Assembly: GCA_008632985.1 (NCBI GenBank)
Contig: QPGO01000029.1
Coordinates: forward strand, 62,001-126,000
Direction: 5' to 3'
Length of the DNA: 64,000 nt
Source of the DNA: Psammoneis japonica
Taxonomy: Eukaryota
A program made the translations under genes and the position numbers. The notes beneath the pieces were generated by a model. That model worked only from the letters and a program-made list of their open reading frames with translations, did no database searches and had not been told where the DNA came from. Every line of letters begins with the position of its first letter. Position 1 is the first letter of the stretch. Below, one piece after another: positions 1-64,000 of this stretch.

Positions 1-3000
1 CCAGCCTCCAAATGCTTTGGTCACAATGCATCTGAGTGACATCAACATCATGAACTTCCTCACTCACCACATGGATGACACAGAGCATTCCCAGAAGGTC
101 AAAGAAGGCCAAGAGATCTCCAAGCATTCTCTTGCAATGGACTTAAGAGTGCAGCTGCTGAGCCAATCAAGAAATCCACCCTCTGTGACAAGGGTGGTTG
201 TGCCCGTGACTCCTCAGATGTTGTTTTGTCAGCTCTCAGCAACTTCAGGCTCGTCTTCAATGCCCTCATCAAGAACTTTGATGAAACAGCTCTCTGGCAG
301 CAGCTTCTCTGCTGTGGCCATGTTGCTTTTGGCAAGAGTGGCAAGCAGTTGATTGCAAATGATGGCAACACTTGTGAAATTGCTGTGAATGTGCTCAATG
401 ACATTCAAAACATCATCCACACCTTCTTCCAACTTGGAGGCATCCCAAACTGCCACAAGGTCATTTGTGATTTGCAGGATGTCAGTGTCCAGGCTTTGGA
501 CATCTCCAAGTGCTTGACCAATCAGTCAATTCAGGATCTGGAGATCAACATCAGTCATGGTCCTCCCAGAACTTTTGGCAGCAAGTGCCTGCTCTGTCAG
601 CAGCTTGCTGCAGAGTTGAGTGCCACTTTGACCTCTGGCAAGCATTTGGCTGAATGCCCTGGCTGCAGCTTCTCTGTCCAAGAAGCCGGGCTCTCCCTTG
701 TTGTTGTTGGACATGGAGCTGTGCAAGAAGATGGGTCTCCCAGTTGTCTCTGGAAACCCTGATCAGCTTTCTTTCATCCCCACTGTGGCTGAGAAAGGTG
801 CAGATTCAAGCACTGAAAAGCATCTGTGTCCTGTTTCATGATGCATGGGTTCCATTGCAGCTGTCCCAAGTGCAGCAAGCCTCACATTGCAAACTTGCAT
901 GGCCTTCCCAAAGCAAAACATGATGAGTTGATCAAGTTTGTCAACAATGCTGGCAACCTTTCCTTTGCCAAGGGAAAAGGCCCTGGTGGTGCATCTGCTT
1001 GGTTTTGTCTTGTGACAAACTGGCAAATCTGTTGTTTGACAATGTCATCTTACACTGAAATTCATTCTAGTTTTTGTTGACCTTGCTCCACCGGCTTGCA
1101 TTGTTGATTGGGCTGTTGTGAACTCAGATGAAACTGTGGGTGTGGAATTGCTGGATGGTGTTGAAACATGAGCTGAGGATGATGTTGCACCTCCACTTCC
1201 TGCTGGGGACAAGCAGAGGCTGTCTGAATCCATGGGTTTGGTGCCTCAAGATGTTCCGGATGCTGCACCTGTCTCTTTGGATGAAGTCAAAGAGTTCCAC
1301 CCATTTTTGGCACCATGAACTTGTTGAGTGACACTTGCCTCCTCCCCTGTCCCAAACATCAACAACAGCTCTTTAAGAAAGGCGAGCATGAAGAACAATT
1401 CTGTCAGATTGGCTCCAGTCACAACTGGACCAACCCTTTGGCAAGGATGACATTTGTCAGTTGTTTGTGCATCTGAAGCTGTTTTTTGTCATGCACTGCT
1501 GCCCCTGTGGAAGTCTGGTTTTCTGCAGGATGTTGCTGGTGCAAAGAGCATTCTTCTCTCCAGGTTGTTGGTTGTGTTGCCACCTGGGATGACCTGTGCT
1601 GTGTGGTGTCAGATGCTTGGCACCCAAACAACCTCCTCCGGGAGTGCAGAGATGTTGACTTCAACACCCTGCAAGGACACCCTTTGGAGTGGGAGAAAAA
1701 AAGGGCCTCAATGGGGACCACATGATGCAAAAAACCACAGCAGCTCTTCTCCATTTTGATGGAGACATGGCATTGTGAGTGGGGTGGGTCAGGGGCCTGC
1801 ACATTGCTGTGCACTTCAAGGTCAACAAGATCATGTCGTTTTTGGAAGGCAAAGTTGATCTTGCTGTCATTTCAACTGTTGGGTGCATCTGCCAAAATGG
1901 TGTTCCGGCTTGTTGTGATGGACACAATGATGTGCAAGAAGAGAACTTCCAAGCTTGTCTTCAGCATGGAAACTGTCTCTCCATTGAGATTGGACCAGAG
2001 AAAACTTGCAAGGCTCTTGCAAAGGACCCCAACCATGGCTCCATCCTGATTTTTGACTGGTGGCTCTCATGCCATTTACATTGAATTGTTGCCTGTCACC
2101 TCAGAGTCTGGTGGACATGTCAACGGGTTGTTCAAGAATCTGCGTCCAGTCTTGGACAGTGCCTTTTAGCCACTTCCATTGTCTGTGGCCATGATGGTTT
2201 TTTGTTGTTGGAGTTCAAGCCCCCTCACTCCAATGCCATGACTGAGCTGGACTTTGTGCATTGGGTTTACAATGTTTGGATCTCACACCCAATGCAGGGC
2301 GTCCACCCAGATTGATGATGATGCCGCTGGAGCTCACCACACAATGCAACACATTCCAAACTTGGCTGGCATGCATGCACTGGTCCAGTGCAGATTTGGC
2401 ATTGCCCAGACTGGTTGCAACTTCAGGGATGCACCCAATCCTTGTAATTGGGATGGTGGTCGGTCCCAAGCTTGTCAACAGCTTGTGCAATGTGCTTTTG
2501 ATGTCCCAAACATTGTGGAAATCATGCAACCTTTTTGCCAGCACTTAAATTCCTGCCAGCTCAAACAGCTTCAGAGGCTGCTTCATTTGGCCAAGCTCTC
2601 CCAGATTCTCTCAACCCAGGAGCACTGTGTGATGGCTTGAGGATGTCTCCTCCTGTGCTCAAGCTTCATGTCAGCGACAATGCATGCTTGACATTGAAGG
2701 TTTTTTGGAGCACACTGTTTCTGCTGGCATGTTTGCCCTCTGCATTTTGCAAGGGTTTCTGCATGGGGAGGTCCCCAGTGCCTTGAGCCTTGAAAAGCTC
2801 AATCTTCTTGTTTCCTTTCTTTGGGAAATGCTTGGACAAAAAATGGGGTGCAAGGACCCTCACGGTTGGCATGGTGGCTCACAAGTTGTGTGAGCTCTTG
2901 ACCATCCTTTGCAATTGGCTTGTGCAGCAGAAGCATTTCCTGGCAGATGTGTTGTCTCACTGGGTTTGTTGGAGTTCCACACCCACCATTGCCCCTGTGC

Positions 3001-4850
3001 TCACTGTTTGTTCTTCCTTCTTCAGAACAAATTTTGGCAGATTTGATTTCCTGTCATCACATTGCCCAGTGGATGCATGGGCAACAAGGCAGGAAGGAAC
3101 AATTTTTGGAACAACTCCCTTGCAAGCTTCGTTGTTGGGTGTCTTCCATTCTCTCCCAGGAAAAAACCCAGATCATTTGCCACATGCTTCCGGAGACTTC
3201 AGTCTTAGAGCCTGGTTGTTGGGCTGTCAAAAATCTGGTTGAATGTCTTGAGTCAACTCCCAACCCATGGGAGGTGCAGATTGGGACCATTGTCCCACAT
3301 GATCCCCACCACTGTGAGGGTGTTGGTGATGCCAGTGGGCTTGGAGGTGGCAGTTGCTGCTGCAAGTTTTGTTTTTGGTTCCTTGTGCTCTGGAGTGACA
3401 GAGCACATGATGGTTTGAATTCTTCTCCAGATTCTCAAGACTGTGTTGTGATGAACACTCTCAAATTTGTGGTTTCTGTCCTTGTTCCAGTGGGTGTCAT
3501 TGCTTTCATGGAGTCCATTGAAGAGCTCTTGGATCTGGAGCTTGTTGGGGCATTGTCCCTCTTGCCATTCCCAAGAATTTGGTTGTCTTGCTGAAAACAG
3601 ACAATTGGACCAATGCGGGGTGGCAAAATTGTCAGACTGCTTGCTGGTCTCTTTGGGGGCAGCATGTGCTGTGCATTTGGTTTGCACTTTGCACTCATGT
3701 TTGACTTGGTCCCAACTCACAGGGCGAGCACTGGGCTGGTGTGAACATGCAACTGGTGGATGACATTTCCTTTCCATCTGACCCTCACCTCCCTCATTCT
3801 GTCTGTGTTGTTCAGCTGTGTTGGAAGTGTCCTTTCCTCAAGACCTGGACCTTTTTCCTCCCAAGTCAAGAGCTGCTGCAGTCAATTTACTTTCGCCATT
3901 CTCCGAGTCATTGCTGGTCCGTGTGGGCTGCAGACGCCACTGTGCTTGGGATGGCTCACATGCAATGCATCCAGGATGTGAAGTGGGATGTGGATGATCT
4001 GGAGATGCTTGTGGAGCATCTTCCAGAGCACCATTGCCAGCTGCAGCTTGCTGTGTGTGCTTTGCATGTTGCAGGGGGTAACTCCGTTGTTTGCAAGCAA
4101 CTCAAGTTGGGCTCTGTCCTGCATTGTGTTGGGGATGTTGCCAAATCTATCTTGCTGTTTAGTCGCTGTTGCAATTGTTGCTGTGAGCAACCATCCAATG
4201 CTGAAATGGGCAAGATCTTCATGGCCATTGACAAGGAGCTTGAGCAGTGCAACAAAGCTCCAAAGCAGTGGTGAGATGCTGGCTGAGTTCAAGGCATGTG
4301 CTGATGCCAAGCACGCAGCTGATCCAGATGGCTTTGCTTGTGTTGTTGCTGACTGGTGTCAGGCATGCCCATTTTGTTGAGCCTGTCTCCAAGAATGGGG
4401 ACATCAGGTTGCTCCAATCCAAAGTGTTCAGCTCTTAACTTCAAGGGAGCCACTTGTGCATGGTGCCTTGATGACATCCGTGTCAAGTCTGTGGATTTGC
4501 AACACCTCGCCGGTGCTGACATCTTGAACACTCCGGTTGAGTCCATTGCTGAGATGTTGCCTCCAAGGAGGACATTCAGAATGATGTGTGCACCAAGGTG
4601 GCCACCAAGGTGTGCAAACTTGATCCTGTCAAGGACAAGAAAGCCATTGAGAGATGGTCATCCCACTCTCCTTGTGTTGGAGCTTGCTCGATGCTCCACC
4701 AAATTAACTTTAGTGTGGGGTCCATTCAGCTGCTCTTGTGTTGGTGTTTGATTGCCTTCATGGTGTGTCTTGGAAATTCTGCTCTGTTGACAGATCACCA
4801 ACACAGAGCTCTTGACTGCTCTGCAGCCATGCCCCACCTTTTGTAGATTT
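1..4850 (+). mobile_element. Degenerate tyrosine-recombinase retrotransposon (DIRS/Ngaro-like) with RT, RNase H and partial YR relics; 5' part runs off the window
   Basis: Broken + strand frames in DIRS-like order. Pre-RT segment: 'AALLHFDGDMAL*VGWVRG..NFQACLQHGN' (~1735-1975). RT-like: 'NLRPVLDSAF' and 'IDDDAAGAHHTMQHIPNLAGMHALVQCRFGIAQTGCNFRDAPNPCNW' (~2135-2450). RNase H-like: 'GDASGLGGG..FWFLVLWS..NTLKFVV' and 'LVDDISFP' (~3320-3780). YR N-terminal-like: 'LAVCALHVAGGNSVVCKQLKLGSVLHCVGDVAK' (~4040-4145). Many stops and frameshifts. Recognised by eye. Confidence 0.7.
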
Positions 4851-5214
4851 TTCAAAATGTTTTTTTGAAAATTTGGTTTTCTTGTTTGTCCATCATGTGT
4901 TGATGTGTTTGTGTGGTCATGTCTTTCTCTTTGTGTCATGCTGATGTCCAACGGATTTTAGGACACAATGTCTGGTTTGCCTGTGGTTCATGGGTTCTGC
5001 TTCCATGCACATTTTACAGGAAACATTGGGCCTGTGGCCCATTTCTGTGTGTGCTGGCATTGTGATGTGTTCTTGCACCTCAAAACATGTCATTGTGATC
5101 ATTCCTTTCAAACCGCTCAACTCCTTGCACATGAGGGCTTGATGCTGCAGTTTGGACTCTGTTTTTTCTGCACTTTGCACAATGCGTTGGCAGCCATCTG
5201 GTCTGCTTGCACAG

Positions 5215-5950
5215 TGCTGGGGAACCAAACGGATGGAGCTGGATCAGCAGATTTGCTTCCCCTTTTCCAAAACTGCTGTCTGAACAGCATCACATGAACA
5301 CACGTGTGCTTGCACATGTTCCACACATTGGATGTGCTCGTGCATTGACTGTTGAGGCCATTTTGGCACCAGCTCTGCACTGTGACATGTCATCGGGGCA
5401 TTGCAGCCAAGCGCTGAGGCAGCGGCGGGGGGAATCTGTGATTCTTGGCACCAAGATCATGGTGGGCCAAGCACAAGGAGAACCTTCCTGGTGGGTGGTC
5501 ATGCTCTTGGAGGAGTCACCATGTGAGTGATGGCAGTGTGCAGCAGAAGGCAGCAGATGGACAGATGATGGGGGCGACGATGAGAGGTCACCCAAGCAAG
5601 TTCCCCCAATTGTTCTTGGCAGACAATCAACAGCAATGGTGGGGTCAGTTGTGGTGTCCCAATGCAGGTCAACAATGCTGAAAATTCCCACCCAGCCCAT
5701 CCCTCTGTGCACACAGCACTGGGGAACGAAATGGACAGAACCAGATCCGTGGATTTGTTCCCCTTTTTCTCCAGCTGCCATCTCTCAGCAGCATCAAACG
5801 ACAAACACATGTGTGCTCGTGTGTGTTCCATGCATCAGATGCATTCGTGCATTGATTGTTGAGACCATTTCGGCAGCTCTGCACTGTGACATGTCATCGG
5901 CGTTGTGGCCAAGCCAAGGTGGTGGCAGGGAATCTACTCTACTCTCTCCA
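5215..5950. repeat. Diverged direct repeat, ~230 bp unit (~5215-5440 and ~5715-5950)
   Basis: Both copies share 'gggaac.aaa.gga', 'cgtgcattga.tgttgag.ccattt' and 'cagctctgcactgtgacatgtcatcgg'. Confidence 0.85.
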
Positions 5951-6282
5951 GTGGGGAGAGCTAGCTGCTGCTTTAGCTGCTGGCAGAGACACCGTAGAAG
6001 CAGGCCCATGGCACGATTGACTTCACCAAAACCACATAAAAATTCTTCGCACGCAAAATTTCTGTTTTCCATTGTGAGCAACATCAGAAAATGAACACAT
6101 TGTCGCCCATTTGCGATTGAAGATGTTCAATGTTCAATGTTGCTCACATGCCGCTAAGTGCCCAACACAATGGCCGTCGGGAGCAAGATGGTGCGCACCC
6201 TTCATGCAACATGCTTTCTGGTGTAGACATGTTTGTGGATTCGCATCCTCTCACCTTGTGCTGTTTTTCACAATTGCGGTCT

Positions 6283-7128
6283 TTGAAGGTGACTCTGACA
6301 CTGATTCTTTTCATCTTGGTTGCATCTCATTGAGTCGCAGCATTTCCCCTTGGTGCTGGTGCTTGCGTTGAAGATGCACCTTCAGTTTCCAGACCACACT
6401 TGAACACTCCCACGCAAGACACCATCGCAGGTGGTGGTTTCACTTTGACGTTGGGTGGACAATCGCTGAATGCGGGAACTCCGGCCACGGTCTCGACTGG
6501 AGCGCAGCACACAATCACCATCACCAGGCCTCAACCTTTTCGTGGAGTGTTGGCGAGGCTTTCAGGAGGTGATGCTGGCCTTGATGCATCTGGATTCTTT
6601 TCGTTTGTGGCTGGTGAAATGGATTTGCAGGATGCAGTTGTTTGTCCTGCTGCTGCAAGTGTCCCAGACACGCTCCCTTTTGCATCATCAATGCACACGA
6701 GCCTCTTGGCTCACACATGTTGTTCCGTGCACAGGTTGGTGGTGTCAACTCACACCTCCAACAATGACAAGACAAGCATTTCATTCTTTGTGAATGTTGG
6801 CAAGCCTTCTGCAAATGCGAAGCTTGACCTCAACATTGTCAAAACAGTGTTGCCGTCGATCTTCTGTTGTCCTCAATTTTTGATTGACGCCCAAGATCCG
6901 CCCAGTGCAATGCCCAGTGCTGCGCCATCCACAGTTCCAAGTTTGGCTTCTAGTGATGCAGATTCACCCAGTGCAACGCCTGGTGCTGTGCCATTGGCAG
7001 TCCCAAGTTTGGCTCCCAGTGATGCACCATCAACATCGGGGAAGAAAGGAAAAGGGAAGAAAGGTGAAGGGAAGACAGGAAAAAAGAAGTCGTCTTCAAA
7101 AGGAGGATCACACAATTTCCATGCTTGA
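6283..7128 (+). pseudogene. Pseudogene of a secreted Reeler-like-domain protein with PSxxPS linker and Lys/Gly tail
   Basis: Signal-like 'KVTLTLILFILVASH*VAAFPLGAGAC' with in-frame TGA at 6331-6333; 'QPFRGVLARLSGG'; relic intron 6655-6734 (GCAAGT...CAG); 'THTSNNDKTS'; 'PSAMPSAAPSTVPS'; 'GKKGKGKKG'. No Tyr in the 242-aa frame. Confidence 0.7.
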
Positions 7129-7807
7129 GACTTGTTGTTCGTGCAACGCACTTTGCTGCATGTCTTCAATGCAAGTGGACAAATGCATGTTTCTCTGTGC
7201 AGCAGCTGCAACCATGTCCAAAACCCACCCACCCACCTGCCCATCTGCCGGCCCAGCTGGGCCCACCTGCGTGCAACTCACTGCAGCACAGAGCCCACTT
7301 TTGCTGCTTGCAACAATGAACGCTCGCCAGTGCACGACTCGCAAGGTTTTTGTCATCAATGACAACACACACTCGCCAGTGCATGGCTTGCGGCTCATGT
7401 CCAGTTCGATTGTGCAATGGAGCCAGCGAGAGAAAACAGGGGTCTGCACCAGCAACAACAGCAAACGGATGACAGACGGCGAAGCGCTCAGAACAAACTT
7501 TGTGGTGAAAGGTTTTCCACATGGGAGAGCTTTTCAAGGGGGAACAGTGTGTGCACTGGCAACAATTGTCAGAGTCACTTCCATTTTTAGCCGCAGCAGA
7601 CAAAAAAGAAGGCCAGCATCGTGTGGCACAGTTTTGGCTCTGGGCTGAAATTGCGCGGTGCGCAGATCATCGACCACCGCAACGTTGGACATCAAGGAAC
7701 ATCGAGGGATCACAGAAGCAAGAACTTTCCAATCATCTCAAGTCGTTCATGGTCTGGCGGGAACACAGAATGCGCATGGACCAGACGAGAACGAGACAAG
7801 AGGGATG

Positions 7808-8246
7808 CAGTGCAGCATGCATGCAGACAAAAGGTTGTTTTTGTCACGCCCTTTGTGACATTTAAGCTGTAACACGTCGCCGTGATGCACCAACTCTTGT
7901 CAGCAGCTGCACGTTGCACTCCTCCCCATGTGTCACGCGTCCATGCGGCTCTTTGCTGACGTGTGCTGACACTGCACAGTTTTGGCGGAACAGTGTGGGT
8001 ACGTACGAAGGAACACACAGAACTGCACAGAGTTTTTACGCGCTCGACAGTGATCAACGTTGCTGCAGACAACTCCCACTCAGGGTTTCGAACCCCTGGC
8101 CTCCTGCCTGATGGTCATGCGATGAACCACTCCGCTGTCAATTCACAGTGCAGCATGCGCGCAGACAAAAGGTTATTTTTGTCACGCCCTTTGTGACATT
8201 TAAGCTGCAACACGTTGCCGTGATACATTGGCTCTTATTGGCAGCT
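7808..8246. repeat. ~100 bp direct repeat (~7808-7910 and ~8146-8246)
   Basis: 'cagtgcagcatgc..gcagacaaaaggtt.tttttgtcacgccctttgtgacatttaagctg.aacacg' occurs twice. Confidence 0.9.
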
Positions 8247-8279
8247 GTGTGTTGCAGCGGGAGTTGTTGAAAATTTTTT

Positions 8280-10300
8280 TTGGAGGGACGCGGAGCGTCC
8301 CTGGAGGGACATTTGTCCCGCGGAGCGGGAGGGACGCGCGAAGCGCGCCCCCGAGGGACAGGGTGTCCCTCGGGTCCCTCGCAAATTGGCCGGAAATCGA
8401 CGGGTGGAGCCGGCGACCAGACCGGTCACCCTGCGACGGACGACAGACGGTCCGACCACCGCACTGCCGCCGCTCGCTCGTTGCTGCTGTCTGCCGTTTT
8501 CATTGCCATTGTTGCGATTCGTTGCGATTGGACTTGCATGGCATGAGCTGTTGGCATCATTTGTCCACAATGCCATCTCTCATCAATGAAAAAGATGCTC
8601 CAACTGCACAGGCCCAGGACGGGTTGGAACCACCAGCAACCACTGCAGCAGGCACAATCTTCTACTCGCATCACAGCAATCCATGCAAGAAGGACAAGTC
8701 CAGCGACGAGCCGAGCGACGAGGCAAAAGCGAGTGAGGTGGACCACATCAATCGACTTGCCACTGAGCTTGAGGCCTCCTTTTTGGAAGATTCAAATGAG
8801 GGTGAGGCAGAAGAGCGCGAAGACGAATCCATGATGCTCCAAGCATGCGCAGAAATGCAAGACAAAGCAGACCGAACCAAAGATGGCTGCAAGACGGCGG
8901 TCGCAGCATTTAACGTTTTTGCCAAAAAAAACAGGATGTCCACCAGTCCATCAGTTGGAACGAAAGCATCTGCGTGGAGAGACTCTCACTGTGCCGAACT
9001 GCAGCAAATTGATGAGGCAATTCTGCACTTTCTTAATGGAGCACAAGATTGAACGCAAAGGTGCTCGCAAGGGGACTCACTGGAAGCCCAAGTCGCAGGC
9101 ACAATGTGATTCTGGTGTGTGCATGGTGCTCAAGAAGAAGTTGGGGCATGGAGCACTTTACAAAAAATCCGAGCATGACGAACTCAACAAATCTCTAAAA
9201 GCAAGGGCCTGCGCACGCTGTTTGCAAGTGAGGAGAAGGAGCATTTCAATGGCAGCAATCGTCCTCAAGCAAAGGATGATGACAACTACATGGCTTGGTG
9301 GGACAGGGCTTGCAAGACATTGAAATCCGTGTCTCTCAAGCACATTTTTAATTTGGTTGAGCAGCACAACAAAGCCGTGCCCTTGTGCAACAAGCTGGTT
9401 GATGAAAAGAAGGCAGCATCAACTCGCAGCTTCAAAGCCAGCACAAGTGAGGAGAGGAAGGTTATTGATGGAAAATCCAAATTGGAAAACAAAGTGGGAG
9501 CTGTTGTTTCGGCATTGGAAAAAACTGCAAACGATGATGAACAAGATTGAGAAAGAGGGCAAGAGGGCGGCGGCTTAAAAACTCCAGTCACATTGACAGC
9601 AGATTAGCATGCTATTTGCATCACTAGTGTTTGTTGTAAGAGTCTCAAATTTAACAACCTAACATGCTCCATCATGCGACACCACTGGCAGTTTCGGATC
9701 GACGGCAGATTAGCTTGCTGTTTGCACCACTGGCATTCATTGTAGGAGTCTTAATTTTAACTACTGCATCATATGCTCTATCACATGTCACACGACATAC
9801 GATGGTGTGACACTACCAATAGTTTCGGATCGACCATTGGGAATCGAAATGCTGCACAACCTGCATCCTTCGTACACGCTTTCCCTAGAGTGCGCGCTTC
9901 TCCAAATTTGAAATTGCTGCATGGTTTCAAACAAAACAGAAATCCATAATTCACAATGACACACAATGGAATCAAAGTCATTGGATGTATTGTACAATTT
10001 ACGTTAAGAATGAAATAAGCAACGGGAAAATCGGTGAAAGTATCATTGAGATATCACGCCGTAAAGTGGGACACCGGCGGCTCGCATCATTGTGCTGCTG
10101 CAGTTTGCTGCGTGCAAATCAAATTGACTTGGTAAAACTTTGTGAGGGTTTCGTGTCCCTTGGAAATTGTGCGTGTTGTGTGCGATTGATTATGTGTCTG
10201 TGTATGGCACTTGTATGCGTGTCGTGTCCCTCAGGAATTGGGTGTACTGTCCCTCTGAGTCGGTCTAACACAGAAAATGTGAGCGAGGTGAGGGACACCT
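8280..10300 (+). mobile_element. Probable degenerate, internally deleted mobile element (possibly Crypton-like) bracketed by GAGGGAC/GTCCCTC motif clusters
   Basis: Motif clusters at 8282-8381 and 10224-10298. Broken ORF ~8570-9550 has an acidic N-terminus, then 'DRTKDGCKTAVAAFNVF' and 'LMRQFCTFLMEHK..KSQAQCDSGV', which resemble a recombinase core-binding region. No catalytic domain visible. Confidence 0.4.
9595..9835. repeat. Diverged tandem duplication, ~105-130 bp unit
   Basis: 'gac.gcagattagc.tgct.tttgca.cact' and 'agtttcggatcgac' each occur twice. Confidence 0.8.
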
Positions 10301-10578
10301 AATGCACTAAACATGATCTGATACATCCATTATTGTTTTAATATTTATTCTTAGTTGCATAAAGTAAAAAGGACCGTACTCTACCATACTTCTATAAAAT
10401 CATTTACAATTATTAAAATCCAGTTATTAATAAGTTAAAATACAAAATAATCAGAGGACGACGACGACTCAAGACTCATCACAGCCATGGCGTATTACTG
10501 TAGAAAATTGTCTTTGGTGTCGACGATTGACAGAGTTTGTGAGAAAGCAACCCCATAAGCAAAGATTGACTTGAAACA

Positions 10579-11461
10579 ATGATTTTGTATGCAGTTATTG
10601 CTCGTGTCAAAGATGCGGTCGTGCTGGCAGAGTGTTCGCAGCATGGCCTCGGTGGGAACGCATCTCAGGCATCCTTGGCGTTGCTCGAGCACTTGAGAGA
10701 CCATCCCGACAAGATTGTCGATGGGGATCGCATGTCCTTTGTACAGCGAAACGACGAGGTGAAGGATTGGTTTATCGATATCATCAATACGTGCACAGGT
10801 GGTGTCGACACTCAACAACAGAGCGGCCAAGAGCACTACTTTCATGTTTTGCGAGTTGCTGGTGTGTACTACTGCTGTCTGTCGGATGATGCACAACGTG
10901 GAGAACAAAAAGTGTGAGTTCCGAAACCGAGCATTGAAAGTCACTTATGTGATATCTTTGGTGTTTGTCTAACAAACGTAAATTTCCGCACATTCATTCC
11001 TTAGGAGCTTTGCTCTTCTGGAGCACATTCAGGTTGAATTCACAAAGAAGTATACCGACAGGCGCATTAGCAAAGCCAATGCGTATGGTTTCGAAAAATC
11101 ATTCTCACCCGAGATGCGCTCCGCAATGCACCATTACAACGTGAATCATAATGCTCTGAGTCAAGAAGAGAAGGTTCAAGCGCTCGACGCTGAAATTCAG
11201 GATCTGAAAAACGTCCTTGGCCGAAACATTAATTTGCTGCTAAGACGGGGCGAAAATGTGGAGAGGCTTCTGGAAAAATCAGAAAATCTAAGGAGAGACA
11301 GTATGGTGTTTCGAAAGAAGGGCGATCAGCTCAAGAGAAAGATGCGCGGGAGAAATTGGTGCTTGATACTCATGTTCGTTTGGGTGGCGATAACGGTTCT
11401 CTATATGATTGCAGCGGCTTTTTGCGGACTATCCTTTTCTAGATGCTCATTCAAAGAGTGA
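10579..11461 (+). CDS. VAMP7: Longin R-SNARE (VAMP7-like), 2 exons
   Basis: Longin N-terminus 'MILYAVIARVKDAVVLAE'; intron ~10914-11004 (GT..AG); synaptobrevin motif 'LGRNINLLLRRGENVERLLEKSENL'; C-terminal TM helix. Confidence 0.9.
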
Positions 11462-11930
11462 AGAGAGTGCATTTGTACTGCTTTGGAAGTTCATGGACAC
11501 GTAGTGTAGGCGTGATTATGTGATGGCTTATGACACGAACGATCGGGTTAGTTTGCAGTCGCAAGAAGCGATGATGTTTCTTCTAAGTAGTCTACCTAGT
11601 TCTGGTTGCTTGTTTTCTTCGTGGTGAGAAGAAAGACCGCATAGTCTAGAAGCAAATGCAGAGATGGAATGTCAATCGCACCTCACAGTGAACCGGTACG
11701 AATCTACAATGGCAGAACTAGAGCTGATGTTTGGAAAGAGACGCACATTGCTAGAGTACTACGAGCATAAATCACATTTGGAATGTGCAACGGCATAAAA
11801 ATTAAAGACTACAACCTGTTCTTGGAATGATGGTCTGACACGAATGAATCTACAATGTTGGAGTTCTGCCTGTAGTAGCCTATGATCTCGGTTCACTCCT
11901 TCCTTCCCTGCAATTGTCTATGATAGGGGC

Positions 11931-13516
11931 TTACTCCTTCATGCCCTTCGCCATCTCAGAATCCTTGAGTCCCACGGCAGCCTTGCTGTAATCCCAAACT
12001 TTTTTCGCGGTAGGAAGATCTCTGACGGCATCACTCTGAGTGTTCTCAAAGATTTCTCCTCCAGAACCGCCGGCTCCTCGTGGCTTTCCGTCGGCACTCC
12101 AGCGACCGACCGTCTGAGCTCCTCCGTTCCAACTCCAGTAAACACCAGACTTGTTGCAGTTGGGATCATCAATCACCTGAGCAAGGCGCTCACCCGCCTC
12201 TTTTTCACTGACATATCCACCGGTCACGTACTTCATGAACCAAGGGAAGGCCTTGCGGAACCAAGTTCGCTTTTCACGGAACAAAGCAGTCTCAGCAATG
12301 CAACCAGGGTACATGCTGGAAAACACAATACCGGTACTGTCATGGTATCTCCTGTGAAGCTCAGAAACAGTCATCATGTTGCAAACCTAGAGGGACAAAA
12401 TATTTCAAATGAGTGTTCCGAGAAAAAACAAAAAGAGCACGACAGATCCTCATTATGGCTTCTTACCTTGGAGTCTTTGTAAGCCTTGGCACCAAAGAAG
12501 GGCTTACCGTCGGCCATTTCAATGGGCTTCTTGGCTCCTTGTTCCAGACCTTTGAGGTTTCCGAGGTCAGCTTGAGGGTATACGAGACCTCCTCCGACGG
12601 TGTTTGTGTTGCCCGTAATGGATCCAACAATGCACACACGGGCGCCCTTTGCCTTTCTCATATCCTCAAGTAGCAGGTTAACGAGAAGAAAGTGTCCCAA
12701 ATGGTTCACGCCCTAGAAAAAATGAAAAACCAAATTATGAGATTCACATATTCAACAAAGAAAAGAAAATGCTGCTCTTTGTCGTCTTACCATTGACATT
12801 TCAAATCCATCGTCGGTCCACGCAGGCTTTGGGTCGGTAGGTTTGTAGACAGCTGCGTTACAGATAAGGTGTGTAAGCGGCCGAGCAGACTTGAAAGCCT
12901 TGAGGTTTTTCACAAAATCTCTCACACTTTGGAGACTGGCGAGCTCAAGTTTCATAACAGTGTAAGAGTTTTCTGGGAAGTCTAATTCCTTGGCAACTGT
13001 AGAGTATGGAGAAAAATGAGAAAATTAGATATTCAGCCCACATCGAAAACACAAACTTCTCGACCACGACCTATACAAAACAAATAAGAGAACAGGATAT
13101 TCCATTTTATTTTCGTTTGCGCATCACTCACCTTTTTTCCCCTTTTCGACATCACGGCAAGCCATAATGACAAAGTATTCCCCAGTCTTAGCGAGTGATT
13201 CGGCGCATCGGAGACCGAGACCAGAGGAAGCTCCAGTAATTACCACAAGCTTACGAAGACCGATTTTCATACCACCAAGAACCTTGGGAACCTCCTTTTC
13301 AGCAGGCATGTACACCTTTTCGGGCAATTCCGTCTGCGTTAGCATATCGCATCGTGCCGATGTTGTCGGGGTGACGACGGCATCGGGCTGCCTGAACAAG
13401 GGCGATTTCACAGCCGATTGCTGCACATTCAGCGCCTTGTTTGACACTGGAGCAAAGGCACTCACGAGCGATACAGCTGAGGCTGCTAGGACCGCAAAAC
13501 GTTGGAGTTGGACCAT
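11931..13516 (-). CDS. POR: Light-dependent NADPH:protochlorophyllide oxidoreductase, plastid-targeted, 4 exons
   Basis: Signal peptide plus 'SAFAP'; '[11 protein letters not shown]'; 'NHLGHFLL'; catalytic 'AYKDSK'; '[13 protein letters not shown]'; 'SGVYWSWN'. Three GT-AG introns. Confidence 0.97.
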
Positions 13517-14093
13517 GGTTGCAGCTTTTTCCAACTCACTCTTAGAGACGCGATTTTGTGATTCAGACACCGATGCATGATCGATTTGATGGATGCAAAT
13601 TTTGATGGGTGGTACGTACGTAGATTTCTACACGAAAAACATACTGAAGTTGAGGTTGAAAAATCAACTGCGGAGAACGGATTCATTGCATTCCATAAGA
13701 TCTGAATAATTGTATAGTGAAATACTCCTCCGGGTGACTAATTTTGCCAGTATTGATTCTACGAGTTTTTACCGTACAAAACTTCAACAATCCGAGATGA
13801 TCGAATTTGCTGTCCGTGTGTCAGTTCCAGGTGGAAATGCCACTGTTCGACGGAGTGTGGCGCAGACAGAGAAGAATAATGAGAGTACCGTATCACGAGG
13901 ACCGACCGCGAACGATCTCTTTAGAGTTGTGAAGACAGAAATAACTTTATGTTTTAGCACGATGGCCATACACAGTGGTATCGGTGACACTTTTACATGA
14001 TAGCCCTATTTATCCAAACAAGCTATCATTTCGGTAATGCTGTTCGTCTATCATTCAGCGTTTAACACACGCAACCCGGTCTACCGTACATGC

Positions 14094-15662
14094 CTACATT
14101 CCGGACATTGGAGGCGGGTCGCGATACTGCACAGATATCATGCTCGAAGGATCAACGGCTGGCACCGGCTGGGGAGCAACAGCAGGTGGAGCTGGCTCGA
14201 TTGTGTGTGCTGACTGCTGCAGGACTGACGAGTTATTCTGAGGCGGCACAAGGGGAGGAGGGACAGCGTTACCGTTGCTATCCAACTGAACCTGCTCAAG
14301 TTGCGGAATGAGCGTAGACCAGATTTCTTCCATTCTCTTGTTGTATTCAACCTGCAAGTTGATATAGTCAAGGACAGTGCGCCGCATATCCTCCGCCTTT
14401 TCTCGCTTGAATCGGTCAACTTCTCGCAAAACTCGCTGTGAGACAGTGGCAAAGTCATCTCTCGCAACCTCCGCCGCTTCCTGCGCTCGCCGAAGAGAAA
14501 TCTCCGCCGCATATGCCTTTGCGTCCATGCCCGGTTGAGCCCGAAGCTTTGCAAGGCTGGTTTGTTTCGATTCAACCTCCGAGAGGCACGTGCTGTAGGT
14601 GAGACGCTTTTCGTGGCGTCGCTGCAAGGCCAGCTTGACCGCATGAATCGTCTTGATGTAGTCCTGCAGCGGTTCCTCAAACTGCGCCATTTCTCGTTCC
14701 GCATGCTCGGCACTGAGAACCGACAACTGATCCGCAGTCTCACCCATTTTACCAAGAGCATCACCGAGAGCATCAGCCTCGCTCTGGCCCAACAGATTAA
14801 AGGCGAGACCAAATTCAAACAGCCCATTGGCAATCTCTTTCCCTTTTCGAACTAGGCCAGAAGCCTGATTTGATACATTCTTCATCTGCAAATCTAGACC
14901 ATGAACATAGCGGTTAACTTCATCAAAGATGGCGTCGTCAGGACTCTTGACTAAATCTCCAGAAATCGAAGTTTTCGCTTCGGCAAACCAGCGCTTAAAG
15001 CCGTCCTTCTTGGGCGGAGTCGCCCTGACTGGCAGCGACGGGTTGGAAGACGACAAGACTACATCTGCTTTCGAGTGCTTCGCAGCCTGAAAGGTCACAT
15101 CATCGGCTCGTAGAAAGGTATCAAGGCACTGCGCATCCGCCAACTCGGGATGAACCGCCACTCGGCGCAAAAAGCGTTCCAAGTTGACACGGCGGTCTTC
15201 CACAAAGGCAGCCGAGAAACGAGCTACTGCCTGCTTCTCGGGAAGAGGAGGAACAATGGCACCGGCACGTTCTTTGTGAAGACGTTCGTATAACCACAAA
15301 AAGTCAGAATATCGTCTTAGCACCGCACTATAAGTGGTATTGGATAGAATAACGTCCTGATTCTCGGCAGAGGGCGTTGTTGCCGGAGGGCGCACGTCTA
15401 CTCGATAAGACGTGTATTTGTTCATGCCCTCCGAGTGCTGAACTGGGTCAGATACCTAAGAAAAACAATAACAGTAAACGCAAACGCACTCATGAGCTTG
15501 ACTTATGCACCCAATATTCAAGAGTCACGTTGACCCCATCCGGTTGAGTCGTATGTCGCGACGAGGTGATTGAATACCTACCGTAATGTGAAGTGCGGCG
15601 TCTTCTGGCCTTGCTGTTCGCTGCGCCGCTGGTGGAGCTGTAGATCCCGCCATGGTCATCAT
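14094..15662 (-). CDS. SNX1: Sorting nexin (PX-BAR, SNX1/Vps5-like), 2 exons
   Basis: Exon 1 'MMTMAGSTAPP..AALHIT' splices to 'VSDPVQHSEGMNKYTSY'. PX motifs 'VLRRYSDFLWL' and 'IVPPLPEK', followed by a helical BAR domain. Confidence 0.93.
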
Positions 15663-16684
15663 GATTGCAGGGAGTCAAAGAGCTTTAGAGGTAGATGTAG
15701 AGCGCTGGAGACTGGAGAGGTTAAACTCCGTTCACCATGGCATGGAGGCCGGAATGCGGGAGTCTTCAGCAGAAATTCGGCCTTTGTACGTACAAGTGAC
15801 GTGTTTTCGATACGGCGGTATTTTAACGGTTCGATACGTTGGTTAGTCCAAAGAGTCGAAAATTCTGCGTTAGCACATTCGGGCGACGGGCGAACTCCGT
15901 TCGATCACCCAGCCCGCCCGCCCGCCCATGCATCCATGCTCTAGGCCCACCATGCATGTCCATAAAGTGCTCTCACTGTTGGACTGCATTATAGAAAGAA
16001 AGCAAACTTGCTGAAGAGATCCTCTCTGCTCTCTGGCGCCAAGCCAAACTCCAGCAAAAAGGCGAGAGAGGCGCCGCTCTTCACGCACCTGCCGGCTTTC
16101 CACAGAGTTGCAACCTCTCCGTTTTTCTGCAATGCACGACAATTTTAGAGAAATGAAATCTGTTGTTGGTGCCATCTTTTGCAACTTCTTTAATTGATCA
16201 TCTGCAAAGCATCACACTCCCCTCTGAGCATCAGGAGGCCTGGTGGCTCTGAGTGCCTCTGCCAACACCGCTGCACCCGAGGAGGGCACCACTGTCTGTG
16301 AGTTGAGCAGACTGTTGGCAGCATGGATTGATGCACAACAATGGCACTCATGGGCCTCCACTAGAGCCATGAGGCCTGCCGTACAGTGGGGCCCTGGCAG
16401 CGAGACCCAAGACGGTGGCATGCACCAATTTCCCGCCAAATCTCCGTCGACCGTTGAGTTTCAGCAAAGCATAATTTTTTTATTCAAACCTTAATATTAT
16501 ACATATGAATGTTTAACCTTGAGTAATGATGAAAGCAGACAGTTTCAAATTTCCAAAAAACGGACGCCACTTTTTTCTTGCCCAACGCTTTCTCACCCCT
16601 TGGCTGATCAGCCAGAGCGGCCATTTGCTTTGTTATTATCAATAGATTGAGCAACCTATACTAGTGCACCAACCGCCAACGACA

Positions 16685-18388
16685 ATGGTCTCATCTCGTT
16701 TTCTATGTTTGGTGGCTTTTTCGGTCTTCCCGCAGGTCGCGATGGCAGCGGATGAGGAGTGCGACTTGAACTGTTCCCCCAAACATTCATTTGGATGCTA
16801 CGACGGGCCTGCAGACTTTTCCAGACATGCCAATCGTCATGGTGAGCCATTTAAATTCCATCAGATCAATGCCAGTGAGAACAACAAACACTGTGCATGT
16901 TTTCCTTCTTGGACTGGATTGGAATGTAAGAATCGGGTCGAAACCTGCCACTTGTCGAATCACAAGTGTTACAATGGTGGTAAATGCATACATGGTCTAC
17001 TGGACGAATTTGGGTCTTCCAAGCCGGCATGTGACTGTCGACAAGCCGTAGATGAGGATGGAGTGCGATACGCTGGAGCGCACTGCGAGCACAAAGCTGT
17101 CGAGGTGTGCGACAACAACAGAGAAGCATTTTGTATTAACGGCGGAACTTGTAAAACAAATTCGTAAGTGCTTGATGTATATCAGAAGAAATTTTGGACT
17201 TTTCTGATGCCTCCCTTGACCTTTTCTTTCCCTCATGCAGGAAAGAGCATCCTCAGCGTCCTTGTTTCTGTCGTGACGGGTACGGAGGCCCGCACTGCGA
17301 ATTCAAAAAGGACGAGTTTCCAACCTGTGACTTGGAATGTCTGAACGGTGAATGCCATTTAGGGCTCCAGAACTATGCTCAAGCTCAGGGATATGCATTC
17401 CGTGACAGCATTTCAAGGGACCACGAAGGCTTGAAGTATTGCGAATGCGAACCAGGCTTTCATGGACCCAAGTGTGAAGCGAGCCATGCATCATGCGGTG
17501 AACAGGAATGCTTCAATGGGGGTACCTGTGTTACGAAGAAAAGTTCTGCCGGACGAATGGAGCAATACTGTGATTGTACTACCGGGAAGACCGATTCTCT
17601 TTCGTTCTCTGGGCGTTATTGTCAATACGAATCAACAACATTTTGTTCCGACGAATCAGACGTGAATGGTCGTTTGTTTTGTGTGAATGGTGGAAAATGC
17701 AACGAGACAGAAGCGTAAGTCATCTGCCAGTCATCATCTCTTTCACTAGGTATCTTGAGAATGCTCATTGTTTTTATGATTTTTTTCAATTCATAGACAT
17801 CTTGGGTGCAGTTGTCCCGAGGGATTCTCGGGGCCAGTTTGCGAATTTAAAGATTCAGAGGACGATGAGGAATACACCAAATGCAGGTTGGAGTGTAGCA
17901 ATGGAGGAATCTGTCGAAAAGGTGTGAAAGACGAAAGCTTTTTCAGCTACAGAGGATTCAATTCATCTCGCCTGAGCAAACGTTCAAACGGAGACAACGA
18001 GTATTGCGTTTGCAGGCCAGGGTTTGTCGGACACACGTGCAACACCGTTGTAGAAGTTTGCGGTGGGCGACAAATATGTTTAAATGGTGGACGATGCAAG
18101 AAAGGTGGTCGAAATAGCGGATGCGATTGCGCCCCCTCTTTTAATAAGACACATGGATATTCCGGGAAGTATTGCGAGGATCTGGTTGAGGTTAAGTCTT
18201 CTGGATTGTCGAGTGGTGCAGTGGCAATGATCGTTTTGGCATGTACCTTTACTGTTGTTTTCCTTGGTGCTGTCATTGTGAGGCGATGGAGAAGGAAGCA
18301 TATGATCGATAAAGATGCGTCGATCAACTCTGTTGTCACTGCAAGTGAGGCAGAAAGAATTGGGGAGCTAGATGTGAATGTAATTTAG
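16685..18388 (+). CDS. EGF-like repeat type I membrane protein (paralog 1), 3 exons
   Basis: Signal peptide; repeated CxNGGxC and CxCxxGxxGxxC motifs; introns ~17165-17240 and ~17715-17798; TM 'AVAMIVLACTFTVVFLGAVIV' followed by basic RRWRRK. Confidence 0.9.
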
Positions 18389-18429
18389 TGATACGTGGTT
18401 TTGGACTGCGGAAGATACCTTGTACTCAA

Positions 18430-20230
18430 TGTTGTGATCTGCAGCTGCAAACGAGACACACCACATGCATTGCCTCACTTGCTGGGGCAATGCATGCCAC
18501 AAACTCAGCCAGGTGGAAGCGGCACATGTTAATCTGTTACCCATCAGCCCGGTTGCCTGGTCACATTCGTGTGTCTTTCTGTGTTTTGCGCAACACAGAC
18601 CACGTGTGTTGCTGACTTTGCCTGATGCAAGGAATGATGACGAACAACGCCAGCATGAGATGAAAGTTTGGAGGACAAACTGTCAGTGACAGCATTGCAG
18701 TGAAGAGAGACACCACCACACACACCTTCTTGCTCCATCCACATGCTTGCTGGGACAAGGCATGCTGCAAACTCAACAACCAATTCCAAAAGACATGCTG
18801 GGATTGCCACAAGCTCTGTTGCCAACCAGCCCAATTGGCCATGTCTGTTGCATGGCATGATGCATGCCATATGCATGCTGTTAATTTTCTGCTGCTGCTG
18901 CTGCTGCCACACAGCTGCTTTTCTCCTTCATTTTCTTCTTGGTGCAGAGTTGAGGAGCCCACATTGTGAACAAAATCACAATGCACAGGACATGCTTTTT
19001 GAAAACTGGTGCATTGCCCAAGCACCAGACAGCCACAGAAAAAATGCACACCTGCAACAAGCCATGGAAGAGGGGGCAGGCAGTGTCATCATGTGAAAGA
19101 GCACAACCAGCACAGCCACATTGCACATTCAGCATCAAACATTGCACACTGCAAAACATTGGTTTCATCAAGCAGGTGCAGGGGGGGGGGCTCTGCTTGC
19201 TTTCCAAAGTCATGAAAGCCACCAAACAACTTACATCAATGGAAATTTCAGAGTGAGAGCCAAGAATTGATGTGGGCATGTCACACGCTGCTTAAGAGTT
19301 TTGATGCCTGAACAAAGCCCCCACAAAAGCAATGTGCATGAATCCAAAAATTGAGCAAATTGACTTGTGCAGCAGGACAGGGTCTCTGAGTGGTGCTTGA
19401 GCAGAGATTTCAGTGTTGTGCAAAACCACAAAACTGTTTTGCGCAAAGCACATGTGTGCGCAATGGCAAGACATGCAGAGCTTGAGTCCTCACATAAAAC
19501 CAGTCACACTTGGCACTGCACAGATCCTGCACACAAGATGGCCAGTCGCAACGTGACTTGATGCATGGAGCTCCAGCAGCCTGTTGCAGGTCTTGCACCA
19601 GGGCTCACATTTTCCAGCATGCACTTCTGCATGATCAGTGTTTCCATGGTGGACAGCCTGCAGACACACAGGAAAGCAGCATCGATGACAGCTGTGGCAA
19701 GGACTCCATTGTGTCCCCAAGTGAGCTTGTGAGAGCAAAAATGTGGCCCAAAATTTGTTGGCAATGTCTCAGCAAGCAAGTGAACAACAATGAAGCTGCA
19801 ATGCAGCAGCATTGCACGTCATTCACAGAAGTGATTGTCAACTCAATGATGTGGCGGAAGTGCTTTTGAAGTGAGATGAGATGCATTTTGCACCAAGCAA
19901 CGCCTGTGCTGAGTCTCGCGTCAAAAACTCAGAAATCGTCAAAAATGCAGAAATCTCCGTCACTGCACGACGGGGCTGCTGTCAGGGAATGTCTGTGCGA
20001 GCACACAAGATGAGAAAAACCTGCTTGGCATTGTTCTTCATTGTTTGTAGAACACATTTGGTCACTTGCTGATGAGATGTGACCATTTTTGAAGGACTGG
20101 AGATGCACCTGCTCGTGTCAAGAAGGCGAGCTCCACTCCCTTGAAATTTTGGCGAGCTTGAAAAAGCCGTTTGGAGCTCCACGAGAATTTGAAATGAGAG
20201 ATTTTGCTCTCCACGCACAGCATAAGTGTT
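18430..20230. other. TpA/CpG-depleted degenerate island of unidentified origin (probably a transposon relic)
   Basis: Abrupt switch to TG/CA-rich composition between two intact genes. Frames are Cys/His-rich and almost Tyr-free. Short (CTG)n at ~18889-18906. Confidence 0.7.
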
Positions 20231-20459
20231 CAGATGTTGCACTTACATTGATGAACCGCTTCAAAGGCGTGCTGTCGAATGCCGGCTCTGTTGCAATAAA
20301 GGGGGTTCTCATCACGTCGTCAAGTCGTCCGCGTTCCTTTGCGCTTGGCGATCGAGCCGTTGAAAAGTCGCGCGAACTAAGCGCTGGTTTGCATCCTACT
20401 CTACAGCATTTTTTCATCACCTTTCGTTGCTTGCTCTTGGCGACGCCGTTGTCTCTACC

Positions 20460-22578
20460 ATGGCTCTTGACTTCACTGAAACGGGTAGCCCACGTCGTCG
20501 AAGAGCAACTAATTTGTCAGATAGTTCATCCACGTTGTTGGTGCAGTCTGGCTCAGGCTATTCCGACTCAGACGATGAGGAGGGAGGCAACGCCAAGCGC
20601 CCACGACATCATTCTGCCCAAACTTACGGTGCGGCGTGTTCCTTGGGAAGGTTCTTTTTGAATCCTTGTCTATGTCTCACAAGGTCGGTACAGATATGTT
20701 TTCAGAATGTACTACAGCCTATCTTTGCTCCTCTTTTGAACGACAAGTGGCAGCGGTCTTCACGACTTCCAAGACGTTTTTCGAGAGAAAACAGATTTCT
20801 GGGGTTTCTATTAGTGGTGTTTTTTGTTGCTGTTCTATGGTTGTTGAAAAGCGATGAAAACCAATGGATCTCACGCCCAAGATCCGATTGGCATTTAGAA
20901 AGAATTCCTGTCACGATTGGGCTGTTCGATTTTACACAAATCGAAGATGTTGGCGGTTGGATATACGGCGCCCATCGCTTCGCTACCCTAGATGAAAGAT
21001 TTTCGCTTGCAAATATTCTTGATTCTGAGGACGTTTCTGAAACGGCTGATGTGACTTCTGATCCAGATTACGGCGGACTTTTGTTTGATTCCCTCGCGGA
21101 TGCGTCCATCTCCAATTTTAAACGAAGAATTAACCCAGAAGACAGCGACATTTACGAGAAGGAACGACGAAAGCAACTAAAGGAAATAGATTTGGGCAAG
21201 TTTTCTTTTCGCTATCTCCATGACGATGAAGTCGAATTCGTCCAGAAAGAATGCAGGCGGCCCAAATGGGAATCCGCGTACTATCCAAATTGCAATAGCT
21301 TCCATGAGTTTGACCTAAGTCGAAGCGTCGAAATGGAGGTCACGACAAATGTGGACGTTACCGATTACCAGACCTTTTATTTCAGGTAAGGCATTGCTTT
21401 ACTTTCCCTTTCTAGTACGTTGCATTCAAGATTTGTTGATAACAGTCCTCTATTGATTTAGCCATGGGTATTTCAGGGATGCTTGGGGCCTGAACACCCG
21501 GTCAAAGGATAGTGTCGTCCTCAAAACGCTTCGTACTAAGGAGCACAAGTTTGACCATCATGCTATGTACACTGTTCTGAAAGACGCAGTTGTGATGGAA
21601 AGGCTCACCTCTTCACCTAGAATAGTCGATATGTATGGTCATTGCGCAACAAGCGTTCAGGTTGAGCGAGTGCTTCATGAAATTGAAGAGTTTATCGTCC
21701 CTGGTGAAGGTACTGCCAAGCAAGATGACTTGGATGATTCTCGAGATGTCAACCCAAAGAATAACTACACAGTAGAGGAAAAACTGCAGATTGCATTGGA
21801 CATGGCTGAGTCACTAGCCGACCTACATGGTTTCAAGGTAGAGTCACATATATCATTCATCTTTCAAATTTTTGGTGGGGATGCTTTGATGGTCTAACTG
21901 TTGTTTTACTCTCTCTCACTTCAGGACGGAGTCATTGTACATGATGATGTGCAACTGTGTCAATGGCTGCGAACTGAAGATGGTAAGGTGAAATTAGGAG
22001 ACTTTAATCGTGCCGAAATCATGAACTGGAGTGAGGAGAAACAAGCTTACTGCAAACACAACAACGGCGAGGGATGGGGAGAGGTAAGTTCAAATAGCAC
22101 AGCGTCGCGTATCCCAGGAAATTAGTGGCCTCACCCTTTTTTACTGTAATTCCCCCGTTGCAGTATCGTGCACCCGAAGAGTTCGCAGCTAAGGATCTTG
22201 ACGAGCAGATTGATGTCTTCAGCTTTGGAAACAACATATACGGCCTGCTAACGGGCTTGTGGGTTTATTATGCTATTGATGACGATGAGGTGAAGCAGGT
22301 AAGACCATGTAAAGCCACATCAAAAAATTTTCTATCCATTGAACCTTCTCGATAACGAATAGTGTTGTTATTTGCTGTTTGTCTATTGGAAAAAGAATAA
22401 AGTGATTGCTGGCGAGCTCCCGTACGTCGATGACAGGTACCGCAATAGAAGTTTCGTTGAGGGAAGACTAGTCTCGCTGATGGAGAAGTGCTGGGAGCAT
22501 GATCCATCAAAGCGTATCAACATCTTTGATGCTGTGAAGTTTCTTCGGAAAACGGTGGAGGAAAACGCTCGATCATAG
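20460..22578 (+). CDS. Type II membrane protein kinase-like protein (PKDCC/POMK-like features), 5 exons
   Basis: N-terminal TM 'FLGFLLVVFFVAVLWLL'; 'HGYFRDAW', 'VVLKTL', 'HDDVQLCQWL', 'KLGDFNRA', 'YRAPEE', 'IDVFSFGN', 'CWEHDPSKR'. Introns near 21386, 21838, 22084 and 22299. Confidence 0.85.
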
Positions 22579-22660
22579 GACGGGGAACTATTCCTTCTTT
22601 CCCTCCATTCCTCAACAAGCCGGCTTCTTGTCACCCATACCGTAGTAATTCATCATCCTA

Positions 22661-23188
22661 TCATAAGTGCTCGTCGTTGTCTATGGTGGGAAGTTCCATC
22701 GCACCTTCACGGAGGTTGTTCCCTTCGGCTCGAGGTAGCAGGAATTTCTCTTTCACGTGGTAATACAACAAGAATCCTGGAATTGCACCAATTAACCCAA
22801 TCAAAAAGTTGATAAAACTGGCAGTCCAGCTTACATGGTCCAAGTATATCACCAGCAGTCCCAAAGCACACGGCGCACCCAGGCCACCTCCGAGCATGCC
22901 AGCAATCCATTCCTTCTCAACCGCTTGAGGATAAAGTGTGAGGATAATTCCTCCAATCGCTCCAGAGAACGAGGCCACTATAAAATACGTCGATGTTTTC
23001 CAATCCAGGCCCGGGTTCTCAGTCGTGCCACTCTCAGAATCCACCCATTTCTTGTTGGACAGATCAAACATAAAGAACATGACCGGGAGAAAGAAGACTG
23101 TGCCTGCATAGATTCTAAGCCTTTCTCGACATCGGCTCTCTTGTTGTTGTGGTGGTTGTAGTTGAGCGCTTGATCCCGCCATTGTCAT
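22661..23188 (-). CDS. Hypothetical multi-pass membrane protein (175 aa)
   Basis: Clean ORF with about 4 hydrophobic Gly-rich helices and normal composition. Confidence 0.75.
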   Translation of the reverse strand: MTMAGSSAQLQPPQQQESRCRERLRIYAGTVFFLPVMFFMFDLSNKKWVDSESGTTENPGLDWKTSTYFIVASFSGAIGGIILTLYPQAVEKEWIAGMLGGGLGAPCALGLLVIYLDHVSWTASFINFLIGLIGAIPGFLLYYHVKEKFLLPRAEGNNLREGAMELPTIDNDEHL

Positions 23189-23432
23189 GGTCGAAAGACG
23201 TTGATGTTTCTGTATTTTTGTTGGTATGATCGCTTCTCGTTTTGGTCATGTTGACAGTCTGAGTCGCAAATTTGAAAATACGCGTATTATCGATACATCC
23301 ACGGGGGTGAGGCGAATGGGTTATGGGTGCCGATTTTCCCGCACTTCGCCGTGTTATTTGGACCCGTCTCCGAACACCCCCAAACACTTATGTGTTCGAC
23401 AAACCCTTATCAGGGCTGTTAGACCGCTATAT

Positions 23433-25009
23433 CCCCAACCCGTGACTTGAGGGGTCATAAAATGTACCCTCACTTTTCAGTCACGAATTAAGATGTCAGA
23501 ACGATTTGATACGAAACTTGCCTAAACATGATAAAACAGAAGCTTTCCTTCTAAAACAGGCCATTATCGCAAAATGTGGTTGCTAAATGCATTTCGATGC
23601 CCTGTAAGCTCGTTAAAGCTAAAGCTTTTTCGTCCAAATTGATCGCCAAAACTGAGCAGGGGACACATTGTGTACCCCTCACGCAAAGCATTTTTCGCGA
23701 TAATTATTGCATTATATATATTATACTATTAATATTGTATATATAGCTGGCCGATCCAAAAACAGCAAAAACGACGTTTTCCCGCGCTGCGACGCCAAAC
23801 ACCAAACATAATCATAATAAATCGACCATGACAACATCGATAGGCGGCGCTCGATTATGGCGCCCACACGCTTCCTGACAATCACATCAGTAAAGAATAC
23901 ATTACTATTCGCTGTAAGATGTGTATCCACGAAAAGAGAGGTGAGAAAAAGTGGAAGAATGGACAAAACCGCGTTCTGTGCTATCTGCTCGATTCTCACC
24001 ACTTGTTTCTCACGCTTGCGTTGTATTTTCGGTTTGTTCTCAACAGATTGACAAGGGCACAACCCATTATTTCCTGAAAGTCTCAAAGAATTGACTCTAC
24101 GAGGTTGCTCTAGTCACCAAGTGTGCAAAGTGAGTGCCGGGCTTGGAACTTCGGGCTTGTTTGTCGCATTGCCGATGGAATCAACAATCCACCCAACTCA
24201 GCAGGAGCAGTCCGAATCCCTGGAATGGTGAACAGCATTAAGAGGTAGCAGTGGCAGTGGTGATAGGTCTAATTGCTGCAATTGTGTGACAAGTGGCAGC
24301 AGTGGCAGCGGCAGCATGCGCAATCGACGGAACTGTTCATTCAGGAATCGGAAGAGTTTTCGGCACACGTTGACAGTGCCAACAAGACGCTGGAATTGGT
24401 TTGGCAACAAAGGGAACATGCACACTTTACTCTCTAGCATGGCCACTCTTGTTGATGCCGAAAGTGGATGTTGCAATAGATTTTGAAACACAATGCACAG
24501 TGACACACACAGCCACTTCTGCTTGTTACATTTTGCCAAGTGACAAAACATTTGGTGACAATGCAATGTGTGCTGCAACTTTACACTTTACAGCGCATTA
24601 CTGCACAGTGCAATGCATTGCTGCACAGCATAAACAGTGTTGTGTATGACCATTAACAACTTCACCAACAATGCTTTGTGTGACATGGCACACCCAATGA
24701 CTTGCTGGCTGAGGCAGTTGTTAGTTTCATGTCATCGTTGCAGTGACGCTCATGATCTGTTGCTGAGAATTCAACTACTTCCGGATCAAAAAATTTGCCA
24801 TGTTGTGATGCAGCATTGTGGCAAGGTTGTAACGTGTTGCGGAGACGTTACAAGGCCAATAGAGGCACTTGTTTGCGTGCCGCCGATGGTTTCATTACTC
24901 ACCCTCTGAGGGTACATTTTATGTCCCCGAAGGCGGCGGAATCCGGATTCTGGATTTTTGACAAAAACACCGTCGGGGACATTTTATGACCCCTTAGCGC
25001 GGGTTGGGG
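23433..25009. mobile_element. Non-autonomous piggyBac-like DNA element with TIRs and ATAT target-site duplication
   Basis: Left end ATAT|CCCCAACCCG..AGGGGTCATAAAATGTACCC; right end GGGGACATTTTATGACCCCT..CGGGTTGGGG|ATAT. Extra subterminal motif copies at ~23660 and ~24910. CCC...GGG ends and the GGGTCA..TGACCC-type motif are piggyBac-like. No intact transposase. Confidence 0.75.
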
Positions 25010-25350
25010 ATATGAGCTGCATGTTCGAAGCTTCAAACGCCACTTATCGGCCTATCCCCTGTTGCTAGGTTGAAATTACCGCTAATTTTCGCCAAAATCG
25101 CGCTGTTTATGGTAGATGAGCCACAACTTTCCAGGAAATGCCGATAATTGGCGTTTGATTGGCTATAGACATATCTACAGTCGATAAGCTAAAGATCGCA
25201 CATGGTCACAACCATCGTTTATGCATTCTATGATGTCTTAGGAACTGACAAAGTTAGACCTATCGCTAGAATTTCATTTGGCGAACGCGCGTGCATTTAG
25301 TGCGGTGCATCCGGTTATTATCCCAAAAAATTATTGGTCCGTAAATACCA

Positions 25351-26374
25351 TATGGGGCTACGACTAGCAAAAAATGCAATATGATATAATCATTGACATA
25401 TAAAAAATATTGATATGATATATAAATGACGGATATACAAGAATGCTGAATGACTGCATATGACTTTTTGTGTAAGATTTGTACTGTTCTACGCACTTAA
25501 CGAAGAAAATGCTGAGGCAATACATAGAATGACTCTTCATAAGTACGAATTCAAATGAAGGTCATGCCCACGCCCGCCACGCCATTTAATCAAACATACG
25601 AGCATATATGAAGTATTATTCAAAGACGGAGTTGACAAACGGAGTATAGACGGTTGAATGTGTAACATTACAAAAACATCTAAATAGTTGAAAAGTATGG
25701 ACTTTTGTGAGACATTTGTATATGTAACACATGTAAAACCTGCTATTTGTTTTGGCAAGAACCGTTATTATTAAATAAAGGGGTACATAAAATCCAATAC
25801 AAAATGTCTGACCGGTATAACAGGTACGTTTATGCTAGTCGTAGCCTCATATCCGCCCTCACCCCCGTGGATGTATGGGGCTACGACTAGCAAAAAATGC
25901 AATATGATATAATCATTGACATATAAAAAACATTGATATGATATATTAATGACGTATATACAAGAATGCTGAATGACTGCATATGACTTTTTGTGTAAGA
26001 TTTGTACTGTTCTACGCACTTAACGAAGAAAATGCTGAGGCAATACATAGAATGACTCTTCATAAGTACGAATTCAAATGAAGGTCATGCCCACGCCCGC
26101 CACGCCATTTAATCAAACATACGAGCATATATGAAGTATTATTCAAAGACGGAGTTGACAAACGGAGTATCGACGGTTGAATGTGTAACATTACAAAAAC
26201 ATCTAAATAGTTGAAAAGTATGGACTTTTGTGAGACATTTGTATATGTAGCACATGTAAAACCTGCTATTTGTTTTGGCAAAAACCGTTATCGTTAAATA
26301 AAGGGGTACATAAAATCCAATACAAAATGTCTGACCGGTATAACAGGTACGTTTATGCTAGTCGTAGCCTCATA
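25351..26374. mobile_element. Two tandem, near-identical ~500 bp AT-rich MITE copies (period 523 bp)
   Basis: Each unit begins TATGGGGCTACGACTAGC and ends GCTAGTCGTAGCCTCATA (18-bp TIR, 1 mismatch). The copies are separated by a ~20 bp spacer and differ by only a few substitutions. Confidence 0.9.
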
Positions 26375-26529
26375 TCCTTAATATTATCCGCGACTTCCGA
26401 GTCGTGGGAACGCAATCTGGAAATCCTGCTCGAGACAAGACGATGCCGCCCGGGATCGACCATCGACACAAAAAGCAAACGCAGCATCGGTTATCTAACC
26501 TTTTGAAAGCAACGAAAACAAGGCAAAGC

Positions 26530-28020
26530 ATGAAGGCTCACCTATATAGGAACCCGCTTGTATTTCTGTCAATATTGTGTTGGAATGGATTGGCAGAGGA
26601 GGTGCCTTGTCCAACGTCTTTGAATTGTGCGCAAGGAGTCACGACTTGCGAGGACGGTCATGCAGATTTTTCCTTTCATCCTCAACTGGATGGAGAAGGT
26701 CCTCTCCAGTTTCATATTGATACGATAAGAGATGGTGCACACTGTAAATGTCCCGAGGGGCTCACTGGTATTGAATGTAATCACAAATTCTTATCTTGTG
26801 ATGCCAATCATGCGTGCTACCACGGCGGTCGTTGTATCGCTGGGCTGCGCGATGCATTTGGAAACACTCAAAGATTCTGCGATTGTAGTAATGCGCGAGA
26901 TGAGGATGGAAATCAATACGTGGGGAAATATTGCGAACGTCAAGTAATGGAGTTTTGCTCTCAATCCCACACCTCATTTTGTGTCAACGACGGAGTGTGC
27001 AGCGAGAAGTTTCCGTAAGTCACCATGTGATGGTCAACCTAGCTTTCTGCATTTTACTGATGAGCGTTTATTCCTATTCTTTGTCATTTACGACAAAAAG
27101 TCAAAAAGGACCACCTTGCATATGTTCAGAAGGATTCGAGGGACCCCATTGCGAGTTCAAGACGGGTACAATGCCATTATGTACCTTGGAGTGCGGCGAG
27201 GGTTACTGCCAGATGGGCAGTCTCCTCCCGATGTAGAATCTACGGGAAGCGCCGAAGACTACATGCAGTGCGTGTGTCCTGAAAATTTCGAAGGCAAAAA
27301 CTGTGAAATTTGAAAACACCTGAGGTCCAACACCAACCGGCTGAAATCTGCACAGTTGGTAATCGCGGACCTGGCAGACCCCTCTCGTTCTGTTTGAACA
27401 ACGGTTCATGCTTGCTGAAAGTACGAATAGGTGAAGAGTAAGTTGTACAGTAGGCTGATGCATTTTTCATTTCGCTGACTGCAGGCTCATCCTTTGTTTG
27501 ATGCTACTCGCAATGGTTCCAGACACCCAGGCTGCGAATGCCCCGATGGTTATACAGGCAATCACTGCGAGATGAAAGTACAACGAGGAACCGAAATGGT
27601 TGGCTCAGATCAAAATGCGCCTTTAGCGAATGACGAGCGAGGAGATCCAAGCGCCATTGTCGCATTTTCCTCTGTTGTGGGAGCAACGACATTGTGTGTT
27701 GTCATCCTCTTGGTGCTACGGATACGTCGTCGTAACGAAGCTTTTCAAAGTGTTGATCCGTCCACCATTAATTTGGCCCCAGTTCTGATCCAGATGACCT
27801 GGAGCCGGATGCCATGTATCGACCTTCCGACCGACAGGCTCCTTCAAGGCGAGATGTAGACTATCCAGACACGACAAACTTGGCGCCAGCGACAGACCCT
27901 GGTGACATTATGATTGAACCAACCACGACGCACCAACCCTCGTTTCACTATCCATTGGTAGATATTGGTCCTCAAAGAGACGAGGACGGGCACGACTTGC
28001 ATGATATTGAACTCATATAA
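26530..28020 (+). pseudogene. EGF-repeat membrane protein paralog 2, frameshifted (pseudogene or sequence errors)
   Basis: Exon 1 is intact (signal peptide, EGF cassette). Frameshift near 27220 (GYCQMGS to PPDVESTG), stop and missing EGF near 27311, another shift near 27780. TM and C-terminal 'HDIELI' are retained. Confidence 0.75.
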
Positions 28021-28130
28021 GAACAGTTCTTCTCTCTGCTCAAACTAGCGGCGCACTCTTGCAACTCCACGTGAACTCATATAGGAACAGTTCTTCTCTC
28101 TGCTCAAACTCACGGTGCCTCTTGCAACTC
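28010..28130. repeat. Short local duplication (period 63 bp) spanning the stop codon of paralog 2
   Basis: 'gaactcatata.gaacagttcttctctctgctcaaact' at ~28010 and ~28073, each followed by 'ctcttgcaactc'. Confidence 0.85.
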
Positions 28131-28786
28131 TCGTTGCAAGAATTGCGGAAGCACCAAAAGCTTTGTTTTAAAAACTTTCGGCGTGGATTGGTGACATGAC
28201 TACAGTACGTGTAGCGCAAAGGTGCTTTGTCGAAAAGGGAAATCATCGTGGGACTGGAAGGTCGCGGATTTTGAGAACAATTTGGAATTGCCGCAGGATT
28301 TTGCGGTCATAATATACCCTAAAGAACATATATATATATTAAAACTTTGGCTGGGTTCCCGCGAAAAACGTACAGTATCGTATGATTGCTACGTACTATA
28401 AGAGGGCCGTTGATTTTTGTCTTTTTATTTATGTATTGGTAATAAATACGTAAAAAAACAATATATTAGAGCATTAAGTATGATCATTAAAAAATCAAAT
28501 TTTGGAATTCTCAAAAATTTCAACGGACATGCGCAGTCAGTATAAGTTCTCCGTAGAATGGACAAAAGAAACAAATTTTGTAGCAAACGCATGTGCGTGG
28601 CTACGTGAACCATACCTACAGTACATACTGCACGTACCGTACACGGCGGTGCGTACCAGTATGGTACCAGTAGGTACTGTACGGTACGCGATGCGTGAGG
28701 ATTTTCGATCGTGTCGAAACACTAAACAGCACACACAGAAGCTTGAACGACGAGGTCATTGTTTCCGCAGACAGGAAGCAGCCACG

Positions 28787-30959
28787 ATGAGATCTGTTCG
28801 AAACGTCATCGCCCCTGTGGCGATGGTTCTGTCGGCCTTAATGACAAAGGCTTATGCTCAGTGTGATTTGGATTGTAATCCTGATGGAAACGCAACCCAA
28901 AAATATGAGAACGGAACACTCATGTGTCTGCAGGGTGAAGCTGACTTTGAGGCTCACAAGCTCCCGAGCGGACTTGTTCTTCCCTTTCATGTATTGAAGA
29001 AAAGTACCGGCGGATACCACTGTGTCTGTGGACCCACAGCTACCGGCTTGAAGTGCAAGCGTACGTTCGAGCAGTGTGAAGACGGTAAGAACAAGTGCTA
29101 CCACAACGGAAAGTGTGTTAACGCAGCCGTGGATGCGTTTGGCAACCCCAAGCCAATCTGCGATTGCAGCGGCGCCATGACGAGGGCACCGGAGAGTATG
29201 AGGCACATTGGCCAGTTCTGTGAGCATCCCGTCACGAGGTGCACCGATAAGAAACCTTTCGGCAATCTTTATTGCCTGAACAATGGAACCTGCCACAGCG
29301 ACCCGTAAGTCAGTCCCGCTGTTGCTCATTTTTATATCTAAGAAGAATTCTCATTTTTAAATCTTACTTACCTACAGCGAAAACAACCCGGACGGACCTT
29401 GTAAGTGTGGTGAAGGCTTCTATGGTCCTCATTGCGAGTTTACTGTGAAAGCCAACTCTGAGACCTGCACCCTCAAGTGCGAACACGGCGGAAAGTGCAA
29501 GAGCGGCTTTGACGGCTTTCAGCAAGCTGTTCTCATGTTTGGCCAGACTGGCTTCTTTGACGAAAAGGACGATTACCAGCACTGTGAATGCCCTGATGGT
29601 TACGCCGGCAGGTTTTGTGAGTTCAAACTCAACGCGGATGGAAATCGTCTTTGCGGCGATATCCCCTGCCAGCGTGGAGGCGAGTGCGTTCAGAAGGTTG
29701 ATCCAACGAGTGGAGACATTGTAAGGCGCTGCGACTGCACGAATGCGAAGAATAGTACTCATTTGTTTGGAGGAAGGTACTGCCAGCATGCGTCTACTTC
29801 CTTTTGCTCTCTTAACGTGGATCAGAACGGAAAACCGTTTTGTGTGAATGGCGGAACGTGCCGTGAGGGCGGATCGTAAGTGAACAGGCTGCATCATTTC
29901 ACGAAATGCAATTATATGGCATTGCTGTTGTTTAATATGGGGATCTAATCTGTCGCTATGGTTTTCCTCTCCTTATCCAGAGAATTGGGTTGTGATTGCC
30001 CAGCTGGTTTTACCGGAGCCATGTGCGATATTGTGTTGGACGGCACGAACGAGACGGAGACCGAAATCAAGGAAGAGGCCAAGTGCGAGCTTGATTGTGG
30101 AGACGGAAAGTGCCGCAAGGGTATCAAAGATATGAGTCTATTGGAAGGGTACGGTGCCGAGCTTGCCCACATTGCCGAAGAGACCAGCCAGGACTTTCAG
30201 CATTGCGTCTGCCCCGCGGGATTGGTTGGACCCAGGTGTGAATTTAAGGTTGAGATTTGTGGCAAGGGAGAACATTTGTGCTTTCATGGATCCAAGTGTG
30301 TCGACGACAAGGACAGTAAGACGTGTGACTGTGATCACACCTTCAACTCTCTCACTCAGTTTGCGGGAGCGTTCTGCCAGCACGAGGCATCATCATTTTG
30401 CACAAAATCCGGTCAGCCCGCAACTGGGGGTAAATCCAGCAAGGCGTTCTGCGTGAACGGCGGCACTTGCAAGGGCACGATTAAGGATGGTGACAAGAAC
30501 GCAGAGTAAGTACATACGGCAGTGAGAATCTCCGGCAGGCGCAGTTCTTTGCAAGTCAATGATTGCTAACAACATTGGAATTACTCGTTACTTGCCTACG
30601 TTACTCTTAGACACCCTGGTTGCGACTGCAAGTCTGATTTTGAGGGAGATCATTGCGAATACAGGAAAGGGTCTGCGTACAACCCCTTTTCTTTGACTGT
30701 TGACGATCCAGGACAATCTGACGATGGAAAGTTGACCACGGCTGGCATTGTGTTGATCACACTTGCATCAGTTGCAGTTGTCGCTGCGTTTGCCTTTTTC
30801 ATTTTCATGAAGTCGAAAAGCCGCCACGGAAAAGAGGCGCGCATTACCGAAGAAAAGTTGGGAGAACCGGCACCTGCCCCCACCTCCGCGCCTGTTTTGA
30901 ACATGGGCCCCGACAAGGATGCCGATGGAAACGAGGTAACTGATGTAGAAATCATTTAG
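28787..30959 (+). CDS. EGF-like repeat type I membrane protein (paralog 3), 4 exons
   Basis: Signal peptide 'MRSVRNVIAPVAMVLSALMTKAYA'; three 3-EGF cassettes with GTAAG introns at ~29305, ~29876 and ~30506; TM 'AGIVLITLASVAVVAAFAFFIFM'; ends 'TDVEII'. Confidence 0.92.
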
Positions 30960-31448
30960 GAGATGCCTGGGTGTTAACCAGGGCCTTTTTGTGTTTGAGT
31001 CTTGGTGCAAGTGCCACTTCCTTGGTTGTGGCTGTTTCACCTTGTAAATTCCTTGGCTCATTAGCTGTAAGATAGATTTTTAGGATGAAAAATTTCAGAA
31101 GTTGTGCAGATAGATGTCAAGAAAGATGGAAGATTCGACGGTATAAACTCGATGTCGAAAGCACTAGAGAAGTTTAGCTTGTGATCACTGAGCAATATAA
31201 TATGCTGCCGTACACCAGTTTTGCGCTTTAGTTTAGCTGAGTAGAAGTATTCTGATGCAAACCGTACACTCCTCCCGAGTAACTAAACCTATGAACCTTC
31301 CAAATAATACGTTACAAAATTGTCGCAAGATTTAAAAATTGCGCAGTACACTAGAGAGAGAACGAGGAACCTTTGATGTTCAGACTATGAAACAACACGT
31401 GTACGGCCAAGATCCGGAATTTCGAGTGTAGCTTGCTTCGTCGTGCTT

Positions 31449-31963
31449 TCACTCATGCTTTATCGCCTTCTTCTGTTTTCCAGGATGCAAGAACTGTAGG
31501 AAGAGAACAGAATAGATAAGATGCAATATGGAGGCTAGAACAGTTTCTGAATCGTTACGCCGAGTCTCTGGTTCATCAGAGCCGAGCTCTGGCAGGTCAT
31601 CAAACTCCCGCGATTTTGTTTCCACTTCACTTTCTTCACCTAGAGTCAAGGAGCAGCACCATAGTTGCGAAAAAAGGGTAAGAGCATTGTAAAGATTGAG
31701 ATCGAAACAAAAATTTCAGAATACAAACGGAAACATATCACGAGTAGCTCACCATCATCTGCATTGGCAGCCGCCTCTGTTTCTTTCTCGCCTGGCGGTG
31801 CACAACAACGAACGACGTTGCACCAAGAAAACGTTGCTTTGGGGGCTACATCTAGATCTTTGTTGTCTAGTCCACTTTCAGGTGTCAACAGAGGACTAGA
31901 ACGCTCAGATTCCACAAGGGGAGGAGCGCTCTCCGTTGTCACAAGGGGCGTTGAACTCGTCAT
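31449..31963 (-). CDS. Small hypothetical acidic protein, probably spliced
   Basis: Two ORF segments with coding-like composition ('MTSSTPLV..WCNVVRCC' and 'LWCCSLTLGEESEVE'), with a likely GTGAG donor near 31752. Divergent from AP-2 alpha. 3' end uncertain. Confidence 0.45.
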
Positions 31964-32284
31964 GGCGGTTCGCTCTCAAATGAGGAAAGAGTTCGATTCG
32001 CATGCAACGTGTTCAAGTACGGAGTTTCTACGCCTTATAAAGCCTCAAGAATGTATAAGTTATTTAAATTTAAATTTATGTACCTCTACTAATATTTATG
32101 ATTTTGAAAGACTCGTACAAAGCTACGTGAGCTATGTATGTGCCAACAGGTACTGCTTCTACGTGATGACCGCCTTGCCATTCGGCATTGCAGTTGAAAT
32201 CACTCACAAGCCGCCCCGCGCCCAGATCGAAAAGCGCCGCTCAATAGATCGACTGTCTTTGGGGTTGTGGTAAACGTCGACACC

Positions 32285-35200
32285 ATGGCGTCTCAAGCGA
32301 GGGGGCTGCAAAACTTTATCTCTGATTTGCGTAATGCAAAGAGCAAGGTAAGAAGAGATTTTGCGATTGATGGACGCCATGGCCTTTTGACGCAGAGCAT
32401 GCAATGCAAATTTGATTGCTGCCAATCGATTCAAGCTGTTTAAGGACCGTGCGAACTCGGATCGTTAAGTAATTTGGTTTTCCGTTATTGGTGGCCTAAA
32501 TAAGTTTTTTCGGTACTTATGCCATGCGAACTCCTGCCTTTTTGTCTCGACCATCACGGTGGATGTTGTTCGTGTGGAGAGGGTCACGGTCGTGGGTCGC
32601 AATGAGCCGGGACTTGCCACGAAAGGCGAGAAATCGGCCTTATTTTATGCCACGTGCTCTGTTGTGACTCATGGATGGATTTTTCAAAGAATTTGAAACG
32701 CTGACATGTGTTTTTTCTCGTTGAAATATCGCAGGAGGAAGAGACAAAACGCGTCGACAAGGAACTAGCAAATATCAGGAAGAAGTTTACGAGCGGCAGT
32801 TCTAGTTCAAAGAAGAGCGAGGCCGGAAGTAACCCCTCATTGTCATCTTATCAGCGGAAAAAGTATGTGTGGAAGCTTGTTTATATTCATGTGCTCGGAT
32901 ACGATGTTGACTTTGGGCATGCAGAAGTTTTAGCGCTGGTTAGGTCGAATAAATATTCTGAGAAGCAGGTGGGATATGCAGCTCTCAGTCTCCTGTTACG
33001 TGGTGACGATCCAATGATGAACAGCATTATTGGTACGATTCGTAAGGACTTGACAACTCCTACTGCGACGTCGGGAAAAGCGGGACCTACCAGCGATGCA
33101 GCTCAGTGTTTGGCGCTTTGCTCGATTGCGAACATTTCTGGACTTGAGCTCGTTCAAACTCTCCACGTTGAGGTACAGCAGGTCCTGGTATCAACCACTT
33201 CGACCCCTAGTGTGAAGAAAAAGGCTGCACTCTGTCTGCTTCGCTTGATACGTTCGAGTCCGAGCCTCGTTGTCGGCCGGGAGTTTGCCCCGCATGTTGC
33301 TCAGTTGCTGCAGGATCGGCATCTTGGCGTCCTTACTAGTTCTATGAGTCTTCTCAATGGGCTTGCATCTCAGAATGCGACAGAGTACGAGAGCCTTATT
33401 CCATACGTGGTTCATATATTGGGAATGCTTGTTCTGAAGAAAGCTTGCGCGAGAGAGTACCTGTACTATCGCACGCCCAGTCCGTGGCTTCAAATCAAAC
33501 TTCTGAAATTCCTTCAGCTTTACCCGCAGTGCATTGTTCCTCCGGTCGAGAATGGTGGAGAGAATGGAGGCCCGAATGCGAATAAAGCTTACGTTGCGCA
33601 GCTTACCAGCGTCGTGTCGAAGATTCTAACCGAAACGGATGTCTCAGATTCGATAAACAAATCAAATGCAGACCACGCAATCCTCTTTGAAGCTGTTAAC
33701 CTCATTGTTACGTGGGGAGCAAGTGGTCCAATCCAACTTCGAGAAGGTGCTATGAAGTTGCTGGGTAAATTCATATCGGTGCGAGAGCCCAACATTCGGT
33801 ACCTTGGATTAATGACAATGGCGAAGCTCGCGCAGCTTGAGGGAAGTGCGGAGGGTATCAAAAAGCATCAGGCCACCGTACTTGTCTCTTTGAAAGATGC
33901 AGACATTAGCGTTCGTCGTCGTGCGCTTGATCTGCTGTTTGTAATGTGCGATACTGACAATGCGGAGCGGATTGTTGATGAGCTAGTTGCGCATCTTGTT
34001 CTTGCGGATGCTGCTATTCGGGAAGAAATGGTTTTGAAAATTGCAATCTTGGCAGAGAAGTATGCGACAGATCTTCGATGGTATGTAGACACCATCCTAA
34101 AGCTTATCTCGATTAGTGGCGATCACGTAAGCGACGCCATTTGGCATCGTGTTGTTCAAATTGTGACGAATCATCCGCAAGGTGACTTGCAGGCGTACGC
34201 AGCTGCCACGCTGCTTGTTGCCGCCAGTCCACGCCGGTGTCACGAGACGGCTGTGCGGGTTGCTGCGTATGTACTTGGCGAATTTGGTTTCTTGATTGCT
34301 GAGCGACCGGGTATGAGCGGTGAAGAACAGTTCCGAATTCTGCACCAGCATTGGGCTACTTCTGATGCTCAGACTCGTGCGATTCTCATCAGTACATATG
34401 CGAAACTGGCAAATCTCTACGAGGAATGTAGACCTTTGGTTGCTCCAGTGTTTGCTCGTTGCAGGAATAGTGTAGATGTGGAGATCCAACAACGTTCGGC
34501 AGAGTATGCATCAATGAGGGAGGCGTTTAGCCCGGAGGCCGTGGAGGATTTGCTTCGCGAAATGCCGCCCTTTGAGGATCGCAGACAGAGTGCGTTGGAA
34601 CAACGATTGAGGGAGAAGGAAGGAGAGGACAGCGCAGCGGTCGTCAAGGCTGCTCGCCCAAGTGCGGCTGAAAGGCAGCGTGCCGCCCAAAGTGCTGCTG
34701 CGGCACGAGCTGCAGAGGAGGCTGCTGCACTTGCTGAACAGAATGTGCCCGAAGATGACGGGGAGGCAGTAAGCGACCTTGATGATGCACAAGGTACGGC
34801 GTATGACCCGTTATCTGCATTCTTTCCTTTGTATTTGTATGTTTGGATTTTACCTCACTGCTGTTCTTTCATACTCTTCTGTCTCAGATGATGAATCTCC
34901 TCAGCATGATGTAGAAGCTCCGCCGGTCGTCGGAATTCCAAAGGACATCATCCCAGCCATGCGCAAGGCTTTCTCAAACCTTTGCACATCTCCGTCGGGT
35001 GTTTTGTTTGAGAACTCAATGCTTCAGGTGGGAGTGAAGCACGAGTATGTCGGCGCCCAAGGACGCATCTCGGTTTTCTTTGGAAACCTGAGTAGCGAAC
35101 CTTTGCAGAACTTCCGGGCGATAGTGGACGAAGGGGAGCATCTTCGTATGCAGAAACAGGGGACTCAAGGATTACTTGACGAAGAAGATGACGGCGGGTG

Positions 35201-35830
35201 TACTATTGCAGTTAGAACTCAGGCGAAGCTGCTGCTTCTTGTTGAGGTAACCGCCCCTTTTGACGATGCTCCAGCCATGAGAGTTGTGTTTAATACTGAA
35301 AGTGGCGAGAGGCACGAATATCCGTTGCGTCTTCCTATTGTCGCCACATGCTTTATGGAACCCGTGACGCTAGAGCCTGCTGCGTTCATGCAGCGGTGGA
35401 AGAGCCTGGAGGGCCAAGACCGAGAATGCCAGGAAGTTGTCAAGGCCCCAGCAAACGCGCCTCCTATCGATGAAGAGTACATGGAAAGAATTTCGCACAT
35501 AATAACCGATGGTTTGAAATTTGGAAGATGCGCTGGATGCGATCCGACGCCATGGACTGTCTCTGGAGCTGCGACCTTTCGAACCGGTGCAAAAGACTTG
35601 AATGGAAACAACATCAACGTTGGCTGTTTGGTACGGGTGGAAGCGAATCCCCAAGCCGGTGCTTTCAGGTGAGTTGATTTTGACATCGTTTGTTTTACTG
35701 GAGGCGAAGAATCTTCTAACAGCATTGTTCTGACCTTGCCATTTTTAGAGTGACAACAAGAACTTTGCATCCACTATGCTCGAAAGCTGTGAAGAATGTT
35801 GCGCTTGTAAGCATCAAGTTGGCGTCATAG
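32285..35830 (+). CDS. AP2A: AP-2 complex subunit alpha (alpha-adaptin), 4 exons
   Basis: 'MASQARGLQNFISDLRNAKSK|EEETKRVDKELANIRKKF', 'YQRKKYVWKLVYIHVLGYDVDFGH', 'REEMVLKIAILAEKYATD', plus appendage domain. Stop TAG at 35828-35830. Confidence 0.97.
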
Positions 35831-38800
35831 TGTGTGCATATTCCTTCCGTCGGAAGCTTTTTGATGATGGCATTTACAACCCAGTGAGATCGGTGTTTTC
35901 CCTGATAGATTTGTTGTGCGCTGTAATCGATGCGACGATGTTCAACCTTTTACCGTACGTCTCTTTGCTCCGCTATTTGGAAATTATTGGAATGCGTGGA
36001 AGAGAATTTTAATTATTGATAGCATTACTAATACAAAGGAAGAGATGATAATGTGAAAGGTTTCTTAATTTTAGTGGTTCTGCAGTTCCTACCGTAGCAT
36101 ACTCGTTGCGTTTGAACGGGCTACCGCGTAGGATCTACCAAAAGGACGAACGATCTCAGAGCTCTCCTCTACTTTTTCTTTTTGTTGCCATTATCCAAAT
36201 ATTGTGACAGAAGGAAAAGGGTGCTTGCTTTGCCTCGCTTCTTTTCAGCCTTTGCTTTGTCCATGCAATCTTCGTACTCCTTCACATACTTGTACAGAGG
36301 TGCAATGTGATAATTGGCAGCCGGGACCGCATTCATTACCTTCATCATTTCATTATAACACGGAGCCGCACGCCTTCTTTTCTGTTTGGCACAACGGTGT
36401 TGTATGGCAGCGAAGAACTGAGTGATGGTTTATGCAGAAAAATAACAAACAATTCTCAGGTCGATTCAGGCATGAGCTGCCTACCTTTGCGGCGATTCTG
36501 AGCTGCTCAAGCGTGATTCTAAATCGGACAGGAGGAGACATGGTGAATACTCCAAGCCGAGCTGCTGTGCTGCCGCTGTCAAATGTCACAAACCCACCTG
36601 CGTCGCGTCACCGCTCGGCTGCTCACATGGTGATTTCGGTTAGGGTTGCGGTCGCCGCACATACCGTTCCGTCACTCGAGAAAGGTTATGAGCTGATTCT
36701 TTCCATTCAAAATTCAAACACATTGTCCACTTGCCCTCTGCCAGCAGCAGAGAACAAAGGAGCAAGCAGAGCTGATTGCATTGGTGTGCGTTGGATGGGT
36801 GAGTGCGGTTGTGTCAATGTTGGGTTCCTTGGCAGTCGAAAGCAAATTGAGGTGAGATGGGGAAGGTTGAAGGAGCTTTTCGCCAACACAGCTGGTTTTG
36901 TCATCTGGAGAGTGTCGCGAGAATGACAGCGCACCATGTTGTTGCTCTCCACATGATGGAGTGCCTTGGCTGCCAAACACTCCACTCTGGAGCCCAAATT
37001 TCTCTTCATGAGACAACAAGAGGAGAGTGCTCTCTTGCTCTTTTGCTCTCTGATGTGGTGTGTGCTGGGTGTGCTGGGCAGCCAGAGGAGGGGGGGGGGT
37101 GCCAGAGCAAAAACTCAGCAACAGCTGGAGCAGCACCAGGAGCCAACAAATGTTTCATTGGAAAATGCCTTGGCAATGAAACACACCCTGCTTTCACTGT
37201 CAAGAGGGGAGCAGAGGAGCTGTGGAAGTTGGCGGGTTTGCAAAATTCTCAGACAGCACGATGGGCACTCTCCAACAAGAGAGGACGACACAGCAACCCT
37301 GATTTTTTTAAACAAAAAGCAGCTGAAAATTTTGCTTTTTTGTTTTGGTGAGAAAAACACATGTGTCCTGTGTTTTGTGTCCAGAGGCCAGATTTGCCAT
37401 GGGACAAACGTGCTCCATTTTGTGTCCATCAGCGCCATTCTGCAAAGTCCTTCAATCAATTGTGTGAAGTTGCAAAATTTGATGTGACAGATCTTCTTCA
37501 ACTCCTTGACATTGTGCGGACATTGCCATGAATGCAAAAGCTTTCACATCACATGCTGTTGGAGACATCTCTCCACTGCAGTGTCTGCCCCCAGCAAGGC
37601 ACCTTGGCTGGGCAAGGAACAGACCACATTGATGGCTGGCCAGCGCCAGAAACCATTTCAAGTTTTGCAAAAGATGATGTGTGTCATCTGAGAGCAAAGA
37701 CAGTGACTCCCACTCCTCTTCCAGTGCAGCTCCAAAACCATGACAGACAATGACTTGAAGATTGTTGTGGACAAGGGTGGCTCTGGGATCAAGCACTCAG
37801 TGAATGCCCCGGGTCCTTCCATGGATCTTCCATGACAAAAAATGACATTCCTGAGTGATGTCCCAGCCACTGTTCAGAAGGCACTCAGCTCTCTTCTGGA
37901 CAACAGTCCTTGGCCACCCAGCCAACTTTGCTCTGACTTTCAGCATTGCAGGCCCTGCAACAGGGTTGTCACTCCAGCATGACTGCTCTGATTTGTGCTG
38001 CTCCTGCCATGTGTGCTGCCTTTGCTGAGGTGGGAGCCCCCTCTTCAATGTTTTGTCTTTGCTTCTTGCACACTGCCCTCCAGATCACTTCTTTGTTTGC
38101 ACACTGAACACATGTGCTTGAGCAGATGCCCTGGCCAGCAGTGATGCTGACACTCTTCCTTCAGGAGAAGAAAGCCTCCAAGAAACAACTGCAGAAGCAG
38201 ATGCTTTGTGTCAGTTTGGACAAGAAAGCAAGAGTTGCCAAAACTCATGCACATCTTTCTCACTGCATGGCCTGCCATCTTCTCAACTGTTGTTGTGCTC
38301 ATGGGAGATTTGTGCCAAGAATCACTTGGTTGTTTGGTCCCATCTTTGGAGTCACATTTGCTGACTTTCTCCCACTTCCTGTCATTTGTGGTTGTCACCT
38401 TGCTGCTCATTGTGTTGTTGATTCCTGCTTTGAATCAACTTTTTGTTCAGCACATCTTTCTGGGAGCATGGATCATCATGGTGACTTTCATGCTTGCATC
38501 ACACAATGGCAGTGGGTCATGTGCCTCAATTTGGGACACAAGTCAGGCCCGTCAATGACACATTGGCAGATTTTGAATGCTTGGCTCTTGTGATGTGGAC
38601 AGCTGTCATTTTTGCTGCCTTTCAGCTTGCAGCACCAATGACAGCAAGTGTTTGTGACAACAAGAAGATTGTTCTGCCCATTTTCAAAGTTGAGGCGAGC
38701 TTCATCTTTTGCTCAAACTTGAGTCTGTTGTTGGTTCTCAGCACTTGCTTTGGACTTGACAGCATGCAAGAAAATGGAGCAACCTCAGTTGGGAAAAGAT

Positions 38801-41019
38801 CCATTTGGTGAGTCCAGTCAACCTGATTCTTGGGTGAGCTTCTTTTGAGGGCACATTTTCTTGTTTGTGCCACAATGGACTGCTTGTCGTCACCTCCATT
38901 GACTGAATTTTCTCTGAGTGATGGTGTCATTGACTTCCCAGCAACCCATCTTGATTGGAAGAAACAAGTTTTTCTGTGTCCTTGCAAGTGCTTCTCAGGT
39001 CACTGGGGCTGTGTTTTGTGAAGAAAGTTGACATCTGGGTTGCACACAGGGGAATCTTCTCTCATTTTGCTGAGCCAGCATGTGGTCTGCTCTTTTTGGC
39101 TCTCTTGATCCAAAGTTGTCCTCAGAGGTTGGGAAAGACTTGCTCATGTGGACTCCTTGCTGCTGTGGTGCCATCTTCTCATGTCAGATGCCTGCTGGAC
39201 TTGGACACTCAACATGTGTGGCTCTGCTGCTTTAGTCTTGGTGTCCCTTTGTGGGCCATGCAATCAAACAGACATTGGCGCTGATGAGGACAAGGTGGGC
39301 AGGTGTGTTCTGTGTTGCACGGCATTTGCATGATCTGTTCACTGGCAACTTGTCACAGACAATGAGATTGGCTCAGCTCCCCTCCCCAAAAATGGAAATG
39401 ATTGTCATTGCAGAAGTGTCAAGAGCCTTGTGGGCACAGCCATCTCAGGCTTTGTGGCTGAAGCAGTGGCAAGTCTCACCAAAAGATCAGAGATCCATTG
39501 CCTGTGCAATTGATGGCATGAAATGAATCAAACGCAAAGTTCTGAGTTGCTGCCAGCTGTGCCCTCACCCACATTAAAAACTTCTTGATGTGAGGATTCT
39601 TGACCATGCCCTGCACTCAATGCAGCACAAAACACTCAGACCATCAATTGCAGTGAAGGAATTGCAGGGGCTGTGGATTTGGAAATCAGGTTAATTGGGA
39701 GCAAATGGCTGTGCAGCAGATGCTGCAAATGATTTGGCTGAAAGGAGCTGCACTGTTGACAAGAAAACAACAGACAGAAGAGCTGCCAGTTGGAAGCCCC
39801 GCTCCACTCCATTCCACACATGAACAGCAGCAGCTGCCCATTGTTCTGATGAAAACTTTGAAATCAGTCCCCTGTGCAGTCTAAAAAGAACAATCTGGTC
39901 ATGGGAGGCAAGTCAATTGGAAATTTTCATGTCAAGAAAAGAGTGGGTGTTTTTTAAGGCCAAGTTGCAGCCACACCTTTCTTGCAAGCCCCTGAGCAAC
40001 TTTGCAAAAGTGCAAGCAAGCAAGCTGAGAATTTCTGGACATTTTGTCATGATGTTCTGCCTTGTCTCTCCAGTCATGGTGGCCAAGCTGTGCACAAAGG
40101 TGTCCAAGCAAGCGTTGGTGTCAAGAGTGCACAAGAGGGACATGAAACACATTTGTGGTTCCATGTCAGACATGAGCGTTGTTGCTGGCGGGACCTTTCT
40201 CACAGCAGCGCTGAAGTTTGAAGGCTTTGCCAACAAGCAGTGCCCTCCAGCAGGGGATGCAGTTGCACCATGCTGAGAGGATGTTTTTGGCTTTGTCCAG
40301 AGGTGTGAAACTCTGTGAAATGCATCACCTCAGGGTCATTTGTGAAGGGAGCTGTGGGTCAAGGCATGCAGCACCCTCTTTTTGCTGGTGCCATCATGCC
40401 CAACTTGTGTCCAAACAGCATGCAAAGCTGCCACCCACCCAGAAAATGAGAGCATTTCTAAATCCAGTCCAGCATCCTCCACACTCCTGTTTGCTTGCAA
40501 CTCAATTGTGAGAGCCTTGCTGGAAAAATGATGAGATGAGTGCCATTGCAAGGTCCAGAGTCCAGAACAAATTGCAGCAAAGCCAAGAGCTTGCAGCACA
40601 AAGGAGCCATGGTGACAGTGCATTTGAACATGCCACAGATGAGCCACTGTGAAAAAAGGCAGAGTGAGGAAGACATCAAAAAATCTCAAGCTTGTTCCAA
40701 GAAAACCTCAGACAATTGTTTCTTGCTGTCTTGGCAGGACCCATGTTCTCTTCATTCTTTGCTTCATTGTCAAATTGCAGAGCTCTGCTGCTGCACTGCT
40801 GGCCAAAAACACCACATCTGGTGGAAGGCATTTTGCAAAAGCAACTCACTGTGGCAGCGGCTGAGAAAAAGCTGCGCAAGATGAAATCAATGCCATTGAC
40901 TGTTTCTGCATTTGCTGCAGTTTGTGGATGAGCAAGGCATGGGTCAGACAGAGCTGTGGTGAAGAAGCCAAGGTCATGGCAGTGGCATCAAAGGCAGCAA
41001 GAAGTGGCCAGCATTGTCC

Positions 41020-41825
41020 CCGAACCATGGTCTTGCTGCAGCAGCAATGCACAATGTGGTTGTTTTGTCAGTCAATTTTTCAACAGCAAGCTGCATCCAA
41101 AAACCATGGCAAATGTGCAGCAGCGAGCAATGTTGTCATTGTTTTTGTGCATGGTTGTCTTTGCATGTGTGCAGACACATGTCTGCCAATGGACTTTGCA
41201 GCCACCTGTGAGTCTCAACAAAAAAACTTGACAGACATGCAGCAATGAGCAATGTGCTTGTTTTTGTTGTGCATGGTTGTCTTTGTGTGTGCATGCACAT
41301 GTCCACCAGTGGACTTTGCACCAGCAAGCCACATCCAAAACCATGGCAGATGTGCAGCAGTGGGCAATGCTGTCATTGTTTTTGTGTGTGGTTGTCTTTG
41401 TGTGCACAGACACATGTCTGCCAATGGACTTTGCACCAGCAAGTTGCACCCCAAACAACGTGGCGGACATGCAGCAATGAGCAACACAGTTGGTTTTGTG
41501 CATTGTTGTCTTTGTGCATGCAAACACATGTCTGCCCATGGACTTTGCACTGGCAAACCACATCCAAAAAGCCATGGCAGACATGCAGCAATTGGCAATG
41601 TGGCTGTTTTTGTGCATGGTTGTCTTTGTGTGTGCAGACACACATCTTCCAATGAACTTTGCACTGGCAAGCCACATCAAGAAAACCATGGCAGACATGC
41701 AACAATGTGCGGTGTAGTTGTTTTTGTGCATGGTTGTCTTTGTGTGTGCAAGCACATGTCTGCCGGTGGACTTTGCACCAGCAAACCACATCCAGAAATC
41801 ATGGCAGACATGGCCATGTTTTGTA
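41020..41825. repeat. Tandem array, ~6-7 copies of a ~115-120 bp unit
   Basis: Unit approximately 'aaccatggcagacatgcagcaat..gtttttgtgcatggttgtctttgtgtgtgcagacacatgtctgccaatggactttgcaccagcaagccacatccaa', recurring near 41101, 41225, 41339, 41457, 41570, 41684 and 41797. Confidence 0.95.
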
Positions 41826-44065
41826 GATGTGTTTTGAGCAATTGTTTTCTTTCCAGCAGTTGTGATGCTGCTTTGGGAAACATGGTTGTGAATGGAGCCA
41901 TCTTGTGGTCCCTTGCCAAATGAAGACATGCTGCAGACTGTTTTTCTGTGCCCTTTTGTCAAACACACTGGTGCTGGGCTTGAGGTCATTCTTTGGAGAC
42001 CAGTGTGTGTTTGCGGTGTTGACGGCAGCAGCAACTGAAGTGGTGAGTGAGAAATTGTGCCAGCACCATCATGACCAGTCAAAAATTCCTTCAGTTGGTG
42101 CAACAGCGATTGATGTGGGAGCCACCAACATTGGCACCTGACTTGTTCCAGACTTGGGTGGTGCGCACATGCCCCTTTTTGCAAAAACAACAAACAAATG
42201 TTTTGCACTTTGTCAAACACTGCACACATTTTATTGGATTGATCACATTGGTGGCTGAAAAGCAAAATGAACAGAATAAATTCAAACAAACAAACAAACA
42301 AACAAACAGCCAAACCGGCCATGGCTTTCAGCAACCACGATGGCCCACTTTCTTCAGCCTTGTGGAAAATTTGATGTCATGACAAGGACAGCCGCATTTG
42401 ATGCAGTCTGTGGCATCAACAACAACAGTGAAAATGCTTGTCACAGGCTGCAGCACTGCACAACAAGACCAAATCTGTCAGCACCAACAATTGAGCCTCA
42501 ATTCACTCACAATTTGCCTCTGAGGACCATTTCTTTTCCAGCACCATGCACATGATTTCCTCCATTCCATTGACGGATTCAAGTGCATCAGTTGTTTGTG
42601 CCCTTTGAAGAGTGAAAAATGGTCCAAAGATGACGCCATTGCGTGGGCTGAGCTTCACTTCTTCTTGCATCTTCCGAAACTTGTTGACAAACAAATGTTT
42701 TGTTCAATCCGTTGAGAGCAACCTTGCATGGGCGCATTGAGACAAAACATTGATTGTGTCATGTCAAAGAGTTTGTTCATGTGCAAAAATGACAATTTAC
42801 ATTGTTCCACACACATTCAGACACTTGCAAATCGCTCATTGGAAACCAAGCTCTGCCTCATCTTGCAGCGCAATTCAGCCAATGACAAGTTGGTCCATCC
42901 ACAGTTTTGGATGCATGGTTGCATGCACAAAACCTTTCTGTGTGCACCCATGACAGTGCATTTGAAAATTGGTGTGTTTCAACTGTTGAAAATGGTGCCG
43001 CAAGTGTGGACCATGCGTTTCATGTGAAAAGGGGCATTTTTTTTGTGCATGAGCACACCCAAGTCTGGAACAAGTCATCTTTTCTCTGCAGGCTGCCAAC
43101 TGCTGCTGCCAGCTCAAGGGTGGCATGATTTGCCATTCACCCATTGAACCAAGTCACAACATGTGCAAGCTTCTTGAGACAAATGCTGATGGGCTGTGTC
43201 AGCGGAGGCAGTTTCTGGGAATGGCGCAGTCACGGACAAGCTGGCCATGCATTTGACCCAACAACCAGATCAACATTTGACAGCACATCTCCTCTCATGT
43301 CACTGGAAAATGTCACCCACAGATTGTGACAGCACTCTCCCATGGATTTTGGAGATCCACAAAATCCGAGACAATGGGGCTGCAACAAAAATCCAATTTT
43401 GGTCATGGCCAAAGCCCAAAATGGCTGGCTGTCACCCATTGCGCAACAGCCACAACCCATGCATCATTGGCTGCACCCCACACACAGTGCCAGCCATGAC
43501 CCATTGCAGGTCAGGTGTTTGGTTGTCATTTTTGCCCAATGTTCCCTCCTGTGAGCATGCAGCCCATGTGCGCAACTCTGCAATCCGTGAGTGGCAGCTT
43601 GTGCTCTCATTGCATGCCTTGGCTGTTTTGGACACACGGTGTGAAACAGTGTGTAAATGTTTTTGGTGTTTTGTTTCTAACAGCATTGTTTTGCACATTG
43701 GAGACAACTTGGTGACCAAACATGTTGTGCCTTCACCCCCCAAAACTCTTGTCAACCCCTTCATCTCCACACTTCTTGCACGGGGCACTGCATGATCTGA
43801 GCACAAGTCACGAGATTGCCTCCACTGATTCTCTTGCAATTGACACAGAGCAACATGAGCCCAAGGCATTGCCAGGCATTGCCAACAATGATTGTCTGAG
43901 GTTTGAAACTGTGCCATCAAGAAAGAGGCCAACCACACTGCCATTTGAGAGCTGCTGCTTGAAAAACACCATTTGTGGAGGAGTTGGCTGCAAGAGGCTG
44001 ATGTGTTGTTGAAGCCGTGCCTTTTGAGCCAATGCACAAAACATCTGGTGCAAGACAAAAAACTT

Positions 44066-44320
44066 GTCATGGTCATCTTGGACATGGCCTTGAAGCTGTC
44101 CAACAAACAACGACATTGCCAAAGTGAGCTTGACAGCATTGAGCGACAATGGGCGGATGCTCAAGTCAGACAGGCGGCTGGGCAAGAAAACGCATCTGTC
44201 ATGGTCATCTCAGATGTGGCCTTGTTCCTGTCCAACAAGCAACAACATTGTCAAACCGAGCTTGACAGCATCAAGCTGCAATGGGCGGATGCTCAAGTTG
44301 GACAGTCGGCTGGGCAAGAG
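44066..44320 (+). repeat. ~130 bp tandem duplication, probably a relic helical coding repeat
   Basis: Translates as 'VMVILDMALKLSNKQRHCQSELDSIERQWADAQVRQAAGQE' and 'VMVISDVALFLSNKQQHCQTELDSIKLQWADAQVGQSAGQE'. Confidence 0.85.
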
Positions 44321-44717
44321 AGCTTGTCTGCTTCCATGTTGAGAACCCCACAATGTGGGAGAATTGGCAGCAAACAGCAAACAGCATGGCATTCAAAAAG
44401 CAAGCAAGGCGCTGAACAGTGGGTGAACTAATCAGCCCTGCCATGCCAGCCATTGGACATGCGACTCTCATGCATTCCCCCCTTCTAGAGAGCCATGCAA
44501 CCAAACGGATGGCGTGTGTTCAAATTAGATGGACACTGCACGAATTTATAGAGTTAAAAATCAACACAAATTTGCTTTGTTACACTCATAACCAGCTGCA
44601 CAAGAAACCCAAACCTGGAAAATAAATCATAATATGCAACATGGCAAAAAGCCTGATTGAAAGGAATCGTTGTCTGGACCCATTCAGCAAAAATTCGCGT
44701 TTTGCTGAAACGTGAAA

Positions 44718-47700
44718 TTAAACACTGTCTTGTATGTCACCCTCCTCGTCAGTCTCCACTTGCTCTAGGTTTTTTGCAAGCAGGCGCTGCTGCGGGGCAA
44801 GACCGGGACTGTTTTCAATGGACGTGCGATCGAACAAATTGTTCAAGCGTTGCGCTGAATTTTTCAAAGGACATTCATTCCTGTTCAACGCGCGAAATAC
44901 TCTGAACTGTTGAGAGAAATCTCTGTTCTCCCACGCGTCAACAAAATCTGCAATAACCTGGGATGGTGAAAGTGGGTACGAAACGCCACTGTTTGCAGCG
45001 TTCAAAAGAGCCGCAACTGCGTGACGCCCGAGTCGTTTTTTGCGATTACGACCTTTTCGTCTCAAGACTTGCAAAAGTGTTTTTCCACGAAAGGCGTTGA
45101 TGCCAAACGCCTCCTCGAACAGAGTGTCCCTGCTGTATAACAACCAATCGCCAAAATTTTTGTTTCGACGCCAGAAAAGAGGACGGCAACCATGCTCCAC
45201 GCCACTTACACTGAAACTGCTCGGGGCGCTGCTCGGGGCGCCACTTGGGGCGGCGCTGCTTGAAGCGGCATTAAAAGTACTGGGGGCGCTACTTGGAGCG
45301 CTACTCGGGGCGGCACTGGGGGCGGTACTCGGGGCGGTGCTTGGAGCGCTGCTCGGGGCGGTGCTCGGGGGATTAGTCACCTCGCACTCATCCGGAACGC
45401 CGTTCGAATTCTCGTCGAGCGATGTTCCATTGGCGATGTCTTCTTCATCGGAGACTCCATTCGAGTTGCAATCAAAATCGCACTCATCGGGGATTCCGTT
45501 ATTGTTGAAATCAAAAGAGTTTCCTGTTGCAATATCGACATCGTCTGGTACACTGTTGTTGTTGCAATCGGGATCGCATTCGTCGGGTACTAAGTTCGCA
45601 TTTATGTCCAAGCTAGCCCCAGACGCAATGTCACATGAATCAATGGAACCGTTTCCATTGCAGTCAATTGACGCGTCGTCTGCAATTTCGCAGCTATCGA
45701 CAATGCCGTTCGAATTGCAGTCCACTTCGCACTCGTCAGGAATTCCGTTAGTGTTGCAGTCGTTTGAAGTGCCGTTTGCAACATCTTCATCGTCAGGAAC
45801 ACCGTTGCTATTGCAATCTTCGAATGCGGCAACCAGAAGGCTGGCAAAGGAATTGAAAAGTTCAGCACCCACAATGGTACACGTGATGCCGTGGATGCCT
45901 TCTCCGACGACTGAGAAAGCTTGAGTCTTCGAAATGGATGTTCCTGAAGCCACGGTCCCCAAGTCAAACTCCAAGAAAGTAGTGCCGCCATCAAAGGCGA
46001 TCATATCAGAAGTTGCGAGGTACATCTTGACGTCTGTGTATGAGTTGGGCAAGGCATTATCGAATGTGCATGTAACAGAGCTGGCTTCGCCAATTGACAA
46101 GTCGGAGCCGCTTTCAACCTCCAGGACGGGAGTGGCAGGAATTAACACAGTTGGGATCGTGTCCGCTTCAAAGAACGATTCTAACTCGCCATTGTCCAAC
46201 CAAGTTGCTGCAACGGAAAAAGAAGTTTCAATCACGTCCGTGGCACCAAGAATTGACACATAGTTTGCTAAGGGGACGTTCAACTCAATCACTACAACTT
46301 CACCGGGAGAGATGACTCGGTTCTCGTCGGAGATGGCAAGACTGCCAAGTTCGCTTCCGTCATACGTGATCCCATTGCAGTTCATCACGATTCGAGCGTT
46401 CAATACAAACGGGCCTTCGTTTGATAACTCTGCAGAAAGAATAATGCTGTCACTTACAGCAATTTCTGCGGGGGCAACAAAATCCACCACGGCTGAGGCG
46501 TTATTGACCAGCCGACGACGATTGGTTTCTGGAGTTTTGTAGGACGATGTGACGTCGTTTCTTCCGTCGCTCCCAGGTTCCTTGGTGGAAATGTCGCGGC
46601 CAACCATTGTAGTGTCCAATTTTCGCGGCACCAACATACCAGACTCGTTTTCCGTCAAATGCAGCACGTCAGCATCGACTTCTGTTGAGACAAAGTCCAC
46701 GTCGAAATCGCCTCCGCTTCTGGCCTTGATGGCGGCGTGTGGGGCCGGTCCAATCTTGTAGGTCGCGTCTACGGCATTCCAAGCGTCGTTGATTCGGCAA
46801 TCGTTCCACACGTGATAGTTCCTTTTATGGTTTCCGAGCGAGCAGAACAATGAACGAATTTGTGAGCATACTAAAAATCGTGAATTCCGCTTCTCGAATG
46901 ACCCAAGTAACTTTCAAGAAACGTACCAAATACTAGGTCTTCGGATAAGATATCCAGCAAAATTATAATGGTATTCAACGGTGAAATCAAATTTATTGCT
47001 GTCGTCGTCATAAGCGGATGCGTAGTTTGTAACTGGACGAGATGGGATGCCCACGCCGCGCAACAAGGAGTTCAACAGCCCTGCAAACACCCAACATTGC
47101 GCATATTTGACGGTCGAAAAACCGGACGAAACGTATTGGTCGAAAATTTCGTTACTTCCACTCCAGATCCACGGAAATTTACCTCCGGCGTAAAAGCCCG
47201 GCAAGTCGTCTGTGTCGTCATTACTGTGCCAACGCCCTTCCATCATGTCTCCTGCTCCCTTGGAAAAAAGCTGAGAAATACTTTTCGCAGAAGACCGTTT
47301 TGCCGAGCTTTGACCATCTAGGAGCTTCAATATCGACTTGATTGCATTCTCGGTGAACTGCGCGAAGCGCCATTCTTTCGGAGCGCTTATTTGCGTTTGC
47401 CAAATCTTGCCATTCTCTTCCATTACGTACTCATTGCGCAGACTGTCTTGGGCGACGTAAACCTCGTCTGTGCTTGAAAACGGGTTGAACAATAGAACAA
47501 TCTTGTTGGGAAAAGTCTCTTCATCAGCGGCTTCGCCGACGCCGCGATCTTTAACGATCACTTTGAACTCCTCGTACTCTCCAATTGCGGCATTGGGTGG
47601 AATATTGATTTCCATCTCGACCGCCTTGGAGCCGTCGGCGTTCTCTTGCAACGAAGAGGTTCTAGCAGACCATTGATCGGGAGGAACCGGCCCAACACTA

Positions 47701-48674
47701 TCACTAAGAATGTCAATGACGGTCTCGGCTCCGTCGAAAAGGTGGCGGGCTTGAAACTTGATTTCATGGCAGGTAGGGCCGTACTCTTTGGAAAGACGGA
47801 GCTTGACTTTGAACGTTGTGGCACGGCGCAGAGCAAAGTAATTTGCGATCTTGTTTGTGTTGTGGTCCTTCTTGTTGTCGTCCTCAAGCGTGTCAAGCAG
47901 AATGATCACGTCTTCGTCCAGACCTCCAATCTTTAAAGAGTAATCACTCAAAGCACCTATGCCTCCAGTGACAAAGAACGTGCCGGGCTCGAATCCGTCA
48001 CAAGCAGCACCTTGCCAATAGTCGATTGAAACGTATTTCGGCCCATTAAGCTCGGGACCAAAGGGGGATGCATCGCCCGTGCCAGAATAGAACTGGAGTT
48101 TGGCGTTTCGGCGGACGTACAAGCCGTCGAAGCTTCCGACGCCGAGGGCCGCCAATGGATAGGCGAACGCCGTGCCCGATCCTTCCTGGAACTAAGGAAA
48201 GAGGACGTTAAAAACAAAGAACAATATGTCAATTGTACATTCAACATGCCATCTTGCGCGCAAAATTGTTGAGCTGCGATCACCACGTACCTTCCAGAAC
48301 CTGTTGTCCGTGTAGCAAGGGTTAAACGGACGGTCTTTTGTATTACGGAGATGACGAGCAGAACAGTAAAGTGAGTCGGTGCGCACGTCGAAATGAAAAG
48401 ACGACCCCGCCAAAAGGCTTCATAACACACCATACCATTCTTCGGCTACACAGGGTTCCGACGCGATGCACAGGCTCTGGCGGAGGATGCGATCCGACGA
48501 AGCCACTATCCAGTCTGGGTCGTCCACCGTGGTCTGGACGAGGCCACACGCTCCAAGGTTCGCGACGCCCGCATTTTCGGTCTCTGCTTTGGGGTCGTAG
48601 GGAGACAGTTGCGCGTCGGAACAGCGACAAAACAACGCCAACAAGGCTGGCAGTGAGTAAAACTTGAACATCAT
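44718..48674 (-). CDS. Secreted transglutaminase (animal TGM/F13A-type core) fused to DCNxNGxPD repeats, a PSxA linker and a C-terminal domain; 4 exons
   Basis: Signal peptide; 'IVLLFNPF', 'LRNEYVMEENGKI', 'WRFAQF'; catalytic 'KYAQCWVFAGLLNSLLRGVGIPSRPVTNY'. Removing intron 46822-46926 gives 'SIWNYHVWND..WNAVDAT', completing a Cys-His-Asp triad. Two beta-barrel-like regions follow, then the repeats. Confidence 0.9.
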
Positions 48675-48729
48675 AGTGTGTTCAAAATGTTGGAATCGCT
48701 TTCTATACGACCGCAACAACAACCTCCTT

Positions 48730-51152
48730 TACACACGTCTTCAGAGGGTTCGGATTGGGACCACTGTAAAGGTGGTACGAGGGAAAAAATGGCGGGAAAA
48801 TTTTCTGGCAGGATTTCTACACGTTTCTACACAAATCGATGGTCTCACTTCGATCTCTCCCGATCAGAATGCTGCTTTGCCTTCAACCAAGTGTCCTTCA
48901 CTGCTGTATATAGATAAAGTGTACTTAATCGACAGATTTAACGTTTGTTCCTTACGATAATACGGTGATAGTAACGGAATTGTCCAGGTATATGAAATGG
49001 TAAGAATTTTTGTCTTGGAAGTGCTCTTATAGCCCACAATTTGCCCAATAATCATAAGTGAAATGAAGAAGAGGCAATAAATAAATGTAATGAGTAATTA
49101 TTGCTCGACACAATCATGTGGTTCGTCAACAACAGCATGATGTGCTTTTCCATTCACTCTTCATTGAATGAGAAAGAGGTCAACACGCTGCCGACTATTC
49201 GAGAGCCACTGCTACTTGAAAAACACCATTATTTCCTTGTCGAGGAAAAGAAGGACCAACATGAACCATTGGAAGGTGCTCCTTGTTTGGGGTTTGCGCA
49301 TGTGCAAGATGGACCAGTTGACGGGCGGGTCCGTTGTCAGCTGTGGTTCTTTCTTGTGTGCTCGTGTGTCTTGTGCTTCACGCAGCAGAGATGAACGATT
49401 CAATGTTTTTGCACTTCCCTTCATTTGCACTTTCTCTGGCTGCAGAAACTGACATTGTCACGACAATCCTTGTGCTCCGAGATCTTGGGTTCCGCCCAGA
49501 ACTCCTTTTTTGTTTGCTTTGAGCTGCCGGCAGTCTGTCCTTGACTGCTTGAATTAGATGCAATTAACAAAAACAAGTTGCAAGCATCACTTTCACGTGA
49601 GCCATCAAAAAGAAGTTAATCTGACGCACCGGTGCAGCAGGCTGCAATGTCTGTGCAGTCATTTGCTGGGAGCCTTTTTGCAAAAAGCAGCGATCGCGAC
49701 ATGCAGCGACAAATTGCACGAATGCTTTGCTGTCTTTGCGGTGAGGGTGGATTTAAAAAAGTCTGGTTTTGTTTGTTTGTGCACTGCCCCCTGAAGGCAC
49801 AAATTGGCCCTGAATGTCTCCAGGGCAGCACGCGTCAAAGACCACATGTGAAAGGGCTTCCTCCAGGCGCTCCAGGGAGGGGGCCCAAAACACCAAATCT
49901 GTTCACACACATCTTCAGAGGGTTCAGATTGTGACCCACTCTCACCCATCACGGAGAGCGACAGCCATCACCAACTGCACCTGCCACGGATGCAGTCGAT
50001 GCAAGGGGCACAAGGTAAAAAAATGGCGGGAAAATTTCTGGTGGGATTTCTGCACGTTTCTACACAAATCGATGGTCTCACTTCGATCTCTCCCAGAATG
50101 CTGCTTTGCCTTCATGCTGCTTTCCTACAGCACTGGAAAGAAACTGAAAAGATTCAACATTTGTTCCTTACGATGATGGCATGATAGCAAAGGAATTGTC
50201 CAGGCATTTAAAATGTTTAAGTGTTTTTGTCTTGGAAGTGATCTCATGGCCCAGCCATTGCCCAATCCCAAGTGAAATGAAGAAGAGGCGACAAATGAAA
50301 TGATTGTTGCTTGACACACGCATCGATTGTGCCCAACGCTGTCAGGTGTTCCGCAGCACAGTGGCACGTGCTTTCCCTTTCCCATGCACTCTTCATTGAG
50401 CGAGAAAGATGAGGTCACCATGCTTCATTCGAGAGCCACTCTAGAGACTGCCGGCACTTGAAAAACACCATTGTCTCCTTGTCAAGGAAAAGAAGGACCA
50501 ACGGTTGGAAGGTGCTCCTCGTTTGGGGTTTGCAAGTGACTGGGATGAACCAGTTGTGACGGGTTTGTTGTCAACAAACCGTTGTTCGTTCTTGTGTGCT
50601 CGTGTGCCTTGTGCGCAAGCAACAGATGAACGATTTTCAATTTTCAATGTTTTTGCACTTCCCTTCATTTGCGCTTTCCCTAGCTACAGAGACTGACACT
50701 GTCATGATCTTCCTTGTACTCCAAGACCTTGGGTTAAGCCCGAAACTCCTTTTGTTCACTTTTGAGCTACCCACACCGGTAGCTAGCTATCTTAGATATG
50801 ACGTCTGTCCTTGACCGCTTGAATTAGATGCAATCAACAGAAGTAAGTTGTCTGCATCACTTTCCCATCGAAAAGAAGTCAACCTGACGTACGGTAGGCT
50901 ACAGTGTTTGTACAGTCGTTTGGGAGTCTTTTTGCAAAAAGCAGCGGTCCCGATGTATAATAACAAATTGCACGAAAGCTTTCTTTGCGGCGAGGGTGGA
51001 TTTGAAAAAATCCGGTTTTGTTTGTTTGTGCACAGCCCCCCAAAGGCAAAAATTAAATGTCGCCAGGGCAGAATGCGACAAAGACCACATGCGAAAGGGC
51101 CTCCTTTAGGCGTTCCAGGGAGGGCGCCCGAAATACCCGATCGAACATCTTC
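48730..51152. repeat. Diverged ~1.2 kb tandem duplication (copy 1 ~48730-49904, copy 2 ~49905-51152)
   Basis: Collinear anchors in both copies: 'tcttcagagggttc', 'aaaaaatggcgggaaaattt', 'cacgtttctacacaaatcgatggtctcacttcgatctctccc', 'gagagccact', 'gcttgaattagatgcaat', 'aagaccacatg.gaaaggg'. Confidence 0.95.
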
Positions 51153-51439
51153 AGGTCGACGTCGTTCCACCGAAGGTGAAGCGACTTTCCAAAGCACTGC
51201 GAGCAGTCGGAAGTCCCGTCATCCAAATCTTCCACTTGTTCGTCCCAATCTTGAAACGCCATGTCGGTATCTTCTGTAATGTAATCGCCATTCTTGACGG
51301 TGAGATTCTCGTCGATCACGAGAAAGACCCCGGTTGTCGTTTCGCGTACTTCGATCCAGCGGTCTTGCGAGGGCGACTCATCATCCGCGCGACGAGAAAG
51401 CTTGTCAACCTGAACAGAGATGCGATGCGTGTCGCTCAT
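50800..51439 (-). pseudogene. Disrupted hypothetical gene, divergent from NOL10, running into the duplicated segment
   Basis: Coding-like 128-aa ORF (51439-51053). The frame continues past the stop ('GDI*FLPLGG..RAICYYTSGPLLFAKRLP'), and a more decayed homolog lies in copy 1. Confidence 0.4.
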
Positions 51440-51738
51440 CTTTTGCTTGGTGCTTTGTGCTATGACACTTCTGTCAAGTACAATGCTCGAAATGGTACTG
51501 TATGCTCCACCGTGTTGGTGTTGTGATGGGGGGGGGGGACGTCTTGGTCAATCGAAGATCGCGATCGAAGATTTGCAAAGAGCAAAAGAAAAAAATCGGG
51601 CGCGCGCGAATGATGCGCAAGAAAAGGTTATGAGCTGGCTTTTCCCGCCATCAAAATCACGAGCAAAAAACTTCCACCCGACTTTCACAATCGACATGAC
51701 TTATCTCAGAACAAAAACAAGCACTAAAGTCGTTAATT

Positions 51739-54190
51739 ATGGAAGTGCAACACCGCAACGATGCGTCAATTTACTGCCTATCGGCAGGACCAACCCTTCC
51801 AGAATGGCTGGGTGAACGAGCACGTCGAAATTTGTCAAAACGCGATGAATCCATCCGGCGTCGCATTGAACTGTTACAAGATTTCGCAATGCCGTCATCG
51901 TCCTCCAAGGTTGTGCAGTCTGCTGATGGGCGTTACATTATAGCGGCGGGTACATACCCACCAAGAATTCGATGTTATGATGTTCATGATTTGACAATGA
52001 AATTTGAGAGATATGTGAATTCCCACATTGTCGATGTCACGTTGCTCGGGGAAGACTATGGCAAAATTGCACTGCTTCTCGACGACCGCACAGTAGCGTT
52101 TCATGCACCCTACGGAGCGCACGAATCGATTCGTATTCCAACATTTGGAAGAGCCATGGGATACGAACCAGCAAATTGTGAACTTCTTTTAGCTGCCAAG
52201 GGAAATCAACTTTACAGACTGAGTTTGGAGGAAGGCCGATTTTGTGAACCTTGGTCCTTTGAGCCGACGGCAGCTTCATCGACTTGTATCGCTGTCAGTC
52301 CAGCTCATCCTTTGGCAGCCGTAGGGGGTGATGATGGAATTGTTCGTTTCTGGGACAATCGTTCTTCGGATAGTCTCTTGAAACCATTTTTACAACTAGA
52401 CGTTCAAGGAGCAACTGCCGGCTACGGATACGCAGACGACAATACATTCGGAAATCCAGCGGAAATCACCTCCATTGCACACGATCCTAGTGGAATGTAC
52501 ATGGCAGCAGGAACGGCTGGTGGAGTTGTTGCTCTCTACGACGTTCGATCGAGCAAGCCCATGCACGTGATGGAGCACAAGCACGGCATGCCAATTCACA
52601 CTGTGCAGTTTCACTCGGGTAGTGGCAACGTGCTCAGTTCAGACGAAAAGTTGGTCAAACTATGGCGTTACAAGCCAGCGTCTACTTGCAGCAGCAACAG
52701 CAGTTCCTCTGCGGGTTCTGCTGGTGACAGTGGCAAGGTTGGATCCATTGTCGCCAATGTCGAGGGATCGGGAAAGTTTACTCATTTCATTACGGCAGGC
52801 GACGAACGTGATTCAAATGGTCAAAGGAGTGGATTAATTCTGTGTGCTACCGATCAACCAAAGATGGATTCCTTCTATGTCCCTGCACTAGGATTGGCGC
52901 CCAAATGGTGCTCTTTTCTTGATAATATCACAGAAGAGCTGGAGGAACGTGACCTTGCTCGCGACGGGACCTCCGGAGGAGGCGCGGATGATCTCGTTCG
53001 AGACGGGAAGGAAAGCATTTACGAGAATTACAAGTTTGTTAGTCGAGATGAGGTGGACAAGTTGGGAATATCGAATCTGGTCGGTACACCCCTGTTGCGA
53101 GGGTATATGCACGGATTCTTTATGGATATTCAACTGTACAATCGAGTTCGTGCGGTTGCCAATCCGTTTGAGTACGAAGAGTACCGAAAGAAGAAACTCA
53201 AGGAGCGCATTGAAGCCAAGCAGTCGAGTCGTATTGCACCAAAACAAAAGGGATCCAAAAAGACGTCCAAGCATGCCGTCAATCCTGAACTCGCCGAGAG
53301 ACTCATGGAAAAAGCCGGCGAAAAGACCAAATCAGGCAAGGTTGCGAATCGTCTCTTGTCGGATGATCGTTTTGGAGCGTTGTTTACAAACCCTGATTAT
53401 CAAATCGATGAAGAGGATATCAACTTTAAATTGAGAAACCCGAGTGGCGTGGCTGCCTCAAAGAAGAAGAGTCAAGGGAACGATTTTGATAGTGACGAAG
53501 ACAACTCGGATAACGATGAGGATCGTGAACCGCTAGGCTTTCAGCGAGTCGAAAGCGACAACGAAGAAGATGCTTACAGCGATGCTTCTAGTGATTCGGA
53601 TGACGGTGAAGATGGATTCCGTGGTGCCAAGGTAAGACATCTCGCGACACTGACTACGTTTTGTCATGTGGGGAACCCCGCTAACATACGTTGCTCATGT
53701 CGTACCATAGGTGCGAGGTGAAATGTATGAGACAATGAAAGAGATGGAACCATCCAACAAAAAAAAGGTTGTCGATAAGAAAAAGAAGCAATCACAATCA
53801 AAGAAGAAGAAAAAGACCCCGAAAAAGGCAGTAATGTACGAGGCAGAAGACCTGGATGACGGCGGCAAAAGTGCGTTGGATGTTGGATTAGGAGATGCGT
53901 CCGCCTCAATTCGCGCATCGCAGAGAAGCATTGAGATGAGTATGACTCTGGAAGAACGACTCAAGATGAAGGAATCGCAGGAGGAAATGGATGGAACAAC
54001 TTTTCGATCTAGTTCCACCAAGGGAGTTGGCGTATCACGAGAGGTGACCTACGTCCCAAAAGACGTGAGAAGAAAGATGGAGGAGGCGAAGAAGAGAAAA
54101 GACCAAGGAGAGGATACAAACGGAGGCCGCCGTCGAAAACGCAGGGGAATCAAAGAACTTGGGTTTAAAACACCCTTCAAGAACAAGTAG
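51739..54190 (+). CDS. NOL10: Nucleolar protein 10 / Enp2 (WD40 + NUC153), 2 exons
   Basis: 'RRRIELLQDFAMP', 'GTYPPRIRCYD', 'LGLAPKWCSFLDNITEELEE', 'YENYKFV', 'LLRGYMHGFF', 'DDRFGALFTNPDYQIDE'. Intron 53632-53710. Confidence 0.96.
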
Positions 54191-54379
54191 CGCTTCTTTA
54201 TAATGGCTTTATAAAATGTTTTTCCTACCCTGAAGTTCAGTTGCGGCTGTGCTCCTCTTTCTAATCTTGCTATGGCCTAAGGTATGGCGGATCATATTTC
54301 AGAAATCCCTACAAAGAATATGCTCCATGGTGCGGGAAGTGAGTTTGGGCTACCATATCATCAAAGGCAGGTCCTCTGC

Positions 54380-54660
54380 TTAGTCTAGACTTACTCTCTA
54401 GACTTACGTTGATATGGGGACCGCAGAAAGTACGACAGGACGAGAGTGTATTGTGGTAGGGACTAGTAGAAGTAGCTACCGGTAGAGTTAGTACGCTACA
54501 AGCTACAAGCAGTATTCTAGAGAGATACCGGTATGACGACTCTACTCTAATAGTAGAAAGTTATCTACTCTCTACTCTCTAGAGAGTGGTAGAGAGTAGA
54601 TTCTCTCTCTCTCTCTCTCTCTAGAGTAGCTAGAGTAGAGAGAGCATCTACTTCTACAAT
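54380..54660. repeat. CTAG/TAGAG/CTCTA-rich low-complexity patch containing a (CT)n microsatellite
   Basis: Dense 'ctctag', 'agtag' and 'ctac' words; (CT)n at ~54602-54622. Confidence 0.8.
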
Positions 54661-54857
54661 TTTGAACCACAGGGCCTCGAAAGTGACCTCGCGCGCGAAC
54701 AACCTACGGACGCGCCAAAATGACGTCAACAATTGGAGTTCTCATCCGTTGATTTGATTGGCTGGATGACGCGCCAAAAATTGAATGGACGGACGGTGTT
54801 GCGTGGTGATGGAAGCACAAGTCACAAAAAACAAGAGAATCCTTTGCATCCACCACC

Positions 54858-56800
54858 ATGACGACGACGCTACTTCAGCTATCTCGCGGCTTGAATCGTG
54901 CCCGTTCCAAGCTTATTTCTCCTACAAGTCTGTCAGTGAGATATCTTACAGGAACTGGGATTCCTGTAGATATCGATCACTACGAATCTGGTGCCCGTTC
55001 CAAGCTCATTTCTCCTACAAGTCTGTCAGTGAGATATCTTACAGGAACTGGGATTCCTGTAGATATCGATCACTACGAATCTGGTTGGAAGTTAGACGTC
55101 TCTGATTTCATGAGTCCTGGCAAGTATCACATTGCCACCTTTAACAAGATTTCAGAAAAGGTTCGTCAAGTTCTTTTTCGATTATCATGCTGATAATCAT
55201 GTCCTTTCGACCGTCGTGGGCTTTTAATAATCAGCAGATAACGTACTCTATTTCTGTCTGATCGCTATTCCCACGCAAACGAAAAACGGTTACACGTCTT
55301 TTTGAATATGTGGCTCTGAGATCATTCTTGATTTATGAGGATGCTGCGACTGTAGACGTGCTGTACATCTCGGAACTACACTTCTTCTTCCTTTTTTTAT
55401 TTGCAAAAAAAAATCAATCGACTCACTTGTACCGTATTTTACACTTCTTGTTCGCGACATTTATAATGGATTTTGAACACAACTCCAGGGTCTAGGTCGA
55501 TTCCCATCTGAATTGTACGAGGTCAAAGAGGCGAGCGAAGACTACAACGCACACGCGATTCTTCTTCGTTCACACAAGTTGCAGGAATCTGAGGTAGATG
55601 TTACCGTTCGTGCCATTGCTCGCTGTGGTGCAGGGACCAACAATATTCCAGTAGATCGCATGACGGAACTTGGTGTACCCGTTTTCAACACCCCCGGGGC
55701 CAATGCCAATGCTGTCAAGGAACTTATTCTTTGTGGTATGCTCCTTGGTAGTCGAAGAGTAGTGGATGGTGTGAACCACATGAAAGATCTTGGTGCCAAG
55801 GGCTTGGCAAAGGAGCGTGTCGAAAAGGACAAGTCCATGTTTGGTGGCCGGGAACTCATGGGCAAGTCACTTGCTGTGATTGGTTTGGGTCACATTGGTG
55901 CATCGACTGCACGTGATGCTGCTGCACTGGGTATGGATATTGTGGGATACGACCCGGGTCTTTCCATTAGCAGTGCTCTGACTTTGCCTCGGGATATCAC
56001 ACTTGCCGACTCCATTTCGTCGGCTGTGTCAAACGCGGACTACATTAGTCTTAACATTCCGTACATCAAGGGAACTGTCGAAGAGGGAGGCACTCATGGA
56101 ATCATTGGAAAGGACGTTATTGCTCACTTTAAGCCTGATGCTGTGCTGCTCAACTTTGCTCGCGGCGAACTTGTGGACTCTGAGGCTATGAAGGAATTCT
56201 TGGACAATGGCGATGGACGTTATGTATCGGATTTTCCTGATGACGCCCTCTGGGATCACAACAACAGTATCATTCTTCCCCATCTTGGTGCCTCGACTGC
56301 AGAAGCCGAGGACAGCGCTGTGAGTCTTGATGATTTTGTTCATGATTTGCTTCAACTGCTTTTCCGTTGTGATCTAACATGTGGCTCCACGTCTTCTATG
56401 CTCTCAGGCTGCCATGGCTGCAGACACTATTCGGGACTACATTGAAACGGGTACCATTCGCAACTCGGTGAACTTCCCTTCCACGTCTCTACCCGACCGT
56501 CCTGAAAATGCGGTTCGCATTACAGTCGTCAACAAGAACATTCCAGGTATGCTTGCACAAATTACCGAGACTTTTGCCAAAGCAAACCTGAATATTCTTC
56601 AACAAATCAACCAGTCTCGTGGAGATGTTGCCTACAATGTGCTTGATATTGATCCCGATTCCGGAGAAGGCGAATCTGTCAATTTGAAGGACTTGCAACG
56701 AGATGTGACCATGCTTGATGGCGTTCTTAGCAGCAGAGTTTTGTTTGGAACACCGGGCGCAGGTTTTGCGAGGAATGTGGATGGAGAATATTTTGTATAA
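54858..56800 (+). CDS. PHGDH: D-3-phosphoglycerate dehydrogenase with ACT domain, paralog A (mitochondrial-type presequence), 3 exons
   Basis: 'ARCGAGTNNIP', 'FNTPGANANAVKEL', 'VIGLGHIG', 'LLNFARGELVD', 'LPHLGASTAEAE', ACT 'NKNIPGMLAQI'. Introns ~55161-55488 and ~56320-56407. Confidence 0.95.
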
Positions 56801-56890
56801 GCTTCTGTTTTGAGTAAACTCCTAACGAACGGGATTTTTTTTTAGCTAGATACAGTCGTTACTGCTCGTTTTTGTTTGAATCGTTTCTTT

Positions 56891-57199
56891 CTACTCATCT
56901 TTGTCATCTCCTCGTGCTTGCTCAAGTTTTTGTTTATTTTGCTCGGCCAAGGCTGCAATTCGTGCCTTCATGTCGTCGGGCATGCCTGGTTTCTGCACTT
57001 GAGTGTCAAAGGGGTCGTTGTTGTACTTGGAACCGCACGGGTCGCCGCCAATGTACGACACACCAAATTCGGGCTCGTCTTTTGCCTCTGAATGTATCGA
57101 TATCTTTGATCCTCTTTTAGAAGCAGTATGAGTCATAAAGGCATTGCATACAATCGTCAAAGATAGCAGCAACAAGAGAGATAGACGTGGAGACGTCAT
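56891..57199 (-). CDS. Small hypothetical protein with a bipartite plastid-type presequence
   Basis: 'MTSPRLSLLLLLSLTIVCNA|FMTHTASK' (signal peptide followed by Phe at +1); core 'YIGGDPCGSKYNNDPFD'. Confidence 0.75.
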   Translation of the reverse strand: MTSPRLSLLLLLSLTIVCNAFMTHTASKRGSKISIHSEAKDEPEFGVSYIGGDPCGSKYNNDPFDTQVQKPGMPDDMKARIAALAEQNKQKLEQARGDDKDE

Positions 57200-57505
57200 G
57201 GTGAGATGCGCTTGATGCGTTGGGCGATTGCGATGAACGAAAACAAAAAATTGAAAAAAATGTGAGGGGGGGAGCACTGATGACTGAAAATGACTCGTGA
57301 CTGAGAGGACGTCACAGCATTTCTGACGCGCGCTTTTTGAATGCATTTTCCATCACACAAACTTCCCGCCGACCACAAGAAGCCAAGTTTTCACCGCGTC
57401 GCCGCAAGATAGGAGCCCCAAACTTCGAGCCTTCGTACAATAAAAGCATCACCAACGACCACAAGCGAACCGCAACTCTCGCTAGATAAAGGAAAGCAGC
57501 TCATC

Positions 57506-59226
57506 ATGATTGGATCTCGCACACTCACAGCAGCCTCTCAAAGGGCTCGGGTATCCACTTTGATCCCTCGCAAATCTTTTGTGTTCAATGCTGCCGTTCG
57601 TTGTATGTCGGACCGCGCTTTTGATGTTCAGGTCGAGCATGGACGTGGACAGTGGAAGACGTACGGCAACCTCGATAACTACAACCCCGGAAAGTTCCAG
57701 GTCAAAACATTCAACAAAATCTCTCCTATTGGACTAGCTCGTTTTGACGAGGAGAAGTATGATGTCCGTACTGGCGATTCGGAAGCTGCCAATGCGCACG
57801 CCATTCTCCTTCGCTCTCACAAGTTACAAGAAGACGAGGTTGCCCATACGGTTCGTGCCATTGCTCGTTGTGGTGCGGGTACCAACAACATTCCCGTGTC
57901 ACGCATGACTGAACTTGGAATCCCCGTGTTCAACACACCCGGTGCAAATGCAAACGCAGTCAAGGAACTCGTCCTGTGCGGGATGCTTTTGGGTAGTCGC
58001 CGTGTCATTGACGGGATCAATCACATGACAGAACTTGGAAAACAGGGACTTGCAAAGGAGAGAGTCGAAAAGGACAAGGCGTTGTTCGGTGGTCAGGAGC
58101 TTGCGGGAAAGACTCTGGCTGTGATTGGACTTGGTATGGTGTTATCCTCAAAGTGTTTTGCTTGATTTCTTACCCGGTGGTGGATTGTCTATTTCACTCA
58201 CAGTCGCTTTGCTCGCTTATTTGCAGGTCACATTGGGGCCTCAACAGCAAGAGATGCTGGAAGGCTTGGAATGACTTTGAAAGGTGTGTGTATAAATGTG
58301 GTTCTTGCTACGATTCAGTGTCGTCCGCCTTGCTATTTCCCTACTCACCTGCACACCTACGCCTTTCAATCCACATCAAGGTTATGACCCTGGTCTATCA
58401 ATTCAGGCGGCGCTAAAGTTGCCGAGACGTATCGCTCTCGAAGACTCCATCGTTTCCGCTGTTACCGATGCTGATTACATTTCTATCAATATTCCATACA
58501 TCAAGGGCGAAGGAGGGACGCATGGAATCATTGGAGAAGAAGTTATTCAGCATTTCAAACCAGGAGCCGTTCTTCTCAACTTTGCTCGTGGCGAGCTTGT
58601 TGATTCTGAGGCTCTCAAAACCTTTCTCGATAATGGAGACGGCCGTTATGTGTCTGACTTCCCTGATGATTTGCTATGGGACCATAAGAATGCGGTCATC
58701 CTTCCTCATTTGGGTGCGTTTGTTGTTGATTAGACAGCCTTTGTTGCCAGCCCTTGCATTTCTCACTATTCTTTTTTTTTCCAATATCCTCTACACACTC
58801 ATGATAGGAGCATCCACGGAAGAAGCTGAGGATGCCGCTGCCGCCATGGCCGCTGACACGATTCGTGATTTCCTCGAAACTGGAACAATTACGAACTCTG
58901 TAAACTTCCCTGACACGTCTTTGCCAGACTGCCCAGGAAACGCTGTGAGGCTCACGGTTGTGAATAAGAATCTTCCAGGAATGCTTGCCAACATTACAGA
59001 TACCATCGCCAAGGCCGATTTGAATATTCTGCAGCAAATCAACCACTCGAGGGGAGAGATTGCGTACAATGTTGTTGACGTTGCCCTTGCCGACCAGGAC
59101 GTGATGTGCTTCAAGAACGTCCAAGAGAAAATTACCATGTTGGACGGCGTTCTTTCTAGCCGTGTTATCTATGGAGCACCTGGTACTGGATACGCCAAGA
59201 ACCTTGACGGGGATTATTTTGTTTAG
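57506..59226 (+). CDS. PHGDH: D-3-phosphoglycerate dehydrogenase with ACT domain, paralog B (mitochondrial-type presequence), 4 exons
   Basis: Same motifs as paralog A. Arg/Ser/Ala-rich N-terminus ending 'AAVRCMS'. Introns near 58134, 58284 and 58715. Confidence 0.95.
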
Positions 59227-59655
59227 ACGAGTGTTGCTGCTAGCCTCGAGGAGAGCTTCTAACGTTGCATAATCTTGAGCCTTGGACTTGTTTCAAAGAA
59301 GCAAAAGCAATGAACTAGATAACTAGATATACTCGTTGATGTAATTGTTTAGCGCAAATTCATTTCGTTAACGTTACACATTGAGAGCTTAAACGCAACG
59401 CCCCGAGGCTATCGAAGTTGTCCTTTCAATGCATGGATTCGAAATGATAAATTCATCGCACATACGGTGTGAAACATTCACACTGAATATAGAACTTGCA
59501 AATGTATTTGTAGCAAAGACCCTTCCCAATCCATGGAAAAGCAGAATGCGCCATACAAAAATCGGCAGTTTTCAAAAACGGTACGCCATCAAAGTTGCGA
59601 ACCATCAGGCTGAGTAACTACGCATTCACGGCCACTGTTTCGGTCACAAATCGAC

Positions 59656-59995
59656 TTAGTATTGACCACGATCCCATGCTAGTCTGTAAATTTCATCTTG
59701 ACGCTGCGCAACAAAAAGGAAACAATGATGAGCTCCATGCGTAATAGAGAAAAATCTTGGATTTGAAAAAATCTCGACGTACCATTCGGCGATTCTTTTG
59801 CAAGATATTCATGGAAGCATAGCCAACAATTCCTGAAACAGCCATTGACGCCATCAGGACCTTAGGAAAGTGATGCGGCGAGAAAAAGACAAATCTTGCC
59901 ACATCTGACACCCGAGTCTGTCCCGTGCGGACGGCGACGCGAGTGTCATGGACCGCACTCAACATGTGCACTGTTCTCGTTACTGGGTCAGACAT
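59656..59995 (-). CDS. Small single-TM hypothetical protein, 2 exons
   Basis: 'MSDPVTRT..VLMASMAVSGIVGYASMNILQKNRRM' splices via GTACGT..GCAG to 'RQDEIYRLAWDRGQY*'. Confidence 0.65.
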
Positions 59996-60459
59996 TATTT
60001 TTCGATTTTGATGGCCAGGTTCTTTCCTTCTGACTGGATTATGATCCAACCCGTTGTTGTTGTTGACAAGCTTCGATGTTCCCTCGATTACGTGGTTTTA
60101 GCTTCGTGGTGGGAGTTTGTGAGGGCAAACACGACATCAACGCGCATGACAGCGCACCTGTTCGGAATTCTCCGTGGCCGTCGTAGAAAATGTATGAGGA
60201 TTGTACATATAAGTATACTAAAGATCTATTGAATTCCCGCGCTTCTCCAACTTGTTTTCCGGGTCCTTTCATTGTCGTCAGCGAACCTGGGCTATTCTCG
60301 TTTTGGCGCAACATCACCACGTCAGCGTGACAAGAGTATGACGCCCTACGAAGCTCTATACTACAGGATGTGTAAGTAAAAAAGTTATGGAGAAGTACAG
60401 CTGCAACGTGTCAGAAGCAAAGGTACGGTCCGGGTTCGTAGAAGTGACTTTCAGCACAA

Positions 60460-60594
60460 GGACCCTCTCTCTACTCTAGGCTACTGTAGGGCCCCTACAG
60501 TATCTCTACTCTACTAGAGCTAGCTACTGACTCTAGTAGCTACTACTCTAGAGAGAGTAGCTACTAGCTAGCTACTAGCTAGCTTACTCTCTAC

Positions 60595-60636
<42 letters not shown>

Positions 60637-60800
60637 CTGCAGCTAGCTGGAGAGCACCTCTCTCCCCTCTGCTCTAGAGCGAGCAGCTACAGTGGCTACA
60701 ATCATACTCTATTCTAGCTAGAGCGAATCTGCCATACTAGGGCCTACCAGTAGCTAGAGTAGAAGTAGATAGAGCTACCTATTTACATAGAGTAAGAGAG
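60460..60800. repeat. CTAG/AGCT-rich low-complexity patch containing a (GA)n microsatellite
   Basis: Dense 'ctagag', 'tagct' and 'ctact' words; (GA)n at ~60596-60633. Confidence 0.85.
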
Positions 60801-61273
60801 CAAGTTGCCCCAGTCGAAGCTAGAAGAAATGAACAATTCAGGTGACCACTTTTTCCAGGCACAAAGCTCAATGATTCCAGCAGCATGTACCTATAAAGTT
60901 TCTTTGCTCTCAGAAAAGAGATCTCCAGTGAGCTAGATTACTAGGCCTTTGAACCTATTGGATAGAAAAAGGCAAGACAAAATGAAGGAAGCAGTCAATT
61001 CATCAGAGCCTGACCAAACGAATGGACATAGAGATGCTCAAGTAAGCATTCTCCCATGTTGATTGATGTTGCCTCTGCAGCTCTGATTCCTTCTATCCAG
61101 ATCTTGATGCCTACTTGACTCAAGTGCAACTGTTGCGGTTTCTTGGCTGACAAATGTACAGCACAGTTCCAATCCTGACATATCGTTTCGCTCTTCTTGA
61201 TACTATTATTATAACATTGCATTCAGCTAGTTTGTTCTATTTGCTACTAAAGATTCATTGAAACATGTCGTCA

Positions 61274-63007
61274 CTACTTGTCCTCCTTAGAGTCGTCATC
61301 TGAATCATCTTGGAGTTCATATTCAACAAATGACTGACCTCGCTCGTCAGTCCCTTCACTCTTCATAACATCTGTGTCAATGATGCTTTCCAAATCAAGG
61401 TCTCCGTCGTGCATATGTTGCTCGCTTTCGCGCTTGGCTTCCTGTTCCTGTTTTGCAGTTTCTATCTCAAACCGCAGTTGCTCCTCCAGATTGCTAATCT
61501 TTTGTTCCATTTGATTAATAACCCAGTCAATGTCTTCTTCTTTGTATCGTTCTTGTGGTGGCAACTTCAACAGGTCGGCATCTGCTTCTGGATCTAGTCC
61601 TTCCGACCACTCTTCATCGTCAGAGTCATACTTAGCGGCCAATGCGTCGTAGTCCAAACGTTCGGATGTATCAAAGCTATCCTCGGCTTGGAATTCGACA
61701 TCAGCTTGTTGCTTGTCAGCATCAGGTTCACCTTGAGTCGCCGCCAACATTGCCTTCTCCTTTGCCTCTCGTTTCTTTTCCTTTTCTGAGCGAAGGTCTG
61801 GTTTGGGCATCTTCCCAATGACAACTGGATAGGGTTGGTACTGAGTGTAAACGGTTCGTATAGGATCCTTTAGACCAACCGCGGCTCCAAGTGACGGGCC
61901 CTGATACAAGGATTGATCCTTGCCGCCTTCTGAATCTTCGTCATCACTAGCATCGGCGGCGGTGCTGGATTCAAACTCAAAGAACTTCGTGGGGTCACTA
62001 AGCAGTTTTTCGGCACCTTCCTTTTCCATGGCAGCTGTGTTTGCTAGCACCTGCACGTTGGGCACAGGATTAGCTTTAGGAAGATCAAACTGTGATTTTG
62101 TAGCGAAATTGTCTTGCAACATCTCCTTCTGTTTCTCGAGAAGCACCCGCCTTCCTTCGTCTCGAACCATGGCTCGCAATTTCGCCTTGTCTTCCAACTC
62201 TTTCCTTTCGGCCAACCTCTCCTCTGTCCAGAAGTCCTCGTCTAGATTTGCTTCAAAATAGGCCTTCTCAAGCAACTCTTCAAGCAAAAGCTCCCGTTGG
62301 GTAGGATAAGTTTTATCCATGTGCCATGTATGGGATTCGAACTGCCAGAACCCAGCATCGTCGCTTGGCATGGGAGCTCCGATTACTCCGTTTCGACGGC
62401 CCCACAACATTTGTTCAGCTTCAGGAGAAAAGGCTTTCTCAACTTCTTCTGCAGTGGTTAACCACAACGGTGCCTCTTCCTCTAGCTCATCGACAACCAA
62501 TTGTCGAGCTTTCCTAAAGCGTTCATTCCTCGCATCACGATTCTCTTGTGCAACACGCAGCTCCTCTTGGAACTCTTCGTGGCGTTTCTGTTGAATTTCG
62601 CGTTGACGAATGGCGTTCTGAGCCGACCGAATGTTCTTTAACCTCTGCCTCTCCAACCTGAGCCTCGTTTGTTCTTGTCGTTTGGCTTTTTCTTCCGCCT
62701 CGTCTGCAGCTCGTTGCGCTGCTACTTCAGCTGCATACTGTTTGCGGAGTTTAGATACCTCCTTTTTGTATGCCGCTCGTCGAACAGCAAAGTCCGTCGC
62801 TCTCTTTCTCGCAGCTCTGGCAGTCTCTTCCTGCAATATTGCAGAGTTCGAATAAAGCCTCTTAGTGTTCAGAAACGATTTTACATCCTCTTCGATTGAT
62901 CCGCACCGTGCTACACAATAGGCTGGGTGGAAGTATCGACCAACCACAGCGCTGCGGCGAGTTGAACTTAGAGAAAGAGAGCGCAAGACGATTGCAGTAT
63001 TTGACAT
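61274..63007 (-). CDS. Mitochondrial-targeted coiled-coil/acidic protein; N-terminal half weakly resembles mitoribosomal mS26
   Basis: 577-aa ORF with Ser/Arg-rich presequence, long charged helix 'YKKEVSKLRKQYAAEV..LEEEAPLWLTTAEEVEKA' and acidic C-terminal half. The mS26 similarity is by eye only. Confidence 0.8.
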   Translation of the reverse strand: MSNTAIVLRSLSLSSTRRSAVVGRYFHPAYCVARCGSIEEDVKSFLNTKRLYSNSAILQEETARAARKRATDFAVRRAAYKKEVSKLRKQYAAEVAAQRAADEAEEKAKRQEQTRLRLERQRLKNIRSAQNAIRQREIQQKRHEEFQEELRVAQENRDARNERFRKARQLVVDELEEEAPLWLTTAEEVEKAFSPEAEQMLWGRRNGVIGAPMPSDDAGFWQFESHTWHMDKTYPTQRELLLEELLEKAYFEANLDEDFWTEERLAERKELEDKAKLRAMVRDEGRRVLLEKQKEMLQDNFATKSQFDLPKANPVPNVQVLANTAAMEKEGAEKLLSDPTKFFEFESSTAADASDDEDSEGGKDQSLYQGPSLGAAVGLKDPIRTVYTQYQPYPVVIGKMPKPDLRSEKEKKREAKEKAMLAATQGEPDADKQQADVEFQAEDSFDTSERLDYDALAAKYDSDDEEWSEGLDPEADADLLKLPPQERYKEEDIDWVINQMEQKISNLEEQLRFEIETAKQEQEAKRESEQHMHDGDLDLESIIDTDVMKSEGTDERGQSFVEYELQDDSDDDSKEDK

Positions 63008-64000
63008 TGTCCGCCTCTCCCCTTGATAATAATGGTACTGAAAGTATCAAGAGAAGCTCTTTGCTTATCTATCCCTCTCGGCTTTCAAGGTACTTGTAAG
63101 TAAGGTGAAACATCCAACATAGCAATGTCAACACAAGGTCAACACCGCAAACTCCTGTCAGTTGTAACCTCCGCTTTGCGGCCGACGGACAGATGGGCAA
63201 CATGGGCAGATAGATAGAATGGCAGACTGACATGGTTTGTTTTTATCAAACAATGCATATATCGAATTCTGTACGCGGGCAGTATTGATTCATACAAGTA
63301 CCAATTCCCACGAGCCACAAACGTGTGAAATAGATATTTCTGGGTTACGCAGACACTTCACAATTGTGGCTCTCGTGATTCCTGTGATTTCGCGCGACGT
63401 CACAAAATCGAGATTTATGACCACTCGTTTATGTCCGCGGTATGATTTTTAAGTTGTGCTGACACAGGCGAAGTCTATCGGATGCAACGGAGAATCTAGT
63501 CCATTTACTATTGAACTTATAGATAGGCTAGGTAGTAATATTCCTCTACAGCACGAATGTTCATTAGGCTATTCAAACTGATGCACAGCGCACAAGTACA
63601 TAAGGGCTGATAGTTTCATATAAGCCATATCATCTCTGTGAAAAAATCGTTAAATAACTTTCGCAACGGCCAGGGGAAAAACGACTTCTTCAACGGGTCA
63701 CAGGGAGACATTCGTTTGTGCACGTAACGTGAAGCTGAGTACTCGCTCGCCGTAGCGCCCCATACAAACTCAACGTGCGTGCTCTTGTTGTTCTCTCTTC
63801 TTCTTGTAGTTAGTTGTTGATTCAGAAAAACGTGCAGCAAGCGACCATGAACCGCCAGAACTCCCAGCCGGGCGGGGGCGAAACAAGTGAGAAGTCACCT
63901 CTTTCACTCCTTGTCCATGCAGCTGATGCCCAGAATCAGCCAAAGCGACCGCCCAACGGCGGCTCTGGCAGAGGAAAGCCGCCCCAGGCAGCTGCCGGTA

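Follow-up and report, generated by a model that had tools for sequence, protein, structure and literature searches.

Sharply bounded diatom DNA tracts that lose TpA ahead of CpG, a probable trace of TpA-directed hypermutation

The window analyzed here, a stretch of 64,000 nt of nuclear DNA from the diatom Psammoneis japonica, contains sharply bounded tracts within which, and only within which, TA has been converted to TG or CA on either strand alike, with CG loss following TA loss. The probable explanation, in our judgment, is a TpA-directed A:T>G:C hypermutation that acts on the same tracts as a slower CpG decay; the stretch flagged in the initial annotation (8400 to 9560) would then represent the right-hand margin of one such tract (Table 1).

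Table 1. Tracts, repeats, and ORFs of the window (X1, public DNA run)
Feature	Positions	Setting	Remarks
Tract A (truncated by window start)	1-9575		TA-depleted, TG/CA o/e 1.6-1.9; TA change-point 9575
Tract A core, CG also gone	1-5725		44 CG (o/e 0.13), 20 TA (o/e 0.06); CG change-point 5725
Tract A margin, TA-free, CG-retaining	5725-9575		27 TA (o/e 0.12), 171 CG (o/e 0.67)
Direct repeats, 113 nt x2	7806-7918, 8144-8256	Inside ~400-copy repeat	85.6% nucleotide identity
Orphan ORF pieces	8561-9049, 8835-9320, 9179-9547	Within 8400-9560	No Pfam match
~12-18-copy repeat element	8672-10672		Crosses TA boundary 9575; X1 depth 1039, 1021, 664 vs ~56
Tract B	18540-20220		Mostly single-copy by depth
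Tract B CG-free core	18650-19815		
Tract B TA-free, CG-retaining margins	18540-18650, 19815-20220
Tract C	36690-44425		CG-free core 36935-42000
Tandem array in tract C, 114-bp unit	41064-41812
Tract C CG shoulder	42000-44425		CG o/e 0.27, TA o/e 0.03
Small, presumably young tract	49250-50750		Centred on junction of tandem duplication 48784-49894 / 50018-51137

Within the tracts, TA o/e was 0.03 to 0.12 and TG/CA o/e 1.6 to 2.1, with the other 12 dinucleotides and base composition hardly altered. The summed o/e of the four pyrimidine-purine steps was ~3.9 both inside and outside tracts and was roughly kept per flanking context as well, as predicted by conversion through transitions. Neither strand nor reading frame made a difference to TA depletion, which covered non-coding tandem duplicates too. 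When the window was scanned, TA o/e was <0.2 in 74 of 255 scan windows, which fell in the three tracts, the small tract, and one isolated bin (16000 to 16249); TG/CA o/e in these TA-low scan windows was 1.5 to 2.4, except for one that was CG-rich (at 8251; ~1.2). TA and CG were both low in 53 scan windows, and TA was low with mid or normal CG in 21. CG was low with normal TA in 2, both belonging to one unrelated CTAG-rich simple repeat. This CTAG-rich stretch excepted, CG loss was confined to TA-free DNA, while TA loss with CG kept does occur. Deep in the domains both dinucleotides were gone, as had been described (tract C core, TA o/e 0.03 and CG o/e 0.09; tract A core, Table 1). The kinetic inference of the initial annotation holds, but its term decoupled is too strong: the losses were nested and correlated (TA versus CG o/e across scan windows; Spearman 0.67), indicating the same targets with differing kinetics.

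At four of the five tract edges the TA change-point lay 110 to 3850 bp outside the CG change-point, and the fifth edge carried a CG shoulder of 2.4 kb. The TA boundaries were steps, pooled TA o/e dropping from 0.61 over the 250 bp just outside tracts to 0.04 over the 250 bp just inside. Borders were sharp to within 250 bp, and TA loss did not tail off into flanking genes, so that the initial suggestion that TA loss may spread further than CG loss was not supported. Tracts B and C had no convincing terminal repeats or target-site duplications at their ends.

Recounting the flagged sequence confirmed its low TA and many CG: 8521 to 8940 holds exactly 2 TA (8663 and 8911) and 19 CG, 6300 to 7100 likewise holds 1 TA (at 6951) and 26 CG, and 8400 to 9560 overall holds 8 TA and 52 CG. 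The string quoted as an example, cagcgacgagccgagcgacgag, was located at ~8700. For 8400 to 9560, 8521 to 8940, and 6300 to 7100, respectively, TA o/e was 0.12, 0.09, and 0.02 and CG o/e was 0.70, 0.69, and 0.51. Such counts were absent from control windows slid across the TA-normal parts of the window: at most 2 TA in 0 of 3820 windows of 420 bp (minimum 4, median 15), at most 1 TA in 0 of 3630 windows of 800 bp (minimum 15), and at most 8 TA in 0 of 3450 windows of 1160 bp (minimum 24).

The small tract served as a natural experiment. It runs from the 3' portion of one tandem copy into the 5' portion of its neighbour, and the 1.2-kb duplication is mutated only in the parts adjoining the junction; each half therefore has an untouched paralog outside that can be used as a polarising reference. 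Relative to the outside paralog, 23 of 28 TA sites were converted, to TG (11) or CA (12), against 11 of 25 CG sites converted to TG/CA (Fisher P = 0.005). TA loss is accordingly no by-product of completed CpG decay, in agreement with the initial annotation. Reverse changes numbered 4 and 4 among 113 TG/CA sites, and the commonest substitutions were A>G (24) and T>C (25). Strand-coordinated runs of conversions were not seen (18 runs versus 18.0 expected), with TG-type products interleaved with CA-type ones at TA and CG sites. A 504-bp tandem repeat of 98.4% identity was unmutated (TA o/e ~1; 52 shared TA, 5 transitions, 3 transversions), indicating that repetition alone is no trigger.

Repeats inside the tracts also diverged almost exclusively by transitions (transition:transversion counts of 16:0, 36:7, 16:9, and 11:1; 33:50 for a gene paralog pair outside tracts) and were 92 to 100% identical in purine/pyrimidine space versus 75 to 86% in nucleotides. 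A self-overlapping pair (41221 to 41852 and 41099 to 41741), with 0 differences on global alignment, was excluded. The 113-nt repeats (7806 to 8256), for example, differed by 16 transitions and 0 transversions and were 100% identical in purine/pyrimidine space. Sites with CA in one copy and TG in the other were many (13 in ~230 bp), the mark of an ancestral TA or CG resolved independently. At 7955 and 7958 the window carries TG, and about half of the ~400 copies of the surrounding repeat carry TA. Repeat pairs in the margins were without TA and had CG still segregating. Of the two losses, that of TA was the quicker or the more thorough. Self-comparison of the window in purine/pyrimidine space revealed no new long repeats between tracts, and a scan of metagenome contigs for a degenerate 32-nt motif taken from the high-copy repeat gave 0 matches.

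We propose the following mechanism. A TpA-directed A:T>G:C hypermutation would convert TA to TG or CA, on either strand at random and with one site per event, and the TA level in the tracts is ~80 to 97% below that of ordinary DNA. Decay of CpG to TpG/CpA, most likely by 5-methylcytosine (5mC) deamination, would be slower, with a roughly 2 to 8 times lower apparent dose per site. Action of both processes on the same tracts would explain why the presumably old cores are without TA and without CG, nearly all of their pyrimidine-purine steps being CA/TG. TA is already gone as well from the margins, from presumably younger insertions, and from the small tract, all of which keep CG at a quarter to five-sixths of the ordinary level; the margins would be younger than the cores. 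The chemistry could be deamination of adenine in DNA, which has been proposed for Bigelowiella natans, with 5mC deamination at CpG; because TA is palindromic, A>G and T>C are indistinguishable, and adenine deamination is a hypothesis borrowed from that system. A chromatin or foreign-DNA signal may define a tract.

The strongest competing account is that the tract A margin is a mosaic of inherited compositions, in which 5725 to 9575 consists of repeats that were TA-poor on arrival and the pattern at 8400 to 9560 is uninformative about local kinetics or spreading. Sequencing depth (run X1, with copy numbers taken relative to a single-copy reference of ~56) indeed divides the margin into a single-copy piece (5725 to 7337), a ~400-copy repeat (7338 to 8671), and part of a ~12-18-copy repeat (8672 to 9575), and the element to which the last piece belongs spans the TA boundary with no change in copy number. 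Other copies of this element carry TA at 8889, 8938, 8972, and 9089, where the window has TG/CA, and CG at 8879. A contig of the element at depth 370 is itself TA-poor over 8672 to 9338, with only 4 extra TA and 1 extra CG among the differences listed, and contigs of the spliced-RNA-like run X2, which covers the tracts only via other copies of repeats, match other copies of the element as well. Because other copies of 8672 to 9575 are also TA-poor, some of the TA loss did not originate at this locus, and most of the TA poverty of this piece, being common to the family, may predate the window copy. Against the mosaic, the window copy has lost further TA relative to other copies, single-copy margins look alike (5725 to 7337 and, partly, 19815 to 20220, with 19344 to 20000 at ~2x single-copy depth), and the comparison of the small tract with its own paralog reveals conversion in place with TA ahead of CG. 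The mosaic also leaves the origin of the family's TA poverty unexplained, merely moving the same mutation process elsewhere. We regard it as unlikely, though to be taken seriously.

Alternatively, one dual-specificity deaminase could act efficiently on A in TpA and less so on C in CpG, making the TA-first order a matter of substrate preference. That CG loss never occurs outside TA-free DNA would fit a single enzyme, as would the common products of TA and CG (TG/CA), with both product types interleaved and without strand runs. ADAT2 enzymes, moreover, reportedly act on A as well as C in DNA (cited in the accessible portion of bioRxiv 10.64898/2026.01.13.699255). In contrast, the same portion of that preprint gives 230 of 231 B. 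natans hypermutations as A>G or T>C, all of those on TpA, and reports no CpG component. The apparent TA:CG dose ratio ranged from 2.3 to 8.5 across unsaturated segments and was 0.8 at 24000 to 24750. A fixed preference would not predict the range between unsaturated segments, and neither does so variable a ratio provide a single calibrated clock; the initial idea that the TA/CG ratio could date residence in a silenced domain fails in the form of a simple ratio. CG or TA was set against TG/CA in 28 of the 40 best-supported of 296 differences between the window and X1. Of the differences listed, 26 lay in tract A contigs at single-copy depth, and 15 of these were of CpG type, indicating that CpG decay is still segregating there. 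One contig in the margin had 7 differences in 540 bp, against 2 in 2610 bp of neighbouring genes, at most a hint of a raised mutation rate in the living organism. Plentiful CpG-type polymorphism where TA is exhausted is expected of an independent, ongoing process, and we consider a single enzyme improbable.

An artefact, in which modified bases in the tracts are systematically miscalled as transitions during sequencing or assembly, appears very improbable. Strand-specific miscalls would likewise give random TG or CA at homologous sites, and no library type is recorded for X1, the confirming run. Contigs of X1 reproduced the assembly sequence at ~99.7% and at single-copy depth, an agreement that is not fully independent since X1 may derive from the same sample. 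Over the tracts, however, its contigs had an even depth of ~56, equal to that of neighbouring genes, with 2 to 7 differences per 540- to 2137-bp contig. In addition, copies of the high-copy repeat differ in state at single sites (7955 and 7958) at depths in the thousands, and tract borders are sharp.

The weakest alternative, selection at the RNA level against UpA, and partly against CpG, in expressed coding or virus-like sequence, can draw on the long ORFs present (8561 to 9049 and 6334 to 7125) and on the known suppression of UpA and CpG in expressed RNA (accessible part of PMC3829696), but it is hardly credible and already largely refuted, given that TA o/e in the flagged stretches lies far under that of all 15 coding segments (ORFs or RNA-supported exons; TA o/e 0.39 to 0.69, CG o/e 0.69 to 1.25), that the ORFs are orphans, that long ORFs are expected where TAA and TAG are absent, and that depletion is equal across strands and frames, including non-coding duplicates with a visible direction of change. 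Pfam searches of the 109 tract ORFs of at least 90 aa gave 0 matches above the cut-off and two sub-threshold matches at chance level, leaving no recognisable viral or transposon genes in the tracts. ORF 8561-9049 had a single weak match (E = 2e-4) among 1.84 billion representative proteins, for which Pfam gave nothing informative, and no usable Atlas match; for ORF 6334-7125, proteins 145 to 462 residues long included no homolog at E <= 0.001. ARAGORN found 0 tRNA genes in the window and Rfam 0 matches in 5000 to 11000; the tRNA-like look of ~8080 to 8140 was supported by neither.

A TpA-specific hypermutator has so far been reported once, in 2026, from one rhizarian alga (B. natans; bioRxiv 10.64898/2026.01.13.699255, accessible portion). 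Finding a near-saturated trace of this process in a diatom as well would make the mechanism more than one species' curiosity. As to whether diatoms have a TpA-directed hypermutation on delimited tracts, including single-copy DNA, several times faster than CpG decay and with a terminal state of nearly all CA/TG, we find the case evenly balanced. If they do, TA and CG content would together give a two-hand record of the duration and intensity of targeting of each segment, and such editing of marked DNA would be ancient and common across SAR algae. The ordered loss of TA and then CG offers an internal, sequence-only ranking of segments by exposure. Transformable diatoms exist, and such a host would permit a search for the enzyme and the targeting signal. 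For annotation, caution is warranted: TA-free tracts yield long spurious ORFs, and their repeats are missed by nucleotide-level searches but recovered by comparison in purine/pyrimidine space.

Several known systems share features with the tracts. ADAR hyper-editing of dsRNA and APOBEC editing of retroelements produce strand-coordinated clusters and depend on an intermediate in the form of RNA or single-stranded DNA. The transitions seen here are likewise of deaminase type, and the ADAR preference for a 5' U before the edited A fits the TA motif; in contrast, outcomes in the diatom are strand-random site by site and lie in contiguous chromosomal DNA that includes non-coding duplicates. Fungal RIP, thought to be a genome defence, generates TpA, since its C>T changes fall mainly on CpA. 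Transition-only hypermutation and sharply bordered segments are common to both, and a tandem duplication underlies the small tract. However, TpA is destroyed and CpA raised in the diatom tracts, and the duplication trigger of RIP does not apply, in that the 504-bp duplication is unmutated and single-copy DNA (tract B, mostly) is affected. Deamination of 5mC, which drives CpG decay in methylated repeats of vertebrates and plants, matches the tracts in its CG>TG/CA changes, in CG o/e falling to ~0.1, in the TG/CA excess, and in the enrichment of CpG-type polymorphism, and transposable elements are methylated in diatoms (accessible part of PMC9998398). Unlike the tracts, it cannot remove TA, and CG loss in the diatom trails TA loss, occurring only where TA is gone.

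Among related diatom and stramenopile contigs (79 loci, 520 kb), TA o/e was <0.2 in 3 of 1959 windows of 500 bp, all 3 with TG/CA o/e of at most 1.36, and no comparable tract was present; these loci are mostly short genic contigs or transcripts and so provide no evidence that other diatoms are without such tracts. We found no report of the TA-loss pattern in diatoms in the literature, and a preprint on diatom TEs (10.1101/2025.10.24.684338) contains 0 mentions of dinucleotide, RIP, CpG, mutational, methylation, or words beginning with deaminat.

The closest counterpart is B. natans, as described in the accessible portion of Mettrop et al. (bioRxiv 10.64898/2026.01.13.699255). In mutation-accumulation lines of this alga, 231 of 302 mutations fell in two integrated viral regions of NCLDV and virophage DNA, where the mutation rate was ~1000-fold over background. 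Like the diatom tracts, these regions change TA to TG/CA on either strand and only in contiguous regions, and the long-term trace in both is a clustered depletion of TpA with a gain of CpA and TpG. In both, the regions are mostly unannotatable, single-copy targets are possible, and the hosts are SAR-group algae. The targets in B. natans are viral, whereas the diatom tracts have no viral genes recognisable by Pfam. The trace is also far more complete in the diatom, with TA o/e of 0.03 to 0.12 against a Rho of 0.45 in the B. natans NCLDV region. Finally, the diatom tracts carry an overlay of CpG loss (core o/e ~0.1; 11 of 25 sites in the young tract), the term CpG being absent from the accessible text on B. 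natans, and we read this loss as a second process beside the TpA hypermutation.

The initial annotation held that TpA loss is decoupled from CpG loss at domain edges, citing only 2 TA with many CG at 8521–8940 and about one TA with many CG at 6300–7100. These counts were reproduced (2 TA and 19 CG; 1 TA and 26 CG, respectively), and the whole flagged stretch (8400–9560) contains 8 TA and 52 CG. In ordinary parts of the window, no windows of matching size reached such low counts: the minimum was 4 TA across 3820 windows of 420 bp (threshold ≤2), 15 across 3630 of 800 bp (≤1), and 24 across 3450 of 1160 bp (≤8). The observed/expected ratio (o/e) of TA in the flagged stretches (0.02–0.12) lies far outside that of 15 ordinary coding segments (0.39–0.69; 4 covered by spliced RNA-like contigs), so the annotation's first refuting condition, TA o/e typical of expressed coding sequence, does not apply. 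Among related diatom/stramenopile contigs (520 kb), TA o/e fell below 0.2 in 3 of 1959 windows, none of which had a strong TG/CA excess.

The flagged stretch belongs to a series of tracts (see table) in which TA o/e is 0.03–0.12 and TG and CA o/e are 1.6–2.1, with the remaining twelve dinucleotides and base composition nearly unchanged. The summed o/e of CA, TG, CG, and TA is ~3.9 in tracts, equal to that outside, and is approximately preserved within each flanking context. A gain of TG/CA with an unchanged sum matches conversion of both CG and TA to TG/CA by transitions. Deep in the domains both dinucleotides are indeed gone (core CG o/e 0.09–0.13). A CTAG/TAG-rich block near the window's end has the opposite composition.

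Protein searches matched an alpha-adaptin ORF (32705–34891) to diatom proteins at 85–91% identity (named matches include Nitzschia, Cylindrotheca, Epithemia, and Bacillariaceae), and further long ORFs belong to ordinary genes of eukaryotes (NOL10, sorting nexin, transglutaminase, and 2-hydroxyacid dehydrogenases), indicating that the window is diatom nuclear DNA, probably from a pennate species. Contigs from X2, a run labelled "DNA?", omit 91, 80, and 126 nt at 10914–11004, 12385–12464, and 15453–15578, as spliced RNA would, and so point to introns in the neighbouring genes (10501–15679).

Transition-to-transversion counts between repeats within tracts were 16:0, 36:7, 16:9, and 11:1 (one self-overlapping pair left out), compared to 33:50 for the D-2-hydroxyacid dehydrogenase paralogs outside the tracts, our control for ordinary divergence. 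Within-tract repeats were 92–100% identical in purine/pyrimidine space versus 75–86% in nucleotides; units of the tract C array were 90–92% and 77–80% identical, respectively, and the array yields a spurious 434-aa minus-strand ORF. Many sites carry CA in one repeat copy and TG in the other (e.g., 13 in ~230 bp), as expected if ancestral TA or CG was resolved independently; ordinary mutation would need two events. The small tract straddles a 1.2-kb tandem duplication (48784–49894/50018–51137), so that the two stretches within it, 3′ in copy 1 and 5′ in copy 2, can each be compared with an untouched paralog. Taking the copy outside the tract as ancestral, 23 of 28 TA sites were converted (11 to TG, 12 to CA) and 11 of 25 CG sites became TG/CA, with just 4 and 4 opposite-direction changes at 113 TG/CA sites; the commonest substitutions were A>G (24) and T>C (25). 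TG and CA outcomes alternated randomly (18 runs observed, 18.0 expected), indicating many independent events on either strand rather than processive single-strand editing. On these alignments, the tract changes are directional mutation in place, by a process that tracks chromosomal position rather than sequence family.

The same duplication bears out the proposal that TA loss is the faster, its TA conversion being significantly more complete than its CG conversion (Fisher P = 0.005). Across 255 windows of 500 bp, 53 were low in both dinucleotides, 21 were low in TA with mid or normal CG, and 2 were low in CG with normal TA, both in an unrelated CTAG-rich simple repeat (60501–61000). The TA change-point lay outside the CG change-point at 4 of 5 tract edges; the fifth has a 2.4-kb CG shoulder (CG o/e 0.27, TA 0.03). 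TA borders were step-like, with pooled o/e jumping from 0.04 to 0.61 between the 250 bp just inside and the 250 bp just outside; pooled CG o/e was 0.46 in that inner 250 bp and 0.24–0.39 deeper. Margin repeat pairs lacked TA in both copies while still differing in CG, and the pair 5202/5704 shared 1 CG, with 8 in a single copy only. A more recent, MITE-like insertion, stripped of TA but not yet of CG, may account for the 939-bp segment between inverted repeats in tract C (CG o/e 0.32 against 0.09 in the core; TA o/e 0.04). "Decoupled" thus holds for kinetics but not for targeting, since the losses are nested and correlated (Spearman 0.67): they differ in speed. The suggestion that the TA/CG ratio could date residence in a silenced domain did not survive in simple form, because the ratio of apparent TA to CG conversion dose spans 2.3–8.5 among segments and is 0.8 at 24000–24750; it is no simple clock and ranks segments only approximately.

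By read depth in the public DNA run X1, the tract A margin (5725–9575) is a mosaic, and its 8672–10672 element spans the TA border at 9575. At 8889, 8938, 8972, and 9089, where the window reads TG/CA, other copies of this element carry TA, and at 8879, where it reads CA, they carry CG; judged by the differences listed, they are still TA-poor. The window copy has thus lost further TA, but the TA poverty of 8672–9575 is mostly family-wide, which weakens the reading of this stretch as a pure "domain edge". At 7955 and 7958, about half of the ~400 repeat copies have TA and the window TG. This repeat contains two 113-nt direct repeats, and 8280–8400 is a CG-rich cluster of GGGAC/GTCCC palindromes. 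A tRNA-like appearance at 8080–8140, noted by eye, gained no support from ARAGORN or Rfam. ORFs of the flagged stretch were orphans in Pfam and protein homology searches; long ORFs are expected because TA-free DNA lacks TAA and TAG stops.

Coordinates of features in the window
Feature	Position	Detail
Tract A	1–9575	
Tract B	18540–20220	
Tract C	36690–44425	
Small tract	49250–50750	
Tract edges	9575 vs 5725; 18540 vs 18650; 20220 vs 19815; 36690 vs 36935	TA vs CG change-point
Single-copy piece	5725–7337	read depth
Repeat, roughly 400 copies	7338–8671	read depth ~23,000 vs ~56 (single copy)
Repeat element, about 12–18 copies	8672–10672	read depth
Tandem duplication, 504 bp	25349–26377	98.4% identity; TA o/e about 1
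Tandem array inside tract C	41064–41812	~6.5 units of 114–115 bp
Perfect 22-nt inverted repeats, tract C	42139–42160 and 43056–43077	flank 939-bp segment
Two tandem D-2-hydroxyacid dehydrogenase paralogs	55477–58165	~75% identity
CTAG/TAG-rich simple-sequence block, then (GA)n run	60460–60800	TA o/e 1.38; CG o/e 0.12

A 2026 preprint on Bigelowiella natans (bioRxiv 10.64898/2026.01.13.699255) describes mutation-accumulation lines in which 231 of 302 nuclear mutations fell in integrated giant-virus and virophage regions, 230 of them A>G or T>C changes located without exception at TpA, at ~1000-fold over background. It also describes clustered, mostly unannotated TpA-poor, CpA+TpG-rich genomic windows, proposes a DNA-acting ADAT2-like adenine deaminase, and makes no mention of CpG. 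Our literature search found no other precedent for TpA hypermutation. The diatom tracts resemble what such a process would leave once saturated, overlaid by ordinary decay of CpG that is presumably methylated. We consider two processes acting on common targets fairly probable, and a single deaminase specific for both TA and CG improbable, since the B. natans process, as described there, leaves CpG alone and the dose ratio varies severalfold between segments. Among 67 residual tract TA sites, TTAA was enriched 4.4-fold and ATAT, GTAT, and ATAG were disfavoured, and TGA/TCA products were under-represented, small-sample hints that A followed by A may be a poor substrate. A small, apparently partly converted patch (24430–24740; TG/CA o/e about 1.6–1.8) retains TA, by eye, mostly after T (TTAC chiefly, one TTAA), with ATAA and GTAT too; TTAA and TTAC are over-represented among residual tract TA.

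A sequencing or assembly artefact has a small probability: X1 has no recorded library type and may be from the assembly's own sample, but X1 contigs at depth ~56, like adjoining genes, reproduce the tracts with 2–7 differences per 540–2137-bp contig. Of the 40 best-supported among 296 differences between window and X1, 28 set CG or TA against TG/CA. Single-copy contigs of tract A had 26 differences (15 CpG-type, 2 TpA-type, and 9 other), indicating that CpG decay still segregates where CG remains and that TA is almost exhausted. RIP-like repeat sensing is ruled out by the 504-bp duplication, which bears no sign of conversion (5 transitions, 3 transversions, 52 shared TA), and by tract B, mostly single-copy by read depth.

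Pfam recognised no viral or transposon domains in tract ORFs, and no terminal repeats marking tract borders were found. The literature searched held no report of TpA-directed loss or TA/CG-free tracts in diatoms. On the two-process reading, toward which we lean, the tracts would reflect TpA hypermutation of the B. natans type, this time in a diatom, almost saturated, with sharp borders and overlain by CpG decay.

What the first reader, a model, noticed from the sequence alone, without database searches (positions are those of the whole stretch)
48730..51152. Tandem duplication shows TA->TG/CA directly, and the change follows position rather than copy
Seen: at the left end, copy 1 keeps TA and copy 2 has lost it: tttcTAcacg/tttcTGcacg (48814/50047); gattTAaCGttt/gattCAaCAttt (48935/50151); cgaTAat/cgaTGat; caggTAt/caggCAt. 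At the right end the roles reverse, with copy 2 keeping TA and copy 1 losing it: TAgcTAcaga/TGgcTGcaga (50681/49437); cttgTActcc/cttgTGctcc; gagcTAcc/gagcTGcc; gacgTAc/gacgCAc; TAggcTAca/CAggcTGca; tgTAcagtCGttt/tgTGcagtCAttt. The relic peptide RAICYYT becomes RAICRCM. A few counter-examples sit in TTAA. Inference: the mutated zone is a central domain (~49.1-50.7k) straddling the junction and fading towards active genes on both sides. This fits a chromatin-domain-guided mutator and is unlike RIP, which affects both paired copies along their length.
Basis: partly seen in the sequence, partly recalled or inferred. Interest (0 to 1): 0.85.

Follow-up and report, generated by a model that had tools for sequence, protein, structure and literature searches.

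The report
TA-erased centre of a tandem duplication
In an old head-to-tail DNA duplication in an alga-like genome, TA base steps were rewritten to TG or CA in the middle of the pair, while the ends next to genes were spared, so this unusual mutation process follows chromosomal position rather than copy.

Summary
Confirmed. Two ~1.2-kb copies (84% identical) differ at 33 TA-versus-TG/CA sites. Copy 1 keeps TA on the left (16 of 19), copy 2 on the right (13 of 14); permutation p=7e-5. TA observed/expected is 0.71, 0.12 and 0.65 for left end, centre and right end.

Outgroups polarise 16 of the 33 sites: 12 are TA losses, all in the centre; 4 are TA gains. A related MITE family independently shows TA→TG/CA (22 of 28 sites three-state) and loss set by the surroundings.

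Corrections: RAICYYT is not a relic peptide. It lies past the stop of an intact, conserved gene whose tail is copy 2's right end. 'Unlike RIP' holds only in part, because RIP's DIM-2 branch is also centre-weighted.

Best reading: a TpA-specific A→G mutator confined to silent, CpG-decaying DNA and excluded for a few hundred bases around genes. The enzyme is unknown. The same chemistry is reported in a Bigelowiella natans preprint. The scan has already noted this mutator and its position dependence on other DNA of this genome.

The parts
48730..49903 (+). copy 1 of the tandem unit (ends approximate)
   Evidence: a 9-bp CATCTTCAG-like word stands at 48736-44, 49910-18 and 51146-54
49904..51154 (+). 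copy 2 of the tandem unit (ends approximate)
   Evidence: junction spanned by X1 contig 48832-50082
48730..49235 (.). left spared zone: TA observed/expected 0.71; reaches ~560 bp from the probable start codon of the left gene
   Evidence: at least one TA was hit here (48809: CA in copy 1, TG in copy 2, TA in L021)
49236..50680 (.). central TA-erased zone across the junction: TA 0.12, CG 0.61, CA+TG 1.52 of expected; 5 of its 12 remaining TA are TTAA
   Evidence: two CpG transitions against run X1, at 49661 and 49952
50681..51155 (.). right spared zone: TA 0.65; last 33 codons of gene B plus ~370 bp past its stop
48767..49150 (+). left part of a Kolobok-like MITE relative in copy 1 (right end missing)
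   Evidence: matches 11 other loci of G000; the family has TTAA flanks and ~21-bp inverted ends
50002..50350 (+). same MITE part in copy 2, most TA lost
49170..49507 (+). 3' end and downstream DNA of a GT2/FkbM-methyltransferase gene paralog, copy 1
   Evidence: 68% identical to L016 (G000 C158; PF05050 and PF00535)
50400..50768 (+). same fragment in copy 2
   Evidence: 66% identical to L016 over 50457-50768; start read by eye
51053..51439 (-). gene B: intact 128-aa protein of unnamed family; its last 33 codons lie inside copy 2
   Evidence: 121 relatives; alignment of 30 ends at ...PGDI; no Pfam, NCBIfam or Atlas name
49806..49900 (-). dead copy of gene B's tail in copy 1: stop TAA read as a Gln codon; Leu CTA to CTG; Val GTA to GTG
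46914..48674 (-). left neighbour: transglutaminase-like gene (ORF 46914-48191; start codon near 48674 read by eye, exon structure not tested)
   Evidence: PF00868 and PF01841; sequence

Best explanation
An old microhomology-bounded tandem duplication doubled the stretch between the transglutaminase-like gene and the end of gene B. The genome carries a process that turns the A of a TpA into G on either strand, giving TG or CA. It acts in silent, CpG-decaying DNA and is shut out for a few hundred bases around genes. Each copy therefore lost TA only where it lies far from a gene, namely the inner halves. SHOWN: the pattern, the direction, the TpA specificity, the absence of same-strand runs, the gene at the right edge, and co-located CpG decay. 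INFERRED: that the zone is a methylated or heterochromatic domain, that the neighbouring genes are active and set its edges, and that the lesion is adenine deamination (A to inosine, read as G) by a chromatin-recruited deaminase. I put deamination at about 50% among the chemistries; error-prone repair synthesis and thymine modification are the alternatives.
For: Reciprocal pattern, p=7e-5. Among the 12 sites polarised as TA loss, all 7 kept by copy 1 lie at offset 483 or less and all 5 kept by copy 2 at 707 or more (by eye; 1 in 792 orderings, by hand). MITE family: 22 of 28 TA sites of L021 show both TG and CA among 7 sisters. A>G per strand-site is 161/370 after T against 13/902, 4/492 and 6/591 after A, C and G; C>T at CpG is 55/462 (2 shared non-TA sites skipped). 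One copy, L025, keeps 5 of 7 diagnostic TA next to its TA-rich flank and 1 of 18 beyond. Older relatives (78-88% identical to L021) keep 12 of 17 TA with both flanks TA-normal, 2 of 59 with both flanks TA-poor and 1 of 25 with one of each. Controls in the window: a tandem pair inside a TA-free block has 0 TA in both copies and 4 TG/CA discordances; a 98%-identical 0.5-kb tandem pair outside shares 52 TA with 1 TA/CA difference. Non-TA/CG divergence is even along the unit (36/371, 17/162, 36/361). MITE copies lost 87% of TA at ~1% background change, so by inference the outer parts were spared for most of their history. Against run X1, CpG transitions fall at 2 of 52 central CG and 0 of 484 flanking CG (p=0.009). 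G000 has full-length C5 methyltransferase frames and deaminase-domain frames.
Against: No methylation, histone or expression data exist for this locus; no RNA run is on record. 4 of 16 polarised sites are gains, and 17 of 33 could not be polarised; outgroups are only 60-80% identical and were read by eye. No informative site lies between offsets 500 and 707, so a single switch point in a block one unit long also fits. The gene-to-edge distance is not constant: about 130, 290, 370, 560 and 1000 bp. Only one within-copy step was seen (L025). Several family rows are not independent (L039/L042 are one copy; L030/L035 look like twins). The deaminase hits are universal enzyme types and were not tied to the process.
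Confidence: 0.65

Rival explanations
1. Protection rather than targeting: the TpA lesion arises widely, and transcription-coupled or open-chromatin repair removes it near genes. Silent DNA accumulates it by default. The same map results, with no recruited mutator.
For: The spared zones coincide with a probable promoter and with a CDS tail plus 3' region. One TA in the left spared zone was hit (48809). One motif (TTTCTACACAAA) keeps its TA in 7 of 7 mutated MITE copies and in both tandem copies, which suggests shielding by a bound protein.
Against: The 25.4-kb tandem pair, not annotated as genic here, keeps nearly all its TA. In Bigelowiella the process is confined to two regions and to some lines, which the authors read as regulated (bioRxiv 10.64898/2026.01.13.699255).
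Confidence: 0.14
2. Homology-triggered and junction-centred, like the DIM-5/DIM-2 branch of Neurospora RIP: pairing of the two copies nucleated a mark on the DNA in the middle, and the mutator followed it.
For: In Neurospora, DIM-2-mediated RIP targets mainly the linker between close direct repeats and about 150 bp of the adjoining repeat ends (passages of 10.1101/115501 and 10.1101/344036). Diatoms carry RID-related DNMT4 of unknown function (passages of PMC9998398).
Against: The 98%-identical 0.5-kb tandem pair is almost untouched. L021, 89-94% identical to eight dispersed sisters, keeps 28 of 28 TA. The hypermutated Bigelowiella NCLDV region is single copy. About 5 TA of L016 in the mid-unit were lost with the same outcome in both copies (by eye), which suggests loss there began before the duplication.
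Confidence: 0.1
3. Copy-specific after all: the inner block (copy 1 right plus copy 2 left) is one circularly permuted copy that was mutated elsewhere or as a circle and then recombined in at a point between offsets 500 and 707.
For: The erased zone is between 1035 and 1450 bp long, which includes one unit length. No informative site excludes a single switch. The ends carry a 9-bp microhomology.
Against: Recent CpG transitions fall in the centre in place. Background divergence is even along the unit. Steps occur at other loci with no tandem partner (L025, L016). Site 48809 was hit in both copies independently.
Confidence: 0.05
4. Purifying selection on the outer halves (promoter, gene tail, 3' UTR) against a uniform mutator.
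For: Copy 2's right end is a conserved coding tail whose stop codon contains TA.
Against: Two of the three coding TA kept are synonymous (CTA Leu, GTA Val). Copy 2's 3' region took several deletions and a 27-bp insertion while keeping its TA. Non-TA/CG divergence is not lower at the ends. The left zone is MITE-derived.
Confidence: 0.03
5. Reverse polarity: TG/CA was ancestral and true RIP-like CpA to TpA change created TA at the flanks.
For: 3 sites in copy 1's left zone (48939, 49028, 49030) have CA/TG in all aligned family members, including TA-retaining ones.
Against: 12 of 16 polarised sites are losses. The stop codon must be TAA. Three-state sites cannot come from one-way gain. Flank TA levels are ordinary (0.65-0.71 against 0.58 in the window's normal DNA).
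Confidence: 0.03

Closest known systems
TpA hypermutation of integrated NCLDV and virophage DNA in Bigelowiella natans (Mettrop et al., bioRxiv 10.64898/2026.01.13.699255; parts 1-3 of 5 read, plus a term search; supplements closed)
   Same: A>G and T>C confined to TpA, giving TpG/CpA; regional; single-copy DNA can be hit; TpA-poor clusters enriched for transposon domains; adenosine deaminase proposed but not shown.
   Different: There it was measured de novo in two viral regions that still hold many TpA. Here it runs to near-saturation in MITEs and host-gene relics, alongside CpG decay, in a 1.4-kb zone with edges a few hundred bases from genes. The preprint's main text has 0 occurrences of 'diatom', 'CpG' or 'boundar'.
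Repeat-induced point mutation, RID branch (Neurospora crassa)
   Same: Dense, dinucleotide-specific transitions in repeated DNA.
   Different: C to T rather than A to G, so opposite polarity. Both copies are mutated alike (3163 vs 3153 mutations); here each copy is half spared.
RIP, DIM-5/DIM-2 heterochromatin branch (10.1101/115501; 10.1101/344036; passages read)
   Same: Chromatin-guided; mutation weighted to the middle of close direct repeats.
   Different: C to T by a methyltransferase and needs homology; here near-identical repeats can be spared.
5mC deamination (CpG decay) in DNMT5-methylated transposons of diatoms (PMC9998398; abstract and passages read)
   Same: CG to TG/CA in the same zone and with the same positional lean.
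   Different: Cannot remove TA. In the MITE copies TA loss was 87% against about 24% for CG.
Polymerase eta WA mutagenesis in somatic hypermutation (recalled, no paper read)
   Same: A>G with TA as the hottest context.
   Different: AA is not significantly raised over CA/GA here (p=0.30; only AAT, 9/230, p=6e-4), and there are no same-strand runs (74 of 152 vs 80.7 expected).
Kolobok-superfamily non-autonomous elements (PMC9587614; passages read)
   Same: TTAA flanks, GG...CC ends in most copies, short inverted repeats.
   Different: No transposase was found or sought; the window holds only the left part.

Membership tests
Bigelowiella-type TpA hypermutation | A>G/T>C transitions restricted to TpA | tested here: met
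   161/370 after T vs 23/1985 in other contexts; 33 of 39 TA differences in the pair
Bigelowiella-type TpA hypermutation | direction TA to TG/CA | tested here: met
   22 of 28 three-state sites; 12 of 16 polarised sites in the pair
Bigelowiella-type TpA hypermutation | regional clustering | tested here: met
   TA observed/expected 0.05 in three blocks vs 0.58 elsewhere; 0.12 in the centre of the pair
Bigelowiella-type TpA hypermutation | target of viral or foreign origin | tested here: not met
   targets here are a MITE part and relics of host-type genes
Bigelowiella-type TpA hypermutation | about 1000-fold de novo rate, active in only some lines; same enzyme | not testable with these tools
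   needs mutation-accumulation lines and genetics
RIP (RID branch) | C to T transitions, mostly CpA to TpA (context recalled) | tested here: not met
   C>T at CpA is 4/506, background level
RIP (RID branch) | both copies mutated along their length | tested here: not met
RIP (either branch) | triggered by sequence homology | tested here: inconclusive
   near-identical repeats are spared, but both examples may simply be young; older relatives also spared
RIP (DIM-5/DIM-2 branch) | mutation weighted to the middle of close direct repeats | tested here: met
   compared with passages
RIP (either branch) | premeiotic timing; dependence on RID or DIM-2 | not testable with these tools
   C5 methyltransferase frames exist but were not typed
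Pol eta WA mutagenesis | AA clearly mutated as second context; same-strand patches (recalled) | tested here: not met
Kolobok non-autonomous element | TTAA target-site duplication | tested here: met
   TTAA or its TA-mutated forms flank family copies; GTAA at 48766 in the window
Kolobok non-autonomous element | 5'-RR ... YY-3' ends with inverted repeats | tested here: inconclusive
   GG...CC in L026, L029, L032, but the left end reads CG in L021, L022 and L025
Kolobok non-autonomous element | autonomous partner with Kolobok DDD/E transposase | not tested
   no search made

The most novel reading that the evidence does not exclude
A chromatin-guided DNA adenine editor acts as a general genome defence shared by diatom-like algae and chlorarachniophytes: a mirror image of RIP that needs no homology. 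It erases TpA from any silenced DNA, including host-gene duplicates, and is stopped within a few hundred bases by active genes or bound proteins. Its enzyme would be a natural double-stranded-DNA adenine base editor.
Probability: 0.3. Interest if true: 0.92.

Novelty: new variant of a known kind. Interest (0 to 1): 0.65.

Why it matters
Only one report of TpA-restricted A>G hypermutation turned up in my searches (a 2026 preprint, in an unrelated alga, on viral inserts), and it leaves open what selects the target. This locus is a built-in reciprocal control: the same sequence is spared or erased according to where it sits, in both directions, within 2.4 kb. That narrows targeting to chromatin or transcription state and gives exact edges (~49.24 and ~50.68 kb) for methylation and histone mapping. 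If the agent is a deaminase working on chromosomal DNA, it would be a new kind of genome defence and of interest for base editing. It also affects how repeats are dated and genes are predicted in such genomes, because TAA/TAG stops and Tyr codons are erased.

Tried and rejected
An allelic or third full copy of the unit in G000: none found; only partial outgroups exist. RAICYYT as protein: rejected; it is in frame with gene B but past the stop where its relatives end. I first read CATCTTCAG as a target-site duplication of a MULE-like element; rejected, because the element end lies at 48767 with TTAA-type flanks. Expression: no RNA holder listed; this is no evidence either way. Longer forms of gene B: none scored (weak). 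No name for gene B in Pfam, NCBIfam or the Atlas. TET/JBP search: no match, but the controls were silent too, so it is uninformative. Same-strand clustering of TA losses: not found. Pol eta-type AA signature: not significant. Twin loci L040/L041: the spectrum was dominated by transversions (39 of 47), not interpretable. Rows dropped: L006/L023 as twin of L004/L022; L043 (script error); 2 shared non-TA sites. Literature: searches listed no paper on TpA erasure in diatoms (0 hits for 'TpA depletion' or 'A-to-G' in the 25 listings shown of 153). The library lacks most subscription journals, and a description in a paper on this very genome is not excluded. The taxon (diatom-like) is my inference and that of earlier notes; it was not tested.

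Full report
1. Setting. The window is G000:C29:62001-126000 of a 91.4-Mb, 597-contig genome. Its genes are eukaryotic: NOL10, alpha-adaptin, sorting nexin and synaptobrevin. 'Diatom-like' is inferred, not tested. Three blocks (1-8.9, 18.7-19.9 and 36.8-44.2 kb) have TA at 0.05 and CG at 0.26 of expectation, against 0.58 and 1.02 in the rest; CA/TG is 1.83 against 1.16. TTAA is the best-surviving context (0.37 of normal).

2. The observation. The two copies are 84% identical over 1104 columns, and a contig of run X1 spans the junction. In 33 of the 39 sites where only one copy has TA, the other has TG or CA. Copy 1 keeps TA at 19 sites (16 within offset 500) and copy 2 at 14 (13 beyond offset 700): Mann-Whitney p=1.6e-4, permutation over the best split p=7e-5. 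The four exceptions are all TTAA. CG differences lean the same way (p=0.014). TA observed/expected is 0.71 at 48730-49235, 0.12 at 49236-50680 and 0.65 at 50681-51155. Divergence outside TA and CG is about 10% in all three parts of the unit (36/371, 17/162, 36/361).

3. Anatomy. The unit has three parts. First, the left ~380 bp of a MITE relative; the family is ~620 bp long, with TTAA flanks and ~21-bp inverted ends, which resembles Kolobok as described in PMC9587614. Second, the 3' end of a GT2/FkbM gene paralog, whose largely intact relative is L016. Third, the 3' region and last 33 codons of gene B (51439 to 51053, minus strand). Gene B has 121 relatives, and the 30 sequences aligned end together at ...PGDI, so its TAA stop is ancestral and copy 2's right end is an intact gene. 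RAICYYT lies in the same frame but beyond that stop, so it is not a relic peptide. In copy 1 the tail is dead: the stop reads Gln, and the synonymous CTA and GTA read CTG and GTG. A transglutaminase-like gene lies to the left, with a probable start near 48674 (by eye).

4. Direction. No full third copy exists in G000, so I used partial outgroups: the MITE family, L016, a relic at 43.9 kb, two TA-free gene B relics (L047, L048) and the protein family. Read by eye, 16 of the 33 sites can be polarised. Twelve are TA losses, shown by TA in an outgroup or by three states: 48767, 48776, 48818, 48972, 48989, 49078 and 49213 kept in copy 1; and 49437, 49441, 49654, 49811 and 49891 kept in copy 2. These 12 separate perfectly by position. 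Four are TA gains: 48939, 49028 and 49030 in copy 1, and 50209 in copy 2. The last is one of the TTAA exceptions, so those may be new TA that persist in the most resistant context. Seventeen sites stay open. The MITE family settles the direction for the process itself: 22 of the 28 TA sites of L021 show both TG and CA among seven sisters, which one-way gain cannot produce.

5. Spectrum. With L021 as reference, A>G per strand-site is 0.435 after T (161/370) against 0.014, 0.008 and 0.010 after A, C and G. By 3' base it is TAT 0.60, TAC 0.47, TAG 0.43 and TAA 0.26. C>T is 0.119 at CpG and under 0.009 elsewhere. Neighbouring losses are not on the same strand more often than chance (74 of 152; null 80.7 +/- 4.4). 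AA is not significantly above CA/GA (p=0.30), though AAT is raised (9/230, p=6e-4). This fits independent single-site events and fits a recalled Pol eta pattern poorly.

6. Position or copy. L025 keeps 5 of 7 diagnostic TA beside its TA-rich flank and 1 of 18 beyond. Older relatives keep 12 of 17 TA with TA-normal flanks, 2 of 59 with TA-poor flanks and 1 of 25 with mixed flanks (some rows are not independent). L021 keeps 28 of 28 despite near-identical sisters, but it may be young. In the window, a tandem pair inside a TA-free block has no TA in either copy and 4 TG/CA discordances, while a 98%-identical pair outside shares 52 TA with one TA/CA difference. MITE copies lost 87% of TA at about 1% background change, so outer zones with 10% divergence must, by inference, have been spared for most of their history. 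Run X1 differs from the window by CpG transitions at 49661 and 49952, and at none of 484 flanking CG (p=0.009). That is only two events, and they may be alleles or strain differences. Selection does not explain the spared ends, because synonymous TA are kept and indels are tolerated. Distances from an ORF end to the edge are about 130 (L016), 290, 370, 560 and 1000 bp, so the spared zone has no fixed width.

7. What counts against. There are no chromatin or expression data. No informative site lies at offsets 500-707, so a permuted block one unit long is not formally excluded. About five mid-unit TA of L016 were lost with the same outcome in both copies (by eye), so loss there probably began before the duplication. 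One TA in the left spared zone was hit (48809).

8. Mechanism. The most likely chain is: silent chromatin with CG methylation forms away from genes (inferred from CpG decay; DNMT5 methylates transposons in Phaeodactylum, PMC9998398 abstract); a recruited activity converts A to G at TpA on either strand; genes or bound proteins stop it. Adenine deamination is my preferred chemistry at about 50%. G000 encodes C5 methyltransferases and deaminase-domain proteins, but none is tied to the process.

9. Known and new. The chemistry matches the TpA hypermutation of viral inserts in Bigelowiella natans (bioRxiv 10.64898/2026.01.13.699255; parts 1-3 of 5 read; supplements not seen and may bear on boundaries). 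I was led to that paper by earlier notes of this scan. What differs here is the lineage, the targets (MITEs and host-gene relics), near-saturation, coupling to CpG decay and kilobase-scale zones edged by genes. Searches listed no diatom report. Earlier notes describe the same mutator and similar position effects on other DNA of this genome; they are unchecked and are not counted as support. Verdict: real; a new variant of a recently reported kind; interest 0.65.

Noticed in passing
window 48822-48833 and 50055-50066; L021-L029 element offset ~66: The TA in TTTCTACACAAA survives in 7 of 7 mutated MITE copies and in both tandem copies, while ~87% of other TA were lost: possibly a protein footprint that shields the site.
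   Followed up: partly
window 40967-43974: A TA-free, broken copy of the GT2/FkbM gene of L016 lies in the large block. It overlaps the unit's FkbM fragment by ~60 bp (43920-43973 vs 49171-49230), as if one gene had been split by ~5 kb carrying two genes.
   Followed up: partly
window 51053-51439 (-): Gene B is a conserved 128-aa protein with 121 relatives but no Pfam, NCBIfam or Atlas name. Two TA-free relics of it lie 6 kb apart on G000 C9 (L047, L048).
   Followed up: partly
window 43460, 43468-9, 43867-8: Run X1 differs from the window by one CG/TG and two TG/CA swaps at the edge of the large block. None of the listed letter differences falls in the ORFs of 44.7-48.2 or 51.7-53 kb, while one (51062) falls in gene B.
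   Followed up: partly
window 44651-46983 and 50254-51030: Run X2 (30 million letters, not on record as RNA) has contigs covering just the 731-aa ORF and a 777-bp stretch of copy 2. No conclusion on expression is drawn.
   Followed up: no
window 25351-26377: Young AT-rich tandem pair (98%) that keeps its TA. Among its 8 core differences are one TA/CA, one TA/CG and one TAA/TAG, all with the C/G form in the second copy: possibly an early stage.
   Followed up: partly
window 50773-50800: A 27-bp TA-rich insertion in copy 2 only (5 TA intact), inside the right spared zone.
   Followed up: no
L063:319-1791 (-): One 491-aa stop-to-stop frame holds a zinc-deaminase domain followed by a 2OG-Fe(II) oxygenase domain; fusion or two genes not checked.
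   Followed up: no
window 5500-8900: TA is nearly absent while CG climbs back to 0.5-0.9 of expectation, so the two losses are uncoupled at this edge.
   Followed up: no
window 60000-61500: CG-poor but TA-rich stretch (CG 0.36-0.61, TA 0.93-1.11 of expectation), the reverse of the TA-free blocks.
   Followed up: no
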